Of a stretch of 64,000 nt of DNA, positions 1-64,000 are shown piece by piece. The translations under genes and the position numbers were made by a program. Numbering within the stretch: position 1 is the first letter of the stretch; each line of letters begins with the position of its first letter. This DNA is from an uncultured delta proteobacterium (GTDB taxonomy: Bacteria; Myxococcota_A; Polyangia; Polyangiales; Polyangiaceae), in assembly GCA_963839305.1 (NCBI GenBank), contig CAWIUL010000011.1, positions 2,441,561 to 2,505,560 of the forward strand. Direction: 5' to 3'. The notes under the pieces are model-generated. The model saw nothing but the letters and a program-made list of their open reading frames with translations. It ran no database searches and was not told where the DNA came from.

Positions 1-881
<881 letters not shown>

Positions 882-912
882 GGCGGCTGAAAGCTACACC
901 ACTCCGCGGCGA

Positions 913-3444
913 TCAGCCGCCGAGTTGTGAGAGCAGCTCGCGCGCGCGCTCGAGCGTGTGGTCCTCGTCGATGGCGCGCTTCAGGAGCATCGCGGCCTTC
1001 TTCGCGTCGCCTTGGTGCATCGCGATTTCGCCGAGGCGCTCGTACGCGACGCCCTTCGAGATCGGCGCGGCGGTGCGGAGCATCGTGATCGCGCGGAGCG
1101 CGCGCGTCGCGAGGTCGAGCTCTCCCTCCGCGAGCGCGACGTGGGCGAGCTCCGACGCGACGATGCCGTTCTGGCCGTCCATGTCGAGCGCGAGGGTGAA
1201 CGCTTGCATCGCGCCCTTCGGGTTGCCGAGCGCCGTCTCGAGGCGGCCGAGGCGCAGGTGGATCTGCGCGAGGTCGCGCGAGCGGCGGCCTTTTTGCGCG
1301 GCGACGCAGGTCTGTAGGAGCTCGCGCGCCTCGTCGAAGCGCTGCGCCGCGATGTGCGCGTCCGCGAGGAGGCCCGTGCACTCCATGTCGGCGGGCTTGA
1401 TGGCGCGCGCTTCCTCGAGCGCGGACGCCGCGGCGGCGGGGTCTTGCTCGAGGAGCGTCGTGCCTGCCGCGACGAGCATCTCGAAGCGCCGCGCGGGGTC
1501 GGTGGCGGCGCGCGCTTCGGCGAGGCGGAGCTCCGCGAGCTCGCGGTGCGCGCCGATCGCCGCGTAGACCGCCGAGAGCTTCTCGAGCACGCGATCGTCG
1601 GTGGGCGCGGCCGCGCGGGCCCGCTCGAGCGCATCGCGCGCATAGCCCGGGTTCTGCGCTTGCGTCGCGGCGTCCGCGAGCTTGAGCGCGACCTCGACGA
1701 GCTTTTCGCCCGACTCGAGCTCGAGCAAGCGCGCGTACGTGTCGCTCGCGGTGTCGAAGCGGCCCGCCGACTCTTCGAGGCGCGCCATCGCCCAGAGGGT
1801 CTCGGTGTCCGCGTCGTCGACCGAGAGGAGCAGCTCGAGCTGCGCGTGCGCCTCGTCGAGGCGGTTCGCGGACGCGTAGAGCTCGGCGACGCGGCGACGG
1901 AGCGCCTTCTGCGCGCTCGCGTCGGCCGTGGTGTCGGCGGCGCGCGCGAGGACCGCGAGGAGCAGATCGCGACCGCCGTTGGGATCTTGCGCGTGCACGC
2001 GCTCGGCGTCGGCGATGGCTTCGTCGTTTCGACCGAGGCCGACGAGGACTCGCGCTCGCGCCGCGAGCACGTATGGATCGGGCGCTTTCTCCGCGAGCGC
2101 GCCGAGCTCGCTCGCGGCCTGCTCGTCGCCGCGACGCTCGAGCACCATCACGAGCCCCGCGAGGATCTCGCCATCGTTCGGGTCGATGTCGTACGCCGCG
2201 CGATACGCGCGCGCCGCCGATTCGACCTCGCCGAGCTCCGAGTAGAGCCCAGCAGCGGAGAGGAGCTCTGCGCGAGCGCGAGCGGGATCGAGCGCGCGCG
2301 CGGCGGTCTCCTTGAGCGCGGCGAGCTTGCGACGATCGCCGCGGTCTTCGTAGATCGACGCGAGGCGGTTTCGCAGCTCGACGCTGCCCGGATACGCCGC
2401 GATGCCGATTTCGAGCGTGCGCTCGACGCCAGCGTCGTCCCACTGCTCCGCGCGGAACGAGACGAGCTCGAGGGCGAGCTGCTCGGCGGCATCGCCCTGC
2501 TCGGTCTCGAGGAGGCGCTCCATGAGGTCGGCGCGCTCGGCCGCGTCGCCATCCTCGAGGAGCCTTCGCATCGCGAGGAGCAGCGAGCGGTTCTTCGGCT
2601 CCCAGTCGAGACCGGAGACGTAGAGCTCACGCGCGCGCGGGCCATCGCTCGACTCGATGATCGACCCGAGGCGAAGCGAGAGCACGGCGACCCCAGAACC
2701 GTCCTGGCGATCTTTGGCGGCGTCGAGCTGGCGCTCGAGGAGCGCCGCGAGCTCGCTCGTCTCGCCGGCCGCTTCGAGGAGCTCCGCGAGGAGCGCGACC
2801 GCGTGTGCGTCGTAGGGCTCCTCGTCGAGGAGAGCGCGAAGGTCCGCGATCACCTCGTCGCGGCGCTCGGTCTTGGTCGCGAGGACGCGCGCTCGCTCGC
2901 GACGGAGGGCGCGGCGCTCGGCTTCGTCGGTGACGGAGGGTAGGAGCGCCTCGACGATCTCGACGAGCGCGTCGGCGTCGCCGGTCGTTCGAAGGAGCTC
3001 GAGAAGCCCGGCGCGCGCGGACGCGTCGCTCGGATCCGCGAGGGCGATCTCGCGCCTCGCGCGGAGCTCGATCGCGACGTCGCCGATCTGACGAGCGCGT
3101 GTCGCGACGCCCTCGCGCAAGCGACGCGCGCCTTCGAGGTCGCAGTGCGGTCCCGCCTCGAGCTCGAGCGCGAGGCCTTCCGCGACTTCGCCGCGCGCCG
3201 ACGCGAGCGCCGCGAGCTCGAGGAGAGCCCAACGGAGCACCTCGCTCTCGCCTCGCGCTTGCGCGACGACTCGGCCCAAGAACGCCTCGGCGCGCTTGCC
3301 GTCGCCGGCTTGCAGCATGAGCGTCGCCGCCTCGCGCAGCGTCGCGAGAGACGCGCCTTCGTCTTCGGCCTGGAGCGTCACGGCGCGTTGGACGAGGTCG
3401 GGGCGTCCGGTGAGGCGCGCTGCGCGCACGAAGACGTCGAGCAT
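913..3444 (-). CDS. giant TPR/solenoid repeat protein, C-terminal segment (probably continuous with the two upstream segments)
   Basis: 843-aa ORF rich in A/L/E/R helical repeats with TPR-like periodicity. Its frame stays open upstream of the first Met, and the upstream ORF reads as junk from ~3465, so a frame break is likely. Confidence 0.6.
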   Translation of the reverse strand: MLDVFVRAARLTGRPDLVQRAVTLQAEDEGASLATLREAATLMLQAGDGKRAEAFLGRVVAQARGESEVLRWALLELAALASARGEVAEGLALELEAGPHCDLEGARRLREGVATRARQIGDVAIELRARREIALADPSDASARAGLLELLRTTGDADALVEIVEALLPSVTDEAERRALRRERARVLATKTERRDEVIADLRALLDEEPYDAHAVALLAELLEAAGETSELAALLERQLDAAKDRQDGSGVAVLSLRLGSIIESSDGPRARELYVSGLDWEPKNRSLLLAMRRLLEDGDAAERADLMERLLETEQGDAAEQLALELVSFRAEQWDDAGVERTLEIGIAAYPGSVELRNRLASIYEDRGDRRKLAALKETAARALDPARARAELLSAAGLYSELGEVESAARAYRAAYDIDPNDGEILAGLVMVLERRGDEQAASELGALAEKAPDPYVLAARARVLVGLGRNDEAIADAERVHAQDPNGGRDLLLAVLARAADTTADASAQKALRRRVAELYASANRLDEAHAQLELLLSVDDADTETLWAMARLEESAGRFDTASDTYARLLELESGEKLVEVALKLADAATQAQNPGYARDALERARAAAPTDDRVLEKLSAVYAAIGAHRELAELRLAEARAATDPARRFEMLVAAGTTLLEQDPAAAASALEEARAIKPADMECTGLLADAHIAAQRFDEARELLQTCVAAQKGRRSRDLAQIHLRLGRLETALGNPKGAMQAFTLALDMDGQNGIVASELAHVALAEGELDLATRALRAITMLRTAAPISKGVAYERLGEIAMHQGDAKKAAMLLKRAIDEDHTLERARELLSQLGG

Positions 3445-6400
3445 CGCGCGCGTCGCGCGGCCGCCAGGAAATCGCCCCGTCCGCGATCGTCGCCGCGCGC
3501 TCCGCGTCGGGAGCGAGGTCGAGCGCGGTCGAGAGCGAGCGCGCCGCGTCGTCGACGGTCGCGTCCTTGCGCGCGCGAAGGTCCGCGAGCCTGTAGAGGA
3601 TGTCGCTGGCAGCGCGCGGGTCGCGCGACGTGCTCTCGACCTCGAGGGCCGCGAGCTCCGAGAGCGTGGCCTCTTGGCTCTCCGCGTCGCCGAGCGTCGC
3701 GTAGACGCGATCGAGCGCGCGGAGCACGTCGACCGCCATCGCGCCCGTCTTCTTCGCGCGCACGAGGATCTCCGCCGCGCGAGACGCGCCGCCCTCCGAG
3801 CGCGCGAGCGCGTCGCCGGCCCGCAAGAGGAGCGAGCACGAGGTGCGCGCGTCGTTCGACGCGGTCGCGCGGTCCGCGAGCGAGGTGACCGTCTCGATGT
3901 ACGCGTCGGTCTTGCCGAGCTTCGTCGCGAGCGCCATCGCGGCGTCGTGCGCGGGCGCCGACGACGGAACCTCCGCGAGCGCGTCGAGGTACGCGCGAAG
4001 CGCCGCCTCGTGATCTCCGAGCTCGTCGTGCGAGCGCGCGAGCTCTGCGAGCACCTCCGCGCGAGCCTCGGACGACTGCGCGCGCTCGAGCCGCGAGCGG
4101 AGCGAGCGCAAGAGCCCCTGCGTGTTTCCCCGCGTGCGGAGGGCCTTCTCGAGCCGCTTGGCCTCCGCGTCGGACGTCGCGGCGGTCTCGAAGGCGGACT
4201 CGATGATCTCCGCCGCGCGCTCGGGCTCGCCCTGACGCTCCGCGAGCGCCGCGAGCTCCACGAGCACCTCGGTGCGAAGCACGGGCGCGTCGTCCTCGGC
4301 GCGTCGCACGACGGCGAGCAGCGCGCGATACGAGCGCTCGGCCTTGTCGAGCTGCCCGTCGTCGCGCGCGAGCTCGGCGACCATGCGCAAGATCTCCGGA
4401 TTGGCCGGATCGATGCGCGTCGCGGCCTCGAGCTCCGCGAGCGCCTGCGCGCGCTCGCCGATTCGGAGGTGCAATCGCGCGAGGTAGAAGTGGACGGTGG
4501 CGCGCTCCTTGGGGCGACGCCCCGCGAACGCGTCGATCATCTCGCGCAAGAGCGCGCGCGCGCGATCGGGGCTCCCGGCGTCTTGCAGCGCCTCGGCGAG
4601 GCGGAGCTTCAGCGGGCGATCGTCGGGCGCGAGCGCGCAGGCTTGCTCGAGCAGCGGCACCGCTCGATCCGGCTGCGCGCATCGACCGAGGAAGATATCG
4701 GCGGCCTCGACGAGGAGCGCGCGGCGATCGGCGTCGGTCTTGGCGCCCTCGGCTTGACGCGCGATGAGCTCGCCGAGCGGCGCGAACTGCGACGTGCGCC
4801 GGTAGATGGCCGCGAGCCGCTGCGCGACGTCCGCGGGCGAGCTCGGATCCGCCATCGCGGCTTCGAGGCGCTCTTGCGCGGCGTCGTCGCGGCCGCCCTT
4901 CGAGAACGCGTCGGCGAGGCGCACGATGACCGCGGCGCGCTGCTCGGGGAACTCGCGCACGAGGCGGTCGAGGTTCGCCGCAGCGTCGACCCACTCGGAT
5001 TGGTGCTCGTGGATGCGCGCGATGGCGTCGAGGAGCTGCGCGCGAAGCTCGAGCGCGAGCGCGCGTTTGTAGTGCGAGAGCGCGAGCGCCCAGTGACCGA
5101 GCTTCTCTTCGGCGATGCTCGCAGCGCGCGACCAGAGCTCGACCGCAGAGAGCGCGTCGCCGTCGGCCTCCGCGAGCCCCGCTTGCTCGGCGCAGAACGC
5201 CGAGAGCTCGTCCCAGTGCCCTGCGCCTTCGAGCGTCTCCGAGAGGACGAGCGTCGTTCGCGCGTGGCGCGGCGCGTCGACGAGGTTGTCCCGCAGGCTC
5301 GTCGTGGCTTCGTCGATGCGACCGAGCTCGCGCTCGAGCAACGCGGCCTCCAGGCGGTGCGCGACGCGGACCGCGGCCTCGCTCGCGACGGCGATCTGCT
5401 TCTTGCGAACCGCGAGGAGATCGTCCTTGCGTCCGAGCGACGCGTAGACGTCCGCGAGGCGAGACGCGGCCTCGTCGTCGCGAGGCTCCTCTTCGAAGAG
5501 CCGCGCGTAGAGGCGCTGAGCGGCCTGCGCGTCGCCGACGCAATCGAGCGCGGTGCGACCGGCCTCGTGGAGCAGCTCGCGCGAGCGCTCGCGCGTGAAG
5601 GGCAGCTTGGCTGCGCTCTCGAGGAGCTCGACGATCCGCTCGGCGTTGCCCTCTTCGTTGTGGACGCGCAAGAGCTCGGCGAGCGCCCACTCGACGTGCT
5701 CGCTCGGATGTCCCGACGGACCCACGCTCGGAGGAGCTTCGCCCGGCGACAACGTGGCCGGCGCTTGCTCGTCGGACGACGTCCACCGCTCGGACGCGAG
5801 CTTCAAGAGGCGATCGAGGATGCTCTTGGCGAGCCCGCAATCGACGACGACGCGCGCCGCGACCTCCGCGGCCTCGTGCAGGAGCTCGGGATCGCCGCCC
5901 GTGGCTTGCGACAGGCGCAAGAGGCTGTCGATCAGCGGACGTCCGCGGTGACGGCGCTGGAGCTGCGCGAGCTGCGCGAGCAAGCGCGTGTCGTTCGGGT
6001 CGTGCGTGAGGGCGCGCGCGTACGCGGCCTCGGCGGCCTCGGCGTCGGCGCGGCGGTCACGGTGCCACGTCGCGAGACGCGCTTCGAGATCGCGCGCGGC
6101 CTCGCGCGGGAGCTCCGTGCGCTGCGCGATGGCAGCCTCGAACGCGGCGGTGAGCGCGTCCCACCCCGCGTGCGCGGACGCCGCGTCTTCGAGCGCGTGA
6201 ACGAGCGTCTCGTCGGGTCCACCGCCGGCGTCCGAATCGCGCCGCCGCTCGGAGGCGGCGACCGCGCGATCGAGCACCAGCGTTGCCGCGGCGTCCCACC
6301 GGGCGACGCGCCCAGCGACGCGGATCAGCGAGAGCGCCGCGTCGGCGTTCGTCGGCTCGTCGTTCGCGACGCGCGTGAACTGAACCAGCGCGCCGCGCGG

Positions 6401-7960
6401 ATCGTCGAGGTGCGTCTCGAGCAGCGCGCCGAGCTTCGTGCGAAGCCGGAGGACGTCCGCGTCGTCGTTCTTGCGCGAGCCCTCGAGGCCCTCGAGCACG
6501 GCGCGGTGCGCGTCTGCGAACGCGCGGTACACGTCGGGGGCGCCCGCGGCCGCCGCCGCGTCGGAGAGCCGCTCGGCCGTCGCGGCCACTTCCGCCACGC
6601 CACCGGCGATCGTGAAGGCCTCACGCGACGCGTGGAACGCCGCCTCGAGATCGTTCGCTCGCTTCTCGAAGAGCTCCGCGGTCTGGAGCAAGTTCGCGAC
6701 GCGCTCGTCGTCGTCCTTTGCGAGGCGAAGTCGCTGCGGAAGGAGCGCGACGATCTTCTGCCACGCGTCGGTCGCCGAGTGATCGCTCAAGAGCACGTCG
6801 AGCGCCTTGCGCGCCGCGCTCTTCACGTCGAGGAGCGCGGTCAACCCGGTGAACGCTTGCGCGTCGCCGGGCCGCGCGTCGAGCGCTTGCGCGTAGCTCT
6901 CGATCGCGCGCTTCGGCTCGTCGAGCTTGGCGCGCTGCACGTCACCGAGGCGCGCGAGGAGCGACGACTTGGTCTCGCGGTCTTCATGACGCTCGGACGC
7001 GCGGGCGAGGAGCTCCGCGAGATCCTTCCAGCGCTCGCGCTGCTCGTAGAGCTCGGCGAGCGCGGCGTCCGCGTCGTCGGCATCGCCGCTCGCCTCGCGG
7101 ACGTTCTGCCAGACGTCGATCGCCTCGTCGGGCGCGTCGAGCTCCGTCGAGAGGATGCGCGCCGCGCGAACGCGGTCCTCGCGGCTCGCGGCCGCGTCCT
7201 TGCGCACGCTCGCGCGCTTCAAGAGCGCGTCGACCAGCGCACGCACCTTGCCCGCGGACACGAGCACGTCGACGAGCCCGTCGAGCGCCTCGAGATCTTC
7301 CGTGTCGTCCTTGAGGCGCGTCTCCCACGCCGTGACGCTGCGCTCGTTCTCGCCGATTTGCGCGGCGAGGCGCGCGGCCTCGCCGAGCGCGGCGCGACGC
7401 GCGGTCGCGTCGTCTTCTTCGAGCGTCGCGAGGCGCTCGAGCACCGGGAGGCGATCCGCCTTTCGGTCCGACGCCGCGAGGAGCGCGTCGAGCCGGCGAG
7501 CGGCCAAGAGCTGCGACGCGGCCGACACGTCGAGGTGGAGGACGCGGCCCAGGAGATCGATCGCGCGAGGCGCGTCACCGAGCTTGTCCGCGTAGACTGC
7601 GGCAGAGTCGAGGAGCAGCGTGGCGCGAAGCTCGTCGCCCTCGCAGTCGTCCGCAGCAGACGCGAGGACCTCGGCGAGGCGATCGAATCGATTCGCCTTC
7701 TCCGCGAGGCGCGCGAGGCGCTCGCGGTGCGTGTTCGCGTCCGGATCGAGCATCACGAGCGACACGGCGTGCTCGAGCGCGGCGGCGTCGTTTCCGAGCC
7801 GTTCGTGGAGCGCGGCGACCTCGCCGTGGCGGCGAATGCGCTCCTTTGCGTTCTTCACGGCCTCGAGCTCGACCTCGAGCATGCGCGCGAGATCTGCCTC
7901 GCGCGTGAGCTCGGCGTAACGCTCGCGAAGGAGCGACGCCGCGCGCTGACGAACGAGCAC
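2627..7960 (-). CDS. giant TPR-repeat protein, middle segment (credible coding ~3466..8040; tail 2627..3465 reads out of frame)
   Basis: 1777-aa ORF with a GTG start and no convincing RBS. TPR-like content runs to about ...ERAATIADGAIS, then ~280 aa of Arg-rich wrong-frame composition. Confidence 0.55.
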   Translation of the reverse strand: MLVRQRAASLLRERYAELTREADLARMLEVELEAVKNAKERIRRHGEVAALHERLGNDAAALEHAVSLVMLDPDANTHRERLARLAEKANRFDRLAEVLASAADDCEGDELRATLLLDSAAVYADKLGDAPRAIDLLGRVLHLDVSAASQLLAARRLDALLAASDRKADRLPVLERLATLEEDDATARRAALGEAARLAAQIGENERSVTAWETRLKDDTEDLEALDGLVDVLVSAGKVRALVDALLKRASVRKDAAASREDRVRAARILSTELDAPDEAIDVWQNVREASGDADDADAALAELYEQRERWKDLAELLARASERHEDRETKSSLLARLGDVQRAKLDEPKRAIESYAQALDARPGDAQAFTGLTALLDVKSAARKALDVLLSDHSATDAWQKIVALLPQRLRLAKDDDERVANLLQTAELFEKRANDLEAAFHASREAFTIAGGVAEVAATAERLSDAAAAAGAPDVYRAFADAHRAVLEGLEGSRKNDDADVLRLRTKLGALLETHLDDPRGALVQFTRVANDEPTNADAALSLIRVAGRVARWDAAATLVLDRAVAASERRRDSDAGGGPDETLVHALEDAASAHAGWDALTAAFEAAIAQRTELPREAARDLEARLATWHRDRRADAEAAEAAYARALTHDPNDTRLLAQLAQLQRRHRGRPLIDSLLRLSQATGGDPELLHEAAEVAARVVVDCGLAKSILDRLLKLASERWTSSDEQAPATLSPGEAPPSVGPSGHPSEHVEWALAELLRVHNEEGNAERIVELLESAAKLPFTRERSRELLHEAGRTALDCVGDAQAAQRLYARLFEEEPRDDEAASRLADVYASLGRKDDLLAVRKKQIAVASEAAVRVAHRLEAALLERELGRIDEATTSLRDNLVDAPRHARTTLVLSETLEGAGHWDELSAFCAEQAGLAEADGDALSAVELWSRAASIAEEKLGHWALALSHYKRALALELRAQLLDAIARIHEHQSEWVDAAANLDRLVREFPEQRAAVIVRLADAFSKGGRDDAAQERLEAAMADPSSPADVAQRLAAIYRRTSQFAPLGELIARQAEGAKTDADRRALLVEAADIFLGRCAQPDRAVPLLEQACALAPDDRPLKLRLAEALQDAGSPDRARALLREMIDAFAGRRPKERATVHFYLARLHLRIGERAQALAELEAATRIDPANPEILRMVAELARDDGQLDKAERSYRALLAVVRRAEDDAPVLRTEVLVELAALAERQGEPERAAEIIESAFETAATSDAEAKRLEKALRTRGNTQGLLRSLRSRLERAQSSEARAEVLAELARSHDELGDHEAALRAYLDALAEVPSSAPAHDAAMALATKLGKTDAYIETVTSLADRATASNDARTSCSLLLRAGDALARSEGGASRAAEILVRAKKTGAMAVDVLRALDRVYATLGDAESQEATLSELAALEVESTSRDPRAASDILYRLADLRARKDATVDDAARSLSTALDLAPDAERAATIADGAISWRPRDARDARRLRARSAPHRTPRPRPTRRDAPGRRRRRVSRDAARGGDAHAASRRRQARRGVLGPSRRASARRERGAPLGSPRARGARVGARRSRGRPRARARGGTALRPRRRASLARGRRDTRSSDRRRRDRAPREARDRPRGSERRVRARRASRAPSNDRRRRRARRDRRGAPTLRHRRSRAPRPPSRASARPRDQDRAPRRGDRGPSRSPRRGALRRTRGRAPRGAPRSGRRDERARGAPRAPARRRQRSPGRFWGRRALASPRVDHRVERWPARA

Positions 7961-10900
7961 GCGCTTGTTTCCGCGCTTCCCGCCGCCCGTGGGCGGAACG
8001 GAGCGCGCGCGGCGGAACGGACGCGCGCGGCGGCGGCATGCTGTCGTGCGCGGCGGCGACGCGCTCGCTCACCGCGGAGCCGGTCGGCGGCAGCGTCTTC
8101 TTCATCTCCTCGCCGACGGGAGCGGTGGAGAGCACGCGCTCGAGCAGGCCGATGACGTCGTCGCCGTTCTGGCCCGCCTGCATCATCTCTTCGACGACGA
8201 GGAGCGCCGAGCCCGCGTCGCCGAGCTCGTCGAGCCACAGCGTGGCCATGCGAACGCGGAGGGCGTGCGCGTCCGGCGGGGGCTGTCCGCCGAGCTGCGC
8301 GCCGAGCAGGCCGATCAAATCGCGGTACTTGCCGTGGCGCTCGTAGAGACGCTCGAGCGACGCGAGCAATCGCTCGTTCTTCGGCTTGTAGTGGAGGAGC
8401 TGCTCGAGGTAGCCAATCGCGCGCTCCGCGTTCTTGGCGAAGTCTTTCGCGATCTGCGCGGCGTCCTCGAGGAGCTCGGTGCGGCGCGTCTCTTCGAGCT
8501 CGCCTCCGAGCACGCGATCGTAGAGCGTGAAGAGCTCGTCCCACCGCTCCTGCGAGTCGTAGAGGAGCTTGAGCCGATCGAAGGCCCAGCCCGCCGGGTC
8601 GATGTCCACCATCCGCTCGAGGATGCGGACCACGGCGGCCGCGTCGTCGAACCACTCTTCGTGGAACGCGACGGCGCGCTGCCCGAGCTCGATCGCGTCC
8701 TCGACCGCGATCGGCTTGCCCATGGCGGCTTGGTAGAGATCCGACAGGTCTTGCGGGCGATCGAGCGCGCGCGCGAGCTGCTCGGCGCGATCCCACCACG
8801 CGAGCTCCGTGGGAAGCTCGGCGAGCGCGCGGAGCAGGACGCCATACGCTTCGTCCTGCGACTCGACGAGATCGAGCAGCTGGCCGTGCCACGCGCGACG
8901 GCGATCGACAGGGGCCTCGATCGCGCTCGCGACGAGCGCCGCGAGGACGCGCTTGCGACCCTTCGCGTCTGCGCTCTCGAGCGACGCCTCGAGGAGCTTC
9001 GAAGCCTCCGGGCCGATCTCTTCGTGCGGAAGGAGCTTCACGAGGAGGCGCAGCGCGGCCTCGTCGTCCGAACGCTGCGAGAGCGCGGCGCGGATCTCGG
9101 TCATCGCGTCCGCCTCGCGGCCGGGGATCGACGCGAGGAGACCCGCGACCTCGGCGCGCAGCCGCGACGCGGCCTCGCCCTCGGCTCGAGCGAGGCGAGC
9201 GCGGAGCGTTCCGAGCGCGCCCTCGACGTCGCCGGTCGCGATCATCAAGCGAGCGATCTCGGCGTGCGGCTCCGCGGAGTCGGGCTCGAGCTCCGCGGCT
9301 TGTTTCCAGAGATCGATCGCGCGAGACGCGTCGCCGAGCTTCTCTTCCTCGAGCCGCGCAAAGCGTCCGAGCGCCGCGACGCGCGCGCCGCCTTCCGCGC
9401 CAGACGCGCGCCACCCGAGGAGCCAGCGCCACGACTCGGCCTCTTCGCGCGGCTCACGCTGGGCGAGGAGTGTCTCGAAGCGATCCGCCGCGCGCGCCTT
9501 CGTCTCTGGCTCCGAGTGGCGATCCTCGAGGACCTCGCGCAAGAGCTCCCGCGCTTCGTCCCTGCGCGACTCGTCGGCCGCGAGGACGTCGGCCTTGGCC
9601 GCGACGATGCGCGCGCGCACGGACGGATCGCGCCCGACCTCGCCCGAGAGCGCGCTCTCGAGCGTCTTCAGAAGCGCGCCGCTCGCCTCCGCGGCGATCC
9701 CGAGCTCGGTGAGCTTCACGAGGGTCGCCGCGTCGTCAGGCGCTTCGAGGAACGCGCGCGCCGCCGCGTCGAAGGCGCCGGGCGCGTCGTTCATGCGCGT
9801 CCGGAGCACGTCCGCGAGCTTGAGCAGCGCGTCCTTGCGCTCGACGCCGCTCGACGCCGACTCGACCAGCGCGGCGTAGAGCTCGGGCAGCGACGACCAG
9901 TCGCCGCTCGTCTCGACGAGCGACGCGAGCCGCTCGGTGGCCGTGCGATCGAAGGGCGCGCCGCGACGAATGCGCTCGTAGAGCTTGCGGGCGGTCTTGC
10001 GATCGCCCATCTCCTCGGCCGCGCGCGCGCCGTCTCGCCACGCGACGGCCGCAGCAGCAGCGTCTCCGCGCTCGTGTTGCAGCGTGCCGAGGCGCGTGAA
10101 CCAGAAGACCTTGTCTTCGCCCGAGTCCGCGAGCTCGACGCGCTTCGCCGCGGCGATCACGAGCAAGCTCGGGTCGTCTGCGCGCTCGGCGACCTGCTCG
10201 ACGAGGTCGAGATCCGCGTTCGTCGCGAACGCGTCCTCCGCGAGGGCCTTGGCGTGGACGACCGCGCGAGCGCGAAGCCCTCGCTCGGACGCGAGCCGCG
10301 CGAGGCGCGTGCGGAGCAGTCGCTCTTCCTCGCCCGGCGGCGTTCGCGTGAGGCGCTGCTCGAGGAGCGCGCACGCGTCGGGGAACGCGCCAGCCTCGCA
10401 GTAGAGCTCGAAGAGCGCGTCCTCGGTGGCGTCGTCGGATCCTTCGGCGAGGCTCGCGCGGAGCGTCTCGATGGCGCCGCCGCCGTCGCCGAGGTCCTTG
10501 CGCTGGAGGTTCGCGATCGCGAGGTGCAGACCTCGACGCTTCTCCGTGTGCGTCTCTCTCCCGAGCGCCGCGCGATAGAGGCGCACGCGATCGTGCGGCG
10601 TCCCCTGCTCGCGCAGGAGCAAGTCGACGCCCGCCATCAGCTCGGGCGAAGACGGCGCGAACTCGAGCGCGCGTTTGTACGCGTCGAGCGCGCGCGCACG
10701 ATCGCCCGCGACGAGCGCCGCGTCTCCGAGCCCTTGCGCGACCGCGAGGAGCTCGTTCGACGTCACGGGTTTGTCGCCGAGCGCGAGCGCGAGCACGTCG
10801 GCGCGCGCGCCTGCTCCACCCTCGCCTGGCGAGAGACGGTCGAGCGCGGCGATCCACGGCTCGACCGGCCGCGACTCGTCGAGCGCCTGCGCGAGCGCCG

Positions 10901-13062
10901 CGCGAACGAGGCCGAGCACGCGACCACGCTCGCTCGGGAGGCTCTCGGCGAGCGCCACGGCGCCTTCGAGCGCGTGCGTTCGCTCTTCGACGCTCGCGGC
11001 CCCGTTCGCCCGCGCGAGCAGCACGCGCAAGACGCCCGCCCTCGAGCCCTCGGAGCGATAAATCGGATCGAGCACTTCCGCGGCGGCGACCGCGAGCGGC
11101 GCGTCGGTCCCGTCGAGGAGCTGCTCCATCGCCTCGCGCGACATCGAGTCGTGCGGGTCGATCGAGAGCGCCTCGCGGAACGCGTCGACCGCGCCGCGGG
11201 AGTCGCCGAGCCACTGCATGCGCAAGAGGCCGAGCCGCGCGAGCGTCTCCACCTTCTCGCCGCCGTGCTCTTGCTTCGCGAGCGCCTCGTACGCCGTGGC
11301 GAGCGTGTTGAAATCGCGCTCGATCTCGAGCAGCGGAATCCAGCGCCGGAGGACCTCTTTCGTCGGCCCGAACTGCTCGACGATCTCGCGCCACGCGCTC
11401 GAAGCGGCTTGGTGGTGACCGGAAATCTCCGTCAGCTGCTCGGCAGCGCGCACGAGGAGAGCGTGCTTCGTCTCGCGCGAGGGCGCGTCGTTCGCCTTCG
11501 CGCGCAGGATCTCGGCGAGCCCCACCGCGTCGCCGAGCGACGACAAGAGCGGCTCGAGGGCGTCGAGCGCCCGAGCGCGCGCGGGCGTGTCGAGCAATCC
11601 GCGGTACGCCGAGACGGCGCGCGCGGGATCGCCGAGCGCGCCCGACGCGAGCTCCGCGAGCTGCTCGGCGGCCTGCTGCCGGCGCACGACGTCGGGCTCG
11701 GTGCGAACGATGCGCTCGAGCATCTCGGCGAGCGACACGTGGTCTTCGTCCTCGACGTAGAGCCGCGCGAGCGCGTGCATCGCGGGCAGCACGGCGAGCT
11801 CCGAGGCGCCGGGGACGGTGAGCGCGCTCGAGAACGCGGCGCGCGCGCGCTTCACGTCGCCCGTCGCGAGGAGGAGCTCGCCCATCTCGGCCGCGAGCCT
11901 CGCGCGCACCGACGCGTCCTTCACCCCGCTGACGAGACGCTGGAGGACCTTCTGCGCCGCCTCGTGCTTTCCGAGCGCGCGCGTGAGCTGGATGTAGCGC
12001 TCGAGGAGATCGTTGTCGGTCGCGTCGATCTGGATCGCCTGCTCGGCCGCTTCGTAAGCGCCGGCCATGTCCTCGAGGTGGTCTTGACGGATCGCCGCCA
12101 GCGCTCGAAGCGGGCCGAAGCGCCGCGGGCCGCGCGCGCTCTCGAGCTCGAGCGTGTAGTAGCGAACGGCGTCGCTCCACGCGTTTTGCTTCTCCGCGGC
12201 CGCCGCGAGCGCCGCTGCGGCGCGCTGCGCGCTCGCCTTCACCTCGAGCAAGCGAAGCCCGAGGCTCTTGGCGCCCTCGTGCCCCGGCGCGCGCCCGAGC
12301 AGCCACTCGACGTGTGGGAGGGAGCGCTCGATCTCGTTCGTCTCGTCGTAGAGCGCGAGCAGCTTCGTGCGATGGGCGAACGCCTCGTCGTCGGCGAGCG
12401 CTTCGTTGCCGAGCGCCTGCTCGAGCATCTTCGCGACGTCCTTCGGTCGCCCCGCGTGGAGGAGCGCGTTCTCGAGCTTGGAGCGCGCGTCTTCGTCCTT
12501 CGGATCGACGCGGACGATCATCTGGAGCACGTCGGCGAGCCGGTCGCCGGCCTCGCCCTTCTCGAACGCCTCGGCCGCCTTTCGAAGCAGCGGCGCCTGC
12601 TCGGCTCGCGGGCGGTGCTGGGCGAGCTCGAAGTAGAAGTCGCCGAGCTTGCGGAACTCTCCGGCCTTCGTGAGGTTGTGCTCGAACCGCTGCGATCGAT
12701 CCGGCGTGCGTCGGCATCGCCGACATCGCGCGATCCAGGTAGCTCGCGGCGCCCACGTCGTCGCCCATCACGTCGGCGAAGAAGATCGACGACTGGAACA
12801 TGAACTCCGCGACGACCCCCGCCTGGAGGGTTCGCAGCTTTCGATCCGCGGCGAGGCCTTCGAACGCGAAGGCGAGCTCGGTGACGCGGTCGTCGCGCTT
12901 GGCCGCTTCGTGCAGCTTGTCCCAGGCTTCTTTCGGAAGCTGGTTTCGCGCGAGAGCCAGGAGGAACGCGTCGAGAACTTCGGTTTCGTTTTCGAGACGT
13001 TGATCGAGCGCGTCGATCACCGCAGTGACACCTGCAGCACCCCGTCGAGTCGGTTCGCTCAT
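7575..13062 (-). CDS. giant TPR-repeat protein, N-terminal segment (start ATG ~13062; frame break ~12715; 3' ~465 nt beyond ~8040 out of frame)
   Basis: MSEPTRRGAAGVTAVIDALDQRLENETEV... is read in one frame to ~12720. It then continues in the listed 1651-aa ORF frame as RFEHNLTKAGEFRKLGDFYFELAQ.... The C-terminal ~150 aa of that ORF is Arg-rich junk. Confidence 0.55.
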
Positions 13063-13139
13063 TCCCGGACTGACGAGGGTATCAATCCCACCAGTCGCCG
13101 CGACTGATTTGTTGTTCAGTATCGGAGAGCTCGGCCGTG

Positions 13140-14405
13140 TCAGGTCACGAGCGTCGCGTCCGTGCGATACGGGCCGGAATTCGGGGATCGCGAGCCGATC
13201 GAGCCCGCCGCTCGCGTCGCGATGACGACGCCGATGCCGGTGAGGACGACGCCGAGCGTGACGATGCCGTTCACGAACGGAATGGCGCCGCTCACGAGGA
13301 AGAGCACGCAGCCGACGAGCAAGTGGACGTGCGGGTTGTCGCTCTTGTGGCCGATGAGGGCCTTGCCCACGGTCGCGAGCACCGCGCAGATGCCCGCGTA
13401 CGCCGCGAAGACGCCGCCGAGGAGGAGCACGACCGCGACCGGAATGCCGATCACCGTGATCGCGATGAGCACGCACGCGACGAGGAAGATCAATCCGCCG
13501 ACGATGCCGAGCGCGAACGAGCGCATCGGGCGCGAGGCAGCCTCGACGCGGAGCTTGTTCATCTTGTCTCCCGCGAGCGCGAAGAGGATCGCGCCGAACA
13601 CGAAGAGCATCGCGGCGCGCGTGGTCGCGTCGCTCACTTCGCGGAGGATCGAGCGCGACCCCGTCGAGCTCGACCCGATGCGAACGTCGTCGCGCTTGTG
13701 CACCGCGCCGCCGACCTTCGAGCCTTTGTGGCGGTCGAGCGAGCCTCCGACGACGCCCACGTCGCCGTCGACCTGCGCGCCGTCCGCGACGTCGATCGAG
13801 CCGCCGATGGCGGTCGCGTTCCCGACGACGTGCGCGCCCGGCTTCACGGACGCACTGCCGCCGAGGACCGTCACGTTTCCGGTCGCGGTTCCGAGGATCG
13901 TGACGGAGCCGCCGAACACGGTGACGTCGTGCACGGTCTCGTCCGCGCCGACGACGAGGTCGCCGCCGTGGACGACGCGGTCCTCGCCGCGCGTCGTCGC
14001 GACGGGCGCTGCGACGATCGCGGGCGGCGGCGTTGGAACCGGCGGAGCGCTGACGGCAGCCGAAACGGGCGGTGTAGTCGCGGGAGCGCTCGAGATCGTG
14101 ATGAGCGAGCCGTCGCGCTTCGCGACGAACTCGCCGTCGCCGAGGATCACGTCGAGCACCTTGTCGGCGGGTTGATCGGTCATGTGCAGATCCATCGGCT
14201 TGCCGTCGCCGACGTCGCGCAGGACGACGCTCCACCCCGCCTCCTTCGCGAGTCGCATGATCGCGTCTGTCCGCGAGACGTGCGTCGCGTCCATCGTCAC
14301 GTGCTTGCTCTCGGGCCAGTCGCCCTCGTGGCGCACCTGCGCGAACGCGGCGCTCGACGCGAGCGCGAGACCGAGGAACAGAGCGGAAAAGACGTTGCGT
14401 TTCAT
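13140..14405 (-). CDS. secreted/membrane protein: signal peptide, STN-like domain, Pro-rich linker, bactofilin/DUF4097-like beta-helix repeats, C-terminal TM helices
   Basis: MKRNVFSALFLGLALASSAAFA signal peptide. Repeats VFGGSVTILGTATGNVTVLGGSASV...GDVGVVGGS. Hydrophobic C-terminus. ATGA overlap with the upstream anti-sigma gene. Confidence 0.6.
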   Translation of the reverse strand: MKRNVFSALFLGLALASSAAFAQVRHEGDWPESKHVTMDATHVSRTDAIMRLAKEAGWSVVLRDVGDGKPMDLHMTDQPADKVLDVILGDGEFVAKRDGSLITISSAPATTPPVSAAVSAPPVPTPPPAIVAAPVATTRGEDRVVHGGDLVVGADETVHDVTVFGGSVTILGTATGNVTVLGGSASVKPGAHVVGNATAIGGSIDVADGAQVDGDVGVVGGSLDRHKGSKVGGAVHKRDDVRIGSSSTGSRSILREVSDATTRAAMLFVFGAILFALAGDKMNKLRVEAASRPMRSFALGIVGGLIFLVACVLIAITVIGIPVAVVLLLGGVFAAYAGICAVLATVGKALIGHKSDNPHVHLLVGCVLFLVSGAIPFVNGIVTLGVVLTGIGVVIATRAAGSIGSRSPNSGPYRTDATLVT

Positions 14406-14905
14406 GACGAGGCTCCGGTTCTTTCACGAGAGACGCGCGCGACCGCATAACCGAGCAGCGCGAGCGTGAAGGTGGCGACGAGCGAGACGCTGGAGGAGAC
14501 GCCCTTTCCGAGCGCCAGCGCCGAGGTGGTGACGACCGCCGCGATCTGCGGCGCCGAGGTGATCCAGCTGACGACGTGAGGGAGCGCGTCGAGCGCAGCG
14601 GGCGCTCCCGCGACGACCGCGACGATCACGGCAGCCGCGACGAGCACGGTCGGAAATCGATGGGTCGCAGGCGCGCGTTGATGGATGCGCAACTGGCGCC
14701 CGACGACGAGCGCCGCGCCGACCTCGTGCGACTCGAGCGCCATGGCCCCGATGCGAAGCATGCACTCTGCACACGTCTCGGCGTGCACGCGCGCGACGGG
14801 GTCGATGACGTCTTGCGCGTCGGCGAGGCACGAGAGCGCGAGCTCGGTCAGGTGCTCGCCGCTCCAGGTTTCTGCCTCGGAGAGCTTCTGTTCTTCTGGT
14901 TTCAT
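14402..14905 (-). CDS. anti-sigma factor (zinc-binding HxxxCxxC type, membrane-anchored)
   Basis: MKPEEQKL...HAETCAECMLRIGAM followed by TM segments. GGAGAGGAGAG RBS. Start overlaps the sigma-gene stop (ATGA). Confidence 0.6.
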   Translation of the reverse strand: MKPEEQKLSEAETWSGEHLTELALSCLADAQDVIDPVARVHAETCAECMLRIGAMALESHEVGAALVVGRQLRIHQRAPATHRFPTVLVAAAVIVAVVAGAPAALDALPHVVSWITSAPQIAAVVTTSALALGKGVSSSVSLVATFTLALLGYAVARVSRERTGASS

Positions 14906-15516
14906 CCGTCTCTCCTCTCCGCGAGCGTGGCCGCGAGCGCCTTGCGGCCGCGCAGAATCCAGGTCGCGACGGTGCCCATCGGCACCCCGAGCCTCTTGCC
15001 GATCTCGACGTACGAGAGCCCCTCGATGAAGAAGAGCACCACGGCCTCGCGCTGTTTGTCGGGGAGCTCGCCGAGCGCCTTCTCGAGCCGCACGACCTCT
15101 TGAGAGCGCGCCGCGCGATCGAAGGGCGACGGCTTCGAGTCGGGGATGCGATCCGCGAGGTCGGGCGTGGAGGTCGACTCGGGCGCCGGCTCGTTCGCTC
15201 GGCGTTTGAGGGCGCGCGTGCGGCTGCGCGCCGTGTCGAGCGCGACGTGCTTCACGATGCCGACGATCCACGCGCGGATCGACTCGCCCGGCCGAATGCG
15301 CGCGCGCCCCTCGATCGCGCGCCGCATCGTCTCGCTCACGGCGTCCTCGACGTCGGGGTGCTCGGGTGTGACGTGCAGCACGGTCGCGGCGACGGCGCGG
15401 AGCAGCGGCCTCAGCTCGGCCGCCTCGCGCGCAAACACCTCGATGGATGCCGCCGACGTCACGGGGTCGATCTTGCCCCTCGGCGGGGGCGCTGCAAAGA
15501 AGGCGGCGGCGAGCAT
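14902..15516 (-). CDS. ECF (sigma-70 family) RNA polymerase sigma factor
   Basis: Region 2 (LRPLLRAVAATVL...DAVSETMRRAIEG) and region 4 (EALGELPDKQREAVVLFFIEGLSYVEIGKRLGVPMGTVATWILRGRKAL) motifs. Confidence 0.8.
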   Translation of the reverse strand: MLAAAFFAAPPPRGKIDPVTSAASIEVFAREAAELRPLLRAVAATVLHVTPEHPDVEDAVSETMRRAIEGRARIRPGESIRAWIVGIVKHVALDTARSRTRALKRRANEPAPESTSTPDLADRIPDSKPSPFDRAARSQEVVRLEKALGELPDKQREAVVLFFIEGLSYVEIGKRLGVPMGTVATWILRGRKALAATLAERRDG

Positions 15517-15559
15517 CCTTTTCGATGCTTCGACCGAGCCCTCGCGTTTATTTCACCGA

Positions 15560-16051
15560 TCAGCCGCACATGATCGAGTTGTTGCAGAGCGGGATGTGGC
15601 TGAAGCTCCCCGTCACGATCGTCTGATCGGGCAAAACCAGCGAAAACGAGCCTGAAGCCGCGGTCTTGGTGAATTCCGTGAGGGTGAACGAGCCGTGGGT
15701 AGCGGCGACGCACTGGGTCGTGCCTCCGGTGGGGCAATAAGCGGCCAGCGAGCCGGATGGGAACGTCCCGTCGCCCACGGCGTACGTGCCCGGTGCGCTC
15801 GGAGGCGGGCCCCAGAACGAGATTCGAACGCTCCCCTCGCCCACGACCGAGTTCGCGCACGAGGGAACGACGGTCGCTCCAGGGAAGGCGAGCGCGAACG
15901 CGATCGCGAGCCCGTCGTTCGGCGCGCAGTCGTTGACCACGACGCCTTGCAGCTGCGGCTGCGACGCGTCTTCCGTTTGCGAGGCGTGCCCGCCGCCGAG
16001 ATCGGTGCGTCCACCGCACGCGACCAGCAAGAGCGCGAACCGAAGCCTCAC
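15560..16051 (-). CDS. small Cys-rich lipoprotein
   Basis: GTG start overlapping the aminotransferase stop (GTGA). Signal peptide with LLLVACGG lipobox. Confidence 0.5.
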   Translation of the reverse strand: MRLRFALLLVACGGRTDLGGGHASQTEDASQPQLQGVVVNDCAPNDGLAIAFALAFPGATVVPSCANSVVGEGSVRISFWGPPPSAPGTYAVGDGTFPSGSLAAYCPTGGTTQCVAATHGSFTLTEFTKTAASGSFSLVLPDQTIVTGSFSHIPLCNNSIMCG

Positions 16052-17298
16052 GGCTTGAGCATACGCTCGAATCGATCGAGGGCTCGCTCGAGCGTCGCCT
16101 TCGGCGGGCCGAACGAGAAGCGCACGTAGTCGCGGAAGCGCGAGGCGCGCGCGCTCCGCCGCTTTCCAGGGTTCACGTCGAAGAACTCACCGGGCACGGT
16201 GATGACCTTCTGCTCGAGCGCCGCGCGGAAGAAGCTCATGCCGTCCGAGATCGGCTGCGGCAGCTGCGAGACGTTGCCCCAGACGTAGAACGTCCCGTCG
16301 GGCACTCGGTCGATGCGGACGCCGAGGCGCTCGAGGCGCGAGAGCAGCATGTCGCGCTTCTCGCGGAACGCGTTGTGGATCGCCCACGTCTCCTTCGTGA
16401 CGTGCTCCTCGCTCATGAGCGGGATCGCCGCGCGCTGGAGCGGCTTGCTCCCGCCGCCGTCGAGGAACGAGCCCGCGCTCGTGAGCGCCTCGATCACCTT
16501 CTTCGGCCCGAGCGCCCACGTCACGCGCCAGCCGGGGTAGCGCCAGTTCTTCGTGAGGCCGTCGAAGATCACGACCGGATCGTGATCGACGTCCTCGACG
16601 TAGCGCGCGGCGCTCTCGACCGGGAGCACGCCGGGCTTCGTTCGGTAGACGTAGTGCGAATAGAACTCGTCGAACATGAGCGAGCACTCGAGCTCGCGCG
16701 CGACGGAGACCCAGCGCGCGAGCTCCTCGCCCATCACCGCCTTGCCCGTCGGGTTGCACGGGTTCGAGAGCAAGATCGCCGAGAGCCCGCGCCCCATGAT
16801 CTCGCGCCGCAGATCTTCGTGCGAGAACGCGTAGCCGCGCTCGCCGTCGAGCATGATCGGGATCGCGGTGAACGCGCGGAAGATGTCGAGCAGCTCCTCG
16901 TACGCCGTGTAGTCCGGCAAGAAATGTCCGAGGTTGATCTGCGAGAGGCTCGCGGCGGCGCGCGTGAGCGCCATGCGACCGCCGCCCGAGACGCAAACGT
17001 TCTCCGCCGAGTACTGCGTGCGGAGGCCCTTCCTGTAGAGCACGTTGTAGAGGCTCGCGATCGCCTCGCGGAGCTCCCAGATGCCCGCGACCGGCGCGTA
17101 CTCCTGGTCGTCGACGTCGATCGTGACGTGCTCGACGCGCGGCGGCGCGCCCGCGAGCTGCCCCGTCTCCGGCTGGCCCTGCCCGAGGTTGCACCACTCC
17201 GCGTTCGTCTGCGAGAAGCCGAGGCGCGTCGCCTCCGAGGTGACGTAGATCACGCCCGTGCGAGGTACCGTTCGAAACGCCGCAAGCTCTTCGGCCAT
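16048..17298 (-). CDS. PLP-dependent aminotransferase, class I/II
   Basis: FDGLTKNWRYPGWRVTW (PLP-lysine region) and the overall aminotransferase fold motifs. Confidence 0.8.
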   Translation of the reverse strand: MAEELAAFRTVPRTGVIYVTSEATRLGFSQTNAEWCNLGQGQPETGQLAGAPPRVEHVTIDVDDQEYAPVAGIWELREAIASLYNVLYRKGLRTQYSAENVCVSGGGRMALTRAAASLSQINLGHFLPDYTAYEELLDIFRAFTAIPIMLDGERGYAFSHEDLRREIMGRGLSAILLSNPCNPTGKAVMGEELARWVSVARELECSLMFDEFYSHYVYRTKPGVLPVESAARYVEDVDHDPVVIFDGLTKNWRYPGWRVTWALGPKKVIEALTSAGSFLDGGGSKPLQRAAIPLMSEEHVTKETWAIHNAFREKRDMLLSRLERLGVRIDRVPDGTFYVWGNVSQLPQPISDGMSFFRAALEQKVITVPGEFFDVNPGKRRSARASRFRDYVRFSFGPPKATLERALDRFERMLKP

Positions 17299-17321
17299 CT
17301 TGCGCGCCCGCTATACCAAAC

Positions 17322-17720
17322 TTAGAGAAAGCGCGCGCGGAGCTCGGGCGTCGGGACCATGCAGACGTCTTTCTTCCCGAAGACGCGATAGCGGTTCCGC
17401 GCGACGAGGTCGTAAACGGCGTCGCGGACGAAGCGCGGGACGACGACCGCCGCGTAGAGCAGCTTCCACGGCATTTTCAGGTGTTTCACGATGCGAAGCG
17501 CGGCGTCCGAGCGCTGGTGCGGCCCGGCGTCGTCGATGACGACGATGCTCGTCGGATCGCCCTCGGGGACCTTCAGCCCGTGCTCGCGCATGAGCTCGGC
17601 GCCCGCCTCGGACTGGATCGACGCAAAGCGAAAGTACGCGTCGCGATCGCGCGGGGCGATGAAGCGCACGGTCCCGCTGCAGAGGTTACACACGCCGTCG
17701 AAGAGCACGATCGCACTCAT
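17322..17720 (-). CDS. thiol-disulfide oxidoreductase, DCC family (DUF393)
   Basis: N-terminal LFDGVCNLCSG motif; ~130 aa. Confidence 0.75.
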   Translation of the reverse strand: MSAIVLFDGVCNLCSGTVRFIAPRDRDAYFRFASIQSEAGAELMREHGLKVPEGDPTSIVVIDDAGPHQRSDAALRIVKHLKMPWKLLYAAVVVPRFVRDAVYDLVARNRYRVFGKKDVCMVPTPELRARFL

Positions 17721-18170
17721 TCAGAACGTGAAGCTTAACCCCGCCCCGCCGGATGTCGCGATCGGAACGATGAGCGTCCGCGGCTTCTTCGGGAGCTTCT
17801 GGTGGTGCATCACCGTTCCGATGACGAGCATCGCGAGGCCCGTCGCTTGGGCGAGGCCGTCCACGACGAGCCCGATGCGCGCCCAGTTCTCGTCAGGCGC
17901 GCTCGGCGGGCGCACGGCGAGATCGATCCAAGGCCCGAAGATCGGGATGAAGAGCAGGCGGTCTTCGCCGTACGTGCTCGTCGTGGCGACGATGAGCGCG
18001 ACGCCCGTCGACAGCGCGAGCGTGACGGTGCCGGCGCCGATCAGCGGGATCCCCGCGCCGACGGGCACCTCGCGCCGCTCGACCACGACCTCCTGAGCAC
18101 GCGCGTCACGCGAGCTCGCGGTCGCCACGAGGACGATCGCGAGACACGCGAGTGACGTTGCGCTGTGCAC
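17721..18170 (-). CDS. hypothetical secreted/membrane protein
   Basis: Signal peptide and hydrophobic segments; ends ...LSFTF. Confidence 0.4.
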   Translation of the reverse strand: MHSATSLACLAIVLVATASSRDARAQEVVVERREVPVGAGIPLIGAGTVTLALSTGVALIVATTSTYGEDRLLFIPIFGPWIDLAVRPPSAPDENWARIGLVVDGLAQATGLAMLVIGTVMHHQKLPKKPRTLIVPIATSGGAGLSFTF

Positions 18171-18203
18171 GCACCTCGTCGATGCGAGCGCGATGCCAGC
18201 GCG

Positions 18204-19691
<1,488 letters not shown>

Positions 19692-19760
19692 ATTTTCCCC
19701 AGGGGGTTTGTGCGCCGGACGGGGTGCACGGTGTGTGCCATAGTGCCCGTGGCTAAGGAG

Positions 19761-20522
19761 ATGGCCGTGCTGTCTGATTTCGACCTCGAGTGGGAACGTT
19801 TGAAGGCCGTGCTGGCCGTGGTGGAACGCCACGCTGTCACGCGCGAGGAGCGCACGAAGGTGCTCGCGATCAAGCGCGCGCTGGAGGGCGACGACTTCGT
19901 GGGCGCGCTCTGCCACGATCTCAAAGATCCGCTCTCGGCGATCACGATGGGCGCTTCGCTCCTGAAGAAGCAGCTGCCGGAAGATCGCGCGCTTCACGCG
20001 GTCGTGAGCGCTGCGCGCCGGCTCGATCGCGTCGTTCAAAACGCGCGCGATCTCGAGATGCTCCGCGCGGCGAAGTTCACGCCCCAAGTCCGCGAGGTGC
20101 CGATCGCGTCGTTGCTCTTGCCCAGCGTCGAGCGCGCTCGCGCGGCTGCGAAGGCCAAGGGTGTGACGATCGCCTTCGAGGCAGCCGAGGCGCGCGCGAT
20201 CGTCGACGCGCACGCGACGGGTCGAGCGTTCGACGAGATCCTCGACAACTCCATCGGGTTCTCTCCAGAGGGCGCGACCGTGCGTGTGAGCGTCGAGCGA
20301 GACCGAATCGTCGTGGAGGACGACGGTCCCGGCATCGACGCCGCACACCTGCCCCACGTGTTCGACGAGACGAAGAACCGCGCGCACAGGCCGCGACGTG
20401 GCGCCGGCCGCGGCCTACCGCTCGCTCGCGAATACGCGCTCGCTCAAGGCGGCGAGCTCGATGTCAGCTCAGCCGAAGGCGCTGGCGTTCGCGTGATCCT
20501 CGCGCTGCGCACGGCCACGTAG
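19761..20522 (+). CDS. soluble sensor histidine kinase (HisKA + HATPase_c)
   Basis: AAGGAG RBS. H-box [12 protein letters not shown]-boxes DDGPGID and [18 protein letters not shown]. Divergent from the NtrC-type gene. Confidence 0.75.
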
Positions 20523-20574
20523 CGTTTAGCCTCGATCGTGACGATCGTGCGCGCACGCGTGAATCTGTCGCGTG

Positions 20575-20590
20575 TGGCATGGCCGCTGCA
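20575..20590 (+). promoter_or_regulatory. candidate sigma54 (-24/-12) promoter
   Basis: TGGCATGGCCGCTGCA matches TGGCACG-N4-TTGCA with correct GG/GC spacing, ~40 nt upstream of the DUF1328 ATG. Confidence 0.5.
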
Positions 20591-20632
20591 CGCTCGTGTG
20601 GCTGTCTTGGAGGAGAGAGAAAGGGATCAGTC

Positions 20633-20797
20633 ATGTTGTACTGGGCCGCAGTTTTCTTCGTAATTGCGCTCGTCGCAGCCGTGTTCGGCTTCGGTGGCAT
20701 CGCGGCAGGGGCCGCGGGCATCGCGAAGATTCTGTTTGTCGTGTTCCTCGCGCTGGCCGTGCTGTCGTTGGTGTTCAACCGACGCGTGCCGACCTGA
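20633..20797 (+). CDS. DUF1328/UPF0391 family small membrane protein
   Basis: [47 protein letters not shown]; strong GGAGGAGAGAGAAAGG RBS. Confidence 0.65.
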
Positions 20798-20799
20798 CG

Positions 20800-21153
20800 A
20801 TGACGTCCGCGACCGCCTCCGTGCTAACGGTTCTCTTCGTCGACGACGATTTGGACGCGGCGGAGTTATTTACGCTGCTCGCTGGCGGTCGCGGGCATCG
20901 CGTCCTTCACGCGAGGACCCTCGCGCAAGGACGCACGATGCTCGACGAGGCGGACATCCTCGTGACGGACGTGGAGCTCGGTGACGGCAACGGGCTCGAC
21001 CTGCTCTCGCTCGGTCGCCCCACCCGCCTTCGCCGCGCTTACGTGGTGACGGGACACTCTCACCTCGAAAAAGCAGCGAAGCTCGCGGGCTTCGACGGAT
21101 CGTTCACGAAGCCCGTCGATCCCGACACGCTGCTGCTCACCCTCGAGCACTGA
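20800..21153 (+). CDS. single-domain response regulator (CheY-like receiver)
   Basis: MTSATASVLTVLFVDDDLDAAE...ILVTDVELGDGNG...FTKPV receiver motifs. The listed ORF has a junk N-terminal extension. Confidence 0.7.
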   Translation: MTSATASVLTVLFVDDDLDAAELFTLLAGGRGHRVLHARTLAQGRTMLDEADILVTDVELGDGNGLDLLSLGRPTRLRRAYVVTGHSHLEKAAKLAGFDGSFTKPVDPDTLLLTLEH

Positions 21154-21171
21154 CGTAGCGATCCGCTACGT
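21153..21171 (+). terminator. short hairpin (8-bp stem, 3-nt loop) directly after the receiver gene stop
   Basis: ACGTAGCG-ATC-CGCTACGT perfect inverted repeat. Confidence 0.3.
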
Positions 21172-21228
21172 TGCGAGGCGTAATCGGGGCGGGAATCCAC
21201 GGGCACGCAGGGTGCAAAGGGTTCGCGC

Positions 21229-21459
21229 ATGACCATCCGATACATCATCGAACGCATCGACGGTGGTTACCGCGCGACCTGCGAGGAGCTCGGCGTCGAA
21301 GCTACTGGACCGACGGTCGAGAGAGCGGTCTCCACGCTGCGACGTCAGCTCGAAGACCGCATGGCCCACGTCGAAGCGGTCGCGCCGCCGGAGGCGCCAG
21401 TGATCGTTCGCGTCGATCTGCAGCAGCAATTCCCCGATTCGAAGCGCGGAGCCGCCTGA
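21229..21459 (+). CDS. small HicB/UPF0150-like fold protein
   Basis: MTIRYIIERIDGGYRATCEELGVEATGPTVERAVSTLRRQLEDR fits the Y.I.E..DGGY.A.CPELG...G.T.EEAL pattern. Its stop overlaps the next ATG (ATGA). Confidence 0.4.
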   Translation: MTIRYIIERIDGGYRATCEELGVEATGPTVERAVSTLRRQLEDRMAHVEAVAPPEAPVIVRVDLQQQFPDSKRGAA

Positions 21460-22043
21460 TGACCCAGCACCAAACCAACGGGCACACGTTCGCGGTCGAT
21501 CTCGACGCGATCCGGAAGCGCGCGCGAACGCACATCGAACAAGGCGCGGTGACCGAGTCGTACGGCGCGGACGTCGAGACGGTGGTGAACCTGCTCAATG
21601 AGGTCCTCGCGACCGAGCTCGTGTGCTTCCTGCGCTACAAGCGCCACGCAGTGATGGCGCCGCGCATCGCGGGCATCGCGGGCGAGGCGATCGTCAAGGA
21701 GCTCATCCAGCACGCCGACGAAGAGCTCGGTCACGCGGACGTGATCGCGACGCGCATCGTGCAGCTCGGCGGGAAGCCGAACTACGATCCGGCGGGTCTC
21801 ACGGAGCGATCGCACGCGCAGTACGTCGCAGGCGAGACGCTCCCCGAGATGCTCACCGAGGATCTCGTCGCGGAGCGCATCGCGATCGAGACGTACGGCG
21901 AGATCGTCCGCTACCTCGGTAACGGCGATCCGACGACGCGTCGAATGATGGAGACGATCCTCGCGGTCGAAGAAGAGCACGCCGACGAGCTCGCCGACTG
22001 GCTCGAGCGCATCGGCGCCCACCGCTCCGACATCTCAGGTTAG
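21459..22043 (+). CDS. bacterioferritin-like ferritin-domain protein
   Basis: NEVLATELVCFLRYKRHAVMA...ELGHADVIATRIVQLGG...EMLTEDLVAE...ILAVEEEHADELADWLE parallels Bfr helices. Confidence 0.6.
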   Translation: MTQHQTNGHTFAVDLDAIRKRARTHIEQGAVTESYGADVETVVNLLNEVLATELVCFLRYKRHAVMAPRIAGIAGEAIVKELIQHADEELGHADVIATRIVQLGGKPNYDPAGLTERSHAQYVAGETLPEMLTEDLVAERIAIETYGEIVRYLGNGDPTTRRMMETILAVEEEHADELADWLERIGAHRSDISG

Positions 22044-22898
22044 GCCCGCGCTCGCGAGGTATTCGCGCGCGAGCTCGTCGAGATCGTTGTTTGACGGGTG
22101 AAAATCGCGACGCAGGTACTGGCGGATGCCCTGCGCGAAGACGGGCTTGCGCTTGCCGAAGGTCGCGCGGTGGGCGCGCATGTCGCCGAGGTGCTTTCGG
22201 ATCGCGCCGAGGCCGTGCTGTTTGCGCTCTTGCTCGAGCATGTGCAGCGTGCCCGCGAGCCAGAAGCCCGCGAGGCACGCGCTGCCGATCGCGAGGCCGA
22301 TCACGCGCGTCGAGTAGCGCGGGTCGACGGCCATGAGCACATCGAACGCGACGTCTCGGTGCTCGATCTCCTCGGCGGCGTGCCAGAGAAGGAGCGCGCG
22401 CATGCGCGAGTCGGCGACGTCGAGGAATCGCATCTGGAGCGCGTTCTCCGCGAGGATCGCCGTGAAGTGCTCGCACGCCGCGGTCGCCGCGAGGCGCACG
22501 TGCGGCGGCGCGGCGCGCTCGATGATGCCATACGCGATGCGCTCGTAGAGCTCGAGGAATCGATCGACGTCGTACCCTTGCGACGCGAGGATCTCGTTGA
22601 ACGCGTCGTGCTCTTTCGCGTGACGTCCTTCTTGTCCGAAGAAGCCGCGGACGCGCGCGCGGAGGCTCTCGTCCTCGAGGCGATCGAGGTAGTGACGGAC
22701 GGACCGCACGAAGAATCGCTCGCCCGCGGGGAAGAGCATGTTCACGCCGTTCGCGACGTGCGTGGCCACCATGTTGCCGCCGAACCAGTGCTTCGGCACG
22801 TCCCGGAGCTCGACGCCCGGGCTTCGGGGTTTCGGAGGGAGACGCTCGAAATTGATCAAGTGCTCACCTCGGTCGGGTTTAGTGTCGAGACCCTGCAT
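22035..22898 (-). CDS. predicted metal-dependent hydrolase (PF10118-like)
   Basis: MQGLDTKPDRGEHLINF...HAKEHDAFN...HAAEEIEHRDVAFDV. Divergent from the TetR gene. Confidence 0.5.
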   Translation of the reverse strand: MQGLDTKPDRGEHLINFERLPPKPRSPGVELRDVPKHWFGGNMVATHVANGVNMLFPAGERFFVRSVRHYLDRLEDESLRARVRGFFGQEGRHAKEHDAFNEILASQGYDVDRFLELYERIAYGIIERAAPPHVRLAATAACEHFTAILAENALQMRFLDVADSRMRALLLWHAAEEIEHRDVAFDVLMAVDPRYSTRVIGLAIGSACLAGFWLAGTLHMLEQERKQHGLGAIRKHLGDMRAHRATFGKRKPVFAQGIRQYLRRDFHPSNNDLDELAREYLASAGLT

Positions 22899-22941
22899 GG
22901 ACGAAACGATGAGGCGCTGTTGAACCAAAGTCAATAAGGCG

Positions 22942-23547
22942 GTGATGAGCGTGCGTGTGAGAAAAAGGGCGCGGATGGAGCTAGACGAGCGGCGGGCGCA
23001 GCTGCTCGCGCTCGGGCTCGGCGTCTTCTCGTCACGCGCGTACGACGAGGTGTCGATGGAGGACATCGCTCGCGCCGCGGGGATCTCGAAGGGGCTCGTC
23101 TATCACTACTTTCCGACCAAGCGTCACTTCTACGTGGCGGCCCTCCGCGAGGCGGCGCGGCAGCTCCTCGCCGAGACCGAGCCCGACGTGTCGGACCCGC
23201 CGGAGGAGCGCCTCCGCAAGGGCCTCCGCGGTTACCTCGCGTTCGTCGAGAAGCACGCGCGCGCCTACGCGACGCTCATGCGGAGCGGCGTCGGCGTCGA
23301 CAAACAAGCGGGCACGATCATCGAGAAGACGCGCGCGCAGTTCATCGAGCGGTTCTTCTCGGCGCCCGAGATCGCGTCCTCGGCGACGCCGGCGATGCGC
23401 CTCGCGGTGCGCGGGTGGATCGGGTTCGTCGAGTCGACCGCGCTCGAGTGGCTCGAGGGGAAGGAGATCTCGCGCGAGGCGCTCTTGGATTTGTGGACGC
23501 GCGCGCTCTTCGCGACGGCTAGTCGGAGCGCGCCTGAACAGAGCTGA
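22942..23547 (+). CDS. TetR family transcriptional regulator
   Basis: HTH region YDEVSMEDIARAAGISKGLVYHYFPTKRHFY. Confidence 0.85.
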   Translation: MMSVRVRKRARMELDERRAQLLALGLGVFSSRAYDEVSMEDIARAAGISKGLVYHYFPTKRHFYVAALREAARQLLAETEPDVSDPPEERLRKGLRGYLAFVEKHARAYATLMRSGVGVDKQAGTIIEKTRAQFIERFFSAPEIASSATPAMRLAVRGWIGFVESTALEWLEGKEISREALLDLWTRALFATASRSAPEQS

Positions 23548-23572
23548 TCCGCCCTGGTGTTGAACGTCGACA

Positions 23573-23704
23573 CGCGGCAGCGTCGACCTTCCCGGCCGGG
23601 CCGGCACGTGCCGCGTCGATCCGAGAGTGTGGCCATGACCTCGGTGCGCCGCTCGCACGCTGATGCGGCATTTTGCGGCCCCGCCGCGAAGTCTCGCTGC
23701 CGCG
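23573..23704. repeat. copy 1 of a ~130-nt intergenic repeat element with a CGGCACGTGCCG palindrome and 10-bp terminal inverted repeats
   Basis: About 80% identical to 34588..34705. Terminal IR cgcggcagcg / cgctgccgcg. Confidence 0.5.
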
Positions 23705-23753
23705 TGTAGACGGCAACCCTGACTTGGTTAGGTCGCCCGACGTGAGCTCCTGA

Positions 23754-24962
23754 TTAACGTCGCGTCGCCATGAAGGCGACCGCAGACGCGAGCAAGATCG
23801 CGACGCCGGCGATGACGAGCGCGATCACCCACGGCGCGAGCGAACGCGCCTCGCGTGGCGGAGCGAGCGGCGCGGCCGGTATCGTGCGTGCGATGGGCGG
23901 ACGATACGAAGAGCGCTGCGTCGTGAGCATCGGGTCCGGCGGGGGCACGGGCGTGCGCGGCGGGAGCGGCGTCGTGCGCGGGGCGACCGTCGCAGGGGCC
24001 GTGGGGATCGGCATGTCGATCGTCTTCGGCACGGGCTCGGGCTCGAACGCGGCGGGCGTGCGAATCGTCGTCGCCGCGGACATGGGCGCGTCGAGCGGCG
24101 TCGGCTTCGCGAACGGCGTGAGCGCGCGGGCCATCTCCGCCGCCGATGCGTAGCGATCCTCCGGCCTCTTCGCGAGCGCGCGCTCGAGCACGCGCGAGAG
24201 CGCAGGATTCACGTCGCTTCGGAGCGAGGGAATCGGCGCGGGCATCTCCGTCATGATCTGCCGAAGGAGCGCGGCGGTCGTCGCCCCGTCGAACGGCTTT
24301 CGCCCCGTCAGCGCGAGGTACATCGTCGCGGCGAGCGAATAGAGATCCGCGCGTCCGTCGAGCGGCTCCCCCGAGGCCTGCTCCGGCGACATGTACGAGA
24401 GCGTGCCGACGACGAGGCCCGCGCGCGTCAGCTTCATGCCGCCCTCGTCGCGCCCGAGGAGCTTCGCGACGCCGAAGTCGAGCACCTTCACGATGTCGGC
24501 CTGCGCGCTCGTGCGCTCGAGGAAGATGTTGTCTGGCTTGATGTCTCGGTGCACGACGCTCGCGCGGTGCGCCGCGTCGAGCGCGGAGAGCACTTGGGTC
24601 GCGATGTACGCCACGCGCTCGGGCGGCAGCCGAGACATGCGCTTCAAGAGGTCGCGCAAGCTCTCGCCGTGGAGGAGCTCCATCACGAAGAACGGCGGCT
24701 CGCCCTCGCGCGCCTGAAAATCGCTGATTTGCACGACGTTCGGGTGACCGAGCATCGCGACGACACGCGCCTCGCGCTGGAACCTCCCGCGGAGCTCCGG
24801 ATCGCTCGTCAGGTGCGCGTGGAGGATCTTGAGCGCGACCTTGCGATCGAGGCCTTCTTGGATCGCTTCGTAGACCGCGCCCATTCCGCCCTGGCCCACG
24901 CGATCGACGACGCGATAGCGGCCGCCGAGGAGCGTTCCGGGCTGGATCTGCTCGGCCTGCAC
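23754..24962 (-). CDS. Ser/Thr protein kinase with Pro-rich region and C-terminal TM anchor
   Basis: GQGGMGAVYEA...VALK, HRDIKPDN, DFG, SPE motifs. Confidence 0.85.
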   Translation of the reverse strand: MQAEQIQPGTLLGGRYRVVDRVGQGGMGAVYEAIQEGLDRKVALKILHAHLTSDPELRGRFQREARVVAMLGHPNVVQISDFQAREGEPPFFVMELLHGESLRDLLKRMSRLPPERVAYIATQVLSALDAAHRASVVHRDIKPDNIFLERTSAQADIVKVLDFGVAKLLGRDEGGMKLTRAGLVVGTLSYMSPEQASGEPLDGRADLYSLAATMYLALTGRKPFDGATTAALLRQIMTEMPAPIPSLRSDVNPALSRVLERALAKRPEDRYASAAEMARALTPFAKPTPLDAPMSAATTIRTPAAFEPEPVPKTIDMPIPTAPATVAPRTTPLPPRTPVPPPDPMLTTQRSSYRPPIARTIPAAPLAPPREARSLAPWVIALVIAGVAILLASAVAFMATRR

Positions 24963-24966
24963 CGGT

Positions 24967-27368
24967 TCACTCGATCGTTGCGGTGACGCCGCCGGCGAGC
25001 CGGAGGACGATTTGATCGCCGTTCAAAAAATACGCGCTGCCGGTGGCCGCGCGCACCTCGGCCTCGCTGCCGAGCGCGGGGAGGTCGACGCCGTTCGAGA
25101 CGACGTGCGTGAGCGGCGCGGTCTTTCCGGTGCGCGAGCGGAGATCGAGCGTGCACACGATCGCGGTCGCGAGCGCGCCCGGAACGAACGTGAGCGTCAC
25201 GCCGTCGCTGTCGTCTCGGAGCGTGATCTGCGAGAGGTCGTCGAAGGCCGCGCTCGCGGGTCCGCTCGGCCACCCGCGCGCCTCGAACGTCGGGCGCTGC
25301 TGCGGCGTCACGATCGATCCGGCGGACGCAGAGACGAGCGTGTCGACGTCCGCCGCGAGCATCGGGACGAGCGCGCCGACGCGCCCGAAGAGCATGGGCG
25401 TTCCGAGCGGAGCGTCGATGGGCTCGTCGGTGGGACCTTGATGAAGGAGCCCGTTCGTGAAACCGACCCATTTTCCAGGCGGAAAATGCACCGTTCGCGA
25501 GGTCGCGCCCGCGATGACGACGGGCGCTGCGAGCAAATCGGGGCCGAGCATGTACTCGTCGTCGGCGAACGAGAAGCCCGCTGCGTCCGTGGGGAACGCG
25601 AGCGGCAGCGCGCGGATCGTCGGCGTGCCCACGTGCTCGGCCGCAACGAGGACCGAGGAGAGGTACGGCTCGAGCTGCGTGTGGAGGGCTGCGAGGCTTC
25701 TGTAGAGAGTCACAGTCTCCCCGTCGTACGCCCACGGCGCGTGAGTATCCCCTCCGCCGCCGAGCTGCATCACGACGGAGAGCGCGGTGTGCTCGGCCCA
25801 GCGGAGCATCGCCTCCTTGGTCGGCGCGCCGTGGCGGAAGCCGCCCGTGTCGGAGCCGAAGCTCGGAAAGCCGCTCGCCGCGAGGGTCTGTGCGGCGATC
25901 ACGGCGGACGGTAAACCGCCGACGAGGAGCGTCCCGCTCGAGTCCGCGTCGCCGTATTTCGAGAAGTCGTTGTCGAGATCGCCGGGCCAGATCACGTCGG
26001 TGATGGCCTCGCCGCCGTAGCTCGACGCGCGCACGAGGAGCATGCCGTCCGTCCGCGCGGCGTCGAGCGCTTGGTGGTAGGCCGCGTGGTAGCCGAGCGG
26101 GTAGCTGCGCGCGGTGCGATCGGTCTCGCCGTCGGCGAACTGGATGCCGATGCGCGCGTTGAAGAACGACGGCACGATGTCCTCGCCGTAGTCGAGCTTG
26201 AACCCCGCGGCGCCCAGCGACACCGCGCGCGACGCGAGGCCCGCCCAATAATCGCGGCCGGCGCTCGTCGTGAAGTCGATCATCCCGAACTGCAGCTTGT
26301 TGTCGGAGCCGAGCGCCGCGAACGTGCTCCCGTCCTTCAGCTTCACGAGCACGTCGGGCTGCGCGGCCGCTTGCGCGTAGAGCTGGCGCGCCTCGTCGTC
26401 GGGACCCGTTCCGGGCTTCTCGAGGTAAGGCTCCGACCAGAACATCACGCGGTAACCGAGCGCGCCGAGCTCTTGGAGAAGCCCCGGCGCGTCGGGGAAT
26501 CGCGCGGGATCGGGCACGAACGTGTTCCAAGAGGTCTGCCAGGGGTTGTCGATCCACATCGTCGTCGTCGGGATGTGGAGGGTGCGCATCATCACCGCGT
26601 CGTCGATCATCTGCTGCTGGCTGTCCCACGTGTTGCGCCAGTAGAACGGGCCGAGCGCCCAGCGCGGGAGGGGCCGCGGGAGGCCGGCGTGCTTGCGTGT
26701 ATTTTGCAACCACCTCGAGCGGGTCGCGCGCGAAGAAGAGCCAGGCGTTCACCACCTTGCCCTCGAACGTGACCGTGACCGCGCCCGCGTCGGTCTTCGC
26801 GACGTCGAACGCGCCCGACTCGCGGCTCTCGAAGAAGACGCCGTAGCCCTTCGACGAGACGAGCAGCGGCACGGGCACGTGCGCGTCGTTCGTCGCGGAC
26901 TCGAACTGCGCGTTGATCATGAGCTGCATGGCCACGACCGCGCCGCGCGCCGACACGTGCGAGAAGCGCTCGCCCATGCCCGTGTAGAACCCGTCGTCGC
27001 TCGCGAGCGTGAGGCGAACGAGCGTCGTGGGCGAGCCGTCGTCCTTCGTCGTCACGTGGAGGATGCCCGGCGCGGGGCTGTCAATCGAGACGTCGCGCGC
27101 CTCGAGGCTCGTGAAGTCGTACGCGCTCGTCTGCGTCGGGTCGTGCCACGCGTCGGGTTGCTCGGCGTCGAACGAGCGCGCGACGAGCGGCTTGCCCGTG
27201 ACCGTCGCGAGGAGCGGCGCGCCGTCGCGCGTCACGACGAGCGAGCCGTCGCCGCCGAACGTCGCGAACGTGCCGTCGCCGAGGATCGAACGTGCGCGGC
27301 GCCGCCGGGACCTCGTTCGACTCGCAAAACGCGCAGAAAACGAGCGGCGCGAGGGCAAGGAGGCGCAT
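24967..27368 (-). pseudogene. glycoside hydrolase family 31 (alpha-glucosidase/xylosidase), secreted; two frame breaks (~26695 and ~27295)
   Basis: Signal peptide MRLLALAPLVFCAFC. GH31 N-domain YGMGERF, VPLLVSSKGYGVFFES. Catalytic WIDNPW, GFKLDYGE, WPGDLDNDF, GSDTGGF. The reading frame switches twice between the three listed ORFs. Confidence 0.7.
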
Positions 27369-27487
27369 GGGCGTGGATCCGAAGCTACTCGAAAATTTGG
27401 CCCGACCGCGCGCGTTCCGATAGCGAATGAGCATCATCGGCGGCTGCCTTCGCGGATCACTCCGCGCGCCGCCAAGGAGAAGTGTCC

Positions 27488-27919
27488 ATGCGTCTCGCCA
27501 CGCTCGGTGTCGTCGTTTGTCTCGCCATCCTCGCGCCCGCGAGGGCAGCGGACGCGGATTCGAAGCACCTCTCGCTCGGGGAGATCGCGGTCCTGCCGAC
27601 CAGCGCGACGAACATGACCGGCGCGCTCAAGAGCGCGCTCGAGAGCGAGATGCGCGACCTCGACCTCCGCGGGACGCGCAAGGACGCGATCTTGTCCGTG
27701 TCGCTCGTGAAGCTCGACACCGCGCAGGAGCGCGGATCTTCGTCGTCCACCTGCGTCGTCTCCGCGACGCTCCGCTCGCGCAACGGCGTCCTCTTCGCCG
27801 TCCTCGAGGGCCGCGCGCGCGCACAAGGCTCGAGCAATCACGTCTCGGAAAACGCTCTCCGCGGCGCGGTCCACGGCGCCCTCTCGCGAGTCGCGGAAGC
27901 GCTCGAAATAGAGGGGTAA
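27488..27919 (+). CDS. hypothetical secreted protein
   Basis: AAGGAGAAG RBS; signal peptide MRLATLGVVVCLAILAPARA; non-junk composition. Confidence 0.5.
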   Translation: MRLATLGVVVCLAILAPARAADADSKHLSLGEIAVLPTSATNMTGALKSALESEMRDLDLRGTRKDAILSVSLVKLDTAQERGSSSSTCVVSATLRSRNGVLFAVLEGRARAQGSSNHVSENALRGAVHGALSRVAEALEIEG

Positions 27920-27920
27920 C

Positions 27921-27988
27921 AGGGAGATCGGGGAGATCAGGGAATTTGGGTTCGAAAACCCCAACTCTCCCGATCTCTCCGATCTCCC
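27921..27988. terminator. long imperfect hairpin between convergent genes (candidate bidirectional terminator)
   Basis: CAGGGAGATCGGGGAGATC ... GATCTCTCCGATCTCCCTG arms around a ~30-nt loop. Confidence 0.45.
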
Positions 27989-27998
27989 TGTTCAATCC

Positions 27999-28970
27999 TC
28001 ACGGGTAATCCGCCGAGGTCCGCGCGCCGATCTCCAGGTACTTCGTCGCTGACGCGTCCGGGTTGTAATACTCGTTGAAGACGCCCGAGACGGACGAAAA
28101 CTTCGTCTTCACGCCCGCCTCGAGGCCGACGAAGACGCCGTTGGCCATGTAGTACGGGCTGAGGCTCACGATGTCCGCGTCGCTCGCGCCGCCGTCGTAG
28201 AACGTGTTGCCGAGGCCGAACGTCTGATTCGGCTGCTTGGGCGTGCCCGTCACGTTCGCGACCTCCAAGAGGAGCGGACCATAGATCTGCTCGTACGCCG
28301 CGATCGATCCGATGTCGCCTAGCTGAACGCCGGTGATCGGCGTCGGCGTGCCGCTGCCGATCTTGAGCGCGCAGCCGGGCGAGATCGCGTCGACGTGGAG
28401 GATGAGCTCGTTCTGTCCGCCCTCGGCCTCGCGATACGCCCACGCCATCGCGTTCACCTGGTCGCCGACCGCGAGCGAGGTGAAGTATTTCGCCGTCGTG
28501 GACGAGATCCACACGCGGATCGCGTGCTGCGCGCCTGCCTCGAGCGACGTGTACGTGAGGTCTTGCTGCAAGATGAACTCGCACGCGACGCCGGCCGCGC
28601 AGGCGCCCTTCGAGAGCGCCGTCACGTAGACGCCGGGGAGCCAAACCTGCACGGGGACGGACGGATTCGCCGCCCACAAATCGGTGATGGCCTTCGTCGG
28701 CACGCCGTTCGGCTGGGAAGTGCAGTCGGGCCACGTGAAGCCGGGCGCGTCGGTCTTCGGCGCGTCGTTCGGGCTGTCCTTCGCCGCGTCGACGGTCTGC
28801 GCGACGTCGGGCGTTTGCGTCGCGTCGAGCCCGCTCGCGTCGGGACCCGTCGGGTTGCCGTTGTCGCCGCACGCCGAGACCACCGCCGCCGCCTGCGCGG
28901 AGGCCAAGAAAAGCACCAAAAAGCCCTTTTTCACGCGTGCCCATCTAGCACAAGCGCGCTTGCTGGGCAC
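27999..28970 (-). CDS. lipoprotein, hypothetical
   Basis: VVSACG lipobox; the start may be the internal GTG (VKKGFLVLF). Confidence 0.5.
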   Translation of the reverse strand: MPSKRACARWARVKKGFLVLFLASAQAAAVVSACGDNGNPTGPDASGLDATQTPDVAQTVDAAKDSPNDAPKTDAPGFTWPDCTSQPNGVPTKAITDLWAANPSVPVQVWLPGVYVTALSKGACAAGVACEFILQQDLTYTSLEAGAQHAIRVWISSTTAKYFTSLAVGDQVNAMAWAYREAEGGQNELILHVDAISPGCALKIGSGTPTPITGVQLGDIGSIAAYEQIYGPLLLEVANVTGTPKQPNQTFGLGNTFYDGGASDADIVSLSPYYMANGVFVGLEAGVKTKFSSVSGVFNEYYNPDASATKYLEIGARTSADYP

Positions 28971-28996
28971 GCCACGGCATGAGAAAACGATGGCCC

Positions 28997-30109
28997 ATGA
29001 AGCGCGCCCCCCTCGCAGGATTCGTCGTCGTCGCGCTCGCGTTCGCTTGCGGTGAGAGCTCGCCGCCGCCTCCGAACAACCCGCATCCGACGCCGAGCGC
29101 GTCCGCCGCGCCGACCACTTCGGCTTCGCAGACGGCTTCGGCGTCGGCTTCGGCTAGCGTCGTCGCGCCGCCGCCGAAGGACGTCGCGTGCGAAGCGCTC
29201 GACGAGGAGCGCAAGGCGCAGAACGCCAAGCTCAAGACGATCACCGAGAACAAGGACCCGCTCTCGCACGTGCAGTCGCTGAACGATGACGTGATGGGCG
29301 CCTTCACGAAATGCACGAAGACGAAATCGGGCGGCGCGTGGGGCCTCGGCCTTCGCGATTTGAAGGAGGAGCTCCACGGCGTCACCGCGCAGCTCGTCGC
29401 AATCCACGTCGATGCGAAGGGCGCCAAGTCGAGCGTCGTCCTCCAGGGCACGGCGCGCCTCAAGGACCGCGCTTTCCAGAGCCACGAGATGGACCGCGTC
29501 GCCATCGACACGCAGTCGGCCTACGACTTCGACGGCGACGGTGAGGACGAGCTCATCGCCATCGCGCACGACCAGACGAAGGACGGCCCGCGCGATCCGC
29601 TCGCGTACATCGTCGAGCTCAAGAACGGCAATGCGCAGATGTACGCGCCCGCGAAGGACCTCCCGATCTTCCGCGTCGAGGACGTCGATCGCGACGGCCG
29701 CCCGGATTTCGTCTCGTACGGTCCGTATCGCGCGCGCGTGCCGGCGCGCTGCAACGGCGCGCCCTCGCAGGTCGTCGGCCCGGCGCTGCTCGTGCACTCG
29801 CTGCCGAACGGGATGTTCTCGATGACCGACGACAAGGCGCTCGCGTTCGCGAAAGAGCACTGCGAAAAGCCCGGCTTCACCGTCGCGCGCGACGACGAGA
29901 AGCACGTCGACGACGATCAAACCTTCGTGAACATCGCGTGCGCTCGCCTCTGGGGCATGAGCGAGGCGCAGGCGGTCCAGGCCGTCGCGCAAAACTGCAA
30001 CGCGATCCGCGGCGAGGCGAGCTGCAAGGACACGTCGCTCACGACGTGCGTGTACCCCGCCGAGATGACCGCGTGGGCGCGCGCGAAGCCGCCGCTCGTC
30101 CTCAAATGA
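28997..30109 (+). CDS. lipoprotein, hypothetical (DFDGDGEDE acidic motif)
   Basis: MKRAPLAGFVVVALAFACG lipobox signal. Confidence 0.55.
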   Translation: MKRAPLAGFVVVALAFACGESSPPPPNNPHPTPSASAAPTTSASQTASASASASVVAPPPKDVACEALDEERKAQNAKLKTITENKDPLSHVQSLNDDVMGAFTKCTKTKSGGAWGLGLRDLKEELHGVTAQLVAIHVDAKGAKSSVVLQGTARLKDRAFQSHEMDRVAIDTQSAYDFDGDGEDELIAIAHDQTKDGPRDPLAYIVELKNGNAQMYAPAKDLPIFRVEDVDRDGRPDFVSYGPYRARVPARCNGAPSQVVGPALLVHSLPNGMFSMTDDKALAFAKEHCEKPGFTVARDDEKHVDDDQTFVNIACARLWGMSEAQAVQAVAQNCNAIRGEASCKDTSLTTCVYPAEMTAWARAKPPLVLK

Positions 30110-30912
30110 CGGCGCTCAAAGACGTCGAGCTCCACTACGACGTCCACCTCGCCGAGCACTACTCGTGGCTCTTCGGAGGCCTCCCGGAGCGCGTCGCGGA
30201 GAACCGCGCGCTCTTCGAGAAGCTCGGCCTTCGCGCGGAGCAGGGCGCGCGCGCCTTGGACGTCGGCGCGGGCTCGGGCTTTCAGTCGATCCCGCTCGCG
30301 CAGCTCGGCTACGCGGTCACCGCGGTCGACCTCAGCGCGAAGCTCCTCGGCGAGCTCGCGCAAAACGCCGGGGACCTGCCCGTCGAGACGATCCGCAAGG
30401 ACATCCTCGACTGCATCGTCGACATGCCGTCGAAGTCGTTCGCCGTGTGCGTCTGCATGGGCGACACGCTCACGCACCTCGGGAGCTTCGGCGACGTGCA
30501 GCGGCTCCTCCGCGAGGTGAACCGCGTGCTCGCGCCCGGCGGCACGTTCGTCGTCGCGATCCGCGACTACTCGCAAGAGCTCCGCGGCGACGCGCGCTTC
30601 ATCCCCGTCCGCGCCGACGAGCGCACCGTGTTCTCGTGCTTCCTCGAGTACGAGGGCGATCACGTGCGCGTCTACGACGTGATCCACTCGCGCCGAGAAT
30701 CGCGAAGCGACGCGGAGCGCTTCGAGAGAACGGGGGCGTCGGGGGCGCAGCCCCCGGCCGAAGATCTCGGCTGGGACATGCGCGTCTCGTCGTACAGGAA
30801 GCTCCGCATCGCGCCCGACTGGCTCGAAAAGCGCACCACCGAGACCGGCTTCGAGGTCGTCTCGAAGGACGTCGCGCACGGGATGTTCACCCTGGTTTTG
30901 CGCAGGGCTTGA
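30106..30912 (+). CDS. class I SAM-dependent methyltransferase
   Basis: LDVGAGSGFQSIPLAQLGYAVTAVDLS motif I. ATG overlaps the upstream lipoprotein stop (ATGA). Confidence 0.75.
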   Translation: MTALKDVELHYDVHLAEHYSWLFGGLPERVAENRALFEKLGLRAEQGARALDVGAGSGFQSIPLAQLGYAVTAVDLSAKLLGELAQNAGDLPVETIRKDILDCIVDMPSKSFAVCVCMGDTLTHLGSFGDVQRLLREVNRVLAPGGTFVVAIRDYSQELRGDARFIPVRADERTVFSCFLEYEGDHVRVYDVIHSRRESRSDAERFERTGASGAQPPAEDLGWDMRVSSYRKLRIAPDWLEKRTTETGFEVVSKDVAHGMFTLVLRRA

Positions 30913-30994
30913 TCCGTTTTGGAGCGCGGGCGCGCGGCGGCGCGCGCCGCTGCGCGGATTTGTGCGCGGCACGCGCGGTGCAATCCCATCGCGC

Positions 30995-33007
30995 ATGACC
31001 GACACGCGCGAACGCGACATCCTCGTGGCCTCGAACGAATATGCGTACGTCCAGGATCTGACGAAGGGCGACATCGTCCTCTACGTCGGACCGACGAAGA
31101 TCAGCCTCTCGAACACCGAGCGGCTCGTCGACTACCAAAACGGCCGGTTCTTGCCGATCCGCGCGGATGAAGGCAACGCCGTCGCGACGTTCGTGAGCGC
31201 GACCTCCTCGCAGTACATCGTGCTCGAGAACCCGCCGAAGGATCCCGGGGTCAAGCCCGTGAAGGGGAACAACAGCGCCGTCGAGCTCCGCATCGGACGC
31301 AAGGTCGTCGTGCCCGGGCCCTCGTCGTTTCCGCTCTGGCCCGGGCAGCGCGCGCGCGTCGTCGACGGTCACTCGCTGCGCGAGGACGAGTACCTCATCG
31401 TGCGCGTCTACGAGACCAACGAGGTGACCCAGCACCCCATCGGCACCGAGACGATCGTGCGCGGCACCGACACGAGCTTCTACGTCCCGACGACGGGTCT
31501 CGAGGCCGTCGCGACCCAATCGGGCTACGTGCGCAAGGCGCGCCGGCTGCGTCGCGGCAAGGGACTTCACCTCCGCGTCGTCAAATCGTTCGACGTTGCC
31601 GTTGGCGACGTCCCGCTTCGCGGATCCGTCGACGCCGTCGAGGGCGACACGCTCCCCCTCGGCCACTACGAGGCCGGCCAGGACATCTTCATCGCGGATC
31701 GCGAGGGCTTCTTCTTCCCGACCGCGAGCGTCGAGGTCGTGAGCGAGATCTCCGCGATCCCGCTCGGCGAGCGTGAGGGCGTCTACGCGCGCGACATCGC
31801 GAGCGGGCGGATCGAGACGGTCACCGGGCCGATCAACTATCTGCCCGATCCGACGCGCGTCGAGATCGTCGCGCGCTCGATCGACGACGACCGCGCGGAT
31901 CTCTACGGCGTCCCGCGCGATCGCGACGTGACGCGCGCGCTCTCGATCCACGTGCCCTCGAGCTTCGCGGTGCTCGTGACCGCCAAGAACAAACGCGAGG
32001 TCGTGCGCGGACCGCAGACGCGCGTGCTCGACTACGACGAAGACCTCGAGGTGCTCGAGCTCTCGACGGGCAAGCCGAAGTCGCAGGAGCGCACGCTCCG
32101 CACATGCTTCCTCCAGACCGACGGGAACAAGGTCTCCGACGTGCTGCGCGTGAAGACGGGGGACCACAACGAGGTCGAGGTCGTCGTCTCCTATCGCGTG
32201 TCGTTCGTCGGGCTCGAGCACGCCGAGCGCTGGTTCAACGTGAAGGACTACGTCGGCCTCTTGTGCGACCACGCGGGCTCGCTGCTCCGCGCCGCGGCGC
32301 GCGCTTGCTCGATCGAGGCGTTCTACCAGAACAGCACCGACGTCCTCCGCTCCGCGATCCTCGGCGAGAAGCGCGAGGGCGAGCCGCGCCCCGGCCGTCA
32401 CTTCGAGGAGAACGGGATGTGGATCTACGACGTCGAGGTCCTCGACGTGCGCATCCTCGATCCCGAGGTGCAGGTCCTCATCGGCGGCGCTCAGCGCAAC
32501 GCGATCGTCGCGGACGTGTCGAGGCGGCAGGAGCTCTTGCGGCTCGAGACCGAGCGCCTCAAGGAACAAGTGCGCCGCGCGATCTGCGACGAGCAAGCGC
32601 AGACGATGGTCGCGGAGCAGGCGCGCGTCGAGAAGAAGCGCGCGGTGGATCTCGCCACCGCCGAGTCCGCGGCCGCGGTCGTCGGAGTCTCGGACGCGGC
32701 GCGCATCGCGAGCAAGGAGCGCGAGAACGAGGTCGAACGGAAGATGCTCGACGCTCGCGTCGCCGCGTTCCGAGAGCAAATGGCCGCGCTCGCGCCCGAG
32801 CTCGTCTCGACGCTCAAGACGCTCGGTCACCAGCAGCTCGCCATGGAGCTCACGAAGAGCGCGTCGCCGCTGGCGATCCTCGGCGGCGAGAGCGTCACCG
32901 ACGTGGTCGAGCGCCTCCTCGGCGCGCTCCCCATCGGCGCGGATGCAACGTTGAAACAGCTGCTCCCTCCGAAGAACGGGCGCTCCGAGAAGGCCGCCAA
33001 GACCTGA
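30995..33007 (+). CDS. major vault protein (MVP) homolog: MVP repeats + shoulder (SPFH-like) + short cap-helix
   Basis: N-terminus [35 protein letters not shown] matches MVP [38 protein letters not shown] matches MVP DPFPLYPGE. The shoulder domain [27 protein letters not shown]...[10 protein letters not shown] is followed by a coiled-coil Glu/Arg-rich helix. Confidence 0.7.
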   Translation: [670 protein letters not shown]

Positions 33008-33030
33008 AAAAGCGGGTGTAGAGTGGGCAC

Positions 33031-34530
33031 GTGCGGAAGTCGTTCGCGATCGTCCTTGGGGCTGCGGCGATGTTGGGTGCGTGTGGGAAGACGCCACCGA
33101 GCGCGACCGACGCTGCACCGTCCGTGAGCGCGAACGCGGTGTTCGTCGTGCCCACCGTCGCTTGGGATCCCAAGACGCGCGACGACGCGATCGCCGCCGG
33201 CAAGGCGGTGCTCGTCAAGAACGAGTGCCGCCGCTGCCACGACATCGACGATCTCCCCGCGCCCGTTCGTCCCAACTACTGCACGAGCTGCCACGAGTTT
33301 CTCACGGGCCTCAAGCCCGGCGAGAAGCAGTACGAAGAGCTGAAGACGCGCTACGGCGAAGCGATCCTCCAGCGCTATCAGAAGAACATCGTGCACCTCA
33401 TCAAGGTGCCGAGCCTCACGAACCTCGGGTGGCGCGTGCGCGCCGACTACGTCGCGAGCTTCCTCTCCGAGCCGTACGACCAGCGGCCGACGCTCGAGGA
33501 GAGCATGATCCGCCACGCGCTGAGCGACGACGACATCAAGGCCGTCGCGCGCTACTTCGCGGCCGTCGCGAACGCGCCCGATCCGTACGCGGCAGACTAC
33601 AAACCACCCGCGCTCGGAAAGCGCCCCGCGCAAGAGCGCATCGAGAAGGGCAAGAAGCTCCTCGCGACCAAGGGCTGCAACGCGTGCCACACGTTCGGCA
33701 ACGTCGACCTCGGCTTGCCTCGCGCGTCGCTCGAGGGCGCGCGCGCGATGAACCAGCTCGCGCCGAACCTCCGCTACGCGAAGGAGCGAACGCGCCCCGA
33801 CGTGATCGTCGCGTGGATCCAGAACCCGCAGCAGATCACGCCCGGCACGATCATGCCGCCGAGCGGCCTCTCGCGCGACGAGGCCGAGCAGATCCGCGAC
33901 TACCTCTTCTTCGGCGATCCGGAGCTTCATCAGGCGCCCCCGACGCTCGTCCCGCCCGCGCCGCAGATCCTCCAGCGCGAGGTCCCGTGGGAGGAGATGA
34001 AGGCGCGCACGATCGGCAAGGTGTGTGTCCACTGCCACATGAACGACTTCGAGAAGGACACGGGCCCCGGCAACAAAGGCGGCTTTGGTTACAAAGGCAT
34101 CGGCCTCGCGATGCGCACGTACGAGGCGCTCGTGAACGGCGCCGTCGGCCCCGACGGCAAGCGCTACTCGGTCCTCGTGCCGAAGCAGGGCGAGACCGAG
34201 GCGCCGATCGTCGCGGCGATGCTCAGGCGAAAGACCGAGGAGCAGCGCGATCACGTCCCTGCGCTCGAGGACTACGACCGCCCGCACTACGCGAAGGCTT
34301 TCTCGGTCGCGTTTCTCGGGATGCCGATGGGGCTGCCGTCGATGACCGACGAGGAGATCTCGATCCTCGCGACGTGGATCGCGCAAGGTTGCAAGGGCCC
34401 GAAGACCGTGTGGGGCAAGCCGGGCGTCAACGACGGCCTGCTCGTGCAAGACGGTCCGCTCAAGAAGAACCAAGGCTGCGAGCAGCGACCGCCCGAGCAC
34501 CCGCGCCCGAAGTGGGCCTTCGATCAGTGA
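33031..34530 (+). CDS. tetraheme c-type cytochrome lipoprotein
   Basis: MLGACG lipobox. Four CxxCH motifs (CRRCH, CTSCH, CNACH, CVHCH). Starts 24 nt after the MVP stop. Confidence 0.7.
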   Translation: MRKSFAIVLGAAAMLGACGKTPPSATDAAPSVSANAVFVVPTVAWDPKTRDDAIAAGKAVLVKNECRRCHDIDDLPAPVRPNYCTSCHEFLTGLKPGEKQYEELKTRYGEAILQRYQKNIVHLIKVPSLTNLGWRVRADYVASFLSEPYDQRPTLEESMIRHALSDDDIKAVARYFAAVANAPDPYAADYKPPALGKRPAQERIEKGKKLLATKGCNACHTFGNVDLGLPRASLEGARAMNQLAPNLRYAKERTRPDVIVAWIQNPQQITPGTIMPPSGLSRDEAEQIRDYLFFGDPELHQAPPTLVPPAPQILQREVPWEEMKARTIGKVCVHCHMNDFEKDTGPGNKGGFGYKGIGLAMRTYEALVNGAVGPDGKRYSVLVPKQGETEAPIVAAMLRRKTEEQRDHVPALEDYDRPHYAKAFSVAFLGMPMGLPSMTDEEISILATWIAQGCKGPKTVWGKPGVNDGLLVQDGPLKKNQGCEQRPPEHPRPKWAFDQ

Positions 34531-34587
34531 GCTAGACGCAGCGCTCACCGAAGCAGAGCAGGTATTCGACCGTGTTTGCGTATGAAA

Positions 34588-34705
34588 CGCGGCAGCGTCG
34601 AAATTCCCGGCCGGACCGGCACGTGCCGTGTCGAACGAAGAATTTGGCCACGACGTTGATGCGCCACTCGCAGACTGACGCGGCACGTCGCGGCCCCGCC
34701 GCGCA
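34588..34705. repeat. copy 2 of the ~130-nt intergenic repeat element (CGGCACGTGCCG palindrome)
   Basis: Aligns with 23573..23704. Lies in the convergent gap between the cytochrome gene and the OPT transporter gene. Confidence 0.5.
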
Positions 34706-34734
34706 TTCTCAGGTCGGCTCGGGCGAGCTTCTGA

Positions 34735-36708
34735 CTACTCGAGGTAGCCCGCCGCGCTGAGGAGCGCGACGACGACGCCGAGCAAGCTCTCGCCCGCGAT
34801 GATTCCCGAGGCGACCGGCGTGACGTAGCGCTCCGCGTGCTCCGCGCGATACTTCGTCCACGCGTAGGCGATGAGCGCGCCAATGAACATCGAGACGGAG
34901 TTGAAGCACGGGATGACGAGCGCGAGCCCGAGGCCCGTCGCGCTCGGAATCCACTGCTTGTACTTCGGCAGCCACAGCTCGAGCAGCGGGAGCACGATGC
35001 CGATGAGGCCGCCGATGACGAGGCCCCAGCGCGCCCACGGGTGGAGCGACTCGACGCCGTTCGCGAGGACCTCGGCGACGCCCTTCCACACCTGCGCGCT
35101 CGGCGCGGGGAAGCGATCGGTGCCGAGCGCGTCGGGCGTCGGCACGAGGACGTAGAACGCCGGGACCGAGACCGCGGTCCCGACGAGCGTGCCCGAGAGC
35201 TGCGCGAGGAACTGCTGGCGCGGGTTCGCGCCGAGGAGGTATCCGCTCTTCAAGTCGTTGAGAAGATCGGCGGACGCGCCCGCGGTGCTCGCCGTGATGC
35301 TGGCGGTCATGAGGTTCGTGACGATCTTCGCGGGCGCGAGGATTCCGTACGTGAGCTGGGTGATCTTGCCCATCGCGCCGATCGGCGTGATGTCCGTCTC
35401 GCCGGTCGCGCGGCACGCGACGATCGAGAGCATGAACGCGAGCATGACGGCGATGACGCCGAGCCACGGGCGAATCTCGAACGCGACCCACCCGATGATG
35501 ACGATGCCGATCGTCGAGAGGACCGTCCCCACCGCGAACCAAGACGACGGGACCTCGATCTTCTCGAGCTCGCCGCGCGCCTTCTCGAGCGGATCCGCCG
35601 AGGCGGCGTCGTGGTGCTCTTTGCCCTTCTTGAGGAGCTTGCCGAAGCCCGAGAACGCGCGGAGCACCGTGCGCCATTGGAGCGCGAACGTGAGCAGGCC
35701 CGACGTGACCATGATCGCGGCGCCGGGCCACAAGCTGAACGACACGACGGCGCGGTAGCCGAGCGCGGGGGCGCCGTGCGCGTCGAGGTGCGTCTTGATG
35801 GCGCCAGCGTCGAGCGCCATCGGCGCGAGCACGCCGTAGTTCACGAGCGCCGCGACGAGCATGCTGATCGTCGTGCGCAGGCCCATCAGCATTCCCGCGC
35901 CGACCATGATGAGCGAACCCTCGAACGAGATCGTCCACTGCGTCAGCGCGAGGCCGCGGATCTTGAGGCCCGGGATCTTGATGAGCGACGGGATCGTCGG
36001 GTTGTCCGCCGGGCCGCAGAGCTTCGTGAGCGCGCCGAGGATCGGGTGACCGCCCGCGGCGTGCGCGTCACGGAGCCACGCGATGATCGCGCCGACGCCC
36101 ATCGTCGCGAAGAGCGAGCGCGCCTTCGTGATGGCCTCGCTGCCCGCGCCGTAGAGCGACTTGAGCGTCTCGGCCGCGGCGGTGCCCGATGGGAAGCGCA
36201 GCTTCTCGATGTTGATCATCTGGCGCTTCATCGGGATCGCCATGATCGTGCCGAGCACCGCGAGGAAGAACAGCCAGCCCATGAGCACGAACATCGGCAG
36301 GTGCTTGCCGCGCACGAGGAGCAGCGCCGAGATCGCCGACGCGAGGATCGTCGTCGTCGTGTTGGCGGCGCTCGACGCGGTCGACTGCATCGCGTTGTTC
36401 TCGAGGATCGTCATGTTCGTGCCGAACAGCCACGGCAGGATGCGCGACAGCGTCGAGTAGATCGCGAACGAGAGGATGCACGCGGTGATGGCGACGCCGA
36501 GCCCCCAGCCCGTCTTCAACCCGACGTACAGGTTCGACAGGCACATGATCGCGCCGATGAGGCTGCCGACGATGAACGAGCGCAGCGTGAACTGCCGGAC
36601 GTTTCCGCGGTAGACGTTGTGGAACCACTCGACCTCGGGATCGAGCTTGTCTTCCGGACGCGGGTTGGGCGCGCGATAGGGTTGTTCCTTGTCGGCGTGT
36701 TCGGCCAT
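34735..36708 (-). CDS. OPT family oligopeptide transporter
   Basis: About 16 TM segments; typical OPT/TIGR00733-like composition; 657 aa. Confidence 0.8.
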   Translation of the reverse strand: MAEHADKEQPYRAPNPRPEDKLDPEVEWFHNVYRGNVRQFTLRSFIVGSLIGAIMCLSNLYVGLKTGWGLGVAITACILSFAIYSTLSRILPWLFGTNMTILENNAMQSTASSAANTTTTILASAISALLLVRGKHLPMFVLMGWLFFLAVLGTIMAIPMKRQMINIEKLRFPSGTAAAETLKSLYGAGSEAITKARSLFATMGVGAIIAWLRDAHAAGGHPILGALTKLCGPADNPTIPSLIKIPGLKIRGLALTQWTISFEGSLIMVGAGMLMGLRTTISMLVAALVNYGVLAPMALDAGAIKTHLDAHGAPALGYRAVVSFSLWPGAAIMVTSGLLTFALQWRTVLRAFSGFGKLLKKGKEHHDAASADPLEKARGELEKIEVPSSWFAVGTVLSTIGIVIIGWVAFEIRPWLGVIAVMLAFMLSIVACRATGETDITPIGAMGKITQLTYGILAPAKIVTNLMTASITASTAGASADLLNDLKSGYLLGANPRQQFLAQLSGTLVGTAVSVPAFYVLVPTPDALGTDRFPAPSAQVWKGVAEVLANGVESLHPWARWGLVIGGLIGIVLPLLELWLPKYKQWIPSATGLGLALVIPCFNSVSMFIGALIAYAWTKYRAEHAERYVTPVASGIIAGESLLGVVVALLSAAGYLE

Positions 36709-36727
36709 GCGGCCGTCCTAACATGGC

Positions 36728-39700
36728 CTAGCGGCCGGACATGCAGCGAAATGATTGACGCGCGCGGTCGACGAAGATGCCCGCGGTCGCGAATGGGCCG
36801 TCGACCTTGCCGAGCGATCCGGTGGAGGTCGCCTCGCCGTAGCCGTTCATCGCGATCTTCTCCACGCACAGAGCGTCGGCGGTGATGTGGTAGCGCGCGA
36901 GCATGCCGGTCGACGAGTAACCGTGGAGCTGCGCGCCCGACGCGCCCATGACGGTGATGGCTCCGCCGGGCCAGCGACCGTCGACGACCCACCCGCCGTC
37001 TTGCGGTCCGCAGACGCGCGCCTGCTTGCCGCTCGCGTCGGAGTAGCCGAGCCGCTCCGGATCGTGGAGCGTGCCGGAGTCGACGTCGATCGGGAGGACC
37101 CACGTCTGGTTCTGCCAGCGCGAAGGGCGCGCGGCGCCTTCGCTCATCGGCGGTCCATCGACGAGCGCGCCGAGCATGCGACCGTCGGCGCGCTTCGCGA
37201 GGCGGAGCGAGAGCGGTCGCGTGGTGCCCTCGTACCCCGCGCGCGGCACACGCGCGACCTCGCGGGCGCTGCCGTTTTCGAGCTCCCAAATCGCGGTCGC
37301 GAGCGGCTCGCTCGTCGCGAGGTACCACCGGCCGCCCATGCGCACCGCGGACTCGAGATCGCCGAGCGGCTGCCCGTCGGCGCGGTGCACGTCGACGGCC
37401 GGGCGATCGGCCTCGAGCTCCACGATGACCACGTCGTTGTTCTGCTGGCCGGCCGAGTAATACCCGCGGTGGAGCACGAGGAGCGCGTGCGACGCGTCGT
37501 CACCCGGGACGACCGCGAAGCTCTGGATCGGGTGCGGAATGCCGCCACCGAGCCCGATGAAGTTCGTCGCGTCGGTGATGTATTTCGGGATGGGCGTCGA
37601 CTGCGTCGCGCGGAGCACGTTCGAGCTCTCGAAGGGCGACGTGAAGCGCACCATGAAATGCCCGCGCACGTCCCACTCGATGCCCTTCTGTCCCCACGCG
37701 TAGAGGCGCGCGATGCGCGACACGTTGAGGTGCCCCGAGTTCGAGCGATCGATCGCGCTGCGATCGTAGAGCTCGTCGATCGGGCGGCTCCAGCCGAGAT
37801 CGTCGGTGGCGAGCTTCGGCGCGTCGATCGAGAAGAACGACTGCCAGTCCTGCGTGGTCGGCGCGCCGTAGCGGTATCGGTAGCTGTAGCTGCCGTAGTA
37901 GCCGCCGTACTCGTTGGTGCGCGCGGCGGTCGTGTCGTTGCTCGTCGGCGCGAGCTTGCCAACGAGCTCGCAGCGGAGCGGGAGCGTCTCGGGCGAGCGC
38001 ACGTCGACCGTGCGCGGCGGCGGCGCGGAGACGTCGTGCGACGTGGTCGCGTCCTCCGCGCCCCAACCGACGCGGATCCAACCCGCGAGCACGCAACCGA
38101 GCGGGCCGCACCCGTGCGACGACGCGCCCGACGCGGGCCCCGACGCCTCGAGCGGCTCGGGGAGCGCGAGCGCGCGCCACGTCATGCCGCCGTCGAACGT
38201 CTCGTAGCCCTGGCGCGAAGGCGTCCACCCGAGGCCGTAGCGGCCCGAGACGACCGCCGTGCCGAGATCCGCGACGTACGGGCCGTGCTTCGCGTGACCG
38301 CTGACGTTCACCTCGACGCCGACGTAGCGGCCCGAGTGCTCGACCCACGCCGAGAGCATGCCGGGCGTCCGCTCCTCGACGCCGCGCAGCCACGTGCCCG
38401 AGCGGAGCACCGCGTTGACAATCGCGTCGTCGTCCGGCGCGGGGCGATCGTCGTCGTCGTCATCGTCATCGGCGCGCTTCGCCTTGACCGGCGCGCTCGG
38501 CTTCGCGCCGTCGAACACAATCGGGATCGTCGTGGGCTTCGTGCCGTCGAAGATCGTGATGCGAGCCGTCGCGAGAATCCGACGCGGGCGGCGACAGGAT
38601 CGCGGTGCGCCCATCCATGAGCGGCACGACGCGCTCGGTGCCCACGTCGCCGTTCACGACGAAGTCCTCGAACGCGCCTGTCTTGCGCATGATGCAGTAG
38701 CGCTGCTCGGTCTTCTTGATGTCGACGGGCGTCGCGTCCGCGTCGCACGCGCCCTCGACGACGAGCGTGCCGTTGCTCGGCGAGAAGACCGCGCGCGGCG
38801 AGTCGAAGTGGCGAAGGACCGCGAGCTTTCCCGCTCGCGCGTCGTACGCGTAAATCTCCGTCGCGCCGTGCGGCATCCCGCACACGAAGCCGAACGATGC
38901 GGGCGCCTTCGGCGGCGAGAGCGACACCGCGTGGCATCGCGAGGGCTTCAGCGGGAACGCGTCGGGCGCGGTGTCGACGATGCCGCCGTCGGCGAGCCGC
39001 ACGCGCGAGAGCGCGCCGTCCTTCGCGACGAGCGCCGTGCCGCCCTCGAGCGGCCAGCCGTCGAGCACCGCCGCGGCGAGCGGGTTCTTCGCCGCCGCGC
39101 GCGCGGGGTCCTCCGGCTCGGCGCGCGGCTTCGCGTGCACGACGCGATCGGCGTCTTGGAGGCGAGCGATCTGTCCGCTCGGCTGCACCGCGTAGGCCTG
39201 CGTCGCGCCCGCAGCGTCCGTGCCCGTCACGACGATCGCGTCGCCGACGAGCTTCAGATCCTTGGGCTGGATCGGCAAGTTGAGCGGCTGCCATTTGCCG
39301 CCGGCGTCGAACGTCGCGACGACGCCGCGAAGATCCGCGATCGCGACCGCGCGCCAACCGTCGGCCGCGACGTAACGGATCACGTCGGGGCTCGGAGGCC
39401 ATGGGCCGAGATCCATCGACGTGCCCGTCTTCACGTCGAACGCGGCGTATGCGTTGTTCGACATGCGCACGTACGCGCGATCGAGCCCGACGAAGAGCTG
39501 CGTCGGCTGCACGCGCGGCTCGTAGAGCCCGCGGAGCGGCGCGAGCCATTTGTCCGCGCGATACACGGCGGTGCCGATCACGAAGAGGAACCCGCTGCCG
39601 AGCCGCTCGGGGATCTCGACGGTCACGCTCGGCGGCGACGGGAGCGGATCGGACGCGCTCTCGATCCCGCCGTTCGCGAGCCGAACGACGCGCACGTTGC

Positions 39701-39914
39701 CCACGAGCATTCGCTTGCCGCCGCCCGGCTCGGTCCCGAACGTCCTGTCGTCGTCGCCCGGACGAACCGGGACGAGGCGCGCCGGGTGAAGCGTCGGATC
39801 GGCGATCGGCGCGACGGGCGTGCGCAGCGCTGCGCGGCTCGCGTCCTCGGGCGGCCTCGCGGGCCCACACGCCGCGAGGAGCGCTCCCGCGACCACGATG
39901 CGAAACGGCTTCAC
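36728..39914 (-). CDS. large secreted lipoprotein (~1050 aa) with a frame break at ~38570
   Basis: LLAACG lipobox at the N-terminus. The two listed ORFs overlap by 150 nt in different frames. The sequence ...GRTAILSPPAS (first ORF) continues as RITIFDGTKPTTIPIVFDGAKPS in the second. Confidence 0.5.
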
Positions 39915-39932
39915 GTAGACGAGGTTAGCGCT

Positions 39933-40538
39933 TCACGGCGAGAGGCGCTCGATCCGCCACGCTGCCCCTTGCCGCGTGTAACGGAGGCGGTCGTGGAGGC
40001 GATGGACGCGACCCTGCCAGAACTCGAAGACCGCGGGTTTCACGCGAAAGCCGCCCCAGAACGGCGGGACCGGCACCTCGCGCCCTGCGTACTCTTCCTC
40101 GATTTCGACGACGCGCGCCTCGAGCTCCGCGCGCGAGATCGCCTCGCTCTGCACGGACGCCCAGGCGCCCACCTGCGACTCGCGCGGGCGCGTGCGGAAA
40201 TACGCCGCCGACTCCTCGCGCGTGACGCGCTCCACCGCGCCTTCGATGCGGATTTGCCGCGCGAGCGGCGCCCAGAAGAAGAGCAACGCGACCTGGGCGT
40301 TGTGCTCGAGCTCGCGCCCCTTGCGGCTTCCGTAGTTCGTATAGAAGACGAACCCGTTCGCGTCGTACTCCTTCAAGAGGACCATGCGCACGCTCGGGGC
40401 GCCCGCGCGGGTCGAGGAGGCGAGCGCCATCGCGTTGGGTTCGGGCAGGCTCGCGGTGTGCGCGTCTTCGAACCACTGCTTGAACTGGGCGATCGGGTCG
40501 AGGTTCGCCGACTCCTCGGTGAGCGTGTCGTCCGCCAT
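39933..40538 (-). CDS. pdxH: pyridoxamine 5'-phosphate oxidase
   Basis: IRIEGAVERVTREESAAYFRTRPRESQVGAWASVQS...FWQGRVHRLHDRLRY. Confidence 0.85.
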   Translation of the reverse strand: MADDTLTEESANLDPIAQFKQWFEDAHTASLPEPNAMALASSTRAGAPSVRMVLLKEYDANGFVFYTNYGSRKGRELEHNAQVALLFFWAPLARQIRIEGAVERVTREESAAYFRTRPRESQVGAWASVQSEAISRAELEARVVEIEEEYAGREVPVPPFWGGFRVKPAVFEFWQGRVHRLHDRLRYTRQGAAWRIERLSP

Positions 40539-40626
40539 GGCCACGATGTAGCACCGACCGGCCGCTGTTCGCTCGAGCACGTTCTTTGCGATATCATCCG
40601 CCGGGCGTGAGAGGCATCGAGCTCAA

Positions 40627-41484
40627 GTGAACGAAGACGCGCTTTCGCGGTTCTTGGAGCTGGTCGCACGCGAGATGAACTCGTCGGACGTCCGCGCCGA
40701 GCCTCGCGAGCCTCGCGACACGAAGCCTTCGCAGAACGTGCTCGTCGTTCCGCTCGGAGACCGCTCGGAGGTCATCGTGCGCTTCGAAGAGACGCCGCCC
40801 GACATCGACGCGCGCCAGCGGCGCCTCGAGATGCTCGCGGCTGCGTTCGCGAGCGCGATCGACGGCGAGCCGGTGGAAGGCCGACCCAAGCGCGTGGGCC
40901 GCCGCTCGCTCCGCCGTGAGCTCGAGGCGCTCGCGACGCGCGCGGAGGCAATCGACGCGCTCGTCATCGACGCGCACTCGCCGATCGTGTGGGGCGCGGT
41001 CGCGGGTCCCATGGCGACGCCCGTCGCGAACGTGATCCCGCTCAACGCCGAGGCGCGCGCGCGCATCGAGCGCATCCAGGAGTCGCACCGCGATCTCATC
41101 GCGGTGATCGGCGACGACGACGACGACAAAGACGACGACGAGCGCGCCTCGGCGACGCCCGCGCCCGGCGCGCCCTCGCCCATCACGACGCGAGCGATAG
41201 CCGAAATCCGCGCGCTCCCCGCCACCGCGCAGCTCCACCGCGGCGGTCACCTCGCGTTCAACAAACGCGAAGAGCACTATGGCGTCATCGCGCGGAGCTT
41301 CGCGGCGATCTACGTGCTCATCGTCGTGTTCGACAAAGCCTTCGACATGATCCGCGCCGAGCGCGCGCTCCGCGACCACCTGCCTGTCATCGAGCGACTG
41401 GTCCTCGCGCTGCCGCCGTTCGATCCCGAGCCCGCGCCGCGCGCTGGCGTGATCGCGCTCCGCAGGCCGCGTCGCAGGCGCTGA
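40627..41484 (+). CDS. hypothetical protein (possible tandem Roadblock/LC7-like halves, acidic linker)
   Basis: GTG start; AIDALVIDAHSPIVWGAVAG region; poly-Asp linker. Confidence 0.4.
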   Translation: MNEDALSRFLELVAREMNSSDVRAEPREPRDTKPSQNVLVVPLGDRSEVIVRFEETPPDIDARQRRLEMLAAAFASAIDGEPVEGRPKRVGRRSLRRELEALATRAEAIDALVIDAHSPIVWGAVAGPMATPVANVIPLNAEARARIERIQESHRDLIAVIGDDDDDKDDDERASATPAPGAPSPITTRAIAEIRALPATAQLHRGGHLAFNKREEHYGVIARSFAAIYVLIVVFDKAFDMIRAERALRDHLPVIERLVLALPPFDPEPAPRAGVIALRRPRRRR

Positions 41485-41656
41485 CGCCGCAAATTGCCCC
41501 ACGGCTCAGCTCACCGCGGATTTGGCGAATTCCGTCGGCGCCGGCGCGAGTTACCACCCACCCTTGAACGCGCCCAGGCTGAACGCCCGACCAGACTCGG
41601 ATCGGCCGTTTCTTGACCGAGGTCGGGGAACCCGTGTAGGAAACGTCCAAATTCGA

Positions 41657-41953
41657 ATGGGTAGCAGTCGGGTTTCGTCGTTGGCGACCGTTCCACAGCA
41701 ACTTCGCCTCTCTCTCCAACAAGCCAGGCAAGACGGACTGCTCCGCGGGCGATGGGTCGCCCTCGACGAGTGCCGTTACGACACGAAGACCTCGCAGGTG
41801 ATCGAGGGCTCGATCGTCGACTCCGACGAAGACCTCGTCGAGCTGTGCACGCGCATGCGCCACGCCGACATGCAGCACTGCGCCATCCTGTTCTGCAGCG
41901 AAGACGACGAGACCCCGCCGTCGTCGCGCACGACGCGCAGCCTCTCGCACTGA
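41657..41953 (+). CDS. small hypothetical protein
   Basis: ORF follows a locally low-GC stretch 41490..41700. Confidence 0.3.
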   Translation: MGSSRVSSLATVPQQLRLSLQQARQDGLLRGRWVALDECRYDTKTSQVIEGSIVDSDEDLVELCTRMRHADMQHCAILFCSEDDETPPSSRTTRSLSH

Positions 41954-41956
41954 AGG

Positions 41957-42916
41957 CTATTTCGGCTTCACGACGGGCTTGAGGATGGTCTTGCCGTCTT
42001 TGACGGCGACCTCGAAGTCCACGCTCTTGCCGTGCTTCTCGCGGAGCTTCGCGCTCGATTCGCGCAGGCTCTTGGCCATCGCGTCGTAGGTGAGGGTCGC
42101 GGTCGACTCGTTCTGGGCGCGACGCGTCTGGACGTACTGCGAGTAAATCTGTCGGAGGCGATCGTCGCTCAAATCAGCGGGGGAGCGCGCCGCAGGCGCG
42201 GGGGCAGGCGGCGCGGGCTTGGGCGCGACGGGCGGTGCAGGTTTCGCGGCAGCAAGGAGGGGCGGCGCTTCGCGCCTGGGCGGGAGGGGGGGCGGCGCGG
42301 GCTTCTGAGCGGGCTTTGGAGCGGGCGCAGGCGGCGCCGCGTTTTGCGGCAAAGGAGCGGGTGGCGCGGGTTTGTCGCCGACTTTCCGCCACATCGGGCG
42401 AGGCGGCGCAGGCGCAGCGGGTTTTGCGGGAGCGGGCTTCGCGGCTGGATCCGCGAGCGCGCGATCCAAGTCCCCGAAGTCGTCGAGCTCGAGCGTCTCG
42501 ACCTTCTTCGCGGCCAGCACCGCCACCGGCGCCGGCGCGACCTGCGGCCGCGGAGGCTCGGGCGGCGGAGGCTCGGGCGGCGGAGGCTCGGGCATCTCCT
42601 CCGGCACCGGCTTGAGCTTTCGCTGCGCGCGCAGGAGATCGCGCTTGTAGGTGCCCTCCTCGATCTGCCGGCAGATGCGCTGCCAGTGCGATTGGTACGT
42701 GTTGTACCGCTGCAAGATCATTTGGAATCGAAACCGCACCGCCGTGTTGCGGATCTGCTCCTTGCGCAGCACCTGGATGCGGCGATCGACGTCCTTGTGC
42801 GGGACCGCCGGCGCGATGCGCTCGATGCCCATGAAGTACTGGTCGTAGAGCGAGCGCAGACGGTCCACGCGCGTCTCGAGCTCACCCACGAGCAATTCGA
42901 TCTCGTGCGAGTCCAC
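41957..42916 (-). CDS. hypothetical protein with conserved N- and C-terminal domains joined by a Pro-rich (PEPPPPEP/PAPAKPA) linker
   Basis: Non-junk composition. Confidence 0.5.
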   Translation of the reverse strand: MDSHEIELLVGELETRVDRLRSLYDQYFMGIERIAPAVPHKDVDRRIQVLRKEQIRNTAVRFRFQMILQRYNTYQSHWQRICRQIEEGTYKRDLLRAQRKLKPVPEEMPEPPPPEPPPPEPPRPQVAPAPVAVLAAKKVETLELDDFGDLDRALADPAAKPAPAKPAAPAPPRPMWRKVGDKPAPPAPLPQNAAPPAPAPKPAQKPAPPPLPPRREAPPLLAAAKPAPPVAPKPAPPAPAPAARSPADLSDDRLRQIYSQYVQTRRAQNESTATLTYDAMAKSLRESSAKLREKHGKSVDFEVAVKDGKTILKPVVKPK

Positions 42917-42933
42917 GGCTGCCTAACTATACG

Positions 42934-43785
42934 TCAGGGCAGCGGGGTGACCTTCACATTGTCGAAGCAAACTTTGACTTCCCAATCGTTGAAGCCGAAG
43001 TGGTCGTGGCCCATCCCCGCGAGCGGGCTCGGGTCGTCGTAGGAGAGCATGTCGAGGCCGTTCACGGCCCAGCGGACGGTGTGCCCGTCGTTGCGCTCGA
43101 TCTTGAAGCGGTAGATCTGCCCGACGCTCACCGGGTGATCCTTCGGGTCGTCGGAGTCCTTGTCGACCTTGATCTCGCGGCGGTCAGGCGCGTGCTCGTT
43201 GACGCGCGCGAGCACGTGGAACTTGTTCTTCCAGCCGCCGAGGATCGTGAGGTAGCTCGTCGCGTTGTTGTACGTCGCCTGCGTCGCGTGAGACTGACCG
43301 TCGCCCCAGATCTCCGCTTTGAGGTCGCCGTCGGCGTTCTCGGCGATCGCCTCGAACTCGATGCGCGCGTTCACCGGAATGATTCGGTTCAGCCACACGC
43401 CGTGGTTTCGCGCGTTCTGCCCGCAGAGGCGCCCGTTCTCGATGTGCCAGACGTTGGTCTGCGCCTGGCGCCAGTTCGGGCCGAGCTCGTCTACGAGAGG
43501 CTGGGCGGGCATCGCCGAGGCGGACGGCCCGAGCGTGATCATCGGGACCGAGCCAGCGGTCGAAGGGGCTGGCTGCGCGGACGCCGAGGGAGACGGAATG
43601 AGCTGCGGGTGCGGCGGCGGGACGCGGTCGAAGTTGTCTTCGAACACGGTCGTCATGACGCCCACGGACGGGCGGTACGTCGGCGCGGCCGTGACGTTCG
43701 TCGTGCCCGCGCCAGCGTCATCCTTCGTGCTGTTGCCCGGCGGCACGCATGCGCCGGCCGCGACGATGACCCAGAAGAGCTTCAT
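42934..43785 (-). CDS. secreted hypothetical protein, probable ConA-like lectin/glucanase fold (DUF1080-like)
   Basis: Signal peptide MKLFWVIVAAGAC; pattern WHIENGRLCGQNARNHGVWL...IEFEA...DLKAEIWGDG. Confidence 0.45.
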   Translation of the reverse strand: MKLFWVIVAAGACVPPGNSTKDDAGAGTTNVTAAPTYRPSVGVMTTVFEDNFDRVPPPHPQLIPSPSASAQPAPSTAGSVPMITLGPSASAMPAQPLVDELGPNWRQAQTNVWHIENGRLCGQNARNHGVWLNRIIPVNARIEFEAIAENADGDLKAEIWGDGQSHATQATYNNATSYLTILGGWKNKFHVLARVNEHAPDRREIKVDKDSDDPKDHPVSVGQIYRFKIERNDGHTVRWAVNGLDMLSYDDPSPLAGMGHDHFGFNDWEVKVCFDNVKVTPLP

Positions 43786-43867
43786 GGTCGCGATCTAGCA
43801 CCATTCGACATCGTTCGACATCAGCGGGTCTTGCGAGTAATTCAGGCTCCATCGGAGCCGCCTCAGG

Positions 43868-45307
43868 ATGCATCCCATTCTCTTTCGCATTCCGCTTCCT
43901 CACCGGCCGTTGAAGCTCTGGTGGGCGCTCGTCGCGCTCGCCGTGCTCTCTGCGCTCTACGGCGCTTTCTTCGCGCGCAAGAAGCAGAAGGACGAAGCGC
44001 TCACGGGTCTCGTCGTCGCCGCGCTCGCGTGCGCCGGCGCGTACACGTGGCGCGCGACCGAGTACAAGCTCGAGTCCCTGCCGATCTACTCGTATGGCGT
44101 CCTCCTCGGGTCGTCGCTCATCGTCGGCTGGTTTCTGACGCTCGGCCTCGCGGAGAAGGACAAGCTCCCGCGCGAGACGATGGCGAACTGCTACGTCATC
44201 ACGGCGATCGCGGCGCTCGTCGGCGCGCGCGTCCTCTACATTCTCACCAACCCGAGCCAGTTCGACACGACCGCCGATTGGTTCGCGCTACGCCGCGGCG
44301 GGCTCGTCGCGTACGGCGGGTTCCTCGGCGGCTTCCTCGGGAGCTGGCTGTATCTGCAGCGGCAGCACATTCGCCTCTTGCCGTGGGCGGACATCGCGGT
44401 GCCGAGCCTCGCGTCGGGGCTCTTGATCACGCGCATCGGTTGCTACCTCTATGGATGCGACTTCGGCACGCGCCTCTCGGCGACGTCGCCCGGTTGGCTC
44501 CAGAAGCTCGGGAGCTTCCCGCACCTGCCCGACGGCACGCTCGGCTACGACGACAAAGGCCAGGCGCTCGTCGGCAGCATCCCGTACGCGCACCACCTCA
44601 AGATGTGCCAGGAGATGGCCTACAAGGCCGCCGACTGCATCAACCTGAAGGACCACTCGTTCCCGGTACACCCGACGCAGATCTACGAGGCGCTCGTCGG
44701 GCTTGGCCTTCTCGCGCTCTTGCTCTGGCATCGCAAGCACCAGAAGTTCCGCGGGCAGATCTTCTTCACGTTCGTCTTCTCGTACGGCCTCTTGCGCTTC
44801 ATCCTCGAGCTCTGGCGCGACGACGAAGAGCGCGGGAACGTGCCGCCGCAGATGGATCGGTACCTCCTCATCTCGGGCGGGCTGCTGCTCTTCGCGCTCG
44901 CGTTCATCTTCGGCGTGTCGCTCGGCATTCCGAACAAGAACGTGCGCACGGCGGCGCGCGGGCTCTCCGTGGTGCCCGCGATCATCGCGTTCATCGCGCT
45001 CAAGCCCGGGCAGTTCGAGTCCGACCCGTACAACCTCTCGACGAGCCAGTTCATCGGCCTCGTGAGCGCGGTGATCGTCTCGTACTTCTACGCGAAGCTC
45101 TGGGAAGAGGCGCGCAAGAACCCGACGCAGGCGATGAGCCTCGGCCTCCCGAGCGAGATGAAGAAAAAGAAGAAGAAGCCGGAGCCCGTCCCCGCGGCGG
45201 AAGAAGAAGAAGAAGAAGAAGAGGACGAGGAGCCCAAGAAGCCGGCGGCGAAGGACGAAGAAGAGGACGACGACTCCGAAAAGGAGCCTGAGGCCGAGCC
45301 GGCCTGA
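43868..45307 (+). CDS. lgt: prolipoprotein diacylglyceryl transferase with Lys/Glu-rich C-terminal tail
   Basis: GGLVAYGGFLGG, ITRIGCYLYGC, HPTQIYEAL signatures. Confidence 0.85.
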   Translation: MHPILFRIPLPHRPLKLWWALVALAVLSALYGAFFARKKQKDEALTGLVVAALACAGAYTWRATEYKLESLPIYSYGVLLGSSLIVGWFLTLGLAEKDKLPRETMANCYVITAIAALVGARVLYILTNPSQFDTTADWFALRRGGLVAYGGFLGGFLGSWLYLQRQHIRLLPWADIAVPSLASGLLITRIGCYLYGCDFGTRLSATSPGWLQKLGSFPHLPDGTLGYDDKGQALVGSIPYAHHLKMCQEMAYKAADCINLKDHSFPVHPTQIYEALVGLGLLALLLWHRKHQKFRGQIFFTFVFSYGLLRFILELWRDDEERGNVPPQMDRYLLISGGLLLFALAFIFGVSLGIPNKNVRTAARGLSVVPAIIAFIALKPGQFESDPYNLSTSQFIGLVSAVIVSYFYAKLWEEARKNPTQAMSLGLPSEMKKKKKKPEPVPAAEEEEEEEEDEEPKKPAAKDEEEDDDSEKEPEAEPA

Positions 45308-45356
45308 CCGTGCTAGAACCAGCTCGTTCGCGAGCGGCCGGCGAGCGCACAGCGCC

Positions 45357-46426
45357 ATGAAGCGATTTTTTTCGTTCGCCGTCTTCGCCCTCTTCACGCT
45401 CGTCTCCGCGAGCGCCCTCGCCGACAAAGTCGCAGTCCTTCCGTTCTTGGGAAGCGCGACGAAAGAGCAGCTCGACGCCGCGCGCCTCGCGACGCAGGGC
45501 GCGGTCATCGCGAAGGGCAACACGCCCGCGACCGAGTCCGAGCTCGTCACCGCGCAGACCGCGGTGGCCGACGGCGTCGCCGACACGAAGAACGAGTACC
45601 AAGCCGCGGGCCGCGCCTCGAGCTCGCAGTGGGTCGTCGTCGGGCACGTCACGCCGCACCCGACGAGCCCCATCAAGGGCGCGTACCGCGTCGAGATCGA
45701 GGCGTGCCAGGTCGACAGCGGCCGCGTCGAGTCGCTCGCGCGCGAGATCGATCCCTCGAAGGCGAACGCGCAAATCGCGGAGATGCTCGCGCTCCTTCTC
45801 CGCCCCGAGGGCCTCGCGAACGCCGAGATCCCCTGGGAGAACGAGGTCGTCAAACCTCCGCCTCCGCCTCCGCCGCCGCCTCCTCCTCGCCCCCGCCCCC
45901 GCCGCCGCCTCCTCCTCCGCCTCCGAAAATCCCCGAGCCCGATCGCGGCTACGGCATCCACGCGCCATGGGCCTTCGGATTCGGCGTCGGCGTCAACGGC
46001 GCGTTCGTGCACCCGACGGGCGGTTTTGGGTTCTCGACGTTCGCGTTCCTCGGCACGCTCACGGGCGAGTACGCGCCGCTCTCGGACGAGAAGTATCCGC
46101 AGATCCTCCGCGGGCTCGCGCTTCGCGCCGACTTCGGCGGAAACCTCTACGGTCCAGGCGCGGTCCAGCTCGACGTCGGCGGCCGCTGGGCGATCCCGAT
46201 CGTGCCGAAGATCCGGCTCTTCGTCGGCCCCGAGGTCACGATCGGCGGTTTCTTCGTGACGACCGGCGACAAGCAGGCGCGCTTCCTCCTCCGCACCGAC
46301 GCGTTCGCGTCGATCGGCTTCGGAGAGCACGTCCAGCTCGAGGCGGCGTTCGACGTGCAGAGCGCGTTCGGCGGAGAGGCGATCGTCGTCGGCGGCGCGA
46401 TGGTTCGCGCGCTCTATCGTTTTTGA
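45357..46426 (+). CDS. secreted/outer-membrane-type protein with poly-Pro linker; frame break inside the poly-Pro tract (~45880)
   Basis: Signal peptide MKRFFSFAVFALFTLVSASALA. After (P)12-14 the frame switches to ...GYGIHAPWAFGFGVGVNG...RALYRF (C-terminal aromatic). Confidence 0.5.
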
Positions 46427-46432
46427 TCCATC

Positions 46433-46926
46433 GTGCTGCTCCGGACGCGTCGGGAGACTCAAAGGCTCGGTCAGGCGATCGGCGCCAAGCTCCGCCCGGG
46501 CGATCTCGTCGTTCTCTCGGGCGATCTCGGCGCGGGAAAGACCTTCCTCACGCGGGCGATCGCGCGCGGGCTCGGCGTGCCGGAGAGCGTGCGCGTGACC
46601 TCGCCGACGTTCACGCTCGTGCAGGAATACGACACGCCACGCGGTACGTTGCTCCACGCGGACTTGCACAGGCTATTGGGCGAGAACCTTCGACGCGAGG
46701 TGGAACGGCTCGGCTTGCGCGAGCGCCGCGCCGAGGGTTGCATCGTGATCGTGGAATGGGGTGAAGGCGCGATCGACTGGCTCGGCGGCGAGCCCGAGCT
46801 CGTCGTGAAGCTGGCAGCGGTGGGCAGCGGGCGTGAGGCCACGTGGAGCGGGACGCGCGCGAAGGAGCTCGCGTCGAACGGGATCCGCCGAACGCGCGGG
46901 AGCGTCGCAACTCGGACGGGTCATGA
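46433..46926 (+). CDS. tsaE: tRNA threonylcarbamoyladenosine biosynthesis ATPase TsaE (3' end uncertain)
   Basis: GDLGAGKTFLTRAIARGLGV...VTSPTFTLVQEY...IVIVEW. No in-frame stop. A TGA in another frame overlaps the next ATG. Confidence 0.65.
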
Positions 46927-49274
46927 GCGACGCCGATCGCGCCAAGCCAATCGTCACGCTGGGGCTCGCCGTGGTCGCGGCGATCTTCGCCGTCCACACG
47001 ATGCACCGCTGCGGCGAGGTGCGCGGGCGCGCGACGCCGAGCGTGACGCTCGAGGGCAAGCACGCCCGGTTCACGCTGTTTCGCGACGGGCGCGTGCGCA
47101 TCGAGACCGCGGACCACGCGCGCACGATCGACGCGCAGGTGATCGACGTGAACGACGACGGCGCCGCGCCGATCGTGCTCCCGGATCTCGCGACGGACGG
47201 CGCGTCGGTCGCGCGGGCGCACACGTTGGAGCTCGGCGAGATCACGTTCACCGTCGACGCGGCTCACGACGCGCTCGCGTTCTCGTTCAAGGCCGCGGCG
47301 GACGCAGGAGAGATCGTGCACGACGTCGGGCTCCGCGTGCCGCTCGAGGGGCGCGGCGTCTTTCTATCGGGCCGCGGCGAGCTCGGCGATCTCGCGAGCG
47401 AGACCGGTCGATACACGCTCGTCCACGACGCGCTCCATCCATTCGGCGTCTCGGCCGACGGGAGCGAGATGCACGTCGAGCTCGAGCCCGAGTCGAAGGA
47501 GGCGCGCGGCGTCGCGATGCGCGTCACGACGCCCGCGAAAGACGCGCGGTTCACCGCGGCGATCGCGGCGACGGGCGGCGCGCTCTGGTCGGTGCTCTTC
47601 GATCGCGCGCACGTCGCGACCAAGCGCGTGAAGGGGCTCGTCACTGGCGCGCCCGGCGTCTCGCAGGTCGTCGGGCTCGACGATCAAGGCGCGCCGCAGA
47701 TCCGCGTCGCGACCGACGTCGCGGGTCGATTCGATTTTCGCGCGCCCGAGACCGTGACGAGCTGGTACGCGAGCGCGAGCGCGACCCGCACGAGCGCGCC
47801 GGTGCTCTACACGCCCGGCACCGCGTGGGACCTCAAGCTCGACGTGTCCGACGGCGGCGAGCTCCGCGTGAAGACGTTCGACTTCAATCACGCGCGCGTG
47901 CCGCTCACCGCGCGCATCGTCGTGCACGGGATCGACGGCACGCTCGATCCGAGCTTTGGTCCCGATTACCGCGCGTCGGGCGCGGGGCCGGTCGTCGACG
48001 CGCTGCGCGGCGAGATCACGACGCCGCTCCCGGCCGGGAAATACCGCGTCGCCGCGACGAAGGGGCTCGAGTGGACGATCGACACGCGCATCGTTCAAAT
48101 CGAGCCCGGAAAGCGAGTCGACGTCGAGCTCGCGCCGCGCCACGTCGTGCCGACGCCCGGCGAGCTTGGTTGCGATCTACACGTACACGCGCGCCCGAGC
48201 TTCGACGCGCCGGTATCGGCCGAGGATCGCGTGCTGTCGCTCGTCGCCGCGGGCGTCGACTTCGCCGTCCCCACCGAGCACAACCTCGTCGGAAACTACG
48301 AGCCGTCGATCAAGCTCCTCGACGTCGCAGGGCAGATCTCGTTCGTGCCCGGCGTGGAGGTTACGACGTACATGCCGAAGTTCGGTCACTTCGGCGTGTT
48401 CCCTTATCCCGTCGACAAGCCGCCGCCGCCGTTCAAGAACACCGACGCGGCGAGGGTCTTCGCGGGCGCGCGCGCGGGCGATCCGAAGCGCATCCTCGTC
48501 GTGCACCACCCGCGCCTCACGCGCGAGATCGGTTATTTCACCGCGTTCGGTTGGAAGCGAGGCGATCCTCCGCCCGCGTCGATCCGCACGGACTTCGACG
48601 CCATCGAAGTGTTCAACGGCTACGAGAGCGCTTCGCTCGATCGCGTCGAGGCGGTGCTCGACGACTGGTACACGTTCTTGAACGCGGGCAAGCGCTACAC
48701 GGCGACGGGCAGCAGCGACTCGCACCGAATCCAATATCAGTGGGCCGGATATCCGCGGACGATGGTGCGCGTCGGCGATCAAGAGGAGAGCCACGTCGAT
48801 CCGCTCGCCGTCGTCGCCGCGCTGAAGGCCGGCCACGCGACGGTCACGAGCGGGCCGATCATCGAGCTCGAGCTCGAGAAAGCTCGACCTGGAGACGATC
48901 TCGTCGTGACCTCACCGCGTGCGCTCATCGGCCGGTTGGTCGTACGAGCTGCGCCGTGGATCGACGTCAGCTCGGCCAAGATCATCATTGGGGGACGGAT
49001 CGCGCAGACGTTCGACATTCCGTCGCGCCCGACGATGACCGGCCCCGAGCCGGGAACGCTCGAAGAAGCCGCCGCGCGTACGGTTCGGCTCGACGCCGAG
49101 GTGCGCGTCGAATCCGGCGCAGAGCCGACGTGGGTCATCGCGATCGCGCGAGGCACTCGAACGCTCGACGACATCCTGCCGTTCATGCCGATTCAGCCGT
49201 TCGCGGTCACGAATCCGATCTTACGTCCACAAGTAATTCACATCGCACGACGGCGCCGATGTGGTTGCGTGTAG
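46923..49274 (+). CDS. membrane-anchored PHP-domain (CehA/McbA-like) metallophosphoesterase
   Basis: N-terminal TM. C-terminal LGCDLHVHARPSFDA...VPTEHN...GVEVTT...VVHHPRL...TGSSDSHR. Confidence 0.5.
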   Translation: MSDADRAKPIVTLGLAVVAAIFAVHTMHRCGEVRGRATPSVTLEGKHARFTLFRDGRVRIETADHARTIDAQVIDVNDDGAAPIVLPDLATDGASVARAHTLELGEITFTVDAAHDALAFSFKAAADAGEIVHDVGLRVPLEGRGVFLSGRGELGDLASETGRYTLVHDALHPFGVSADGSEMHVELEPESKEARGVAMRVTTPAKDARFTAAIAATGGALWSVLFDRAHVATKRVKGLVTGAPGVSQVVGLDDQGAPQIRVATDVAGRFDFRAPETVTSWYASASATRTSAPVLYTPGTAWDLKLDVSDGGELRVKTFDFNHARVPLTARIVVHGIDGTLDPSFGPDYRASGAGPVVDALRGEITTPLPAGKYRVAATKGLEWTIDTRIVQIEPGKRVDVELAPRHVVPTPGELGCDLHVHARPSFDAPVSAEDRVLSLVAAGVDFAVPTEHNLVGNYEPSIKLLDVAGQISFVPGVEVTTYMPKFGHFGVFPYPVDKPPPPFKNTDAARVFAGARAGDPKRILVVHHPRLTREIGYFTAFGWKRGDPPPASIRTDFDAIEVFNGYESASLDRVEAVLDDWYTFLNAGKRYTATGSSDSHRIQYQWAGYPRTMVRVGDQEESHVDPLAVVAALKAGHATVTSGPIIELELEKARPGDDLVVTSPRALIGRLVVRAAPWIDVSSAKIIIGGRIAQTFDIPSRPTMTGPEPGTLEEAAARTVRLDAEVRVESGAEPTWVIAIARGTRTLDDILPFMPIQPFAVTNPILRPQVIHIARRRRCGCV

Positions 49275-49304
49275 CTCGCAGCCAAACAATCCGAGTGGTA
49301 CGTT

Positions 49305-49317
49305 TCAATGTGACATT
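49305..49317. promoter_or_regulatory. perfect palindrome CAATGT-G-ACATTG in a low-GC promoter region
   Basis: About 110 nt upstream of the kinase ATG. Confidence 0.3.
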
Positions 49318-49427
49318 GCCATGAATCACTGAAGCGGATTACTTCCGCTCGCACCGTGTCGCGGGGGTCGTTTCTGCAAACGATGACTGAAAGAAGGACG
49401 CTGCGATCGCGTCCGAACCTCTTCTTC

Positions 49428-53408
<3,981 letters not shown>

Positions 53409-53414
53409 GACGGG

Positions 53415-53519
53415 GCCGTCTCCGTCCGTCTCCGTCTCCGACTCCGTCTCCGTCTCCGTCTCCGATCCGTCTCCGTCTCCGTCTCCGCTCCGCTCCGAAT
53501 CCGAATCCGAATCCGGGGG
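53415..53519. repeat. (CGTCTC)n hexanucleotide microsatellite (~12 units) followed by (CGAATC)3
   Basis: Direct tandem units immediately after the TGA of the kinase/ATPase gene. Confidence 0.75.
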
Positions 53520-53520
53520 G

Positions 53521-53570
53521 TCGTGCTCGGCTTTCGAAGCCTTCGGCGTCGCCGCCTTCGGCGGTGCTGC
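53521..53570 (+). terminator. two consecutive UUCG-tetraloop hairpins
   Basis: ggcttUCGaagcc and cgccUUCGgcgg. Confidence 0.4.
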
Positions 53571-53645
53571 GCATCCTTGACAGGGCCTGCGCGCGACGCG
53601 GGTGGGCGAGGGTCCGAGCACGAATTCGGACGATGGAGGTTCGTC

Positions 53646-53960
53646 ATGCTGAGGATTTATTCGTTCATCATCGAGACGCTTCGAAAGGTTGCTCCGGTCG
53701 TGCGTGCCATTGGCAAGCACGACCCGGATCTCGCGCGGCAGCTGCGGCGCGCCGCGAGCAGCATCGCGCTCAACACCGCCGAGGCGGTTGGGTCTCACGC
53801 CGGCAACGAGAAGGCGCGGTTTCGGACGGCGCTCGGCTCGACGCAAGAGACGCGCGCTTGCCTCGACGTGGCCGAGGTGTTCGGGTACGTCCAGACTGAC
53901 GCGCAGCTGCGTGACGATCTCGATCGCATCGCGGCGACGCTCTTCCGGCTCATCGAGTGA
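53646..53960 (+). CDS. four-helix-bundle protein (23S rRNA intervening-sequence protein / Avd-like family)
   Basis: DLARQLRRAASSIALNTAEAVG...RFRTALGSTQETRACLDVAE typical of PF05635. GGATGGAGG RBS. Confidence 0.7.
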   Translation: MLRIYSFIIETLRKVAPVVRAIGKHDPDLARQLRRAASSIALNTAEAVGSHAGNEKARFRTALGSTQETRACLDVAEVFGYVQTDAQLRDDLDRIAATLFRLIE

Positions 53961-54267
53961 GTCGGAAGAGCACCGCGCAGACCACGTCGAGCTTTGCGAG
54001 AATCGCGATATCGATCGCGTCGACGTAGCGAAACGCCCCCGCAACGTCCAGGCAGGCGCGCGTCTCCTTCGCGGAGTTTAGCGCGACGTTGTAGAGCGCC
54101 TTGCGATTGCCGCCGCGCGCGTAGCTTCCTTCGGCGACGTTCAGGACGACGCTACTCGCAGCCCTCCGCAGCTGCCGCGCAAGATCGGCATCCCGCCGCT
54201 CGATCGTGTTGATCACGCTCCGCAGCAGCTCGAGCATCGCAATCGCATCGTCATAGATCTTCAGCAT
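53950..54267 (-). CDS. four-helix-bundle protein paralog (23S rRNA IVS / Avd-like), convergent and 3'-overlapping
   Basis: MLKIYDD...DLARQLRRAASSVVLNVAEGSYARGGNRKALYNVALNSAKETRACLDVAGAF. About 50% aa and ~80% nt identity to its neighbour in inverted orientation. Confidence 0.7.
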   Translation of the reverse strand: MLKIYDDAIAMLELLRSVINTIERRDADLARQLRRAASSVVLNVAEGSYARGGNRKALYNVALNSAKETRACLDVAGAFRYVDAIDIAILAKLDVVCAVLFRLTR

Positions 54268-54420
54268 GATGAGCTCCTTTCGCCCTCGCGAGGGCGAAGC
54301 CCTCCCGCGCCGCGCGCAGGACGGGTCAAGGCTCGGCGAAGCCGACCGCCGCCGCAGGCGGCGGCTTGGCCTTGACCCGTGCGAGCACGGCGCGAAAATC
54401 GATCAGCCGAGCGAGCACAC

Positions 54421-54460
54421 CCCTCCGTCTCCGTCTCCGTCCCCGTCTCCTTCTCCTCTT
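54421..54460. repeat. second (CGTCTC)n-type microsatellite tract, same orientation as 53415..53519
   Basis: CCGTCTCCGTCTCCGTCCCCGTCTCCTTCTCC. Confidence 0.65.
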
Positions 54461-54493
54461 GCGGGAAGGTCCGCACAGGGCCATACGTAACTC

Positions 54494-55898
54494 ATGGAGA
54501 TGGCGCGCCGTCTTCTTTGCGCTCGCCCTCGGTGTGGCGGCTTGTCAGGCGCCCTTGATTGGGCGTGACGGCACGGTCACATTTCCAGAGCCGGGCGCGC
54601 ACGGGGCGGCGGTCCTCACGGCGAACGGGATCCAGTTTCGCGATCGCGCAGATCTGCCCCAGCGCGTGGTGCGAAAGACGACCGACGAGCCCTGGCGCGC
54701 GCCCGTTGGGTTCATCTTGCCCCGCGATGGGCATTTCACCGAGACGAGCAAGCCCACCGTCGTGGCGATGGCTGGGCTCGCGTTCGCGCTTCGTCCGAGC
54801 GACCAGCGCGTCCCGTCTTGGGGCGGCGAGGTCCTCGTTCGAGTCGACGTGATGTCGCCAGCGGCGCAAGGCACGGCTCGCCTCGGCGAGAACATCGTCA
54901 TCGTGCTCGACGGGTCGGGGATGGACTCGATCCTCCTCGCCGAGGACGTGATCGCGCAGACCGGACTCATACGATCGCATCGCGGTCGTCGACGCGACCG
55001 ACGCGAAGCTCGTCGTCCCGCTCATTCCGGCGAACCACCGATCGCTCGCGGAGGCGGCGATCGAGAAGCGCCTCCGCACGTCGGTGCGCGATCAACGCGA
55101 TCTCGGCGCGGCGCTCCGGTTCGCGCGCACGGTCATCGGCGTCGGGCCACATCGTCGCGTCGTCGTGCTCAGCGACGGCGCGGTGCACCCTCGAAGGGCG
55201 CGCTCGACGTCGCGGGCGAGCTCGCGCGCGCGGGCGTTCCAATCAGCGTCATCGGGACGCGCGCGGGCGTGAGCGGCGACGACGCCATGGCGATCGCGCA
55301 GAGCGGCGTCATCGCGGTCGCCGACGACGTGGCCGCGCGCGAGAAGGTCGTGCCGATGGCCGTTCCGCCCGCTGGCGAGGTCGTCTTCCACGACGTCGTG
55401 CTCTCGTTCGCGGGGACGCCGGCTCCGTCGCACGTGCTCGAGACGTCGGGCGGCGGCGTTCGGTGGCGCGTCGACTCGGGCGAGCTCTTGCTCGGCGACG
55501 TGATCGCGGGCGAGGCGCGCACCGAGGTCGTGCGCGTGACCGTGCCCGCGTGGGTTCCCGGATCGGCGTTCACGTTCACGGTGACGGCGACCGCGAAGGA
55601 CGCGAAGTCTGGCGCGCCGCGGATGTTCAGCGCGACGATCCCGTGCACCTACGACGACGACATCGAGCGCATCGCGCAGTCACGCTTCGGCGACGTCATC
55701 GCGTACGCCTCCGCGCTCGCGACGCTCAAGCGACTCGACGCAGCGTTCATCGGCGACGACGTGGCGCGCGCGGGCGGGCTCTGGCAGGTCGCGTGGCTCC
55801 ACGCGAACTCGATGACGCTGCTCGCGCGAGACACGCACGACCGCGCGATCACCGAGCAGGCGGAGATCCTGCGAGCGCTGCTTCTGGCGACCAAGTAG
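54494..55898 (+). CDS. vWA-domain lipoprotein (frame breaks ~54515, ~54960, ~55195)
   Basis: MEMARR.FFALALGVAAC lipobox signal. MIDAS IVIVLDGSGM. A third-frame stretch reads ...RFARTVIGVGPHRRVVVLSDGA before the main frame resumes. Confidence 0.55.
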
Positions 55899-56816
55899 CA
55901 GCGGCGCGGAGACGCCCTCCTCGCCGAGCGCCGTCGTCGCGAGCAGCACGAGCAGGACCCACACGACGTCCGCCGAGAGCAGGTGGAGGAGCTGAAGCCA
56001 CGTCGGCGCGAGCATCATGATGTTGAGCGCGCCGAGGCCGAGCTGGACGAAGTACGCGATCGAGAGCGCCCGCGAAAATCGCTGCACGAGTGGCGTCGGG
56101 CGAACGACCGGCGCGAACGTCGCCAGCGCGAGCAAGAGCACACCCGCGCCGATGGCGACGAACGGGTGGAGCGAGCGCAGCCGGATGAACACGGGCGCCG
56201 ACGGCGCGAGGTCTTGCGCGAGGCCCTGCGCGACCGAGTGCGAGGGGTAGAGCGTGTCGCCGAGGGCCGCGATGGATCCCGTCGCGCCGACGACGAGCGC
56301 CGCGGCGAGCGCTCCGAACGCGAGCGCCCCGAGCCACCCGCGCCCGCGGAACGCGAGCGGCGGCGCGCCCGCCGAGACGCGCGCAGTCACGGCGAGGCTC
56401 GCGAGCAGAACGAACGTGTTCGTGAGGTGGAGCCCCGTCGAGACGCCGCGACGAAGCGAGAGATCATGCGCGACGAGCCGCAAGAGCACGAGCGCCGCGC
56501 CGATGAGCGCCTCGGACGCGGTGAACGCGAGCACCCACGCGGCCCATCGCCGCACGAGCGCGCCCTTCGACGCGATCCGCGTGGCCCACACGAACAGCGC
56601 GACCGCGAGGATGAGCGACCCCCCGCTCGACAGGCGGTGGCTGAGCTCGACGATCGTCTTCGTCTGCGTAGCGTGCGGCACGAGCTCGCCGTTGCAGAGC
56701 GGCCAGTGGCTCCCGCAGCCGTCGCCCGAGAAGCTCACGCGAACGTAAGCGCCCCACAAAACCACGAGCACGTCGTACGCGAGGACCAGCCAGACGAATC
56801 GAGTGAAGCGACGCAT
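55680..56816 (-). CDS. ctaA: heme A synthase (CtaA/COX15 family); 3' tail probably out of frame
   Basis: GCGSHWPLCNG motif; multiple TM helices. The last ~70 aa are Arg-rich and overlap the convergent vWA gene. Confidence 0.7.
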   Translation of the reverse strand: MRRFTRFVWLVLAYDVLVVLWGAYVRVSFSGDGCGSHWPLCNGELVPHATQTKTIVELSHRLSSGGSLILAVALFVWATRIASKGALVRRWAAWVLAFTASEALIGAALVLLRLVAHDLSLRRGVSTGLHLTNTFVLLASLAVTARVSAGAPPLAFRGRGWLGALAFGALAAALVVGATGSIAALGDTLYPSHSVAQGLAQDLAPSAPVFIRLRSLHPFVAIGAGVLLLALATFAPVVRPTPLVQRFSRALSIAYFVQLGLGALNIMMLAPTWLQLLHLLSADVVWVLLVLLATTALGEEGVSAPLLLGRQKQRSQDLRLLGDRAVVRVSREQRHRVRVEPRDLPEPARARHVVADERCVESLERRERGGVRDDVAEA

Positions 56817-56887
56817 GGCGGACCTGGCCTTAGCATAGACGCGACCAAAAGTTGGCCCAGTCGGCTCGACAATGCGACAGCCGACGG

Positions 56888-57581
56888 ATGAAGCGAATCG
56901 CACTCCTCCCGATCTCCCTCCTGGTCTTCGGCTGCTCCGCGCACCACATGACGCCCGCGGTGGCCGAGGCGCCGCTTCAGTCTGCGAAGGTCTTTCCGAT
57001 GACCTTCGACAACGTCGCCGACGAAGCGAATCCGTACATCTCGCAGTCCACCGACACGCGCAGCGTGGGTGACTGGGTCACGACCGAGTTCGCCGCGAAC
57101 GGCCGGCCCATCACGGTCCAGCAGCGCGTCCTCTCGCGCGACGGCGCCGCGAGCGTCGTCGAGGTCGCCATTAAAGACGCGCGGCAAGACGCAGACGTTC
57201 CGCATGCGCACGCAGACCACCGCCGCGGGCGAGCAGGTCCTCGACGTCACCAAGGTCGAAGGCGGCATCGAGCACGCGACGACCATGGCGACCTACGAGG
57301 CCGCGCTCCAGAAGACCGTTCCGAGCGTCGACCGCAACGACGGCATGATCGACGTCGAGCCCGTCACGATCGACCTCGGCAGCCGCAAGATCGAAGCGGT
57401 CCGCACGACGTACAAAGTCGTCGCCGGCGGCAAGCCTGCGACGATGAGCGTCATCCACAGCGACGCGTTCGCCTGGGGCGACCTCGGGGGCGACATCGTC
57501 ACCGAGAGCGGAAAGAAGCTCTACTCGACGCGCGTCGTCGAAGCGGGCGACGCGACCGCCGCGGTCGCCGACCGCAAGTAG
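56888..57581 (+). CDS. lipoprotein, hypothetical (frame break ~57180)
   Basis: MKRIALLPISLLVFGCS lipobox. Continuation found in ORF 57069..57581. Confidence 0.5.
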
Positions 57582-57590
57582 CCCGGGGCC

Positions 57591-58700
57591 TCAGCTCCCG
57601 CGGACGACGAGCACCACCGCAACGACGGTCGCGACGAGGCGTGCCGTCTCGAGCGCGCGCGCCCAGCGCTTTCCCTCGAGCAGCGCGCCCATCGCGACGA
57701 GCCCGCCCAAGAGCGCGGCAGAAGACGCGACGAGCGCGATGGGCGACAAGCGAGCGCGTCCGAACATGAGCGCCGACGTGGCCGCGAGCAGCGCGACGTA
57801 TTGCACGAGCACGTAGCGACGCGTCGCGCGCGGCGCGTCGACGTCGAACTTCGGGCGCGCGTGGACGTCGGCGGCGTACTTCTGCTCGCCGCGGCCCACC
57901 CACGCGGGCGACGCGAGCCAGACGCGCAACCGATCGACGCCGCGAAGGCGCATCGCGCGCCGGGCGAGCTCGACGAAGTAGTGAGTCTCCGCCCAGAGCG
58001 GGTTGAAGCTCGCGAGCGGCTTCGTGATGCCATAGACGCACGGCTCGACCTCCTCGATGTACGTGCCGAAGAGCCGATCCCACACGATGAGCGTCGCGCC
58101 GTAGTTCTTGTCGAGGTACTGCGGGTTCACGGCGTGGTGGACGCGGTGGTGCGACGGGAGGTTCAGGATCCAATCGACGGGACCGCGGAGCTTTCGAACG
58201 AGCTGCGTGTGAATCCAGAACTGGTAGAGCGTCGAGAACGAGTGCGTGATCGCGAACACGAGCGGCGGCACGCCGAGCACCGCGAGCGGCAGATAGAACG
58301 GCATCGCGGACCACCCCGTCGTGATCGACTGCCGGAGCGCGACGGCGAGGTTGTAGTCCTCGCTCTGGTGGTGCACGACGTGCGCCGCCCACAAGAGGTT
58401 CACCTCGTGCGAGAGCCGGTGCCACCAGTAGTAGAGGAAGTCGACGCCGATGAACGCGACGAGCCACGCCTGCCATCCGCCGAGCTCGACGACGCGGACG
58501 CGCGAAAACACCATCGCGTAGACAGCGAGCTGCGCGGCGGCGAAGAACATCGCCTCGATCTGCTGCGAGATCCCGCACGAGAGATCGGTGATGGTGTCGG
58601 TCATCCGATAGAGGCGCACGCCGCGGACGCGCGCGACGGCCATTTCGACGCCGATCGACGCGAAGAATCCCGGCACGGCGAGGGTGATCGGATCGATCAT
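57591..58700 (-). CDS. fatty acid hydroxylase / sterol desaturase family membrane protein
   Basis: His boxes HRLSH, HHQSEDY, HHRVHH. Confidence 0.8.
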   Translation of the reverse strand: MIDPITLAVPGFFASIGVEMAVARVRGVRLYRMTDTITDLSCGISQQIEAMFFAAAQLAVYAMVFSRVRVVELGGWQAWLVAFIGVDFLYYWWHRLSHEVNLLWAAHVVHHQSEDYNLAVALRQSITTGWSAMPFYLPLAVLGVPPLVFAITHSFSTLYQFWIHTQLVRKLRGPVDWILNLPSHHRVHHAVNPQYLDKNYGATLIVWDRLFGTYIEEVEPCVYGITKPLASFNPLWAETHYFVELARRAMRLRGVDRLRVWLASPAWVGRGEQKYAADVHARPKFDVDAPRATRRYVLVQYVALLAATSALMFGRARLSPIALVASSAALLGGLVAMGALLEGKRWARALETARLVATVVAVVLVVRGS

Positions 58701-58723
58701 CTACGGTAGTGTATCGTCGCACG

Positions 58724-59506
58724 ATGCGGAGGTGGTGGGCTGGGTCTTGCGGCATCACGGTCGCGCTGGTCGCCGGGCTCGCACACGCCGACACGTGCCC
58801 GGTGCCCGAAGGCGGCACCGCGAAGCTCGCGTCGATCGCGGCGAGCGAGCGAATCGACTTCGTTCATCGCACCGAGGCCGATCAAGCGATCTACGCGCGA
58901 AACTGGAAATGGGCGTGGTTCGGCATCGGCTGGGGCTTCGTCGCGGCAGGCTTGATTCAAGCTGGAGCGTGGGCCGCGGGCAACGACGTCGCGCGCGAGG
59001 CCAACATCGTCGACAACCTCATCGTCGCGGGGTTCTCACTCGCGACGCCGCTCACCGCGATCGTGTTCTCGATGCGCGTGGAGTCCGACGCGCCCGCGAT
59101 CGACGAGCTCTTGAAACAGACGAACGGAGGGACCGCCGGCACGTGCCTCGTGCTCGCGCGCATGGAGGAGCTCCTCCAGAAGGGCGGCGAGGAAGAGGCG
59201 TTCAACACCGCGTGGTTCCAGCACGTCATCGCGATGGTCGGTGTCGGCGCGCTCTTCAGCATCATGGCCGTCGAGGCAGCGACCGCTTCGGACCACGACA
59301 TCCAGCAGGCGCACTGGATCAACGCCGTCACCAACGGCGTCGGCGGCATCATCGTCACCGAAGCGCAGCTCCTCACGGCGCCGACCGGCGCGCGCACCGG
59401 ATACAAGCGCTACTTGAAGGGCGAGCTCGACGCGAAGAAGAGCGCGTCTTGGTCCGTCGTGCCGCTCGGCGTCGCGTCGGGCGTCGCGCTTCGTGTGGTG
59501 TTCTAG
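58724..59506 (+). CDS. hypothetical secreted/membrane protein
   Basis: Signal peptide MRRWWAGSCGITVALVAGLAHA and hydrophobic segments. Confidence 0.45.
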   Translation: MRRWWAGSCGITVALVAGLAHADTCPVPEGGTAKLASIAASERIDFVHRTEADQAIYARNWKWAWFGIGWGFVAAGLIQAGAWAAGNDVAREANIVDNLIVAGFSLATPLTAIVFSMRVESDAPAIDELLKQTNGGTAGTCLVLARMEELLQKGGEEEAFNTAWFQHVIAMVGVGALFSIMAVEAATASDHDIQQAHWINAVTNGVGGIIVTEAQLLTAPTGARTGYKRYLKGELDAKKSASWSVVPLGVASGVALRVVF

Positions 59507-59507
59507 C

Positions 59508-59835
59508 TCACTGAAAGAACATCGCGCGCATCGCGCTCTGGCCCAACGCGACGATGCAGATGAACCACGCGACGCCGACCGTGCTCGCGACGAGCTTCGT
59601 CAAGTGCTTGCGCCGCTCGAGGACGGGCGGGCTGGACTTGCGCTCGCTGTCGAGCTCGTACTGGCGATGGGAGGCTCATCACGATCGGTCGTGACGGCGG
59701 CGGCTCGGGCAGAGCGACGACGACCTCCGCGATGACGACCGGAGGTCCCGACGGCTCCGTGTTGTCGGCCTCTTCGTGGACGTCGGCGTCCGGGATCGTG
59801 CTCGCCGCCGCTCTCGGCGTCTCCTCGGGCTGCAT
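59508..59835 (-). CDS. small membrane protein (frame break ~59645)
   Basis: MQPEETPRAA...PPSRPIV is followed in the other frame by ...KHLTKLVASTVGVAWFICIVALGQSAMRAMFFQ*. Confidence 0.3.
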
Positions 59836-59995
59836 TTTTGCTGCGAGCGGGACGCGGCACCATGAGCTTCGTGGCCATGCGTGCTGGAGGAGCAACTCGC
59901 GCGCCAGACGCGAAAGCGCGCATTTTTCAGGGCGATTTACGATCGCTGCCGACGCGGCGCCGCTTCGGTGATGGTCCGCGGATCCACGCCCGCGC

Positions 59996-60958
59996 TCAAG
60001 AAGAGCGCGCGTCGAGCCACGCGATGATGTCCTTCGTGACCGTCGCCTTCTCCGGCTCGTGGAGGAGATCGTGGACCATGTTGCCGTAGAGCTCGAGCGT
60101 CTTGTCCTTCGACGCCGCGCGCTCGAAGAGCTCCTTGCTGCCCGCGGGCGGCGTCACTTGATCGGCCTTGCCGTGCAGGATGAGGAGCGGCACCTCGACG
60201 CTCTCCATCGTCGCGTCGATCGCCTGGATGCCTCCGATGAGCTCCGCGGCCATGTGCGCGGGCGCCGCGCCTTGGTAGACGAGCGGATCCTTGCGGACGC
60301 CGCGCACGACCTCGGGGTCGCGCGAGAACTGGTTGACGTCGAGATCGAACACGTCGAAGTCCGGAAAGACCGCGTCGGTCGCGTTCGTCGCGTCGATCTT
60401 CGCGCCCGAGACTCCGGGCTCGAGCGCGGCGGCGCTGAGGATCATCCCGCGCACGCTCGGGTGGTACATGATCGAGTGCAGCGTGACGATCGCTCCGCCC
60501 ATGCTGTGGCCGAAGACGAACACGGGGACCTTCGCGTCGAGCATCACGCGCGTGAGGAACATGTCGAGGTCCATCACGTAGTCGTCGAAGAGCGTCGTCG
60601 CGACGCGGTTGCCGGCGGAGTAGCCGTGACCGCGGAGGTCGAACGCGTAGACGCCGTAGCCCTTGGCGTTGAGCTCGCGCGCGAAGTCGGCGTAGCGCGA
60701 CGAGTGATCCTTGAGGCCGTGCACGACGACGACGACGCCGCGCTTCTGGACCTTCGTCGGCTGCCAACTCTGCCAGTAGAGCGTCGTCTTGCCGACGCCC
60801 TCGAACTGACCCTGCTCGTGCTTCGTGCCGTCGGGCTGCGCGATCTCTTGGGGGACGCGCGCGGCGACGTAAGGCGTACCGCACGCGGCGGTCGCGAGGG
60901 CGAGCGTGAAGAAGAGTGTGTGCCTGTCATGAGCGGTCGCGAGGGTAACCCGCCACAT
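59996..60958 (-). CDS. alpha/beta hydrolase lipoprotein (lysophospholipase / monoacylglycerol lipase family)
   Basis: LALATAACG lipobox, HGLKDHSSRY, GHSMGG nucleophile elbow. Confidence 0.75.
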   Translation of the reverse strand: MWRVTLATAHDRHTLFFTLALATAACGTPYVAARVPQEIAQPDGTKHEQGQFEGVGKTTLYWQSWQPTKVQKRGVVVVVHGLKDHSSRYADFARELNAKGYGVYAFDLRGHGYSAGNRVATTLFDDYVMDLDMFLTRVMLDAKVPVFVFGHSMGGAIVTLHSIMYHPSVRGMILSAAALEPGVSGAKIDATNATDAVFPDFDVFDLDVNQFSRDPEVVRGVRKDPLVYQGAAPAHMAAELIGGIQAIDATMESVEVPLLILHGKADQVTPPAGSKELFERAASKDKTLELYGNMVHDLLHEPEKATVTKDIIAWLDARSS

Positions 60959-61055
60959 GGCCGAGCGCACCCACGTGGCGCAAAGCCTCGCGCGTCGCGA
61001 ACCGGCGCGCTGAAAGTGGCTCATTTGGCGCATTTTTGTCGGCACGGGGAGTGCA

Positions 61056-61301
61056 ATGGCACGAGCGGAGAATGCAGCCATGATGAACCGAGTCTTTCGA
61101 TCCTCGCGCAGCAATCTCGCCGGGCACCGCGAAGCGATCGACGCCGATTGGGAGCGGGTGAGCGAGAGCGCGCCGTGCCCCATCTGCGGCGGTGACTCGC
61201 TCTGCCGGAAGCATGCGGTGGATGCGTTCGTGTCGTGCACGCGTCGGCCGTCGGAGTGGCCGCTGATCGACGGTGGGTGGCTTCACCGCGTCCGCTCGTG
61301 A
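61056..61301 (+). CDS. small Cys-containing protein (CPICGG...C...C, zinc-ribbon-like)
   Basis: 81-aa ORF with non-junk composition. Its stop overlaps the next ATG (TGATG). Confidence 0.35.
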   Translation: MARAENAAMMNRVFRSSRSNLAGHREAIDADWERVSESAPCPICGGDSLCRKHAVDAFVSCTRRPSEWPLIDGGWLHRVRS

Positions 61302-64000
61302 TGCCGAGCGAGGCTCGCGAGGAGACCGGCTGCCCGGGCTTGGTCTCGAGCGCGCAGTGGGACGAACCCGAAGCGCTCCGCGGTGAGCTCCATACCGCCG
61401 CGCGCCTGTCCGAGCACGCGATCGAGCTCGCGCACGCGCACGGCGCGCCGTCGCTCCGCGTACCGCCGGGTCCGCTACGCAAGCGCTTCGCGGATGCGCG
61501 GCGTCGAATCGACGAGGCGTACGAAGTCCTCTCTCGCGCGCTTCGAACGAGCCGCGAGCCCTCGCCAGCCGAAGAGTGGCTGCTCGACAACTCGCACGTC
61601 GTCGAAGAGCAGATCCGCGAGGTCGAAGAGGATCTTCCGTGGGGCTACCTCGTCGAGCTTCCGCGGCTCGCGAGCGGCGCGATGCGCGGCTACCCGCGCG
61701 TCTACGGGCTCTGCCTCGACTACCTGAGGCACACCGACGCGCGCGTCGAGCTCCAGACGCTCTCCGATTTCGTGATCGCGTACCAGACCGTCCACCCGCT
61801 CACGATCGGCGAGCTCTGGGCCGTTCCGATCATGCTTCGCGTCGGCCTCGTGCTGGCGGTGGGCGCGCTCGCGTCGTCCGAGGCGAGCGAGAGCGAGCGC
61901 GAGCGGGGCTCGGCTTGGGCCGCGCGGATCATCGAGCACGGACAGGCGCCCGAGCAGATCAGCGAGGTGCTCGCGGAGCTCGAGAGAAACGATCGCCCCA
62001 TCACGGCGCCGCTGCTCGTCGAGCTCTTGCGGCACCTGCGCGAGCACGAGGCGCCGCTCGGAATCGCGACCGACTGGGTCGTCGCGCAGGCCGCGAAGAT
62101 GGGCACGACGCCCGAGGACCTCACGCGCCGCCAGCACCTGCGCCGCGCGGCCGATCAGGTGTCGGTCGGCAACTCGATCACGAGCATGCGCGCGATCGCG
62201 GCGCTCGACTGGAACGCGTTCTTCGAGCGCGCGAGCCGGGTCGAGGCCATTCTCCGCCGCGATCCCGTGAGGGCCTATGCCGCGATGGACATCGCCACGC
62301 GCGATCAATACCGGCACGCGGTCGAGCGCCTCGCGCGACGATCGAAGAAGAGCGAAATCGACGTCGCGGACACGGCGCTGACGCTCGCGGAGGTCGCGAA
62401 GGATCACATCGGCTTTTGGCTGATCGGCGACCGGCGCATCGAGCTCGAGAAGAGCCTCGGCTACCGCGCGCGCTTCGACGAGCTGATCGCGCAGCCGATC
62501 GTGCGGCATCCCTCGACGTTCTACCTCGGGACGATCGTGTTCTTCGCGGGCGTGGCGTGCGGGCTCGCGGCGCTCGTCGGACGCGAGCGCCTCCCGCCAG
62601 TGCCGCTCGCGCTCCTGATCGCGCTCTTCTCGCTGCCTGCGACCGAGATCGCGATCGCGATCGTCAACAGCCTCGTCGTCGCCGTCGTCCCGCCGCGCGT
62701 CCTTCCGAAGATGGCGCTCGAGTCGTCGATCCCGCCGGAGCACCGCACGCTCGTCGTCGTCCCCGCGATCCTCGACGGCCCCGAGACCGTGCGCGATCTG
62801 CTCGAGTCCCTCGAGATCCGCTCGCTCGCGAACCTCGAGAAGAACCTGCATTTCGCGCTCCTCACGGACTTTCGCGACGACGAGAGCGAGCGCAGGCCCG
62901 AGGACGAAGCGCTGCTCGCGCTCGCGCGCGACGGGATCGCCGAGCTCGACGCGCGCTGGGAGCACCCGGGCGAGCACCGCTACGTGCTCCTCCACAGGCG
63001 GCGCGTGCGAAACGAATCGCACGACCGCTGGATGGGCTGGGAGCGCAAGCGGGGCAAGCTCGAGGAGCTCAATCGACTGCTCCGCGGCGCGACCGACACG
63101 ACGTTCGACGTGGTCACCGCTCCCAAAGAGCTCCTCGAGAGCGTGCGCTTCGTCATCACGCTCGACGCGGACACGGAGCTCCCGCGCGACACGGCGCGCA
63201 AGCTCGTCGCGACGCTCGCGCACCCGCTCGTGAGGCCGAGGCTCGATCGCGCGGGCCGGCGCGTCGTGAGCGGGCACGGCGTCATCCAGCCGCGCGTCGG
63301 GACGGCCCCCGTGAGCTCGCGGCGTACGCGCTACGCGCGCGTGGCTTCGCCGCCGACGGGGATCGATCCGTACACGACCGCGGTGTCGGATGTTTATCAG
63401 GACCTCTTCGGCGAGGGATCCTTCGTCGGAAAGGGCATCTACGACGTCGATGCGTTCGCCGCCACGCTCGGCGGCCGCGTCCCCGAGAACGCGCTCCTCA
63501 GCCACGACTTGTTCGAGGGGATCTTCGCGCGGAGCGCGCTCGCCAGCGACATCGAGGTGCTCGACGAGCAGCCCTCGTCCTACGAGGTGGCCGCGGCGCG
63601 CCTCCACCGGTGGATCCGCGGCGACTGGCAGATGGTCGTCGTCGCGCTGCGCTTCGCGCGTGAGCTTCGCGCGCTCGACGCGTGGAAGATCGCCGACAAC
63701 CTGCGGCGGAGCGTGCTCCCGCTCGCGCTCGTCGTCTCGTGCGTCGTCGGGTGGCTCGAGGGCCCGCTCGTCGGGGCGTTCGTCACCGCCACGCTCGTCG
63801 TGACGCTCGCCACGTCGGTCGTCGCTCGCACCGTGATCGCCATGAGCCGCGCGCGAACCTCGCGCACCTTCGTCGGCGCGATCGGCGACGACCTCGCGTC
63901 GAACCTGCGCCAGTCGCTCGTGCATGGGATCTTCTTGTTCGACGAGGCGCTGCTCGCGGTCGACGCCATCGCGCGCACGATCCACAGGCTCGCGATCAGC
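61301..64000 (+). CDS. cyclic beta-1,2-glucan synthase (GT84; NdvB/ChvB/Cgs family), N-terminal ~900 aa; continues past window end
   Basis: This third frame was missed by the ORF track because no stop occurs in the window. EEWLLDNSHVVEEQIREV, LTIGELWAVPIMLRVGLV, multiple TM helices, DRWMGWERKRGKLEELNRLLRG, ITLDADTELPRD, GHGVIQPRV, RLHRWIRGDWQ. Confidence 0.8.
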   Translation, partial: MPSEAREETGCPGLVSSAQWDEPEALRGELHTAARLSEHAIELAHAHGAPSLRVPPGPLRKRFADARRRIDEAYEVLSRALRTSREPSPAEEWLLDNSHVVEEQIREVEEDLPWGYLVELPRLASGAMRGYPRVYGLCLDYLRHTDARVELQTLSDFVIAYQTVHPLTIGELWAVPIMLRVGLVLAVGALASSEASESERERGSAWAARIIEHGQAPEQISEVLAELERNDRPITAPLLVELLRHLREHEAPLGIATDWVVAQAAKMGTTPEDLTRRQHLRRAADQVSVGNSITSMRAIAALDWNAFFERASRVEAILRRDPVRAYAAMDIATRDQYRHAVERLARRSKKSEIDVADTALTLAEVAKDHIGFWLIGDRRIELEKSLGYRARFDELIAQPIVRHPSTFYLGTIVFFAGVACGLAALVGRERLPPVPLALLIALFSLPATEIAIAIVNSLVVAVVPPRVLPKMALESSIPPEHRTLVVVPAILDGPETVRDLLESLEIRSLANLEKNLHFALLTDFRDDESERRPEDEALLALARDGIAELDARWEHPGEHRYVLLHRRRVRNESHDRWMGWERKRGKLEELNRLLRGATDTTFDVVTAPKELLESVRFVITLDADTELPRDTARKLVATLAHPLVRPRLDRAGRRVVSGHGVIQPRVGTAPVSSRRTRYARVASPPTGIDPYTTAVSDVYQDLFGEGSFVGKGIYDVDAFAATLGGRVPENALLSHDLFEGIFARSALASDIEVLDEQPSSYEVAAARLHRWIRGDWQMVVVALRFARELRALDAWKIADNLRRSVLPLALVVSCVVGWLEGPLVGAFVTATLVVTLATSVVARTVIAMSRARTSRTFVGAIGDDLASNLRQSLVHGIFLFDEALLAVDAIARTIHRLAIS

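Follow-up and report, generated by a model that had tools for sequence, protein, structure and literature searches.

The minus-strand interval 13062..913 of the window (the whole stretch of DNA analysed, 64,000 nucleotides) is, judged from its sequence, one tetratricopeptide repeat (TPR) gene of ~4,050 residues that dozens of related myxobacterial genomes carry intact. We consider it probable that this is a single giant Polyangia TPR gene with a cytoplasmic product, split here by three single-base insertions that are most likely long-read assembly errors. The existence of one gene, the exact positions of its breaks and the intactness of its orthologues we regard as established. Our overall verdict on the split locus is that an ordinary gene carries an ordinary artefact.

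Reading frames at the locus

The preliminary description of this DNA had reported three minus-strand open reading frames (ORFs) of 843, 1777 and 1651 aa and called all of them TPR-like. All three are present at the positions it gave, and each has Pfam TPR matches above gathering cut-off (TPR_19, TPR_2, TPR_14, TPR_8 and others). The ORFs as listed, their wrong-frame parts and the whole gene are:

913..3444, minus strand: listed ORF, 843 aa, ATG start
2627..7960, minus strand: listed ORF, 1777 aa, GTG start
7575..12530, minus strand: listed ORF, 1651 aa, GTG start
2627..3456, minus strand: wrong-frame tail of the 1777-aa ORF, noncoding in that frame by third-position GC (GC3) phase and composition (276 aa, 38% Arg)
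7575..8002, minus strand: wrong-frame tail of the 1651-aa ORF, noncoding in that frame by GC3 phase and composition (143 aa, 35% Arg)
13062..913, minus strand: whole gene, 4,048 codons once three inserted bases are removed, ATG at 13062, stop at 915..913

From stop to stop the ORFs overlap (913..4536, 2627..8068 and 7575..12767), with no stop codon at the junctions. The ATG at 3444 encodes a Met that is internal and conserved. Along the minus strand from 13062 to 913 the frame indicated by codon-position GC shifts three times, and no stop codon accompanies the shifts: the high-GC third codon position lies in phase 1 for ~12780..13062, phase 0 for ~8040..~12720, phase 2 for ~3450..~8040 and phase 1 again for 913..~3450. 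Arginine makes up 10.4% of the real protein versus 35–38% of the wrong-frame tails, and the measured tails of 143 and 276 aa match the arginine-rich, wrong-frame ORF ends described earlier. When three single bases were deleted in silico, the repaired ORF ran for 4,048 codons with its sole stop at the very end.

Intact orthologues bridge every junction

The repaired protein aligned end to end with six intact ORFs of 4,026–4,070 aa from related loci (3,958–4,013 aligned positions, 41–57% identity), in all of which the three window junctions are kept and bridged in frame. Among individual loci, L002 bridges the N-terminal and B/A junctions in one frame, and L001, L003, L007 and L008 do so at the C/B junction. 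Identity to L002 was 76%, 79% and 75% in the successive window segments, and uniform on either side of the breaks. Shorter homologues of 2,573–2,607 aa were collinear over frames -3, -1 and -2 of the window (tblastn). The peptides of the repaired protein that span the junctions are ...GSIARFEHN..., ...RASVPPRASVPPTGGGK... and ...AISWRPATRAMLDVF....

The idea of one ~4000-aa protein with three frame shifts, raised in the preliminary description, is supported by the orthologue bridging, by 40 intact loci and by the 4,048-codon repair, and we take it as correct. Alignment to orthologues had been proposed there as a check, and related loci do encode single polypeptides, one of them on a finished isolate chromosome.

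Positions of the three frame breaks

Alignment of the DNA with related loci resolved each break to one inserted base:

12692..13062, minus strand: segment 1, N-terminus MSEPTRRG...THAGSIA, third-position phase 1; residues 1-1406 are a single frame in L002 (76% identity)
12691, minus strand: frame break 1, extra A (coding strand); window ATCGC[A]GCGG against ATCGC-GCGC in L002, DNA alignment
8003 (ambiguous 8003..8010), minus strand: frame break 2, one additional C within the GCGCGCG stretch of repeat unit 2
7992..8028, minus strand: ancestral in-frame 18-nt tandem repeat, RASVPP-RASVPP, units 8028..8011 and 8010..7992
3457 (ambiguous ~3452..3460), minus strand: frame break 3, extra base in the GC run GGCCGCGCGACGCGCGCG, DNA alignment with L002

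The N-terminus MSEPTRRG... at ATG 13062, in a fourth segment, is where it had been placed before, but its join to the next segment falls at 12691 and not at ~12715. At break 2 the window has CCGCGCGCG[C]TCCGTTCC where L008 has CCGCGCGCG-TCCGTCCC, and the second RASVPP unit is 19 nt long in the window. A 19-nt tandem duplication was considered as the cause of the break near 8000 and rejected: the 18-nt duplication is present in both L008 and L007 and is read there in frame (PPRASVPPRASVPP), so the window has just one extra base near 8003. The site of break 3 reads ...AIGRGASTGAMLDVFVRAARL... in frame in L002. The similar length of an L002 ORF (1,658 aa) had suggested a conserved break, which was also rejected; the breaks in L002 belong to a separate low-quality patch (14640-16980) with many small indels.

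Long and short forms of the family

The gene consists of two parts:

8850..13062, minus strand: N-terminal TPR extension, ~1,400 aa, long-form clade only
916..8849, minus strand: conserved Polyangia TPR core, ~2,640 aa, by collinear tblastn with 2,573-2,607-aa homologues and by family alignment A1

Extension and core are joined in frame, with no stop, in the window, in L002, L003, L004 and L005, and in the 40 intact loci; at the boundary near 8850 the phase-0 frame of the window is open. The extension has weak similarity to the N-terminal third of the core (25% identity, E = 5e-8). Those 40 complete long-form loci each have a single intact ORF of ~4,000–4,130 codons from stop to stop, and a further 18 loci have a single intact ORF for the core only (the short form). 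Long-form members have one uninterrupted ORF, whereas the window sequence as given shows three frame breaks; tblastn against 79 loci was consistent with long-form membership of the repaired window protein.

On the finished chromosome of Labilithrix luteola DSM 27648 (NZ_CP012333.1) the gene is a single long-form ORF (L011, 5528..17905) of ~4,032 aa from the likely Met. The long-form Labilithrix/Polyangiaceae protein has the same extension plus core and keeps all window junctions and the extension/core boundary. These relatives are intact and the window copy differs from them by its three single-base insertions. The short form, of ~2,600 aa, aligns over its full length with the window core (8849..916, 32–40% identity) but lacks the ~1,400-aa N-terminal extension; examples are P0019 of Paraliomyxa miuraensis (2,599 aa) and P0059 of Minicystis rosea (2,573 aa). 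The label 'Exonuclease SbcC' on P0059 is the source's own name. In public records the long-form proteins are called only 'tetratricopeptide repeat protein' or 'hypothetical'. Among the other Polyangia genomes examined, nearly all had the TPR gene intact.

None of the proteins retrieved by protein-database searches exceeded 2,625 aa or bore the name AgmK or GltI. Their sizes initially made it seem that there was no intact form of 4,000 aa, an idea that the genome loci disproved. An exact-peptide-word genome scan from the middle ORF gave no confirmed relative, after which relatives were located through family alignment A1.

Genomic neighbourhood

Downstream on the same strand lies glyQ, whose ATG is at 881, 31 nt past the TPR stop (913–915), exactly as described before. 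The other neighbours in the window are an ECF sigma factor, a putative anti-sigma factor and a DUF8173 protein. Of the flanking module as first described, the ECF sigma factor stands (Pfam), the anti-sigma label comes only from position and synteny, and the 'bactofilin-like' label is without support because the 421-aa protein lacks a Pfam match and the precomputed assignment of its orthologue is DUF8173. Only the nearest clade (L006, L007, L008, L010, L055 and L083) has the ECF sigma/DUF8173...glyQ neighbourhood in common with the window, and a neighbour search of 79 loci found no conserved operon partner.

Protein character and comparison with GltI

Throughout the 4,048-aa protein no 19-residue stretch has a Kyte-Doolittle hydropathy above 1.6, the N-terminus is polar, and neither a signal peptide nor a transmembrane (TM) segment was found. 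Pfam, NCBIfam and PDB searches gave nothing beyond generic TPR similarity; the Pfam and NCBIfam matches are all to TPR/ARM-type repeat families and include no nuclease family. Local repeat similarity extends to solved TPR solenoids (consensus CTPR designs and the OGT TPR domain; best E = 2.4e-13, CTPR-rv4, 7obi), but these PDB matches span just 50–175-residue stretches and are uninformative on specific function.

The intact protein is predicted to be a cytoplasmic, all-helical TPR solenoid of ~4,048 residues, and it may serve as a very long protein-protein interaction scaffold. We infer this role from architecture and fold class alone and by analogy with GltI of Myxococcus, because TPR solenoids in general are scaffolds for protein-protein interaction.

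GltI/AgmK (MXAN_4863) of Myxococcus xanthus belongs to the Agl-Glt gliding focal-adhesion machinery. It is a giant cytoplasmic TPR protein, 3,822–4,132 aa in size and with homologues of 4,074–4,104 aa in Anaeromyxobacter and Stigmatella; it is TPR-rich and a proposed scaffold for several copies of a machine (PMC11761067, PMC3169522). The window protein is alike in phylum, approximate size, cytoplasmic location (given its lack of a signal peptide or TM segment) and TPR content. However, the GltI gene lies in the glt cluster (G1) beside gltG (FHA/TonB), gltH and gltJ, and the window gene does not; Sorangium GltI, encoded by sce2920 plus sce2921, is likewise inside the glt cluster. No glt neighbours (FHA/TonB, GltJ-like) were found in the window or among the recurrent neighbours of the 79 related loci. 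Membership of the window protein in the GltI group was considered and finds no support in gene context. Compared by size, location and gene context, GltI/AgmK is an analogue and not a demonstrated relative.

Origin of the frame breaks

The insertions at 12691, ~8003 and ~3457 are most likely consensus errors of a Nanopore-only metagenome assembly. The nearest relatives of the window, L002/L006 and L008, point to its Nanopore and MFD origin, and MFD metagenome-assembled genomes (MAGs) were assembled with Nanopore reads only and one Medaka round (PMC12313526). Assembly error, and not biology, is the likely cause because the same kind of break occurs in unrelated genes of the window: comparison with an intact orthologue of 806 aa shows two single-base insertions in a GH31 gene, and a poly-proline gene has another frame change. 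Family copies were broken in 4 of 7 Nanopore-only MFD MAGs versus 1 of 56 other assemblies (Fisher p = 2.8e-4), and the break sites were unlike between assemblies. Single-base insertions of this kind would lead gene callers to output three overlapping ORFs with false Arg-rich tails.

The main rival reading is real, recent pseudogenisation, with the insertions present in the organism and the giant TPR gene a very recent pseudogene or expressed in fragments, possibly as part of a wider decay that includes GH31. There were three breaks in the 12.15 kb of the TPR gene versus three to four in the remaining 51.9 kb, somewhat above the 0.7–0.9 expected (Poisson P = 0.035–0.07), and this marginal excess over the window-wide rate favours real mutation. 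So does the position of the inserted bases outside long homopolymers: all five alignable indels are insertions and only one (GH31, C to CC) lengthens a run of the same base, a pattern that differs from the classic Nanopore pattern of homopolymer deletions. Nevertheless, we consider real mutation unlikely. The GC3 signal and conservation are undiminished past every break (75–79% identity to L002), the 4,048 repaired codons contain no internal stop, unrelated genes of the same 64 kb bear the same kind of single-base insertion, and Nanopore-only sister MAGs are broken at other sites, with 55 of the 56 assemblies of other origin intact. Also unlikely is a reading in which both the TPR and GH31 insertions are real and the scaffold protein of 4,000 residues has just been inactivated or split into fragments in this lineage. 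Real insertions would point to selection that has been relaxed, or to a genome still in decay, in this uncultured myxobacterium from soil. Separately, the intact family may be a GltI-like cytoplasmic platform for a machine of some kind.

A tandem array of two to four separate TPR paralogues with chance overlap at their ends is very improbable, and the two or three tandem paralogues offered as an alternative in the preliminary description are contradicted by orthologues that are single ORFs through every junction and across the extension/core boundary. It is true that public annotation and gene callers give separate proteins (P0121, 1,648 aa; P0001, 1,605 aa), that the N-terminal extension weakly resembles the core, and that the more distant L004 and L005 have two ORFs. 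However, no stop codon closes the credible coding part of any piece, and the overlaps consist of 143–276 aa of wrong-frame sequence. The split in L004 and L005 was rejected as a shared real gene boundary; it lies at a different position, with ~500 core residues lost, and is irrelevant to the window.

Recoding to the full-length protein, by programmed +1 ribosomal frameshifting or transcriptional slippage, can be dismissed almost entirely: the three shifts do share one direction, so that each requires skipping one base, but no relative is shifted at any of the three sites (the orthologues simply lack the extra base), GH31 bears the same kind of insertion, the three sites have no slippery motif in common, and the shift-site conservation of prfB/dnaX-type programmed frameshifting is absent.

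Implications

With single-base insertions from assembly as the preferred explanation, this case illustrates how routinely very long genes are split in Nanopore-only MAGs of high GC content. Public annotation of the genome holds at least two truncated proteins with false Arg-rich C-termini (P0121, 1,648 aa; P0001, 1,605 aa), entries that pollute protein databases and conceal a 4,048-residue protein. With a GC3 frame plot and orthologue bridging together, the gene could be repaired at single-base resolution. The analysis also defines a family of giant TPR proteins, conserved in Polyangia and uncharacterised, whose long form has ~4,050 aa and whose short form has ~2,600 aa. As its size and location resemble those of GltI, genetic work on the family would be reasonable in Labilithrix luteola, which can be cultivated.

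Reading frames of the TPR locus

A single gene spans the TPR-repeat locus at 13062..913. It encodes 4,048 residues, with a 1,400-aa extension ahead of a 2,640-aa conserved core, and its reading frame is interrupted three times, each time by one inserted base. The preliminary description had listed three minus-strand TPR ORFs separated by frame changes, and had left open one ~4000-aa protein or 2-3 tandem paralogs:

913..3444, minus strand, listed TPR ORF, 843 aa
2627..7960, minus strand, listed TPR ORF, 1777 aa
7575..12530, minus strand, listed TPR ORF, 1651 aa

TPR repeats scored above the Pfam gathering thresholds in all three ORFs. Window G+C is ~72%, and the true coding frame of each stretch was read from a codon-position GC plot. 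The high-GC third position lay in coordinate phase 1 over 913..~3450, phase 2 over ~3450..~8040 and phase 0 over ~8040..~12720, with phase 1 returning at ~12780..13062; the N-terminus (MSEPTRRG..., ATG 13062) is in this further segment. The stop-to-stop ORFs overlap (913..4536, 2627..8068 and 7575..12767), and their overhangs are wrong-frame sequence (276 aa at 38% Arg and 143 aa at 35% Arg, against 10.4% in the real protein). In no piece does a stop codon terminate the credible coding sequence. ORF coordinates, Pfam matches, GC plot and Arg-rich overhangs thus confirmed the three ORFs and their frame changes.

Homologues bridge the breaks

Used as a protein query, the middle ORF matched hundreds of proteins from Polyangia whose lengths vary very little (~2,580-2,620 aa); P0001, the annotated ORF of the window's own genome, is 1,605 aa including its false tail. 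By tblastn, the ~2,600-aa homologues were collinear with the window over three frames, so the breaks near 8000 and 3450 interrupt one conserved gene:

8855..8100, frame -3, homologue residues ~1-265
7954..3485, frame -1, homologue residues ~265-1727
3444..919, frame -2, homologue residues ~1740-2597

The N-terminus of this conserved unit falls at ~8850, which is within the 1651-aa ORF and involves no change of frame from the sequence preceding it. That preceding segment (13062..8850), the extension, had fewer homologues than the core (39 hits in the protein search). It lies directly 5' of the core, in frame and with no stop between, in four related loci (L002, L003, L004 and L005), of which L002 shares 76% identity and full synteny with the window (GH31, kinase, ECF sigma, anti-sigma, DUF8173, TPR, glyQ). 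In L001 it is also directly upstream, but with its own frame change within the homologous linker. At 25% identity (E = 5e-8), the extension weakly resembles the N-terminal third of the core, which points to an old partial duplication. The more distant members L004 (10001..20480) and L005 (7688..18855) keep the extension, lack core residues ~600-1100 and are split there into two ORFs (2031+1481 aa and 2040+1615 aa), recalling Sorangium, where the GltI homologue occupies two genes (sce2920, 1,774 aa; sce2921, 2,081 aa).

At break 1, L002 holds residues 1-1,406 in one frame, and DNA alignment placed a single extra base in the window at 12691 (ATCGC[A]GCGG versus ATCGC-GCGC). Break 2 falls in an 18-nt tandem repeat that is in frame also in L008 (77% identity) and L007 (PPRASVPPRASVPP); the window has one additional C in the second repeat unit, at ~8003. 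At break 3, L002 stays in frame through AIGRGASTGAMLDVFVRAARL, and the window has one more base in a GC run at ~3452-3460; the ATG at 3444 encodes an internal Met that is conserved. Removing the three bases gave a single 4,048-codon ORF whose sole stop is at 915..913. The repaired protein aligned over ~4,000 positions with six intact ORFs (4,026-4,070 aa) at 41-57% identity, and in these orthologues conserved residues flank every repaired junction and span the extension/core boundary.

Scanning genomes with an alignment of the family yielded 79 loci. Extension and core formed one intact ORF in 40 complete long-form loci (median 4,082 codons stop-to-stop), among them one on the finished Labilithrix luteola DSM 27648 chromosome and many from short-read MAGs; a further 18 complete loci, from Sandaracinaceae, Paraliomyxa and Enhygromyxa, were short-form, with the core only (median 2,635 codons). 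The bridging homologues, the restored ORF and the intact orthologues support and sharpen the single-protein reading, and the window gene joins a family known from sequence but uncharacterised.

Two members, P0059 (Minicystis rosea) and P0002 (Labilithrix sp.), are named 'Exonuclease SbcC' by their sources, other members 'tetratricopeptide repeat protein'. Pfam and NCBIfam searches matched the window's protein to no nuclease family, every match being of repeat type. The SbcC naming probably reflects a mis-annotation, which could propagate.

Origin of the inserted bases

The inserted bases are most likely an assembly error. Breaks are not specific to this gene, as other genes in the window are also disrupted:

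24970..27368, minus strand, GH31 glycosidase gene with two single-base insertions, at ~27284 (TTCGAT[C]CTCGG) and ~26700 (CGCAA[G]CACG), against an intact 806-aa L002 orthologue
~45350..46420, plus strand, lipoprotein-like gene with signal peptide MKRFFSFAVFALFTLVSASALA and a frame change at ~45860..45925
46427..49324, plus strand, tsaE-like ORF whose expected end at ~46850 has no stop nearby

The lipoprotein-like gene's frame change sits in a poly-proline tract (CCG/CCT/CCC repeats) and is -1 or +2, opposite in direction to the other breaks. The tsaE-like ORF stays open ~826 codons more, across the next gene (46809..49274), which may reflect another indel.

Relatives from the same assembly type are broken at other sites (L002 at 14640-16980; L001 at ~8500, 9940 and 16660; L008 and L074 elsewhere), which also points to an artefact. 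Among complete loci the TPR gene was broken in 4 of 7 MFD MAGs (Nanopore-only metagenome assemblies) versus 1 of the 56 remaining assemblies (Fisher p = 2.8e-4). Conservation was equal across the breaks (76%, 79% and 75% identity to L002) and the repaired frame had no internal stop, which argues the same way. Against L008, L007 and the window, the L002 stretch shows ~5 frame changes and many small indels; sequence quality is low in this part of the MAG.

Real, very recent mutations are an unlikely source of the TPR-gene insertions. They are kept in consideration by the break density (3 per 12.15 kb, marginally over the window-wide rate; P = 0.035-0.07), by the aligned indels, all insertions and none in a homopolymer >2 bases, and by the window's assembly provenance, which we infer from its nearest relatives.

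Gene neighbourhood

The ECF sigma/anti-sigma/DUF8173...glyQ neighbourhood occurred only in the nearest clade, and the neighbours of related loci included no operon partner conserved family-wide. Upstream of the TPR gene lies one further feature:

13140..14405, minus strand, 421-aa protein with signal peptide MKRNVFSALFLGLALASSAAFA

It had been called bactofilin-like, a label that found no support: the window copy had no Pfam hit and the L002 orthologue is precomputed as DUF8173. Its module also includes an ECF sigma factor (14902..15516) and a putative anti-sigma factor of 167 aa; the module is kept in L006 (the same locus as L002), L008 and L010, and in L007, L055 and L083 with no detectable anti-sigma match. 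Elsewhere, 17719..22054 (~4.3 kb) separates two blocks that almost adjoin in L002 (5789/5822); either the window's lineage gained this stretch by insertion or that of L002 lost it by deletion. Among the Labilithrix-like long-form loci (L009..L062), convergent genes recur 1-3 kb downstream of the TPR gene, J-domain in 16 loci and Hsp70-like in 22, with glutamate synthase genes recurrent beyond them.

A giant TPR protein of Polyangia

No signal peptide or transmembrane segment was found in the repaired protein, which is rich in Ala (19%), Leu (14%), Arg (10%) and Glu (10%) and carries TPR/ARM-like repeats along its full length. NCBIfam and PDB searches gave only generic TPR matches, under family cut-offs. 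Judging from its fold class, it may be a very long cytoplasmic interaction scaffold. Among characterised proteins, the closest analogue is GltI/AgmK from Myxococcus, a cytoplasmic TPR protein of 3,822-4,132 aa for which a role in organising several Agl-Glt motors has been proposed (PMC11761067, PMC3169522). Whereas GltI and its Sorangium counterparts are housed in the glt cluster, the Polyangia family lies outside it; we therefore treat GltI as an analogue and did not file the family as GltI. The locus offers an annotation lesson and, in Polyangia, a conserved giant protein whose fold class suggests a scaffold function.

What the first reader, a model, noticed from the sequence alone, without database searches (positions are those of the whole stretch)
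23573..34705. Two copies of a ~130-nt palindrome-bearing intergenic element in convergent gene gaps
Sequences 23573..23704 and 34588..34705 align over ~120 nt at roughly 80% identity: cgcggcagcgtcga...tcccggccgg.ccggcacgtgccg.gtcga...ttggcca.gac...gatgcgcc.ctcgca...tgcggccccgccgcg. Each contains the perfect palindrome CGGCACGTGCCG (CACGTG core). Copy 1 is additionally closed by 10-bp terminal inverted repeats (cgcggcagcg/cgctgccgcg). Both copies sit in the same orientation in 3' intergenic regions between convergent genes (TetR/kinase and cytochrome/OPT). The pattern is consistent with a small structured RNA family, a REP/MITE-like repeat, or a shared regulator binding site.
Basis: seen in the sequence. 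Interest (0 to 1): 0.6.

Follow-up and report, generated by a model that had tools for sequence, protein, structure and literature searches.

The report
Dispersed hairpin repeat in gene gaps
Two related copies of a ~130-150-base hairpin-forming non-coding repeat were inserted between the ends of convergent genes in an uncultured Polyangiaceae (myxobacterial) genome; it is most likely a small mobile palindromic repeat of a familiar kind (MITE/REPIN/ERIC-like) and not a new type of system.

Summary
Window 23569-23695 and 34584-34710 align without gaps over 127 nt at 82% identity (blastn E 1e-31). These are the only two copies in the window. Both lie in ~205-nt gaps between convergent genes (TetR/Ser-Thr kinase; cytochrome c/OPT). 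Copy 1 is a near-complete 148-nt hairpin (23565-23712) closed by 18-nt terminal inverted repeats. Copy 2 has lost the right terminus. A third, full-length copy (76% identity, both termini kept) lies in another Polyangiaceae MAG, between a DnaJ/TPR gene and an Hsp70 gene. So this is a dispersed family, not a local duplication. In syntenic relatives the same junctions are empty: TetR/kinase overlap by 23 nt or lie 6 nt apart, and cytochrome/OPT gaps are 3 and 13 nt. Other relatives hold different DNA there. Both window copies therefore sit in lineage-specific inserted DNA. There is no Rfam match. Frames are broken by indels. No transposase is encoded in the window and no target-site duplication is visible. 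Only three copies could be found, because the source genome was not retrievable. Best reading: a MITE/REPIN/ERIC-like non-autonomous palindromic repeat tolerated at 3' junctions, where it may also act as a 3'-end hairpin for transcripts from both strands. A new member of a known kind, of modest interest.

The parts
23565..23712 (+). Copy 1: full-length element, a 148-nt imperfect palindrome (one long hairpin)
   Evidence: Folds: RNA, z -5.7/-6.7; DNA, z -5.2. CM score 157.6 bits. Homology to copy 2 over 23569-23695.
23565..23582 (+). Left terminal inverted repeat of copy 1 (CGTCGACACGCGGCAGCG)
   Evidence: I2: 18 nt, 94% complementary to 23695-23712. The inner 10-11 nt (ACGCGGCAGCG) are shared with copy 2 and L023.
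23695..23712 (+). Right terminal inverted repeat of copy 1 (CGCTGCCGCGTGTAGACG)
   Evidence: I2. The counterpart CGCTGCCGC is present in L023 and absent from copy 2.
23602..23613 (.). Perfect 12-nt palindrome CGGCACGTGCCG in the left arm of copy 1
23510..23753 (.). About 244 nt present in the window but absent from the syntenic relative L029; includes the last ~12 TetR codons, copy 1 and the rest of the gap
   Evidence: Alignment A3. L029 TetR and kinase overlap by 23 nt. L031 gap is 6 nt.
34584..34710 (+). Copy 2: 3'-degraded element; left terminus and core kept, right terminal repeat lost
   Evidence: CM 135.3 bits over 34580-34727. Inner arms 34602-34632/34677-34707 are 77% complementary.
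34617..34628 (.). Perfect 12-nt palindrome CGGCACGTGCCG in copy 2
34531..34734 (.). 204-nt cytochrome c/OPT convergent gap; it is 3 nt in L031 and 13 nt in L035

Best explanation
The two sequences are members of a small dispersed family of non-coding, imperfect-palindrome repeats (~130-150 nt, with terminal inverted repeats GCGGCAGCG...CGCTGCCGC) carried by uncultured Polyangiaceae. The family is the myxobacterial counterpart of MITE/REPIN/ERIC/Correia-type elements. Shown: the copies are homologous, and they occur at three non-homologous intergenic sites in two genomes. The hairpin register is kept in all three. One copy is truncated. The window's two sites are tight or empty junctions in syntenic relatives, so the DNA carrying the elements was gained in this lineage. 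Inferred: the copies arrived by transposition or a similar copy-and-insert process, catalysed in trans by an enzyme encoded elsewhere in the genome. They persist at 3'-3' junctions because insertions there disrupt neither promoters nor coding sequence. Once there, each strand's transcript ends in, or runs through, a very stable hairpin. That hairpin may act as a transcription barrier or 3'-end mRNA stabiliser for both convergent genes, as REP, ERIC and Correia elements do (from my own knowledge of those families).
For: Homology far beyond chance: 127 nt, 82%, E 1e-31. Third copy in Polyangiaceae MAG DASXHD010000130.1 (L023 3318-3447, 76% over 132 nt, both terminal repeats present), between a DnaJ/TPR gene and an Hsp70 gene on one strand, an unrelated context. 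Empty or different orthologous sites: TetR/kinase overlap 23 nt in L029 and lie 6 nt apart in L031; cytochrome/OPT gaps are 3 nt (L031) and 13 nt (L035); another palindrome sits there in L032, a Peripla_BP_2 gene in L033, and non-homologous DNA in the 91% relative L034. No copy in about 118 kb of syntenic relatives by blastn or CM. Hairpin: copy 1 z -5.7/-6.7; 85.5% of pair cells are paired across the three copies against 31-53% with slid partners. Non-coding: L023 carries 2-nt and 1-nt indels relative to the window copies, and a search with the translated element found no protein. Truncated copy 2 fits a decaying repeat. Copy-to-copy identity (82%) is about the same as 4-fold-site identity to the closest relative that lacks copy 2 (80%). 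This hints that the copies came from already diverged source copies, so more members may exist.
Against: Only three copies are known. The source genome (3.65-Mb contig) could not be retrieved, so the copy number is unknown. One exact-pattern scan each of the genome and metagenome collections found no other member. No target-site duplication is visible. No exact empty site could be aligned, because relatives are ~20% diverged and the gained DNA (about 200-244 nt) is larger than the element. No transposase, RAYT, integrase or reverse transcriptase is encoded in the window. There are no T-tracts after the hairpin, so it is not a canonical intrinsic terminator.
Confidence: 0.6

Rival explanations
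1. A selected cis-acting 3'-end module: a long hairpin that serves as a bidirectional transcription terminator or mRNA 3'-end stabiliser for convergent genes. On this reading it is kept for that function and spread by recombination, not by a transposase. This overlaps with the best explanation: the origin differs, the present effect is the same.
For: Both window copies sit exactly between convergent 3' ends, and the L023 copy follows a gene's 3' end. Both strands of copy 1 fold equally strongly. Other convergent junctions in this clade carry unrelated long hairpins: window 27918-27992, where L029 has a 1-nt gap, and L032 16547-16652. This suggests that hairpins at such junctions are tolerated or favoured.
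Against: No T-tract follows the stems. Relatives manage with 3-13-nt gaps or overlapping genes at the same junctions. Copy 2 has lost its outer stem, and its + strand folds no better than shuffled sequence (z -0.9).
Confidence: 0.2
2. A family of small structured RNA genes (sRNA) transcribed from their own promoter.
For: The hairpin is conserved across three copies, with a few double changes. The + strand consensus fold is somewhat better than the - strand (-67.1 vs -58.0 kcal/mol), and G-U pairs outnumber A-C mismatches (about 12 vs 4 cells, counted).
Against: No Rfam family matches, even at E<=10. No promoter-like or terminator-like sites. A simple near-perfect palindrome is typical of mobile repeats and not of sRNAs. 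Four of the six double changes lie in the outer helix, outside the homologous core. The element is absent from close relatives. The G-U excess is biased, because the structure was predicted on the + strand.
Confidence: 0.07
3. A shared binding site (CGGCACGTGCCG, CACGTG core) for a transcription factor that co-regulates the neighbouring genes.
For: A perfect 12-nt palindrome is identical in the copies. A TetR gene lies next to copy 1.
Against: The site lies downstream of all the window genes concerned, not in promoter regions. Homology extends over 127 nt, not just the palindrome. The three neighbourhoods are functionally unrelated. Relatives lack the site at the same genes. Invariance in L023 comes from how it was found. 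The other 26 genome hits to the pattern are coding-sequence coincidences.
Confidence: 0.04
4. A remnant of a local segmental duplication within this 11-kb region.
For: The two copies are 11 kb apart in the same orientation.
Against: Nothing else between or around them is duplicated. A third copy exists in another genome at an unrelated locus. The intervening genes are single-copy and syntenic with relatives.
Confidence: 0.03

Closest known systems
ERIC/IRU elements of Enterobacteriaceae and Correia (NEMIS/CREE) elements of Neisseria: 100-160-nt imperfect-palindrome, MITE-like intergenic repeats (from my own knowledge)
   Same: Size (~130-150 nt). The whole element is one long imperfect palindrome with terminal inverted repeats. 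Intergenic, non-coding, likely co-transcribed with flanking genes. Presence/absence polymorphism between related genomes. Truncated copies.
   Different: Correia elements make a TA target duplication and occur in hundreds of copies. Here no duplication is visible and only three copies are known. No sequence similarity. The host is a high-GC myxobacterium.
REPINs (REP doublets forming hairpins) mobilised by RAYT transposases (PMC3116915, PMC3337134; abstracts seen)
   Same: Two inverted arms separated by a spacer (30-nt arms, 44 nt apart) form a long hairpin. Non-autonomous. No target duplication expected. Degraded singletons occur.
   Different: No RAYT gene in the window. Copy number unknown. 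The arms are longer than typical 20-40-nt REPs, and there is an extra outer terminal repeat pair.
GTAG- and CGTC-tagged REP superfamilies (Di Nocera et al. 2013, PMC3733652)
   Same: Copy 1 begins with CGTC and ends with GTAGACG, and CGTCGA recurs inside the element. It is palindromic and extragenic.
   Different: CGTC REPs are defined by an unpaired CGTC tag, 8-9-bp stems starting with A-T pairs, 4-5-nt loops and a CCA tail, 20-40 nt in all. Here the CGTC is base-paired, the stems are G+C-only and the unit is 148 nt. Myxobacteria are not mentioned in that paper (0 occurrences).
Integron attC sites and retron msr/msd hairpins (considered because both are long imperfect palindromes; retrons are common in myxobacteria; from my own knowledge)
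   Same: A 60-150-nt imperfect palindrome located after a gene's 3' end.
   Different: No integrase or reverse transcriptase gene nearby. The flanking genes are syntenic housekeeping-type genes in convergent orientation, not a cassette array. GTTRRRY/RYYYAAC-like motifs occur only near copy 1 and not near copy 2 or L023 (read directly).

Membership tests
MITE (miniature inverted-repeat transposable element) | Terminal inverted repeats | tested here: met
   18-nt TIR, 17/18, in copy 1. GCGGCAGCG/CGCTGCCGC also present in L023. Copy 2 keeps only the left one.
MITE (miniature inverted-repeat transposable element) | Multiple dispersed copies at non-homologous sites | tested here: inconclusive
   Three copies at three unrelated sites in two genomes. 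Genome-wide copy number could not be counted, because the source genome was not retrievable. Collection scans with exact patterns found no more.
MITE (miniature inverted-repeat transposable element) | Target-site duplication flanking the element | tested here: not met
   No direct repeat abuts the termini of copy 1 or L023 (sequence). The flanks of copy 1 continue the palindrome instead.
MITE (miniature inverted-repeat transposable element) | Parent IS/transposase with matching ends | not testable with these tools
   No transposase domain in ~45 window ORFs. The rest of the genome is not available.
MITE (miniature inverted-repeat transposable element) | Filled versus empty orthologous sites | tested here: met
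   Both junctions are empty or tight in syntenic relatives. The boundaries are not exact, because relatives are ~20% diverged.
REPIN/RAYT system | Two inverted REP units forming a hairpin | tested here: met
   Inner arms of 30-31 nt, 77% complementary, 44 nt apart, in both window copies.
REPIN/RAYT system | A RAYT (IS200-like Y1 transposase) gene flanked by the repeats; tens to hundreds of copies | not testable with these tools
   None in the window; whole genome unavailable.
CGTC-tagged REP superfamily (PMC3733652) | Unpaired terminal CGTC, 8-9-bp stem beginning with A-T pairs, 4-5-nt loop, CCA tail | tested here: not met
   Definition read. In copy 1 the CGTC is paired, the stems are G+C-rich and much longer, and there is no CCA tail.
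Rfam RNA families | Score at or above a family's gathering threshold | tested here: not met
   0 hits at gathering. The best permissive hits are 9-15 bits, E 1.8-7.
Intrinsic (Rho-independent) terminator | G+C-rich stem-loop followed by a T-tract | tested here: not met
   No terminator-like site in either gap on either strand. No T-run follows the stems.

The most novel reading that the evidence does not exclude
In this Polyangiaceae clade, convergent gene junctions repeatedly and independently acquire long (75-150-nt), sequence-unrelated perfect or near-perfect hairpins. There are three in 15 kb of this window and a different one at the same cytochrome/OPT junction in L032. The element studied here would be one such hairpin that became copy-competent. 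On this reading the hairpins form a distinct class of T-tract-less bidirectional termination or anti-collision modules, generated de novo or mobilised by an unknown mechanism that targets 3'-3' junctions. The invariant CGGCACGTGCCG palindrome would be the recognition site of the mobilising or binding protein.
Probability: 0.1. Interest if true: 0.6.

Novelty: new member of a known kind. Interest (0 to 1): 0.3.

Why it matters
Small palindromic repeats are well described in Proteobacteria, Neisseria and cyanobacteria. My literature searches found nothing on them in myxobacteria. A defined family in uncultured Polyangiaceae would be a useful marker for strain typing and for dating insertions. 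It would also mark where assemblies may break. It offers a test case for how very gene-dense, high-GC genomes, in which convergent genes abut or overlap in relatives, tolerate or exploit hairpin insertions at 3'-3' junctions. It does not change the understanding of any pathway, and the flanking genes appear intact.

Tried and rejected
(1) Retrieving the source genome: exact-protein look-ups for OPT, the Metal_hydrol protein and P0001 (100% identical, 3.65-Mb contig) all returned 'not on record', so copies could not be counted genome-wide. (2) Genome-collection scan with CCGGCCGGNCCGGCACGTGCCG: 27 loci, of which 26 are coding-sequence coincidences (orthologous gene sets in Planctomycetota, Acetobacteraceae and actinomycetes) and only L023 is homologous. 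(3) Metagenome scan with CGGCACGTGCCGN{57,67}CGGCCCCGCCGCG: one hit, a chance match in a planctomycete-type prepilin gene. (4) Viral contigs, plasmids and phages: no match. (5) Searching 5.8 billion predicted proteins with the translated element (open frame on the - strand), hoping for spurious ORF calls over other copies: nothing. (7) A local nhmmer run returned nothing, not even for the window itself, presumably a file-format problem; blastn and the covariance model were used instead. (8) Sigma-54 promoter reading of GGCACG...: the GC of the -12 element is not at the required spacing (read from the sequence), so rejected. (9) attC, retron and CGTC-REP readings rejected (see Closest known systems and Membership tests). 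(10) Target-site duplication: none found. (11) Literature searches for myxobacterial MITEs/REPs gave nothing relevant.
Full report
OBSERVATION. The two stretches exist as described. MAFFT, blastn and the repeat finder all give one ungapped alignment of 127 nt, window 23569-23695 against 34584-34710, at 82% identity (blastn E = 1.3e-31 within the window). The window is 69% G+C. The many other 'repeat families' listed by the repeat finder are 65-75% matches of 36-50 nt in coding sequence, typical of such composition. The 127-nt pair (family D11) is the only long one. The palindrome CGGCACGTGCCG is present once in each copy. Blastn and a covariance model built from all known copies find no third copy in the 64 kb.

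ANATOMY. Copy 1 is more than a repeat with 10-nt ends. Positions 23565-23712 form one almost continuous 148-nt hairpin. As RNA it folds at -93.5 kcal/mol on the + strand (z = -5.7 against dinucleotide shuffles) and -92.6 on the - strand (z = -6.7). As single-stranded DNA it folds at -54.4 (z = -5.2). The hairpin is closed by 18-nt terminal inverted repeats with 17/18 complementary bases. Inside, 30-nt arms (23588-23617 / 23662-23691, 77% complementary) are separated by 44 nt. Copy 2 keeps the left terminus (ACGCGGCAGCGTCGA), the inner arms and the centre. Its right terminal repeat is unrecognisable. Its + strand folds no better than shuffled sequence (z -0.9), while its - strand folds at z -4.0. 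It is therefore a degraded copy.

CONTEXT. Pfam confirms the neighbours. TetR (22942-23547, +) converges on a Ser/Thr protein kinase (23754-24962, -), leaving a 206-nt gap. A cytochrome c protein (33031-34530, +) converges on an OPT transporter (34735-36708, -), leaving a 204-nt gap. Neither gap has a sigma-70-like promoter or a stem-plus-T-tract terminator on either strand. Rfam finds nothing at gathering thresholds in the whole window and only noise (9-15 bits, E 1.8-7) in permissive scans of the two gaps.

COPIES ELSEWHERE. A scan of one genome per GTDB species for the 22-nt block CCGGCCGGNCCGGCACGTGCCG gave 27 loci. In 26 of them similarity stops at the pattern, and the pattern lies in coding sequence shared by orthologous genes. 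These are coincidences. The 27th, L023, is from a Polyangiaceae MAG (DASXHD010000130.1). It matches copy 1 over 132 nt at 76% (E 3e-20) and copy 2 over 117 nt at 74%. It has both terminal repeats (GGCGGCAGCG ... CGCTGCCGCT) and folds into the same outer hairpin. It lies in a 246-nt spacer between the 3' end of a DnaJ/TPR gene and the start of an Hsp70 gene, both on the same strand. This shows that the family is not confined to convergent gaps or to this locus, which removes the 'local duplication remnant' reading. The window's own genome is not in that collection. A metagenome scan with a two-block pattern returned one unrelated chance hit. Viral contigs, plasmids and phages gave nothing. A search of 5.8 billion predicted proteins with the translated element also gave nothing.

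ORTHOLOGOUS SITES. A gene midway between the copies (28979-30109) has a 100%-identical entry on a 3.65-Mb contig, which is the source and was not retrievable. It also has 75-82% relatives on long contigs, annotated where named as Polyangiaceae. Five syntenic loci were recovered.

- L029: collinear with the window from 18.6 to 33.0 kb at 78-84% nt identity. Its TetR and kinase genes overlap by 23 nt. The alignment shows about 244 nt (window 23510-23753) with no counterpart.
- L031: same gene order as the window throughout (MVP-like, cytochrome c, OPT). The TetR/kinase gap is 6 nt and the cytochrome/OPT gap is 3 nt.
- L035: cytochrome/OPT gap of 13 nt.
- L030 and L032: a small gene lies between TetR and the kinase.
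- L032: a 106-nt cytochrome/OPT gap filled by a different, A+T-rich palindrome.
- L033 (OPT 90% aa): a periplasmic-binding-protein gene lies there.
- L034 (OPT 91.5% aa): at least 114 nt downstream of OPT that do not align with the element.

None of these loci contains a copy, by blastn or by the covariance model, over about 118 kb in total. So the DNA carrying both window copies was gained in the window's own lineage, or lost everywhere else, which is less parsimonious. These 3'-3' junctions are hot spots of turnover. The boundaries are not clean. The gained DNA (about 200-244 nt) exceeds the element, the relatives are too diverged for an exact empty site, and no target-site duplication is visible.

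STRUCTURE CONSERVATION. On the three-copy alignment, RNAalifold predicts 53 pairs. 85.5% of pair cells form standard pairs, against 31-53% when partners are slid by 1-3 columns. So the hairpin register is a shared feature. Six pairs show double changes, but four lie in the outermost helix, where the sequences are no longer homologous. With three sequences the shuffle control (9-29 of 500) is not persuasive. The + strand consensus is somewhat more stable than the - strand (-67.1 vs -58.0 kcal/mol). Since the structure was derived on that strand, this does not identify a functional RNA strand. L023 differs from the window copies by one 2-nt and two 1-nt indels, so the open frames seen across the copies are a G+C artefact and not a gene. 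The invariance of the CACGTG palindrome in L023 carries no weight, because L023 was found with it.

MOBILISING ENZYME. About 45 ORFs with coding-type GC3 across the window were scanned against Pfam. There is no transposase, RAYT/Y1 transposase, integrase or reverse transcriptase. If a partner enzyme exists, it is elsewhere in the genome.

TIMING (inference). Four-fold-site identity in OPT is 80% between the window and L034 and 72% to L033. That is about the same as the 82% between copy 1 and copy 2. Copy 2 is absent from the L034 junction. So the two copies probably did not arise from one another after that split. More likely they descend from already diverged source copies. This weakly predicts further members in the genome. 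GC3 bias limits the value of this comparison.

INTERPRETATION. The most economical account is a small non-autonomous palindromic repeat family of the MITE/REPIN/ERIC/Correia kind (confidence about 0.6). The supporting features are dispersed homologous copies, terminal inverted repeats, a whole-element hairpin, a truncated member, and presence/absence at orthologous sites. All are as in those families. Missing are a copy count, a target duplication and a partner transposase. The strict CGTC-REP definition (PMC3733652) is not met. Where the element sits, transcripts of both convergent genes would end in, or read through, a hairpin of -50 to -90 kcal/mol. A barrier or 3'-stabiliser effect is plausible, by analogy with REP, ERIC and Correia elements, but it is untested, and relatives do without it. 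The sRNA, regulator-site and duplication-remnant readings are less likely, for the reasons given under Rival explanations.

VERDICT. This is a real feature and a new member of a known kind. Interest is modest (0.3). It would rise only if the junction-hairpin pattern noticed in passing turns out to be a general, mechanistically distinct phenomenon in this clade.

Noticed in passing
window 27918-27992: A second, unrelated 75-nt near-perfect palindrome (33-nt arms, 85% complementary, 9-nt loop; GGGAGATC-rich; DNA fold z -6.9). It lies in the 79-nt convergent gap between ORFs ending at 27919 (+) and 27999 (-). In the syntenic relative L029 the corresponding genes are 1 nt apart. No other copy in the window or the fetched loci.
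   Followed up: partly
L032 16547-16652: The cytochrome c/OPT junction of a 76%-related Polyangiaceae contig holds a ~106-nt A+T-rich near-perfect palindrome, unrelated in sequence to the window's element and sitting exactly where the window has copy 2. Together with the item above, this suggests that convergent junctions in this clade repeatedly acquire long hairpins.
   Followed up: partly
L034 3099-3212 (shown reverse-complemented): The 91% relative has a short terminator-like hairpin with flanking T/A runs (TTTTCGGCGGCGAAGCCGACGAAAA) downstream of OPT in place of the element, and the contig ends inside this gap.
   Followed up: no
window 23510-23547: The last ~12 codons of the TetR gene (…FATASRSAPEQS*) have no counterpart in L029, where TetR runs on into the kinase 3' end. 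The gained DNA therefore supplies a new C-terminal tail and stop codon for TetR.
   Followed up: no
window 53422-53498 and 54421-54456; 45854-45924: Runs of CCGTCT/CCGCCT-type short repeats (repeat family D6) lie in and around the 541-nt gap after the AAA_16/TPR gene. Probably low-complexity coding or spacer sequence; not examined.
   Followed up: no
window 53950-54402 (-): A 150-aa ORF matching Pfam 23S_rRNA_IVP (four-helix-bundle 'intervening sequence protein', E 4e-12), with no rRNA gene nearby (no Rfam hit in the window).
   Followed up: no
window 30683-33007 (+): A bacterial protein with Major Vault Protein shoulder and repeat domains (MVP_shoulder E 8e-28, Vault_3), conserved in the syntenic relatives.
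   Followed up: no
L002, L014, L017, L021, L025 (and L004, L005, L012, L013): The 22-nt search pattern recurs in two sets of orthologous coding regions in Planctomycetota and other MAGs. One contig is labelled Candidatus Kuenenia stuttgartiensis yet has 66% G+C, which suggests a mis-binned contig.
   Followed up: no

Follow-up and report, generated by a model that had tools for sequence, protein, structure and literature searches.

A short-form major vault protein homolog in an uncultured Polyangiaceae bacterium and its predicted sigma-54 promoter

Introduction

The major vault protein (MVP) of eukaryotes forms a two-halved cage with 39 subunits per half, and what the vault does has been asked for about 40 years without an answer, a situation that the present finding leaves unchanged. 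To our knowledge, nobody has shown what the bacterial MVP homologs do or whether they assemble. Myxobacterial MVP homologs have already been reported in silico by Daly et al. in 2013 (PMC3762200) and by Sokolskyi in 2019 (10.1101/872010), the former paper also proposing that bacterial MVPs have undergone horizontal transfer. The proteins described in these two sources and in a 2023 phage-MVP preprint include Corallococcus coralloides H8MNI3, Plesiocystis pacifica A6FXM1/A6FXE2 and those of Melittangium boletus, Saprospira and Microscilla. These are the MVP-like proteins of “chemotrophic bacteria”, about 25% identical to eukaryotic MVP, for which in silico predictions gave a fold and docking behaviour like those of MVP.

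Here we analyse a window, i.e. the whole examined stretch of DNA of 64,000 nt, from an uncultured delta proteobacterium (Polyangiaceae; GCA_963839305.1, contig CAWIUL010000011.1, positions 2,441,561-2,505,560, forward strand). A preliminary description, made from the letters of the sequence, had stated that no bacterial vault particle or function has been characterised, which agrees with the lack of any experimental paper on a bacterial vault in the literature searched; the novelty it claimed for the homolog was overstated in view of the reports of 2013 and 2019. We conclude that positions 30995-33007 probably represent a stand-alone, activator-controlled gene for a short-form bacterial MVP, a vault-like cage protein.

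Results and Discussion

Gene layout

The public gene calls place three genes on the forward strand at the positions given in the preliminary description, with identical products:

30106..30912, (+): generic class I SAM-dependent methyltransferase, 268 aa; Pfam Methyltransf_11/25, E 5e-16; a neighbour outside the system
30995..33007, (+): MVP-like protein, 670 aa
33031..34530, (+): tetraheme c-type cytochrome, lipoprotein, 499 aa; Pfam Cytochrom_C, four CxxCH motifs, lipobox; a neighbour, not a conserved partner

The methyltransferase, for which none of the NCBIfam models came close to its cutoff, ends 82 nt upstream of the MVP-like gene, and the cytochrome starts 24 nt past the last base of the MVP stop codon (23-nt spacer), both spacings being as first described. 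The same holds for the lipid-anchored tetraheme nature of the cytochrome, as it carries the lipobox LGAC (Cys18) and has CxxCH at residues 66, 84, 216 and 332; four such motifs are likewise present in 116 of 120 homologs.

Family identity of the MVP-like protein

The product of 30995-33007 is a homolog of eukaryotic MVP along its whole length. From the Pfam families named in the preliminary description as a check of this assignment, MVP_shoulder (PF11978) matches residues 378-489 with 97.6 bits (cutoff 25, E 6e-28), whereas the canonical Vault repeat (PF01505) finds no match in the protein; Vault_3 scores above its cutoff (32.0 versus 28.8 bits, residues 329-374) and Vault_4 below threshold. 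A phmmer search against the PDB yielded MVP chains as sole matches (E 4e-26, query residues 233-622 to MVP 358-784), and the family profile aligns with human MVP at E 1.3e-50 (profile positions 148-592 to human 292-775). The monomer was modelled with AF2 (pLDDT 77.8, low confidence in the N-terminal repeat and the C-terminal tail), and the best 12 Foldseek matches of the model are vault structures (E 1e-32 to 2e-26), followed by MVP R1-R7 crystals (about 1e-11), whereas SPFH cages reach no better than about 3e-7. MVP_shoulder, Vault_3, phmmer, profile and Foldseek thus all agree with the family originally assigned, and the structural comparison proposed there came out in favour of vaults rather than SPFH cages.

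SPFH structures match the shoulder of the protein, and a role as a classical SPFH scaffold (HflK/C, flotillin, stomatin, prohibitin), in which a single dome or ring on the inner membrane face organises a microdomain or a client, has to be weighed. We consider it unlikely. The protein is soluble and acidic (74 kDa, pI 5.7) and has no signal peptide and no transmembrane segment, the maximal 19-residue hydropathy of 1.27 arguing against the latter; about 377 residues of MVP-type repeats, which correspond to the vault barrel wall, are found where SPFH proteins carry their anchor; MVP structures match far better than SPFH cages; and no membrane-protein or protease partner is conserved near the MVP loci. 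Band_7 was not matched by the protein (Pfam, E<=0.01) and is touched weakly by just 3 of 62 relatives; all 62 match both MVP_shoulder and Vault_3. That the protein is simply an SPFH/band-7 protein is ruled out by the missing Band_7 match, the missing membrane anchor and the structure matches, which are best for MVP.

Domain architecture

The gene is subdivided as follows:

30995..32125, (+): MVP-like repeat region, aa 1-377; about six five-stranded beta repeats: A 10-58, B 62-126, C 128-186, D 187-243, R8-like 244-314 (helix 298-304), R9-like 315-377
31328-31348, (+): FPLWPGQ loop, aa 112-118, invariant or nearly so in 62 relatives
32069-32080, (+): keyhole-loop motif G359-K-P-K362 in the repeat region
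32126..32461, (+): shoulder (SPFH-fold) domain, aa 378-489; alpha/beta in the AF2 model; Pfam MVP_shoulder; the part matched by SPFH structures
32462..32812, (+): cap-helix domain, aa 490-606; one continuous helix of 117 residues in the AF2 model
32813..33007, (+): C-terminal tail, aa 607-670 and stop codon; conserved LKTLG...SPLAILGGESV...LPIG segment

Repeats, shoulder and cap helix are arranged as the preliminary description had proposed; the nine canonical repeats, however, are reduced to about six according to secondary-structure parsing of the AF2 model, and the region in front of the shoulder measures 377 aa, that of rat MVP 519 aa. Only profile and structure identify the N-terminal ~240 aa as MVP repeats. 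The loop initially described as PLYPGE-like is real and corresponds to F112-P-L-W-P-G-Q118, which is invariant or nearly so in 62 relatives and constitutes the counterpart of FFLQPGE in MVP. The cap helix (490-606) aligns with that of MVP as far as about residue 784. For the tail, modelled with a pLDDT below 55, a weak alignment to the vault cap-ring region was obtained (phmmer domain 3, rat MVP 726-840), and residues P625, L626, L629, G630, G631, P646 and G648 are invariant.

In the keyhole loop, the invariant residues G359, P361 and K362 are aligned to human G503, P505 and K506, and K360 to R504. The loop therefore keeps the G-(K/R)-P-K of the NAD+/ADP-ribose pocket described for human MVP (PMC12280208), which makes binding of an anionic ligand or a nucleotide possible. 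Only about 4 of the 13 human pocket residues are conserved; R507, P508, H509, R511, D521, F522 and W545 are replaced.

Family size and constraint

The MVP family encompasses 505 clusters at 50% identity with E<=1e-30 and at least 631 clusters at 90% identity, and occurs patchily across phyla including Myxococcota, Planctomycetota, Acidobacteriota and others. Bacterial homologs are consequently patchily distributed, as first stated, but not rare; the literature greatly understates the size of the family, which consists of short (about six-repeat) and long forms. The window protein belongs to a short subfamily of 650-720 aa; longer relatives of 745-979 aa have additional N-terminal repeats. Among 62 sequences, which are 58-95% identical overall, 129 columns are invariant and residues 12-43 show a mean column identity of 99%, indicating strong constraint on the family.

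The patchy spread over phyla and the horizontal transfer proposed for bacterial MVPs (PMC3762200) would also fit an evolutionary leftover, originating for example from a transfer involving eukaryotes and having no cage role, or a non-assembling soluble binding protein. This appears very unlikely for a family of such size and constraint that has kept all domains needed for vault assembly, cap helix and tail included, and whose conserved dedicated promoter (see below) speaks for regulated use.

Genomic neighbourhood

The preliminary description suggested co-transcription within the gene trio and a possible link between a vault-like shell and a periplasmic redox protein, so that methyltransferase, MVP-like protein and cytochrome would form a functional unit, i.e. 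a co-transcribed module which relates a vault-like shell to periplasmic redox chemistry. Consistent with this view, the genes share one strand and lie 82 and 23 nt apart, a search for a terminator between MVP and cytochrome in the window was negative, and the MVP-cytochrome adjacency is found again in loci L001, L002 and L048. The synteny check envisaged there, carried out on 57 genomic loci and one more contig (58 in all), nevertheless contradicts it. Methyltransferase and cytochrome both flank MVP only in these three closest relatives (75-80% identity), and the adjacency is confined to relatives of at least 75% identity, in which the entire neighbourhood is collinear with the window. Even there the gene order is interrupted, since 1.2-1.5 kb separate methyltransferase and MVP (0.65-1.5 kb with other genes between across the relatives), and a divergently oriented lipoprotein gene splits the two in L001 and L002; the methyltransferase directly adjoins MVP in the window genome only. 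At identities of 69% and below, both genes are absent beside MVP (L058, 69%; L049, 65%; L003/L004, 61-62%), as they are in about 50 further loci. In the L049 genome the cytochrome ortholog is located at least 0.59 Mb from MVP with its OPT/PNPOx neighbours kept as in the window, and in that of L004 it lies 12 kb off, translationally coupled to a GMC oxidoreductase. Moreover, the MVP gene is predicted to possess its own sigma-54 promoter, and the two proteins should reside in different compartments: the MVP-like protein, which contains neither signal peptide nor transmembrane segment, in the cytoplasm, and the cytochrome, as a lipoprotein, exported. Synteny thus already largely refutes the module, and the link to periplasmic redox chemistry is extremely improbable; methyltransferase and cytochrome rather appear to be accidental neighbours of MVP in this lineage. 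Given the 23-nt spacer and the lack of a detected terminator, co-transcription of the cytochrome with MVP is possible for this lineage alone, at most as read-through from MVP in the window genome.

The most widely shared neighbour cluster, present at 15 of the 58 loci, consists of Ser/Thr kinases in varying positions and orientations. The minor components of the eukaryotic vault, TEP1/TROVE, PARP4 and vault-RNA-like elements, were not detected among the roughly 35 window proteins scanned, nor did Rfam give a match over the whole 64-kb window. As operon partners are missing, the cargo or function of the MVP-like protein must be sought elsewhere.

Promoter and candidate activator site

The 82-nt gap upstream of the MVP-like gene accommodates two predicted regulatory elements:

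30912..30924, (+): candidate site ATCCGTTTTGGAG for an upstream activator (EBP); two mismatches to the family motif CTCCG-TTT-CGGAG
30967..30982, (+): sigma-54 (RpoN) type -24/-12 promoter CGGCACG-CGCG-GTGCA, at a conserved position across loci

The promoter site CGGCACGCGCGGTGCA agrees with 10 of 12 consensus positions, with GG at 30968-30969 and GC at 30980-30981. When sites were counted on the coding strand at most 100 nt from the start codon (background 0.024 per 100 nt), 43 of 56 loci had one with at least 9/12 positions (about 1.3 expected by chance) and 33 one with at least 10/12 (0.25 expected). All 43 sites are in Myxococcota-labelled loci (43/48) and none in the 8 loci of other phyla. 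The derived consensus YGGCACG-N4-TYGCW equals the sigma-54 consensus TGGCACG-N4-TTGC(T/A) quoted for M. xanthus (PMC9765219). The MVP gene in Myxococcota is therefore predicted to have its own conserved sigma-54 promoter, which is a new finding. No paper combining “major vault protein” with sigma-54 terms was found in the literature searched. Its position inside the gap would render the gene independent of the methyltransferase promoter. The start codon follows the -12 C after 13 nt, from which a nearly leaderless transcript is predicted. A leader of only about 2 nt is unusual.

Alternatively, an ordinary promoter might drive the gene, the sigma-54 site being an artefact of base composition in GC-rich DNA or left over from the common ancestry of the loci. 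The loci are indeed related, and the six sites of at least 10/12 which the 64-kb window holds on both strands approximately equal the background rate (about 6 chance sites of such quality); a lone site of this quality is not significant, and the case is made by positional conservation across phylogenetically related loci. However, the sites are 30- to 130-fold enriched over background, exclusively on the coding strand and within 100 nt of the start codon, and unscored or weakly scored positions follow the sigma-54 consensus as well (C 42/43, A 38/43, C 37/43, W 40/43). The surrounding DNA is mostly unalignable (13 similar pairs among 56 sequences) with site-to-ATG distances varying from 13 to 59 nt, and Planctomycetota loci carry sigma-70-like hexamers at the corresponding position. 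Neither an artefact nor such a remnant is thus to be expected with more than a very low probability.

The CTCCG-TTT-CGGAG inverted repeat is often found 45-90 nt upstream of the promoter in Myxococcota loci; in the window it follows immediately on the methyltransferase stop codon, 55 nt ahead of the -24 element. Within 43 upstream regions, the 13-mer occurs with up to 3 mismatches in 23 (about 2 expected) and with up to 2 in 9 (0.2 expected), and the 7-mer CCGTTTC/GAAACGG in 11 (0.8 expected). Because the motif was discovered and tested post hoc on the same sequences, we propose it hypothetically as a candidate activator site. An EBP gene adjoins MVP in just 1 of 57 loci.

Proposed function

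Starvation, development and stress are the typical settings in which sigma-54 regulons act in myxobacteria. On the reading of a stand-alone, activator-controlled gene we propose the following scenario: The MVP-like gene would be off by default and turned on upon a signal by a dedicated, unlinked enhancer-binding ATPase. Lateral self-assembly of the subunits, mediated by shoulder and cap helix as in MVP and other SPFH-fold proteins, might then produce a closed dome. Two such domes may pair via the nearly invariant N-terminal repeat, at the position of the vault waist, and would thus yield a vault-like cage in the cytoplasm, less long than that of eukaryotes. Its lumen-facing keyhole loop would possibly bind an anionic ligand or nucleotide. 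The most far-reaching version, namely that Myxococcota build a true prokaryotic vault, a sigma-54/EBP-inducible, closed, two-halved cytoplasmic six-repeat cage that responds to a specific stress or developmental signal and whose lumen binds nucleotides by way of the keyhole-loop pocket, is conceivable but rather doubtful. If true, it would provide a bacterial model of the vault that is open to genetics and has a defined regulatory input, and a functioning vault in a bacterial lineage often invoked in eukaryogenesis. In any case, the conserved sigma-54 promoter and the candidate activator site offer a concrete experimental route: identifying the activator together with its signal would reveal under what circumstances vault-like particles are made by a bacterium and so lead directly to function.

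Comparison with known systems

The SPFH cages (HflK/C, flotillin, prohibitin, stomatin, QmcA) rank second among the structures matching the window protein and share with it an SPFH fold succeeded by a long ring-closing helix; they are, however, membrane-anchored and devoid of MVP repeats, whereas the window protein has about 377 residues of repeats and no anchor. On the regulatory side, the closest counterparts are sigma-54/EBP-dependent developmental genes of M. xanthus (Nla28 regulon, PMC9765219) with the same promoter consensus and upstream activator sites. The arms CTCCG/CGGAG of the candidate site resemble bases 1-5 of the Nla28 half-site CT(C/G)CG(C/G)AG (PMC9765219); as Nla28 sites are described as tandem direct 8-bp repeats and the candidate has inverted arms around a TTT spacer, this resemblance is a lead only.

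The bacterial MVPs reported so far, compared here by description, correspond to the window protein in kind and phylum, but average 822 aa compared with the 650-720 aa of its subfamily. MVP homologs of Asgard archaea (Nat Microbiol 2026, PMC12962969), which belong to another domain of life, likewise combine cap helix and shoulder with reduced repeats, five versus about six; both are known from prediction, as a decameric closed cup in that case and as a monomer in ours.

Eukaryotic MVP (rat, human; PDB 4V60, 9BW5) has the same domain order and fold as the window protein, i.e. repeats with an xPLxPGx loop, an SPFH-fold shoulder, a long cap helix and a cap-ring-like tail, and the homology is significant by sequence, profile and structure despite about 20% identity. 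The keyhole-loop G-(K/R)-P-K is common to both, whereas most NAD+-pocket residues are replaced. Differences are further seen in the number of repeats (nine versus about six) and in the cap helix (about 155 versus 117 residues), and the known eukaryotic cage is set against a proposed one. Finally, the window gene is distinguished from its eukaryotic counterparts by its predicted bacterial sigma-54 regulation.

The MVP-like protein

Three genes on the same strand lie where the preliminary description had placed them, and their products (268, 670 and 499 amino acids) are the same in the public gene calls:

30106-30912 (+), generic class I SAM methyltransferase (Pfam Methyltransf_11/25)
30995-33007 (+), protein related to the major vault protein (MVP)
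33031-34530 (+), cytochrome lipoprotein, lipobox LGAC (Cys18), four CxxCH motifs

According to sequence analysis, the product of 30995-33007 has a mass of 73.8 kDa and a pI of 5.7 and is devoid of any hydrophobic segment. The claimed homology to MVP was borne out by the Pfam models and the structure comparison proposed for its examination, and by PDB sequences. MVP_shoulder matches the window protein with 97.6 bits (cutoff 25) and Vault_3 with 32.0 bits (cutoff 28.8), while Vault_4 stays below threshold; all 62 aligned relatives match the shoulder and Vault_3 models, 50 also match Vault_4, and only three touch Band_7. Searching PDB sequences with the window protein alone exclusively returned MVP chains (E 4e-26), and the family profile reached an E value of 1.3e-50, with residues 292-775 of human MVP aligned to profile positions 148-592. 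For an AlphaFold2 model calculated from 62 sequences (mean pLDDT 77.8), the top twelve Foldseek matches are vault structures (E 1e-32 to 2e-26), followed by murine R1-R7 crystals at about 1e-11 and by cages of the SPFH (band-7) fold at merely about 3e-7. The N-terminal 140 residues on their own gave no significant MVP match in the PDB (E 1.4); profile and structure were needed to recognise MVP in this part. The loop described as PLYPGE-like corresponds to F112-PLWPGQ-118, is (nearly) invariant in the family and is aligned to FFLQPGE of MVP. Vault matches are thus present and the protein is not a plain band-7 protein; its membership in the MVP family is virtually certain.

The strands parsed from the AlphaFold2 model were set against the profile alignment to define the repeat layout.

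Predicted domain layout of the window protein (residues)
10-58, repeat A
62-126, repeat B
128-186, repeat C
187-243, repeat D
244-314, R8-like repeat, including a short helix
315-377, R9-like repeat
378-489, shoulder
490-606, cap helix, a single continuous helix
607-670, tail

As judged from the model, the window protein is a short form with six repeats. In relatives of 745-979 amino acids the shoulder is found at residues 444-790, which implies more repeats there than in the window protein. A conserved segment of the tail is weakly aligned to the vault cap-ring region in the PDB sequence search. The most conserved stretch of the protein is formed by residues 12-43 of the first repeat (99% mean column identity). 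The first repeat constitutes the vault waist, where the two halves meet, and residues 12-43 might accordingly serve as the interface between halves. An alternative architecture, a membrane-apposed dome of the SPFH type, is disfavoured because the window protein lacks the anchor and contains a 377-residue repeat wall.

Family size and distribution

The description of bacterial homologs as rare understates the family. An exhaustive search of 50%-identity representatives yielded 1120 matches at E≤0.001 and 505 at E≤1e-30, and a word-index search at least 631 clusters at 90% identity (E≤0.001). Family size and conservation also contradict the view of the MVP gene as a non-functional relic. The loci originate mostly from Myxococcota (Polyangiaceae, Labilithrix, Haliangium, Archangium, Kofleriaceae) and additionally from Planctomycetota, Acidobacteriota and a few others; the relatives of the window itself are Polyangiaceae and other Myxococcota. 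A locus on a contig labelled uncultured Clostridia (L011) encodes an MVP (51% identity) preceded by an AT-rich upstream region unlike those of all other loci, and may belong to the Clostridium/phage-associated MVP group of a 2023 preprint, whose tree includes Corallococcus and Melittangium MVPs. Scanning viral contigs with the family alignment revealed no relatives. PADLOC defence models matched neither MVP nor the cytochrome, and the methyltransferase gave no more than a generic methyltransferase-domain match; Rfam detected no vault-RNA or Y-RNA-like element in the whole window.

Myxobacterial and other bacterial MVP homologs were catalogued by Daly et al. 2013 (PMC3762200), who predicted MVP-like folding and docking, and were further analysed in a 2019 preprint (10.1101/872010); a 2026 paper (PMC12962969) refers to homologs in "only a few Bacteria" and describes Asgard homologs with five repeats. 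No experimental work on bacterial members was found in the literature searched, in agreement with the earlier statement that a bacterial vault is experimentally uncharacterised. The family is already known in silico but uncharacterised, and the window protein adds a member.

Genomic neighbourhood

The preliminary description grouped the three genes as a unit and considered a link between a vault-like shell and periplasmic redox chemistry. Using tblastn with the window's eight local proteins against 57 genomic loci, both neighbours were found to flank MVP only in L001, L002 and L048 (75-80% identity). In these three loci the whole neighbourhood is collinear with the window, the methyltransferase is located 1.2-1.5 kb from MVP, and L001 and L002 have a lipoprotein gene, divergently transcribed, in between. 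This extra gene (L001, about 4663-5790 (-); L002, equivalent position), which the window does not have, encodes a collagen-like G-x-y repeat and, after it, a region resembling a beta-propeller. L058 (69% identity) contains neither methyltransferase nor cytochrome, and L003, L004 and L049 (61-65%) have no cytochrome within 6 kb, the methyltransferase of L003 and L004 being inverted and distant from MVP. In the L049 genome, a 7.0-Mb contig carries the cytochrome ortholog at 383 kb and MVP at 6.79 Mb, which places them no closer than 0.59 Mb even on a circular contig, and the cytochrome is followed by an OPT transporter and then a PNPOx gene, as in the window. As the cytochrome keeps these partners far from MVP, we consider it part of the right-hand block, to which MVP became juxtaposed in one lineage. 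The cytochrome-OPT transporter-PNPOx order is kept between the window and a 64%-identity ortholog. The regions to which the cytochrome observations of this and the next paragraph refer are:

Window 33031-40580
L059 6001-13527
L060 6001-9164

In the L004 genome, 12 kb separate the cytochrome gene from MVP, and a GMC oxidoreductase gene begins in overlap with the cytochrome stop codon. This arrangement, seen in a single genome, suggests a periplasmic dehydrogenase in which the cytochrome acts as the subunit accepting electrons. The four CxxCH motifs recur in 116 of 120 cytochrome homologs, a tetraheme family widespread in Myxococcota. For the methyltransferase, every NCBIfam model scored far below cutoff; among solved structures, small-molecule N-methyltransferases come closest.

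All-vs-all clustering of the ORFs of 58 loci uncovered nothing in common beyond the MVP gene and its shadow ORFs; the single cluster spanning 15 loci comprises Ser/Thr kinases at varying positions. Moreover, the compartments predicted from sequence differ, MVP being cytoplasmic and the cytochrome an exported lipoprotein. A functional module of methyltransferase, MVP and cytochrome, despite its collinearity in the three closest loci, is largely refuted by synteny, and with neighbours not conserved and compartments different the redox link finds no support. We conclude that MVP is very probably independent of both neighbours. The original observation thus stands, and its interpretation was half right: the proposed methyltransferase/cytochrome connection lacks support.

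A probable sigma-54 promoter in front of MVP

Comparison of the 70 nt upstream of each start codon revealed a recurring element, GGCAC-N5-YYGC. Sites were scored out of 12 against TGGCACG-N4-TTGCW, with GG-N10-GC mandatory.

Coding-strand sites in the 100 nt before the start codon
at least 9 of 12: 43 of 56 loci; expected about 1.3 (0.024 per 100 nt per strand)
at least 10 of 12: 33 of 56 loci; expected 0.25

All 43 site-positive loci are labelled Myxococcota, where they represent 43 of 48 loci; the eight Planctomycetota, Acidobacteriota and "Clostridia" loci have no site. The consensus derived from the MVP loci, YGGCACG-N4-TYGCW, is that used for M. xanthus (PMC9765219). A chance motif is contradicted by a positional enrichment of 30- to 130-fold. 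Nor is common descent by itself a sufficient explanation: outside the element the flanking DNA cannot be aligned, and the ATG follows at anything between 13 and 59 nt. A scan of 29800-34900 detected no sigma-70 promoter-like site, and one terminator-like site at chance level. On this comparative basis, sigma-54 control of MVP in Myxococcota appears likely. Upstream of MVP in the Planctomycetota loci L008 and L046, the 70 nt contain no sigma-54 element and carry sigma-70-like hexamers (TTGACG...TAGAGT and TTGACC...TAGATT), so that the regulatory mode looks lineage-specific.

Elements between methyltransferase and MVP in the window
30912-30924, ATCCGTTTTGGAG, candidate activator site (match to CTCCG-TTT-CGGAG)
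30967-30982, CGGCACGCGCGGTGCA, sigma-54 site (scored against TGGCACG-N4-TTGCW)

In the window (30981-30997), L001, L002 and L048, the GC of the -12 element ends 13 nt before the ATG; about 13 further loci have a spacing of 19-20 nt. A start site about 12 nt downstream of the GC would give, in the lineage of the window, a transcript with a leader of 1-3 nt without Shine-Dalgarno sequence; GGAG-type ribosome-binding sites are present in loci spaced 41-47 nt.

The activator site emerged from k-mer enrichment in the 250 nt upstream of the promoters of 43 loci. CCGTTTC/GAAACGG is present in 11 of them (0.8 expected). Judging from the sequence around these matches, it may belong to an inverted repeat, CTCCG-TTT-CGGAG, located 45-90 nt ahead of the -24 element. 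Allowing up to three mismatches, this repeat occurs in 23/43 loci versus about 2 expected, and with up to two in 9/43 versus 0.2; derived and tested on the same data, it is put forward as a hypothetical activator site. With its own promoter and this candidate site, the 82-nt gap would represent a complete regulatory region for MVP alone. A GC-rich palindrome at 30923-30957 does not exceed shuffled sequence in stability (z -1.49); it might weakly terminate methyltransferase transcription.

A gene for an enhancer-binding protein (EBP), the ATPase activating sigma-54, adjoins MVP in only one of 57 loci, which indicates that the activator gene is unlinked. The EBP gene of the window (18204-20387 (-)), a response-regulator-type activator, is 10.6 kb away from MVP. 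Beside it, the divergent intergenic region holds a sigma-54-like site, TGGCATGGCCGCTGCA (20575-20590 (+), 10 of 12), which taken singly is at chance level; small ORFs for a short membrane protein, a receiver domain and a ferritin-like protein lie downstream. At 54423-54456, close to where an unannotated 510-aa ORF begins, lies a tandem hexamer, (CTCCGT) x 5.7; its unit is identical to the left arm (CTCCGT-TT) of the candidate activator site, perhaps by coincidence.

Other features of the window

The window has a G+C content of about 69%, rising to 72-73% in its left part, where 2627-12530 (-) is occupied by a pair of overlapping, very large ORFs (1777 and 1651 amino acids, the first TPR-rich). 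At 56001-58000, where the minus strand encodes a CtaA/COX15 heme A synthase and a fatty-acid hydroxylase, the AT skew is 0.29 (|0.16| or less in all other 2-kb bins); no tandem repeat accounting for it was found there.

Proposed function and comparison with known vaults

The homology, domain layout, solubility, absence of conserved partners and conserved promoter element form the basis of the following scenario. The stand-alone MVP gene would be silent until an unlinked enhancer-binding ATPase activates the sigma-54 promoter. The soluble product would then assemble via shoulder and cap helix into a dome, and two domes may pair via the invariant first repeat to a shortened vault-like cytoplasmic cage. 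We consider ring or dome assembly somewhat more likely than not, and a closed two-halved particle less likely than not.

Any ligand of the cage might be bound at the position of the NAD+/ADP-ribose pocket described for human MVP (PMC12280208). In the alignment, human G503-R504-P505-K506 is matched by G359-K-P-K362, which does not vary within the family, and L373 equals human L517; the human residues R507, P508, H509, R511, D521, F522 and W545 are replaced. A pocket is thus possible judging from the alignment; as only about 4/13 residues are kept, NAD+ binding is not claimed.

Useful additions to earlier knowledge are the promoter of sigma-54 type and the candidate activator site belonging to it, a realistic figure for family size, and a short architecture with six repeats in place of the nine of rat MVP.

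Follow-up and report, generated by a model that had tools for sequence, protein, structure and literature searches.

A dispersed cassette of convergent PF05635 four-helix-bundle genes with hexanucleotide arrays and a conserved structured element in Polyangiaceae

The cassette and its gene pair

The locus is a 1,049-bp insertion at positions 53409–54457 of the window (the whole 64-kb stretch of DNA that was analysed), and it is flanked by two conserved housekeeping-type chromosomal genes. The stop codon of the upstream kinase/AAA_16/TPR-type gene is at 53406–53408, with the left array of hexanucleotide repeats beginning 8 nt later, and host sequence CTTGCGGGAAGG resumes at 54458, as seen in junction alignments with loci L065, L059 and L062. 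Between these limits are two convergent genes, each preceded by an arm with a structured element (SE) that is degenerate on the A side and intact on the B side:

53416..53515, + strand: left hexanucleotide array, (CCGTCT)n with CCGACT/CCGATC/CCGCT variants, then (CCGAAT)3 at its end (TRF and sequence)
53516..53645, + strand: A-side arm with degenerate SE (from comparison with 70 upstream regions)
53646..53960, + strand: ORF A, 104 aa, PF05635 four-helix bundle, A type
53950..54267, − strand: ORF B, 105 aa, PF05635 four-helix bundle, B type, converging on ORF A
54268..54305, − strand: B-side leader with SD and 10-bp hairpin (sequence and fold)
54306..54394, − strand: B-side SE, intact (inverted repeat I14, MFE fold and covariation)
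54372..54399, + strand: outward sigma-70-like promoter match, TTGACC-16-GAAAAT (1 found vs 0.1 expected)
54395..54422, − strand: spacer between the B-side SE and the right array, kept in most arms
54423..54456, + strand: right hexanucleotide array, CTCCGT x5.7, in direct orientation with respect to the left array (TRF)

The two open reading frames are arranged tail-to-tail with an overlap of 11 nt and their products are 50% identical across 103 aa (E 1e-30), which reproduces the coordinates, overlap and approximate identity given in the initial annotation. Both match PF05635 (49.2 and 48.0 bits; gathering score 33.8), and there is a PDB profile match to 2gsc (E 1.6e-6). The AF2 model of ORF A has a pLDDT of 93.7, and Foldseek matches it to 2rld (TM 0.87) and 2gsc (TM 0.79), as well as to the Avd structures 4dwl and 8ub7 (TM 0.70–0.79, E 0.1–0.8, identity 10–14%); the Pfam scores above gathering and the structural matches agree with the PF05635 membership and Avd-like fold proposed earlier. 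The PF05635 motif is GxxRxxxSxxxNxxE (PMC3936711), and both ORFs carry R35-x3-S39-x3-N43-x2-E46, which does not vary in the family alignment, with the leading G replaced by Q in this subfamily. ORF B orthologues in other copies are 65–68% identical. The dN/dS ratio is 0.05–0.4 for A-type and 0.02–0.3 for B-type copies, with values of 0.05–0.2 at a dS of 0.2–0.7 among paralogous copies, and both proteins are maintained by purifying selection across many such copies.

The region had been described as an imperfect inverted duplication; inverted similarity between the arms is indeed present (56 nt at 80% in the DLARQLRRAASS region and 63 nt at 75%), but the local duplication does not stand. The similarity also reaches both upstream regions (33 nt at 85%, 53575–53607 with 54299–54331), an extension absent from the initial annotation. 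A/B partners are about 46–50% identical in most lineages, and sequence comparison indicates that the A/B split is old and common to Sorangium and other genera, so that the palindrome did not arise by duplication at this site.

No rRNA match was found in the cassette region, and the genes adjoin protein-coding genes and are not inside a 23S rRNA intervening sequence; PADLOC gives no defence-system match. Reverse transcriptase (RT), transposase and integrase genes are absent among the high-GC3 ORFs at 36–64 kb of the window and at the syntenic locus L059, in agreement with the earlier statement that no reverse transcriptase is nearby, and there is no IS110 gene within the 64-kb window.

Copies, empty sites and hexamer arrays

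The segment 53415–54456 aligns end-to-end (~70% nt) with 13 loci in other genomes, and the same architecture is present at more than 30 loci in independently assembled isolates and MAGs, including four complete Sorangium genomes. One example is the MAG CAVXQJ01, which has at least 10 copies that are 80–93% identical to each other from array to array and have unrelated flanks, such that the homology begins and ends exactly at the hexamer arrays. The inner boundary of the left array (CCGAAT-CCGGGGGG) is common to cassette copies of another genome. Some copies are decayed by deletions or frameshifts, and further paralogues are present on the source contig (P0001 at 96% and P0009 at 82%). Two relatives with the shared gene order (kinase-AAA16-TPR > lipoprotein > CtaA > 230 aa > FA hydroxylase) are without the cassette and have gaps of 61 bp and 77 bp at the site, and a further relative (L065) has only an array there, (CCGAAT/CCGTCT)x21, which is oriented as in the window and ends at the same CTTGCGGGAAGG junction. 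The empty orthologous sites, the solo array and the multi-copy recurrence ending at arrays bear out the suggestion that this is an inserted module and not ordinary chromosome. We conclude with confidence that the locus belongs to a dispersed, insertion-polymorphic family of intergenic cassettes in the Polyangiaceae, which are soil myxobacteria, and that the 1-kb cassette is previously undescribed: the literature on PF05635 proteins that could be searched describes no leader element, hexamer array, convergent partner or dispersed multi-copy cassette, and nothing relevant was found on hexanucleotide repeats or 4HB elements in myxobacteria. The paralogous copies are old (dS 0.2–0.7), and the Sorangium pair occupies a stable orthologous site at which only array length changes. 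Neither circle junctions nor excision events were observed, nor were any two copies similar enough to be recent, so that the family may by now have largely lost its mobility.

The layout of a unit is a period-6 microsatellite, a ~45-nt spacer, a 90–150-nt SE, a hairpin and SD, and a PF05635 gene of 104–105 aa, and the 1.05-kb cassette is two such units tail-to-tail with arrays at both outer ends. In the window the arrays are TRF tracts of CCGTCT x14.5 (53416–53497), TCCGAA x3.7 (53494–53515) and CTCCGT x5.7 (54423–54456), all on one strand. The pattern (CGTCTC)3 with at most 3 mismatches is found 14 times in the window vs 0.61 expected, with 12 of the 14 matches in the two flanking tracts and the remaining two being single 3-mismatch matches elsewhere; direct-orientation tracts on both flanks, as first reported, are evident by either measure. 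Identical architecture is seen in independent assemblies (Illumina isolates and long-read MAGs), and the tracts are thus not assembly artefacts. That the arrays bracket the pair is correct for this locus, where they are at both outer ends, but each gene unit owns an upstream array and this is also true of single genes, which have an array on one side only. A period-6 array lies within 500 nt upstream in 56 of 72 units (median 208 nt from the ATG), and the density upstream of units is 1.61 per kb vs 0.107 per kb elsewhere. The arrays end 78–312 nt upstream of the start codon, outside the ORFs, and their units are mostly CCGNNN, yet lineage-specific. Array length is hypervariable, with 19, 40, 24 and 34 copies of the unit at one orthologous Sorangium locus, and among array-flanked pairs the arrays are direct in 19 of 22 and inverted in three (L005, L025 and L043).

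We considered whether the array is a Rho-utilisation site or terminator of the neighbouring gene, and rejected this as a general rule because array strand is independent of flanking-gene orientation; a fixed orientation relative to the gene is also rejected, as single units show both orientations. The arrays vary in length as those of contingency loci do, but none is inside an ORF or between −35 and −10 boxes. There are no solo arrays of the CCGTCT-type unit in the rest of the 64-kb window, and the other period-6 tract (45855–45925) is an unrelated coding poly-proline stretch. The sequence (CCGTCT)4 alone matches more than 120 viral contigs, nearly all of the matches being coding dipeptide repeats in ~300-aa ORFs, and no 4HB gene or SE is present at these viral matches.

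The structured element and IS110-family insertion sequences

The intact SE on the B side has two helices, P1 (54388–54394 / 54306–54312) and P2 (54369–54382 / 54319–54332), around two GC hairpins, with internal loops TGCTC (54383–54387) and TGCGCG (54313–54318); P1 and P2 are recovered by the MFE fold (z −3.9). On its gene-proximal side are the 10-bp hairpin (TTCGCCCTCG/CGAGGGCGAA, 54279–54298) and the SD (CTCCTT on the + strand, 54274–54279), and the spacer on its array side carries the motif GCTCGCTCGG (+ strand, 54407–54416). The A-side arm has lost the 5′ half of P2, and contains GTGCTCGG (53523–53530), the 3′ half of P2 (53574–53587), the loop TGCGCG (53588–53593), the 3′ half of P1 (53594–53600), a small hairpin (53612–53631) and the SD GGAGG (53635–53639); its fold z-score is only −1.9. 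The putative promoter at 54372..54399 overlaps the B-side SE and is directed through the right array to the downstream gene. The form TTGAC(G/C)-16/17-GAAAAT is kept in B-type arms of other cassette copies.

Covariation among 36 distinct SE copies is strong, with 91.3% paired vs 68% when shuffled, changes on both sides in 15 of 21 pairs, and a score of 0.518 vs 0.117 shuffled (0 of 500 shuffles reach 0.518; slid controls give 0.04–0.13). P1 pairing is present in 96 of 119 metagenome SE copies that were found with a search pattern that did not demand it. Mismatches are 4 G-T vs 16 C-A/A-C, and with so few G-T mismatches the pairing is essentially Watson-Crick; by this comparative evidence the SE is a conserved Watson-Crick-paired structure. 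The mismatch pattern is also a weak hint that the antisense strand or folded DNA may be its working form. The SE is kept across contigs of 52–70% GC and is attached to a 4HB gene in 61 of 61 cases in 420 kb of genome sequence, where a free SE was never found, and an Rfam search of the cassette and SE copies gave no match. Bridge and seek RNAs have variable guide loops, whereas the SE loops TGCTC and TGCGCG are invariant across lineages with differing array units. The array unit is no commoner as a 7–9-nt match in the arms than the units of other lineages, a comparison with low power for 4–6-nt guides, and there is thus no sign of an array-reading RNA guide.

Sequence matches place the SE also in the 3′ non-coding region (NCR) of IS110-family insertion sequences, and indicate that it can itself be an IS target. 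Among 112 metagenome SEs with upstream sequence (120 matches in all), 17 follow the end of an IS110-family transposase match at a distance of no more than 38 nt, mostly 14 nt. These SEs sit within a 1.6-kb IS, and copy-to-copy homology extends ~440 nt beyond the SE start. In the Polyangiaceae locus L057 an IS110-family IS is inserted at the apex of the SE of a 4HB unit. The seekRNAs of IS1111-type elements are encoded in the 3′ NCR (PMC11187229), and ISPpu9-ssr9 is a published precedent for a passenger module that uses an IS110 transposase (PMC12288879). A location in the NCR beside a DEDD transposase gene, as for the RNA modules of IS110/IS1111 elements, is true of the SEs in metagenome ISs but not of the window cassette. 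Metagenome SEs also follow unrelated transposases (HTH-type, rve and IS1595), a PIN toxin and others, so the IS110 link is not exclusive, and the SE could be simply a REP-like hot spot.

Relation to known systems and movement of the cassette

The PF05635/TIGR02436 proteins BT_0352 (2RLD) and Xcc0516 (2GSC) are of the same family and have the same fold and R-x3-S-x3-N-x2-E motif (PMC3936711). Relatives are found in rRNA intervening sequences or between cas genes, and those described here are likewise small inserts amid unrelated genes, but they are not located in an rRNA gene, and they have a leader element, a hexamer array and a convergent partner and form a dispersed multi-copy cassette. The four-helix-bundle fold (TM 0.70–0.79) is also that of Avd of Bordetella phage BPP-1 (4DWL / 8UB7), which binds the structured RNA of its retroelement, and the 4HB proteins here may therefore bind the SE. 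Unlike in Avd/DGR systems, there is no RT, template or variable repeat (window 36–64 kb ORFs and L059), identity is only 10–14%, and there are A/B pairs.

In ISPpu9 (IS110 family, Pseudomonas putida) the small non-coding module ssr9 is directly downstream of the transposase gene and also occurs as unlinked copies, for which use of the transposase in trans is proposed (PMC12288879). The SE-long module is likewise both linked and unlinked, but here a protein gene and a microsatellite are joined to it, and no A/B-box type ends were identified. With REP, REPIN and BIME elements the SE shares an extragenic imperfect palindrome with conserved mismatches that is an IS110-family target (here L057), but it is longer (90–150 nt, two helices plus inner hairpins) and always attached to a 4HB gene (61/61). 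Integron cassettes are similar in having a small promoter-poor ORF and a 60–150-nt imperfect palindrome that probably folds single-stranded, and in being gained and lost as units. However, the boxes here (GTCAAGG...CCTTGAC) have the opposite polarity to those of attC (RYYYAAC...GTTRRRY), the palindrome precedes the ORF, and the cassettes are dispersed and not in one array; no IntI or other integrase is present in the window ORFs examined (36–64 kb). MITEs and classical ISs have terminal inverted repeats and a target-site duplication of fixed length, and an IS has its own transposase; the ends of the cassette are direct microsatellites of unequal length, and there is no transposase (window 36–64 kb ORFs). 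Eukaryotic microsatellite-targeting elements such as rice Micron are embedded in and flanked by a simple-sequence repeat, but the cassette occurs in bacteria, encodes proteins and is built around a palindrome, and its repeat unit changes with element lineage.

The best explanation, which as a whole we consider to have an even chance of being correct, is that of a non-autonomous cassette that is gained and lost via recombination at its own arrays. The cassette would be a selfish or semi-domesticated element, and recombination between the two direct arrays would excise a circle and leave a solo array behind; the circle could then re-enter any array of similar unit. Gain and loss by this route, to which we give slightly less than even chances, would account for the direct arrays round a palindromic core, their unequal and variable lengths, and the solo array at an empty site. 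The one-sided array of single units is not predicted by simple circle integration into an array, and the three inverted-array pairs (L005, L025 and L043) count against the mechanism, as do the lack of other solo arrays of this unit and of transposase, integrase or RT genes in the window. For spread to new sites we infer that a recombinase would act in trans, with the IS110-family DEDD transposase as the prime suspect through the shared SE module, by analogy with ssr9/ISPpu9, although such help is somewhat unlikely. For the A and B proteins we infer, tentatively, that as Avd-like nucleic-acid-binding bundles they might bind the SE of their own cassette, as an RNA leader or as folded DNA, and thereby control expression or help in recombination.

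An alternative is that the cassette is immobile now and represents a domesticated host family, in which PF05635 regulators or nucleic-acid binders were anciently duplicated and hypermutable arrays tune expression of the gene or its neighbour. The copies are old and under purifying selection (dS 0.2–0.7, dN/dS 0.05–0.2), array length alone changes at the stable orthologous locus of the Sorangium pair, the array keeps a constant spacing from the start codon (median 208 nt upstream), and the outward promoter-like site faces the array; in Polyangium the partner of the gene is a convergent ECF-sigma-like gene, an arrangement suggestive of a regulatory role. Domestication is nonetheless rather doubtful, because the site is empty in close relatives with a solo array at the same junction, homology between copies stops precisely at the arrays with unrelated flanks, decayed copies are present, and the SE is common to insertion sequences; moreover, the arrays are outside the ORFs and the −35/−10 gaps, the known places where length switches expression. 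The array positions and the SE could also be read as an RNA-guided passenger of IS110 type, with the SE as all or part of a bridge or seek RNA, the arrays as the target and donor sites that it programs, and site-specific movement of the cassette into arrays by a recombinase of the IS110 family. This would fit the SE in the 3′ NCR of IS110-family elements, where IS1111-type seekRNAs are encoded (PMC11187229), the passenger-module precedent (PMC12288879), and the presence of one lineage-specific unit type in direct flanking arrays. We consider it very unlikely, since the SE loops are invariant despite differing array units, array-unit k-mers are not enriched in the arms, the sole IS110 insertion observed is at the SE apex and not in an array, other transposase families also precede the SE, and the window is without an IS110 gene.

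It is highly improbable that the locus is an orphan DGR remnant, with two Avd accessory genes that outlasted the reverse transcriptase and template repeat. Of all Pfam families, PF05635 is the one most often associated with DGRs (PMC10053308), and the fold is that of Avd (TM 0.70–0.79 to 4dwl and 8ub7), but the best structural matches (2rld and 2gsc) are non-DGR proteins, no RT is beside the copies whose neighbours were examined (the window, the syntenic L059 and L028), and the family has many copies, with arrays and a conserved leader of their own. A local inverted duplication or assembly artefact of the source contig alone has a negligible likelihood; the contig is metagenome-assembled, and palindromes and microsatellites are error-prone in assembly, but the architecture is shared by more than 30 independently assembled loci, including the four complete Sorangium genomes, and this reading is already refuted.

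Outside DGRs, few bacterial proteins of unknown function are as common as the PF05635 four-helix-bundle proteins. A long-standing suspicion is that they ride on mobile DNA, as in rRNA intervening sequences and cas-locus inserts, although to our knowledge no element had been defined before. The locus supplies such an element: its ends are clear, its cis structure is conserved, empty and solo-array sites exist, and some of its hosts are in culture (Sorangium and Polyangium). The cassettes share with the non-coding ends of IS110-family (bridge/seek-RNA) ISs a widespread structured element that is absent from Rfam. In addition, a gene family is systematically linked to period-6 microsatellites in which the unit sequence drifts and the period is kept; we found no literature report of such a link in bacteria. 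An extension of array recombination, which is quite unlikely, is that the element itself makes and uses the arrays, as expandable attachment sites that would be resized by out-of-register recombination or by repeated insertion and excision at the SE foot. If so, the cassette would be the first bacterial gene cassette homing to microsatellites, stand-alone PF05635 ('IVS') proteins would be coupled to IS110-type recombinases by a new structured module, the SE, and the very large orphan family PF05635 would gain a role as accessory factors of a mobile DNA class.

Structure of the locus and its insertion site

The cassette consists of two convergent genes for PF05635 four-helix-bundle (4HB) proteins, ORF A and ORF B, with period-6 arrays at their outer sides.

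Features of the cassette locus (arrays from Tandem Repeats Finder, all three on the same strand)
53416-53497, array of 14.5 copies of CCGTCT
53494-53515, array of 3.7 copies of TCCGAA
53646..53960, + strand, ORF A, 104 aa, PF05635 match above the curated threshold
53950..54267, - strand, ORF B, 105 aa, PF05635 match above the curated threshold
54306-54394, structured palindromic element (SE) on the B side, intact, folding as predicted (z -3.9)
54372-54399, + strand, sigma-70-like match TTGACC-16-GAAAAT, overlapping the B-side SE and facing outward through the array
54423-54456, array of 5.7 copies of CTCCGT

As the initial annotation proposed, the two genes are overlapping paralogs (11 nt; 50% identity, E 1e-30) between hexamer tracts in direct orientation. 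The inverted similarity that it described between the arms is also present and reaches beyond the coding parts, with 33 nt upstream of each gene (53575-53607 and 54299-54331) being 85% complementary. Matches to (CGTCTC)3 with three or fewer mismatches are in 20-fold excess in the window, and all are in the two tracts except for two single three-mismatch matches. The only other period-6 tract in the window, at 45855, is a coding proline run and was discounted.

The left array begins 8 nt past the stop codon of a large AAA_16/TPR gene, and the right array ends at 54456, with the conserved leader of a lipoprotein-like gene starting at 54458. At its start (region 54458-54500) this downstream gene lacks an in-frame ATG; the sole in-frame start is a TTG at 54459, at the array edge, and the ATG at 54494 is out of frame by one base. 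Either an unusual start was made beside the insertion or there is a 1-nt assembly error.

The downstream gene has many orthologues, and four of the orthologous sites are informative. The closest contig (83% identity) has the upstream gene and only 61 bp between the two genes, and in the more distant locus L059 (71% identity) there is a 77-bp gap with the entire gene order kept (kinase-AAA16-TPR, lipoprotein, CtaA, 230-aa gene, FA hydroxylase); the cassette is absent from both. A third locus, L065, has a solo (CCGAAT/CCGTCT)x21 array on the same strand as in the window, ending at the CTTGCGGGAAGG junction exactly as the window's right array does, and at this junction the two differ by the cassette plus the second array. 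In L062 (3535-3810; also in L063) the intergenic site is filled by an unrelated AT-rich long palindrome of ~280 bp that is MITE-like, and the site is thus an insertion hot spot. From these four sites we conclude that window positions 53409-54457 (1,049 bp) are inserted DNA, in agreement with the earlier view of an inserted module rather than ordinary chromosome, and that relatives differ in whether they have the cassette, one of them having a solo array at the same junction. There are no reverse transcriptase, integrase or transposase genes among the plausible genes of the window between 36 and 64 kb or in the syntenic locus L059, and the earlier statement that no reverse transcriptase is nearby stands.

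A dispersed cassette family with hypervariable arrays

AlphaFold predicts a confident helical bundle (pLDDT 93.7), for which the best structural matches are BT_0352 (2rld, TM 0.87) and Xcc0516 (2gsc, TM 0.79). Avd, the accessory protein of the Bordetella diversity-generating retroelement, ranks after these (TM 0.70-0.79, with weak E-values); the Avd-like PF05635 fold suggested initially is thus upheld, although Avd is not the closest match. The family motif R-x3-S-x3-N-x2-E is invariant, and PADLOC gave no match.

A search with ORF A found 1,766 relatives, almost all of 104-106 aa and many on very short metagenome contigs. One is identical to ORF A, and two further paralogs (96% and 82%) are encoded on the source contig (3.65 Mb) as well. 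Among species-representative genomes, a scan found 58 loci, all from Polyangiaceae or close relatives, and in 13 of these the window cassette aligns by blastn from array to array (~70% identity over ~1,050 nt), with no alignment beyond the arrays. A related MAG, CAVXQJ01, has at least ten copies that are mutually 80-93% identical array to array (homology from ~2763-2792 to ~3861-3906 in locus coordinates) with unrelated flanks, several having internal deletions or frameshifts. The window locus is therefore one member of a cassette family whose ends are defined.

Convergent pairs are present in ~30 of the 58 loci, including those of Sorangium and Byssovorax. The partners are only 46-50% identical in most lineages, indicating that the A/B split is old, and the values of 73-75% or 64-66% in two lineages indicate that tail-to-tail pairs have more than one origin. 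Within a single genome, paralogous copies have a dN/dS of 0.05-0.2 at dS 0.2-0.7 for A and B alike, so the copies are old and each has been kept functional; purifying selection acts on the cassette genes. Where copies have decayed, B is the gene more often retained, and in CAVXQJ01 copies L013, L042, L044, L048 and L049 gene A is deleted or frameshifted with B intact and under purifying selection. A different arrangement is seen in Polyangium (L018, 3313-4165), where an ECF-sigma-factor-like gene, convergent with the 4HB gene that it follows and bounded by a bidirectional terminator hairpin, is between the two convergent 4HB genes; homologous 4HB and ECF-sigma-like arrangements are present in L058, L030, L022, L046, L031, L027 and L023.

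A unit of the family comprises an array, a spacer, an SE, a hairpin with SD, and one 4HB gene. Of 72 complete units, 56 have a period-6 array no more than 500 nt upstream, and the median distance from the end of the array to the ATG is 208 nt. Array density is 1.61/kb upstream of units versus 0.107/kb in the other 279 kb of the loci. The period is constant, with up to 47 copies, and the repeat unit depends on lineage.

Array units by lineage
Window and CAVXQJ01: CCGTCT/CCGACT/CCGAAT
Polyangium: CCGCTT
Sorangium: CCGCGT/CCGCAT
Byssovorax: CCGAGC

Tract length is polymorphic at an orthologous Sorangium locus with flanks 85-95% identical, where the left array has 19, 40, 24 or 34 copies and the right array 43, ~29 or 17 (in the three loci with a TRF-detected array). 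The arrays of the family are thus both hypervariable and lineage-specific. The order of variants at the inner edge (…CCGAAT-CCGGGGGG) is common to the window and copies in another genome, and at least the inner part of the array has therefore been inherited with the cassette. In 19 of the 22 pairs with two arrays, the arrays are in direct orientation despite the palindromic core; single units have just one array, which is on the side of the SE and may have either orientation.

Similar repeats occur in other contexts. Polyangium jinanense (L028; 1440-1800, 3363-3466, 4009-4141) has a ~60-nt tandem palindromic repeat ahead of a gene and CCGCTT-type arrays also between non-4HB genes, two of these arrays being followed by the same GGTCTAGCGTTTCTACC. 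L065 contains a single B-like 4HB unit (2048-2624) with a GGGCGT x6 array; the unit starts directly where an HTH_8 (sigma-54 activator C-terminal) ORF ends with its stop codon and continues into the next gene, with no second array. More than 120 IMG/VR viral contigs (35-70% GC) contain (CCGTCT)4, and in nearly all of the 80 examined (L066-L145) it is inside ORFs, often of ~300 aa, and so codes for a dipeptide repeat that recurs in phage proteins; the hexamer alone was thus rejected as a family marker.

The structured element and IS110-family elements

Seventy upstream regions share the layout array, GCTCGCTCGG spacer, helix P1 (7 bp), internal loop TGCTC / TGCGCG, helix P2 (14 bp, core TCAAGG/CCTTGA) around one to three GC hairpins, small hairpin, SD and ATG. 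The anchors for delimiting the helix strands were the loop motifs and, in the core box of P2, its 5′ half (e.g. CAAG); pairing was never used. Among 36 distinct copies, 91.3% of cells are paired versus 68.0% when shuffled, and 15 of 21 pairs have changes on both sides. The covariation score is 0.518 versus 0.117 shuffled, a value reached by none of 500 shuffles, and sliding the partner strand gives 0.04-0.13. The mismatches include 4 G-T and 16 C-A/A-C; because pairing is almost purely Watson-Crick, the active form may be either RNA or folded DNA. All 61 SEs in 420 kb of genome sequence are within 200 nt upstream of a 4HB gene, and the SE is a conserved structured element of the cassette. An Rfam search gave no SE match. 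On the A side of the window cassette, the SE no longer has the 5′ half of P2 (z -1.9). We considered the SE as a programmable guide for the arrays, but array-unit matches in the cassette arms are not above chance and the loops are invariant across lineages, which argues against such a role.

A metagenome scan with an SE pattern that did not include P1 pairing gave at least 120 matches; among 119 listed, P1 pairs at 6-7 of 7 positions in 96. Only eight listed matches are followed by a 4HB gene, and 30 of the 112 with upstream sequence have a transposase gene directly upstream: 17 of the IS110 family (three clades), 8 HTH-type, 4 rve and 1 IS1595. Others follow genes for a PIN toxin, a DUF3363 protein or a SEC-C/TPR protein. 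Copies of one IS110 clade from different samples share ~1.6 kb of homology, which starts shortly before the transposase gene and extends ~440 nt past the start of the SE, placing the SE inside the IS (L195, L196, L209, L246, L247, L252, L265 and others; L237 at 7664-8106, counted in the SE orientation on the reverse complement of that locus). Here the SE is 13 nt after the transposase stop codon, and downstream of it come GGTCGGGACGAAGGAAC…GAACAAAGGAAC, an SD and a conserved ORF of two codons (ATG-ACN-TAG), located where the 4HB ORF begins in cassettes. A further ~250 nt of conserved non-coding sequence follows this ORF, and Rfam gave no match in the ~1.6-kb IS. The 185-nt SE module is also found standing alone (L296). 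Conversely, in the Polyangiaceae locus L057 (1099-2925) an IS110-family element interrupts the SE of a 4HB unit at a point between TTCAAGGC and CAAGC, and in L008 (~2770-2900) part of the left end of the same IS is still within the SE. The association of SE and IS110-family elements is thus two-way. IS1111-type elements have seek/bridge RNAs placed downstream of the transposase (PMC11187229), and ISPpu9 has a small passenger module downstream of its IS110-family transposase, of which unlinked copies exist and which forms its own circles (PMC12288879).

Proposed routes of cassette gain, loss and spread

Our preferred explanation is that cassettes are gained and lost through recombination within the arrays, which would account for direct arrays around a palindromic core, their unequal lengths and the solo array. 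Spread would depend on a recombinase acting in trans, for which IS110-family enzymes are the best candidates, and the A and B proteins may act on the SE. The main alternative is a domesticated and now immobile gene family in which the arrays modulate expression. Domestication is favoured by how old the copies are and by the stability of the Sorangium locus, but sites that are empty or have a solo array argue against it, as do the sharp boundaries of homology.

In a literature search we found no account of PF05635 cassettes bounded by microsatellites, of intergenic hexamer arrays in myxobacteria or of this SE. The kinds of component (PF05635 protein, extragenic palindrome, IS passenger and microsatellite) are already known; what is new is their combination and its regularity.
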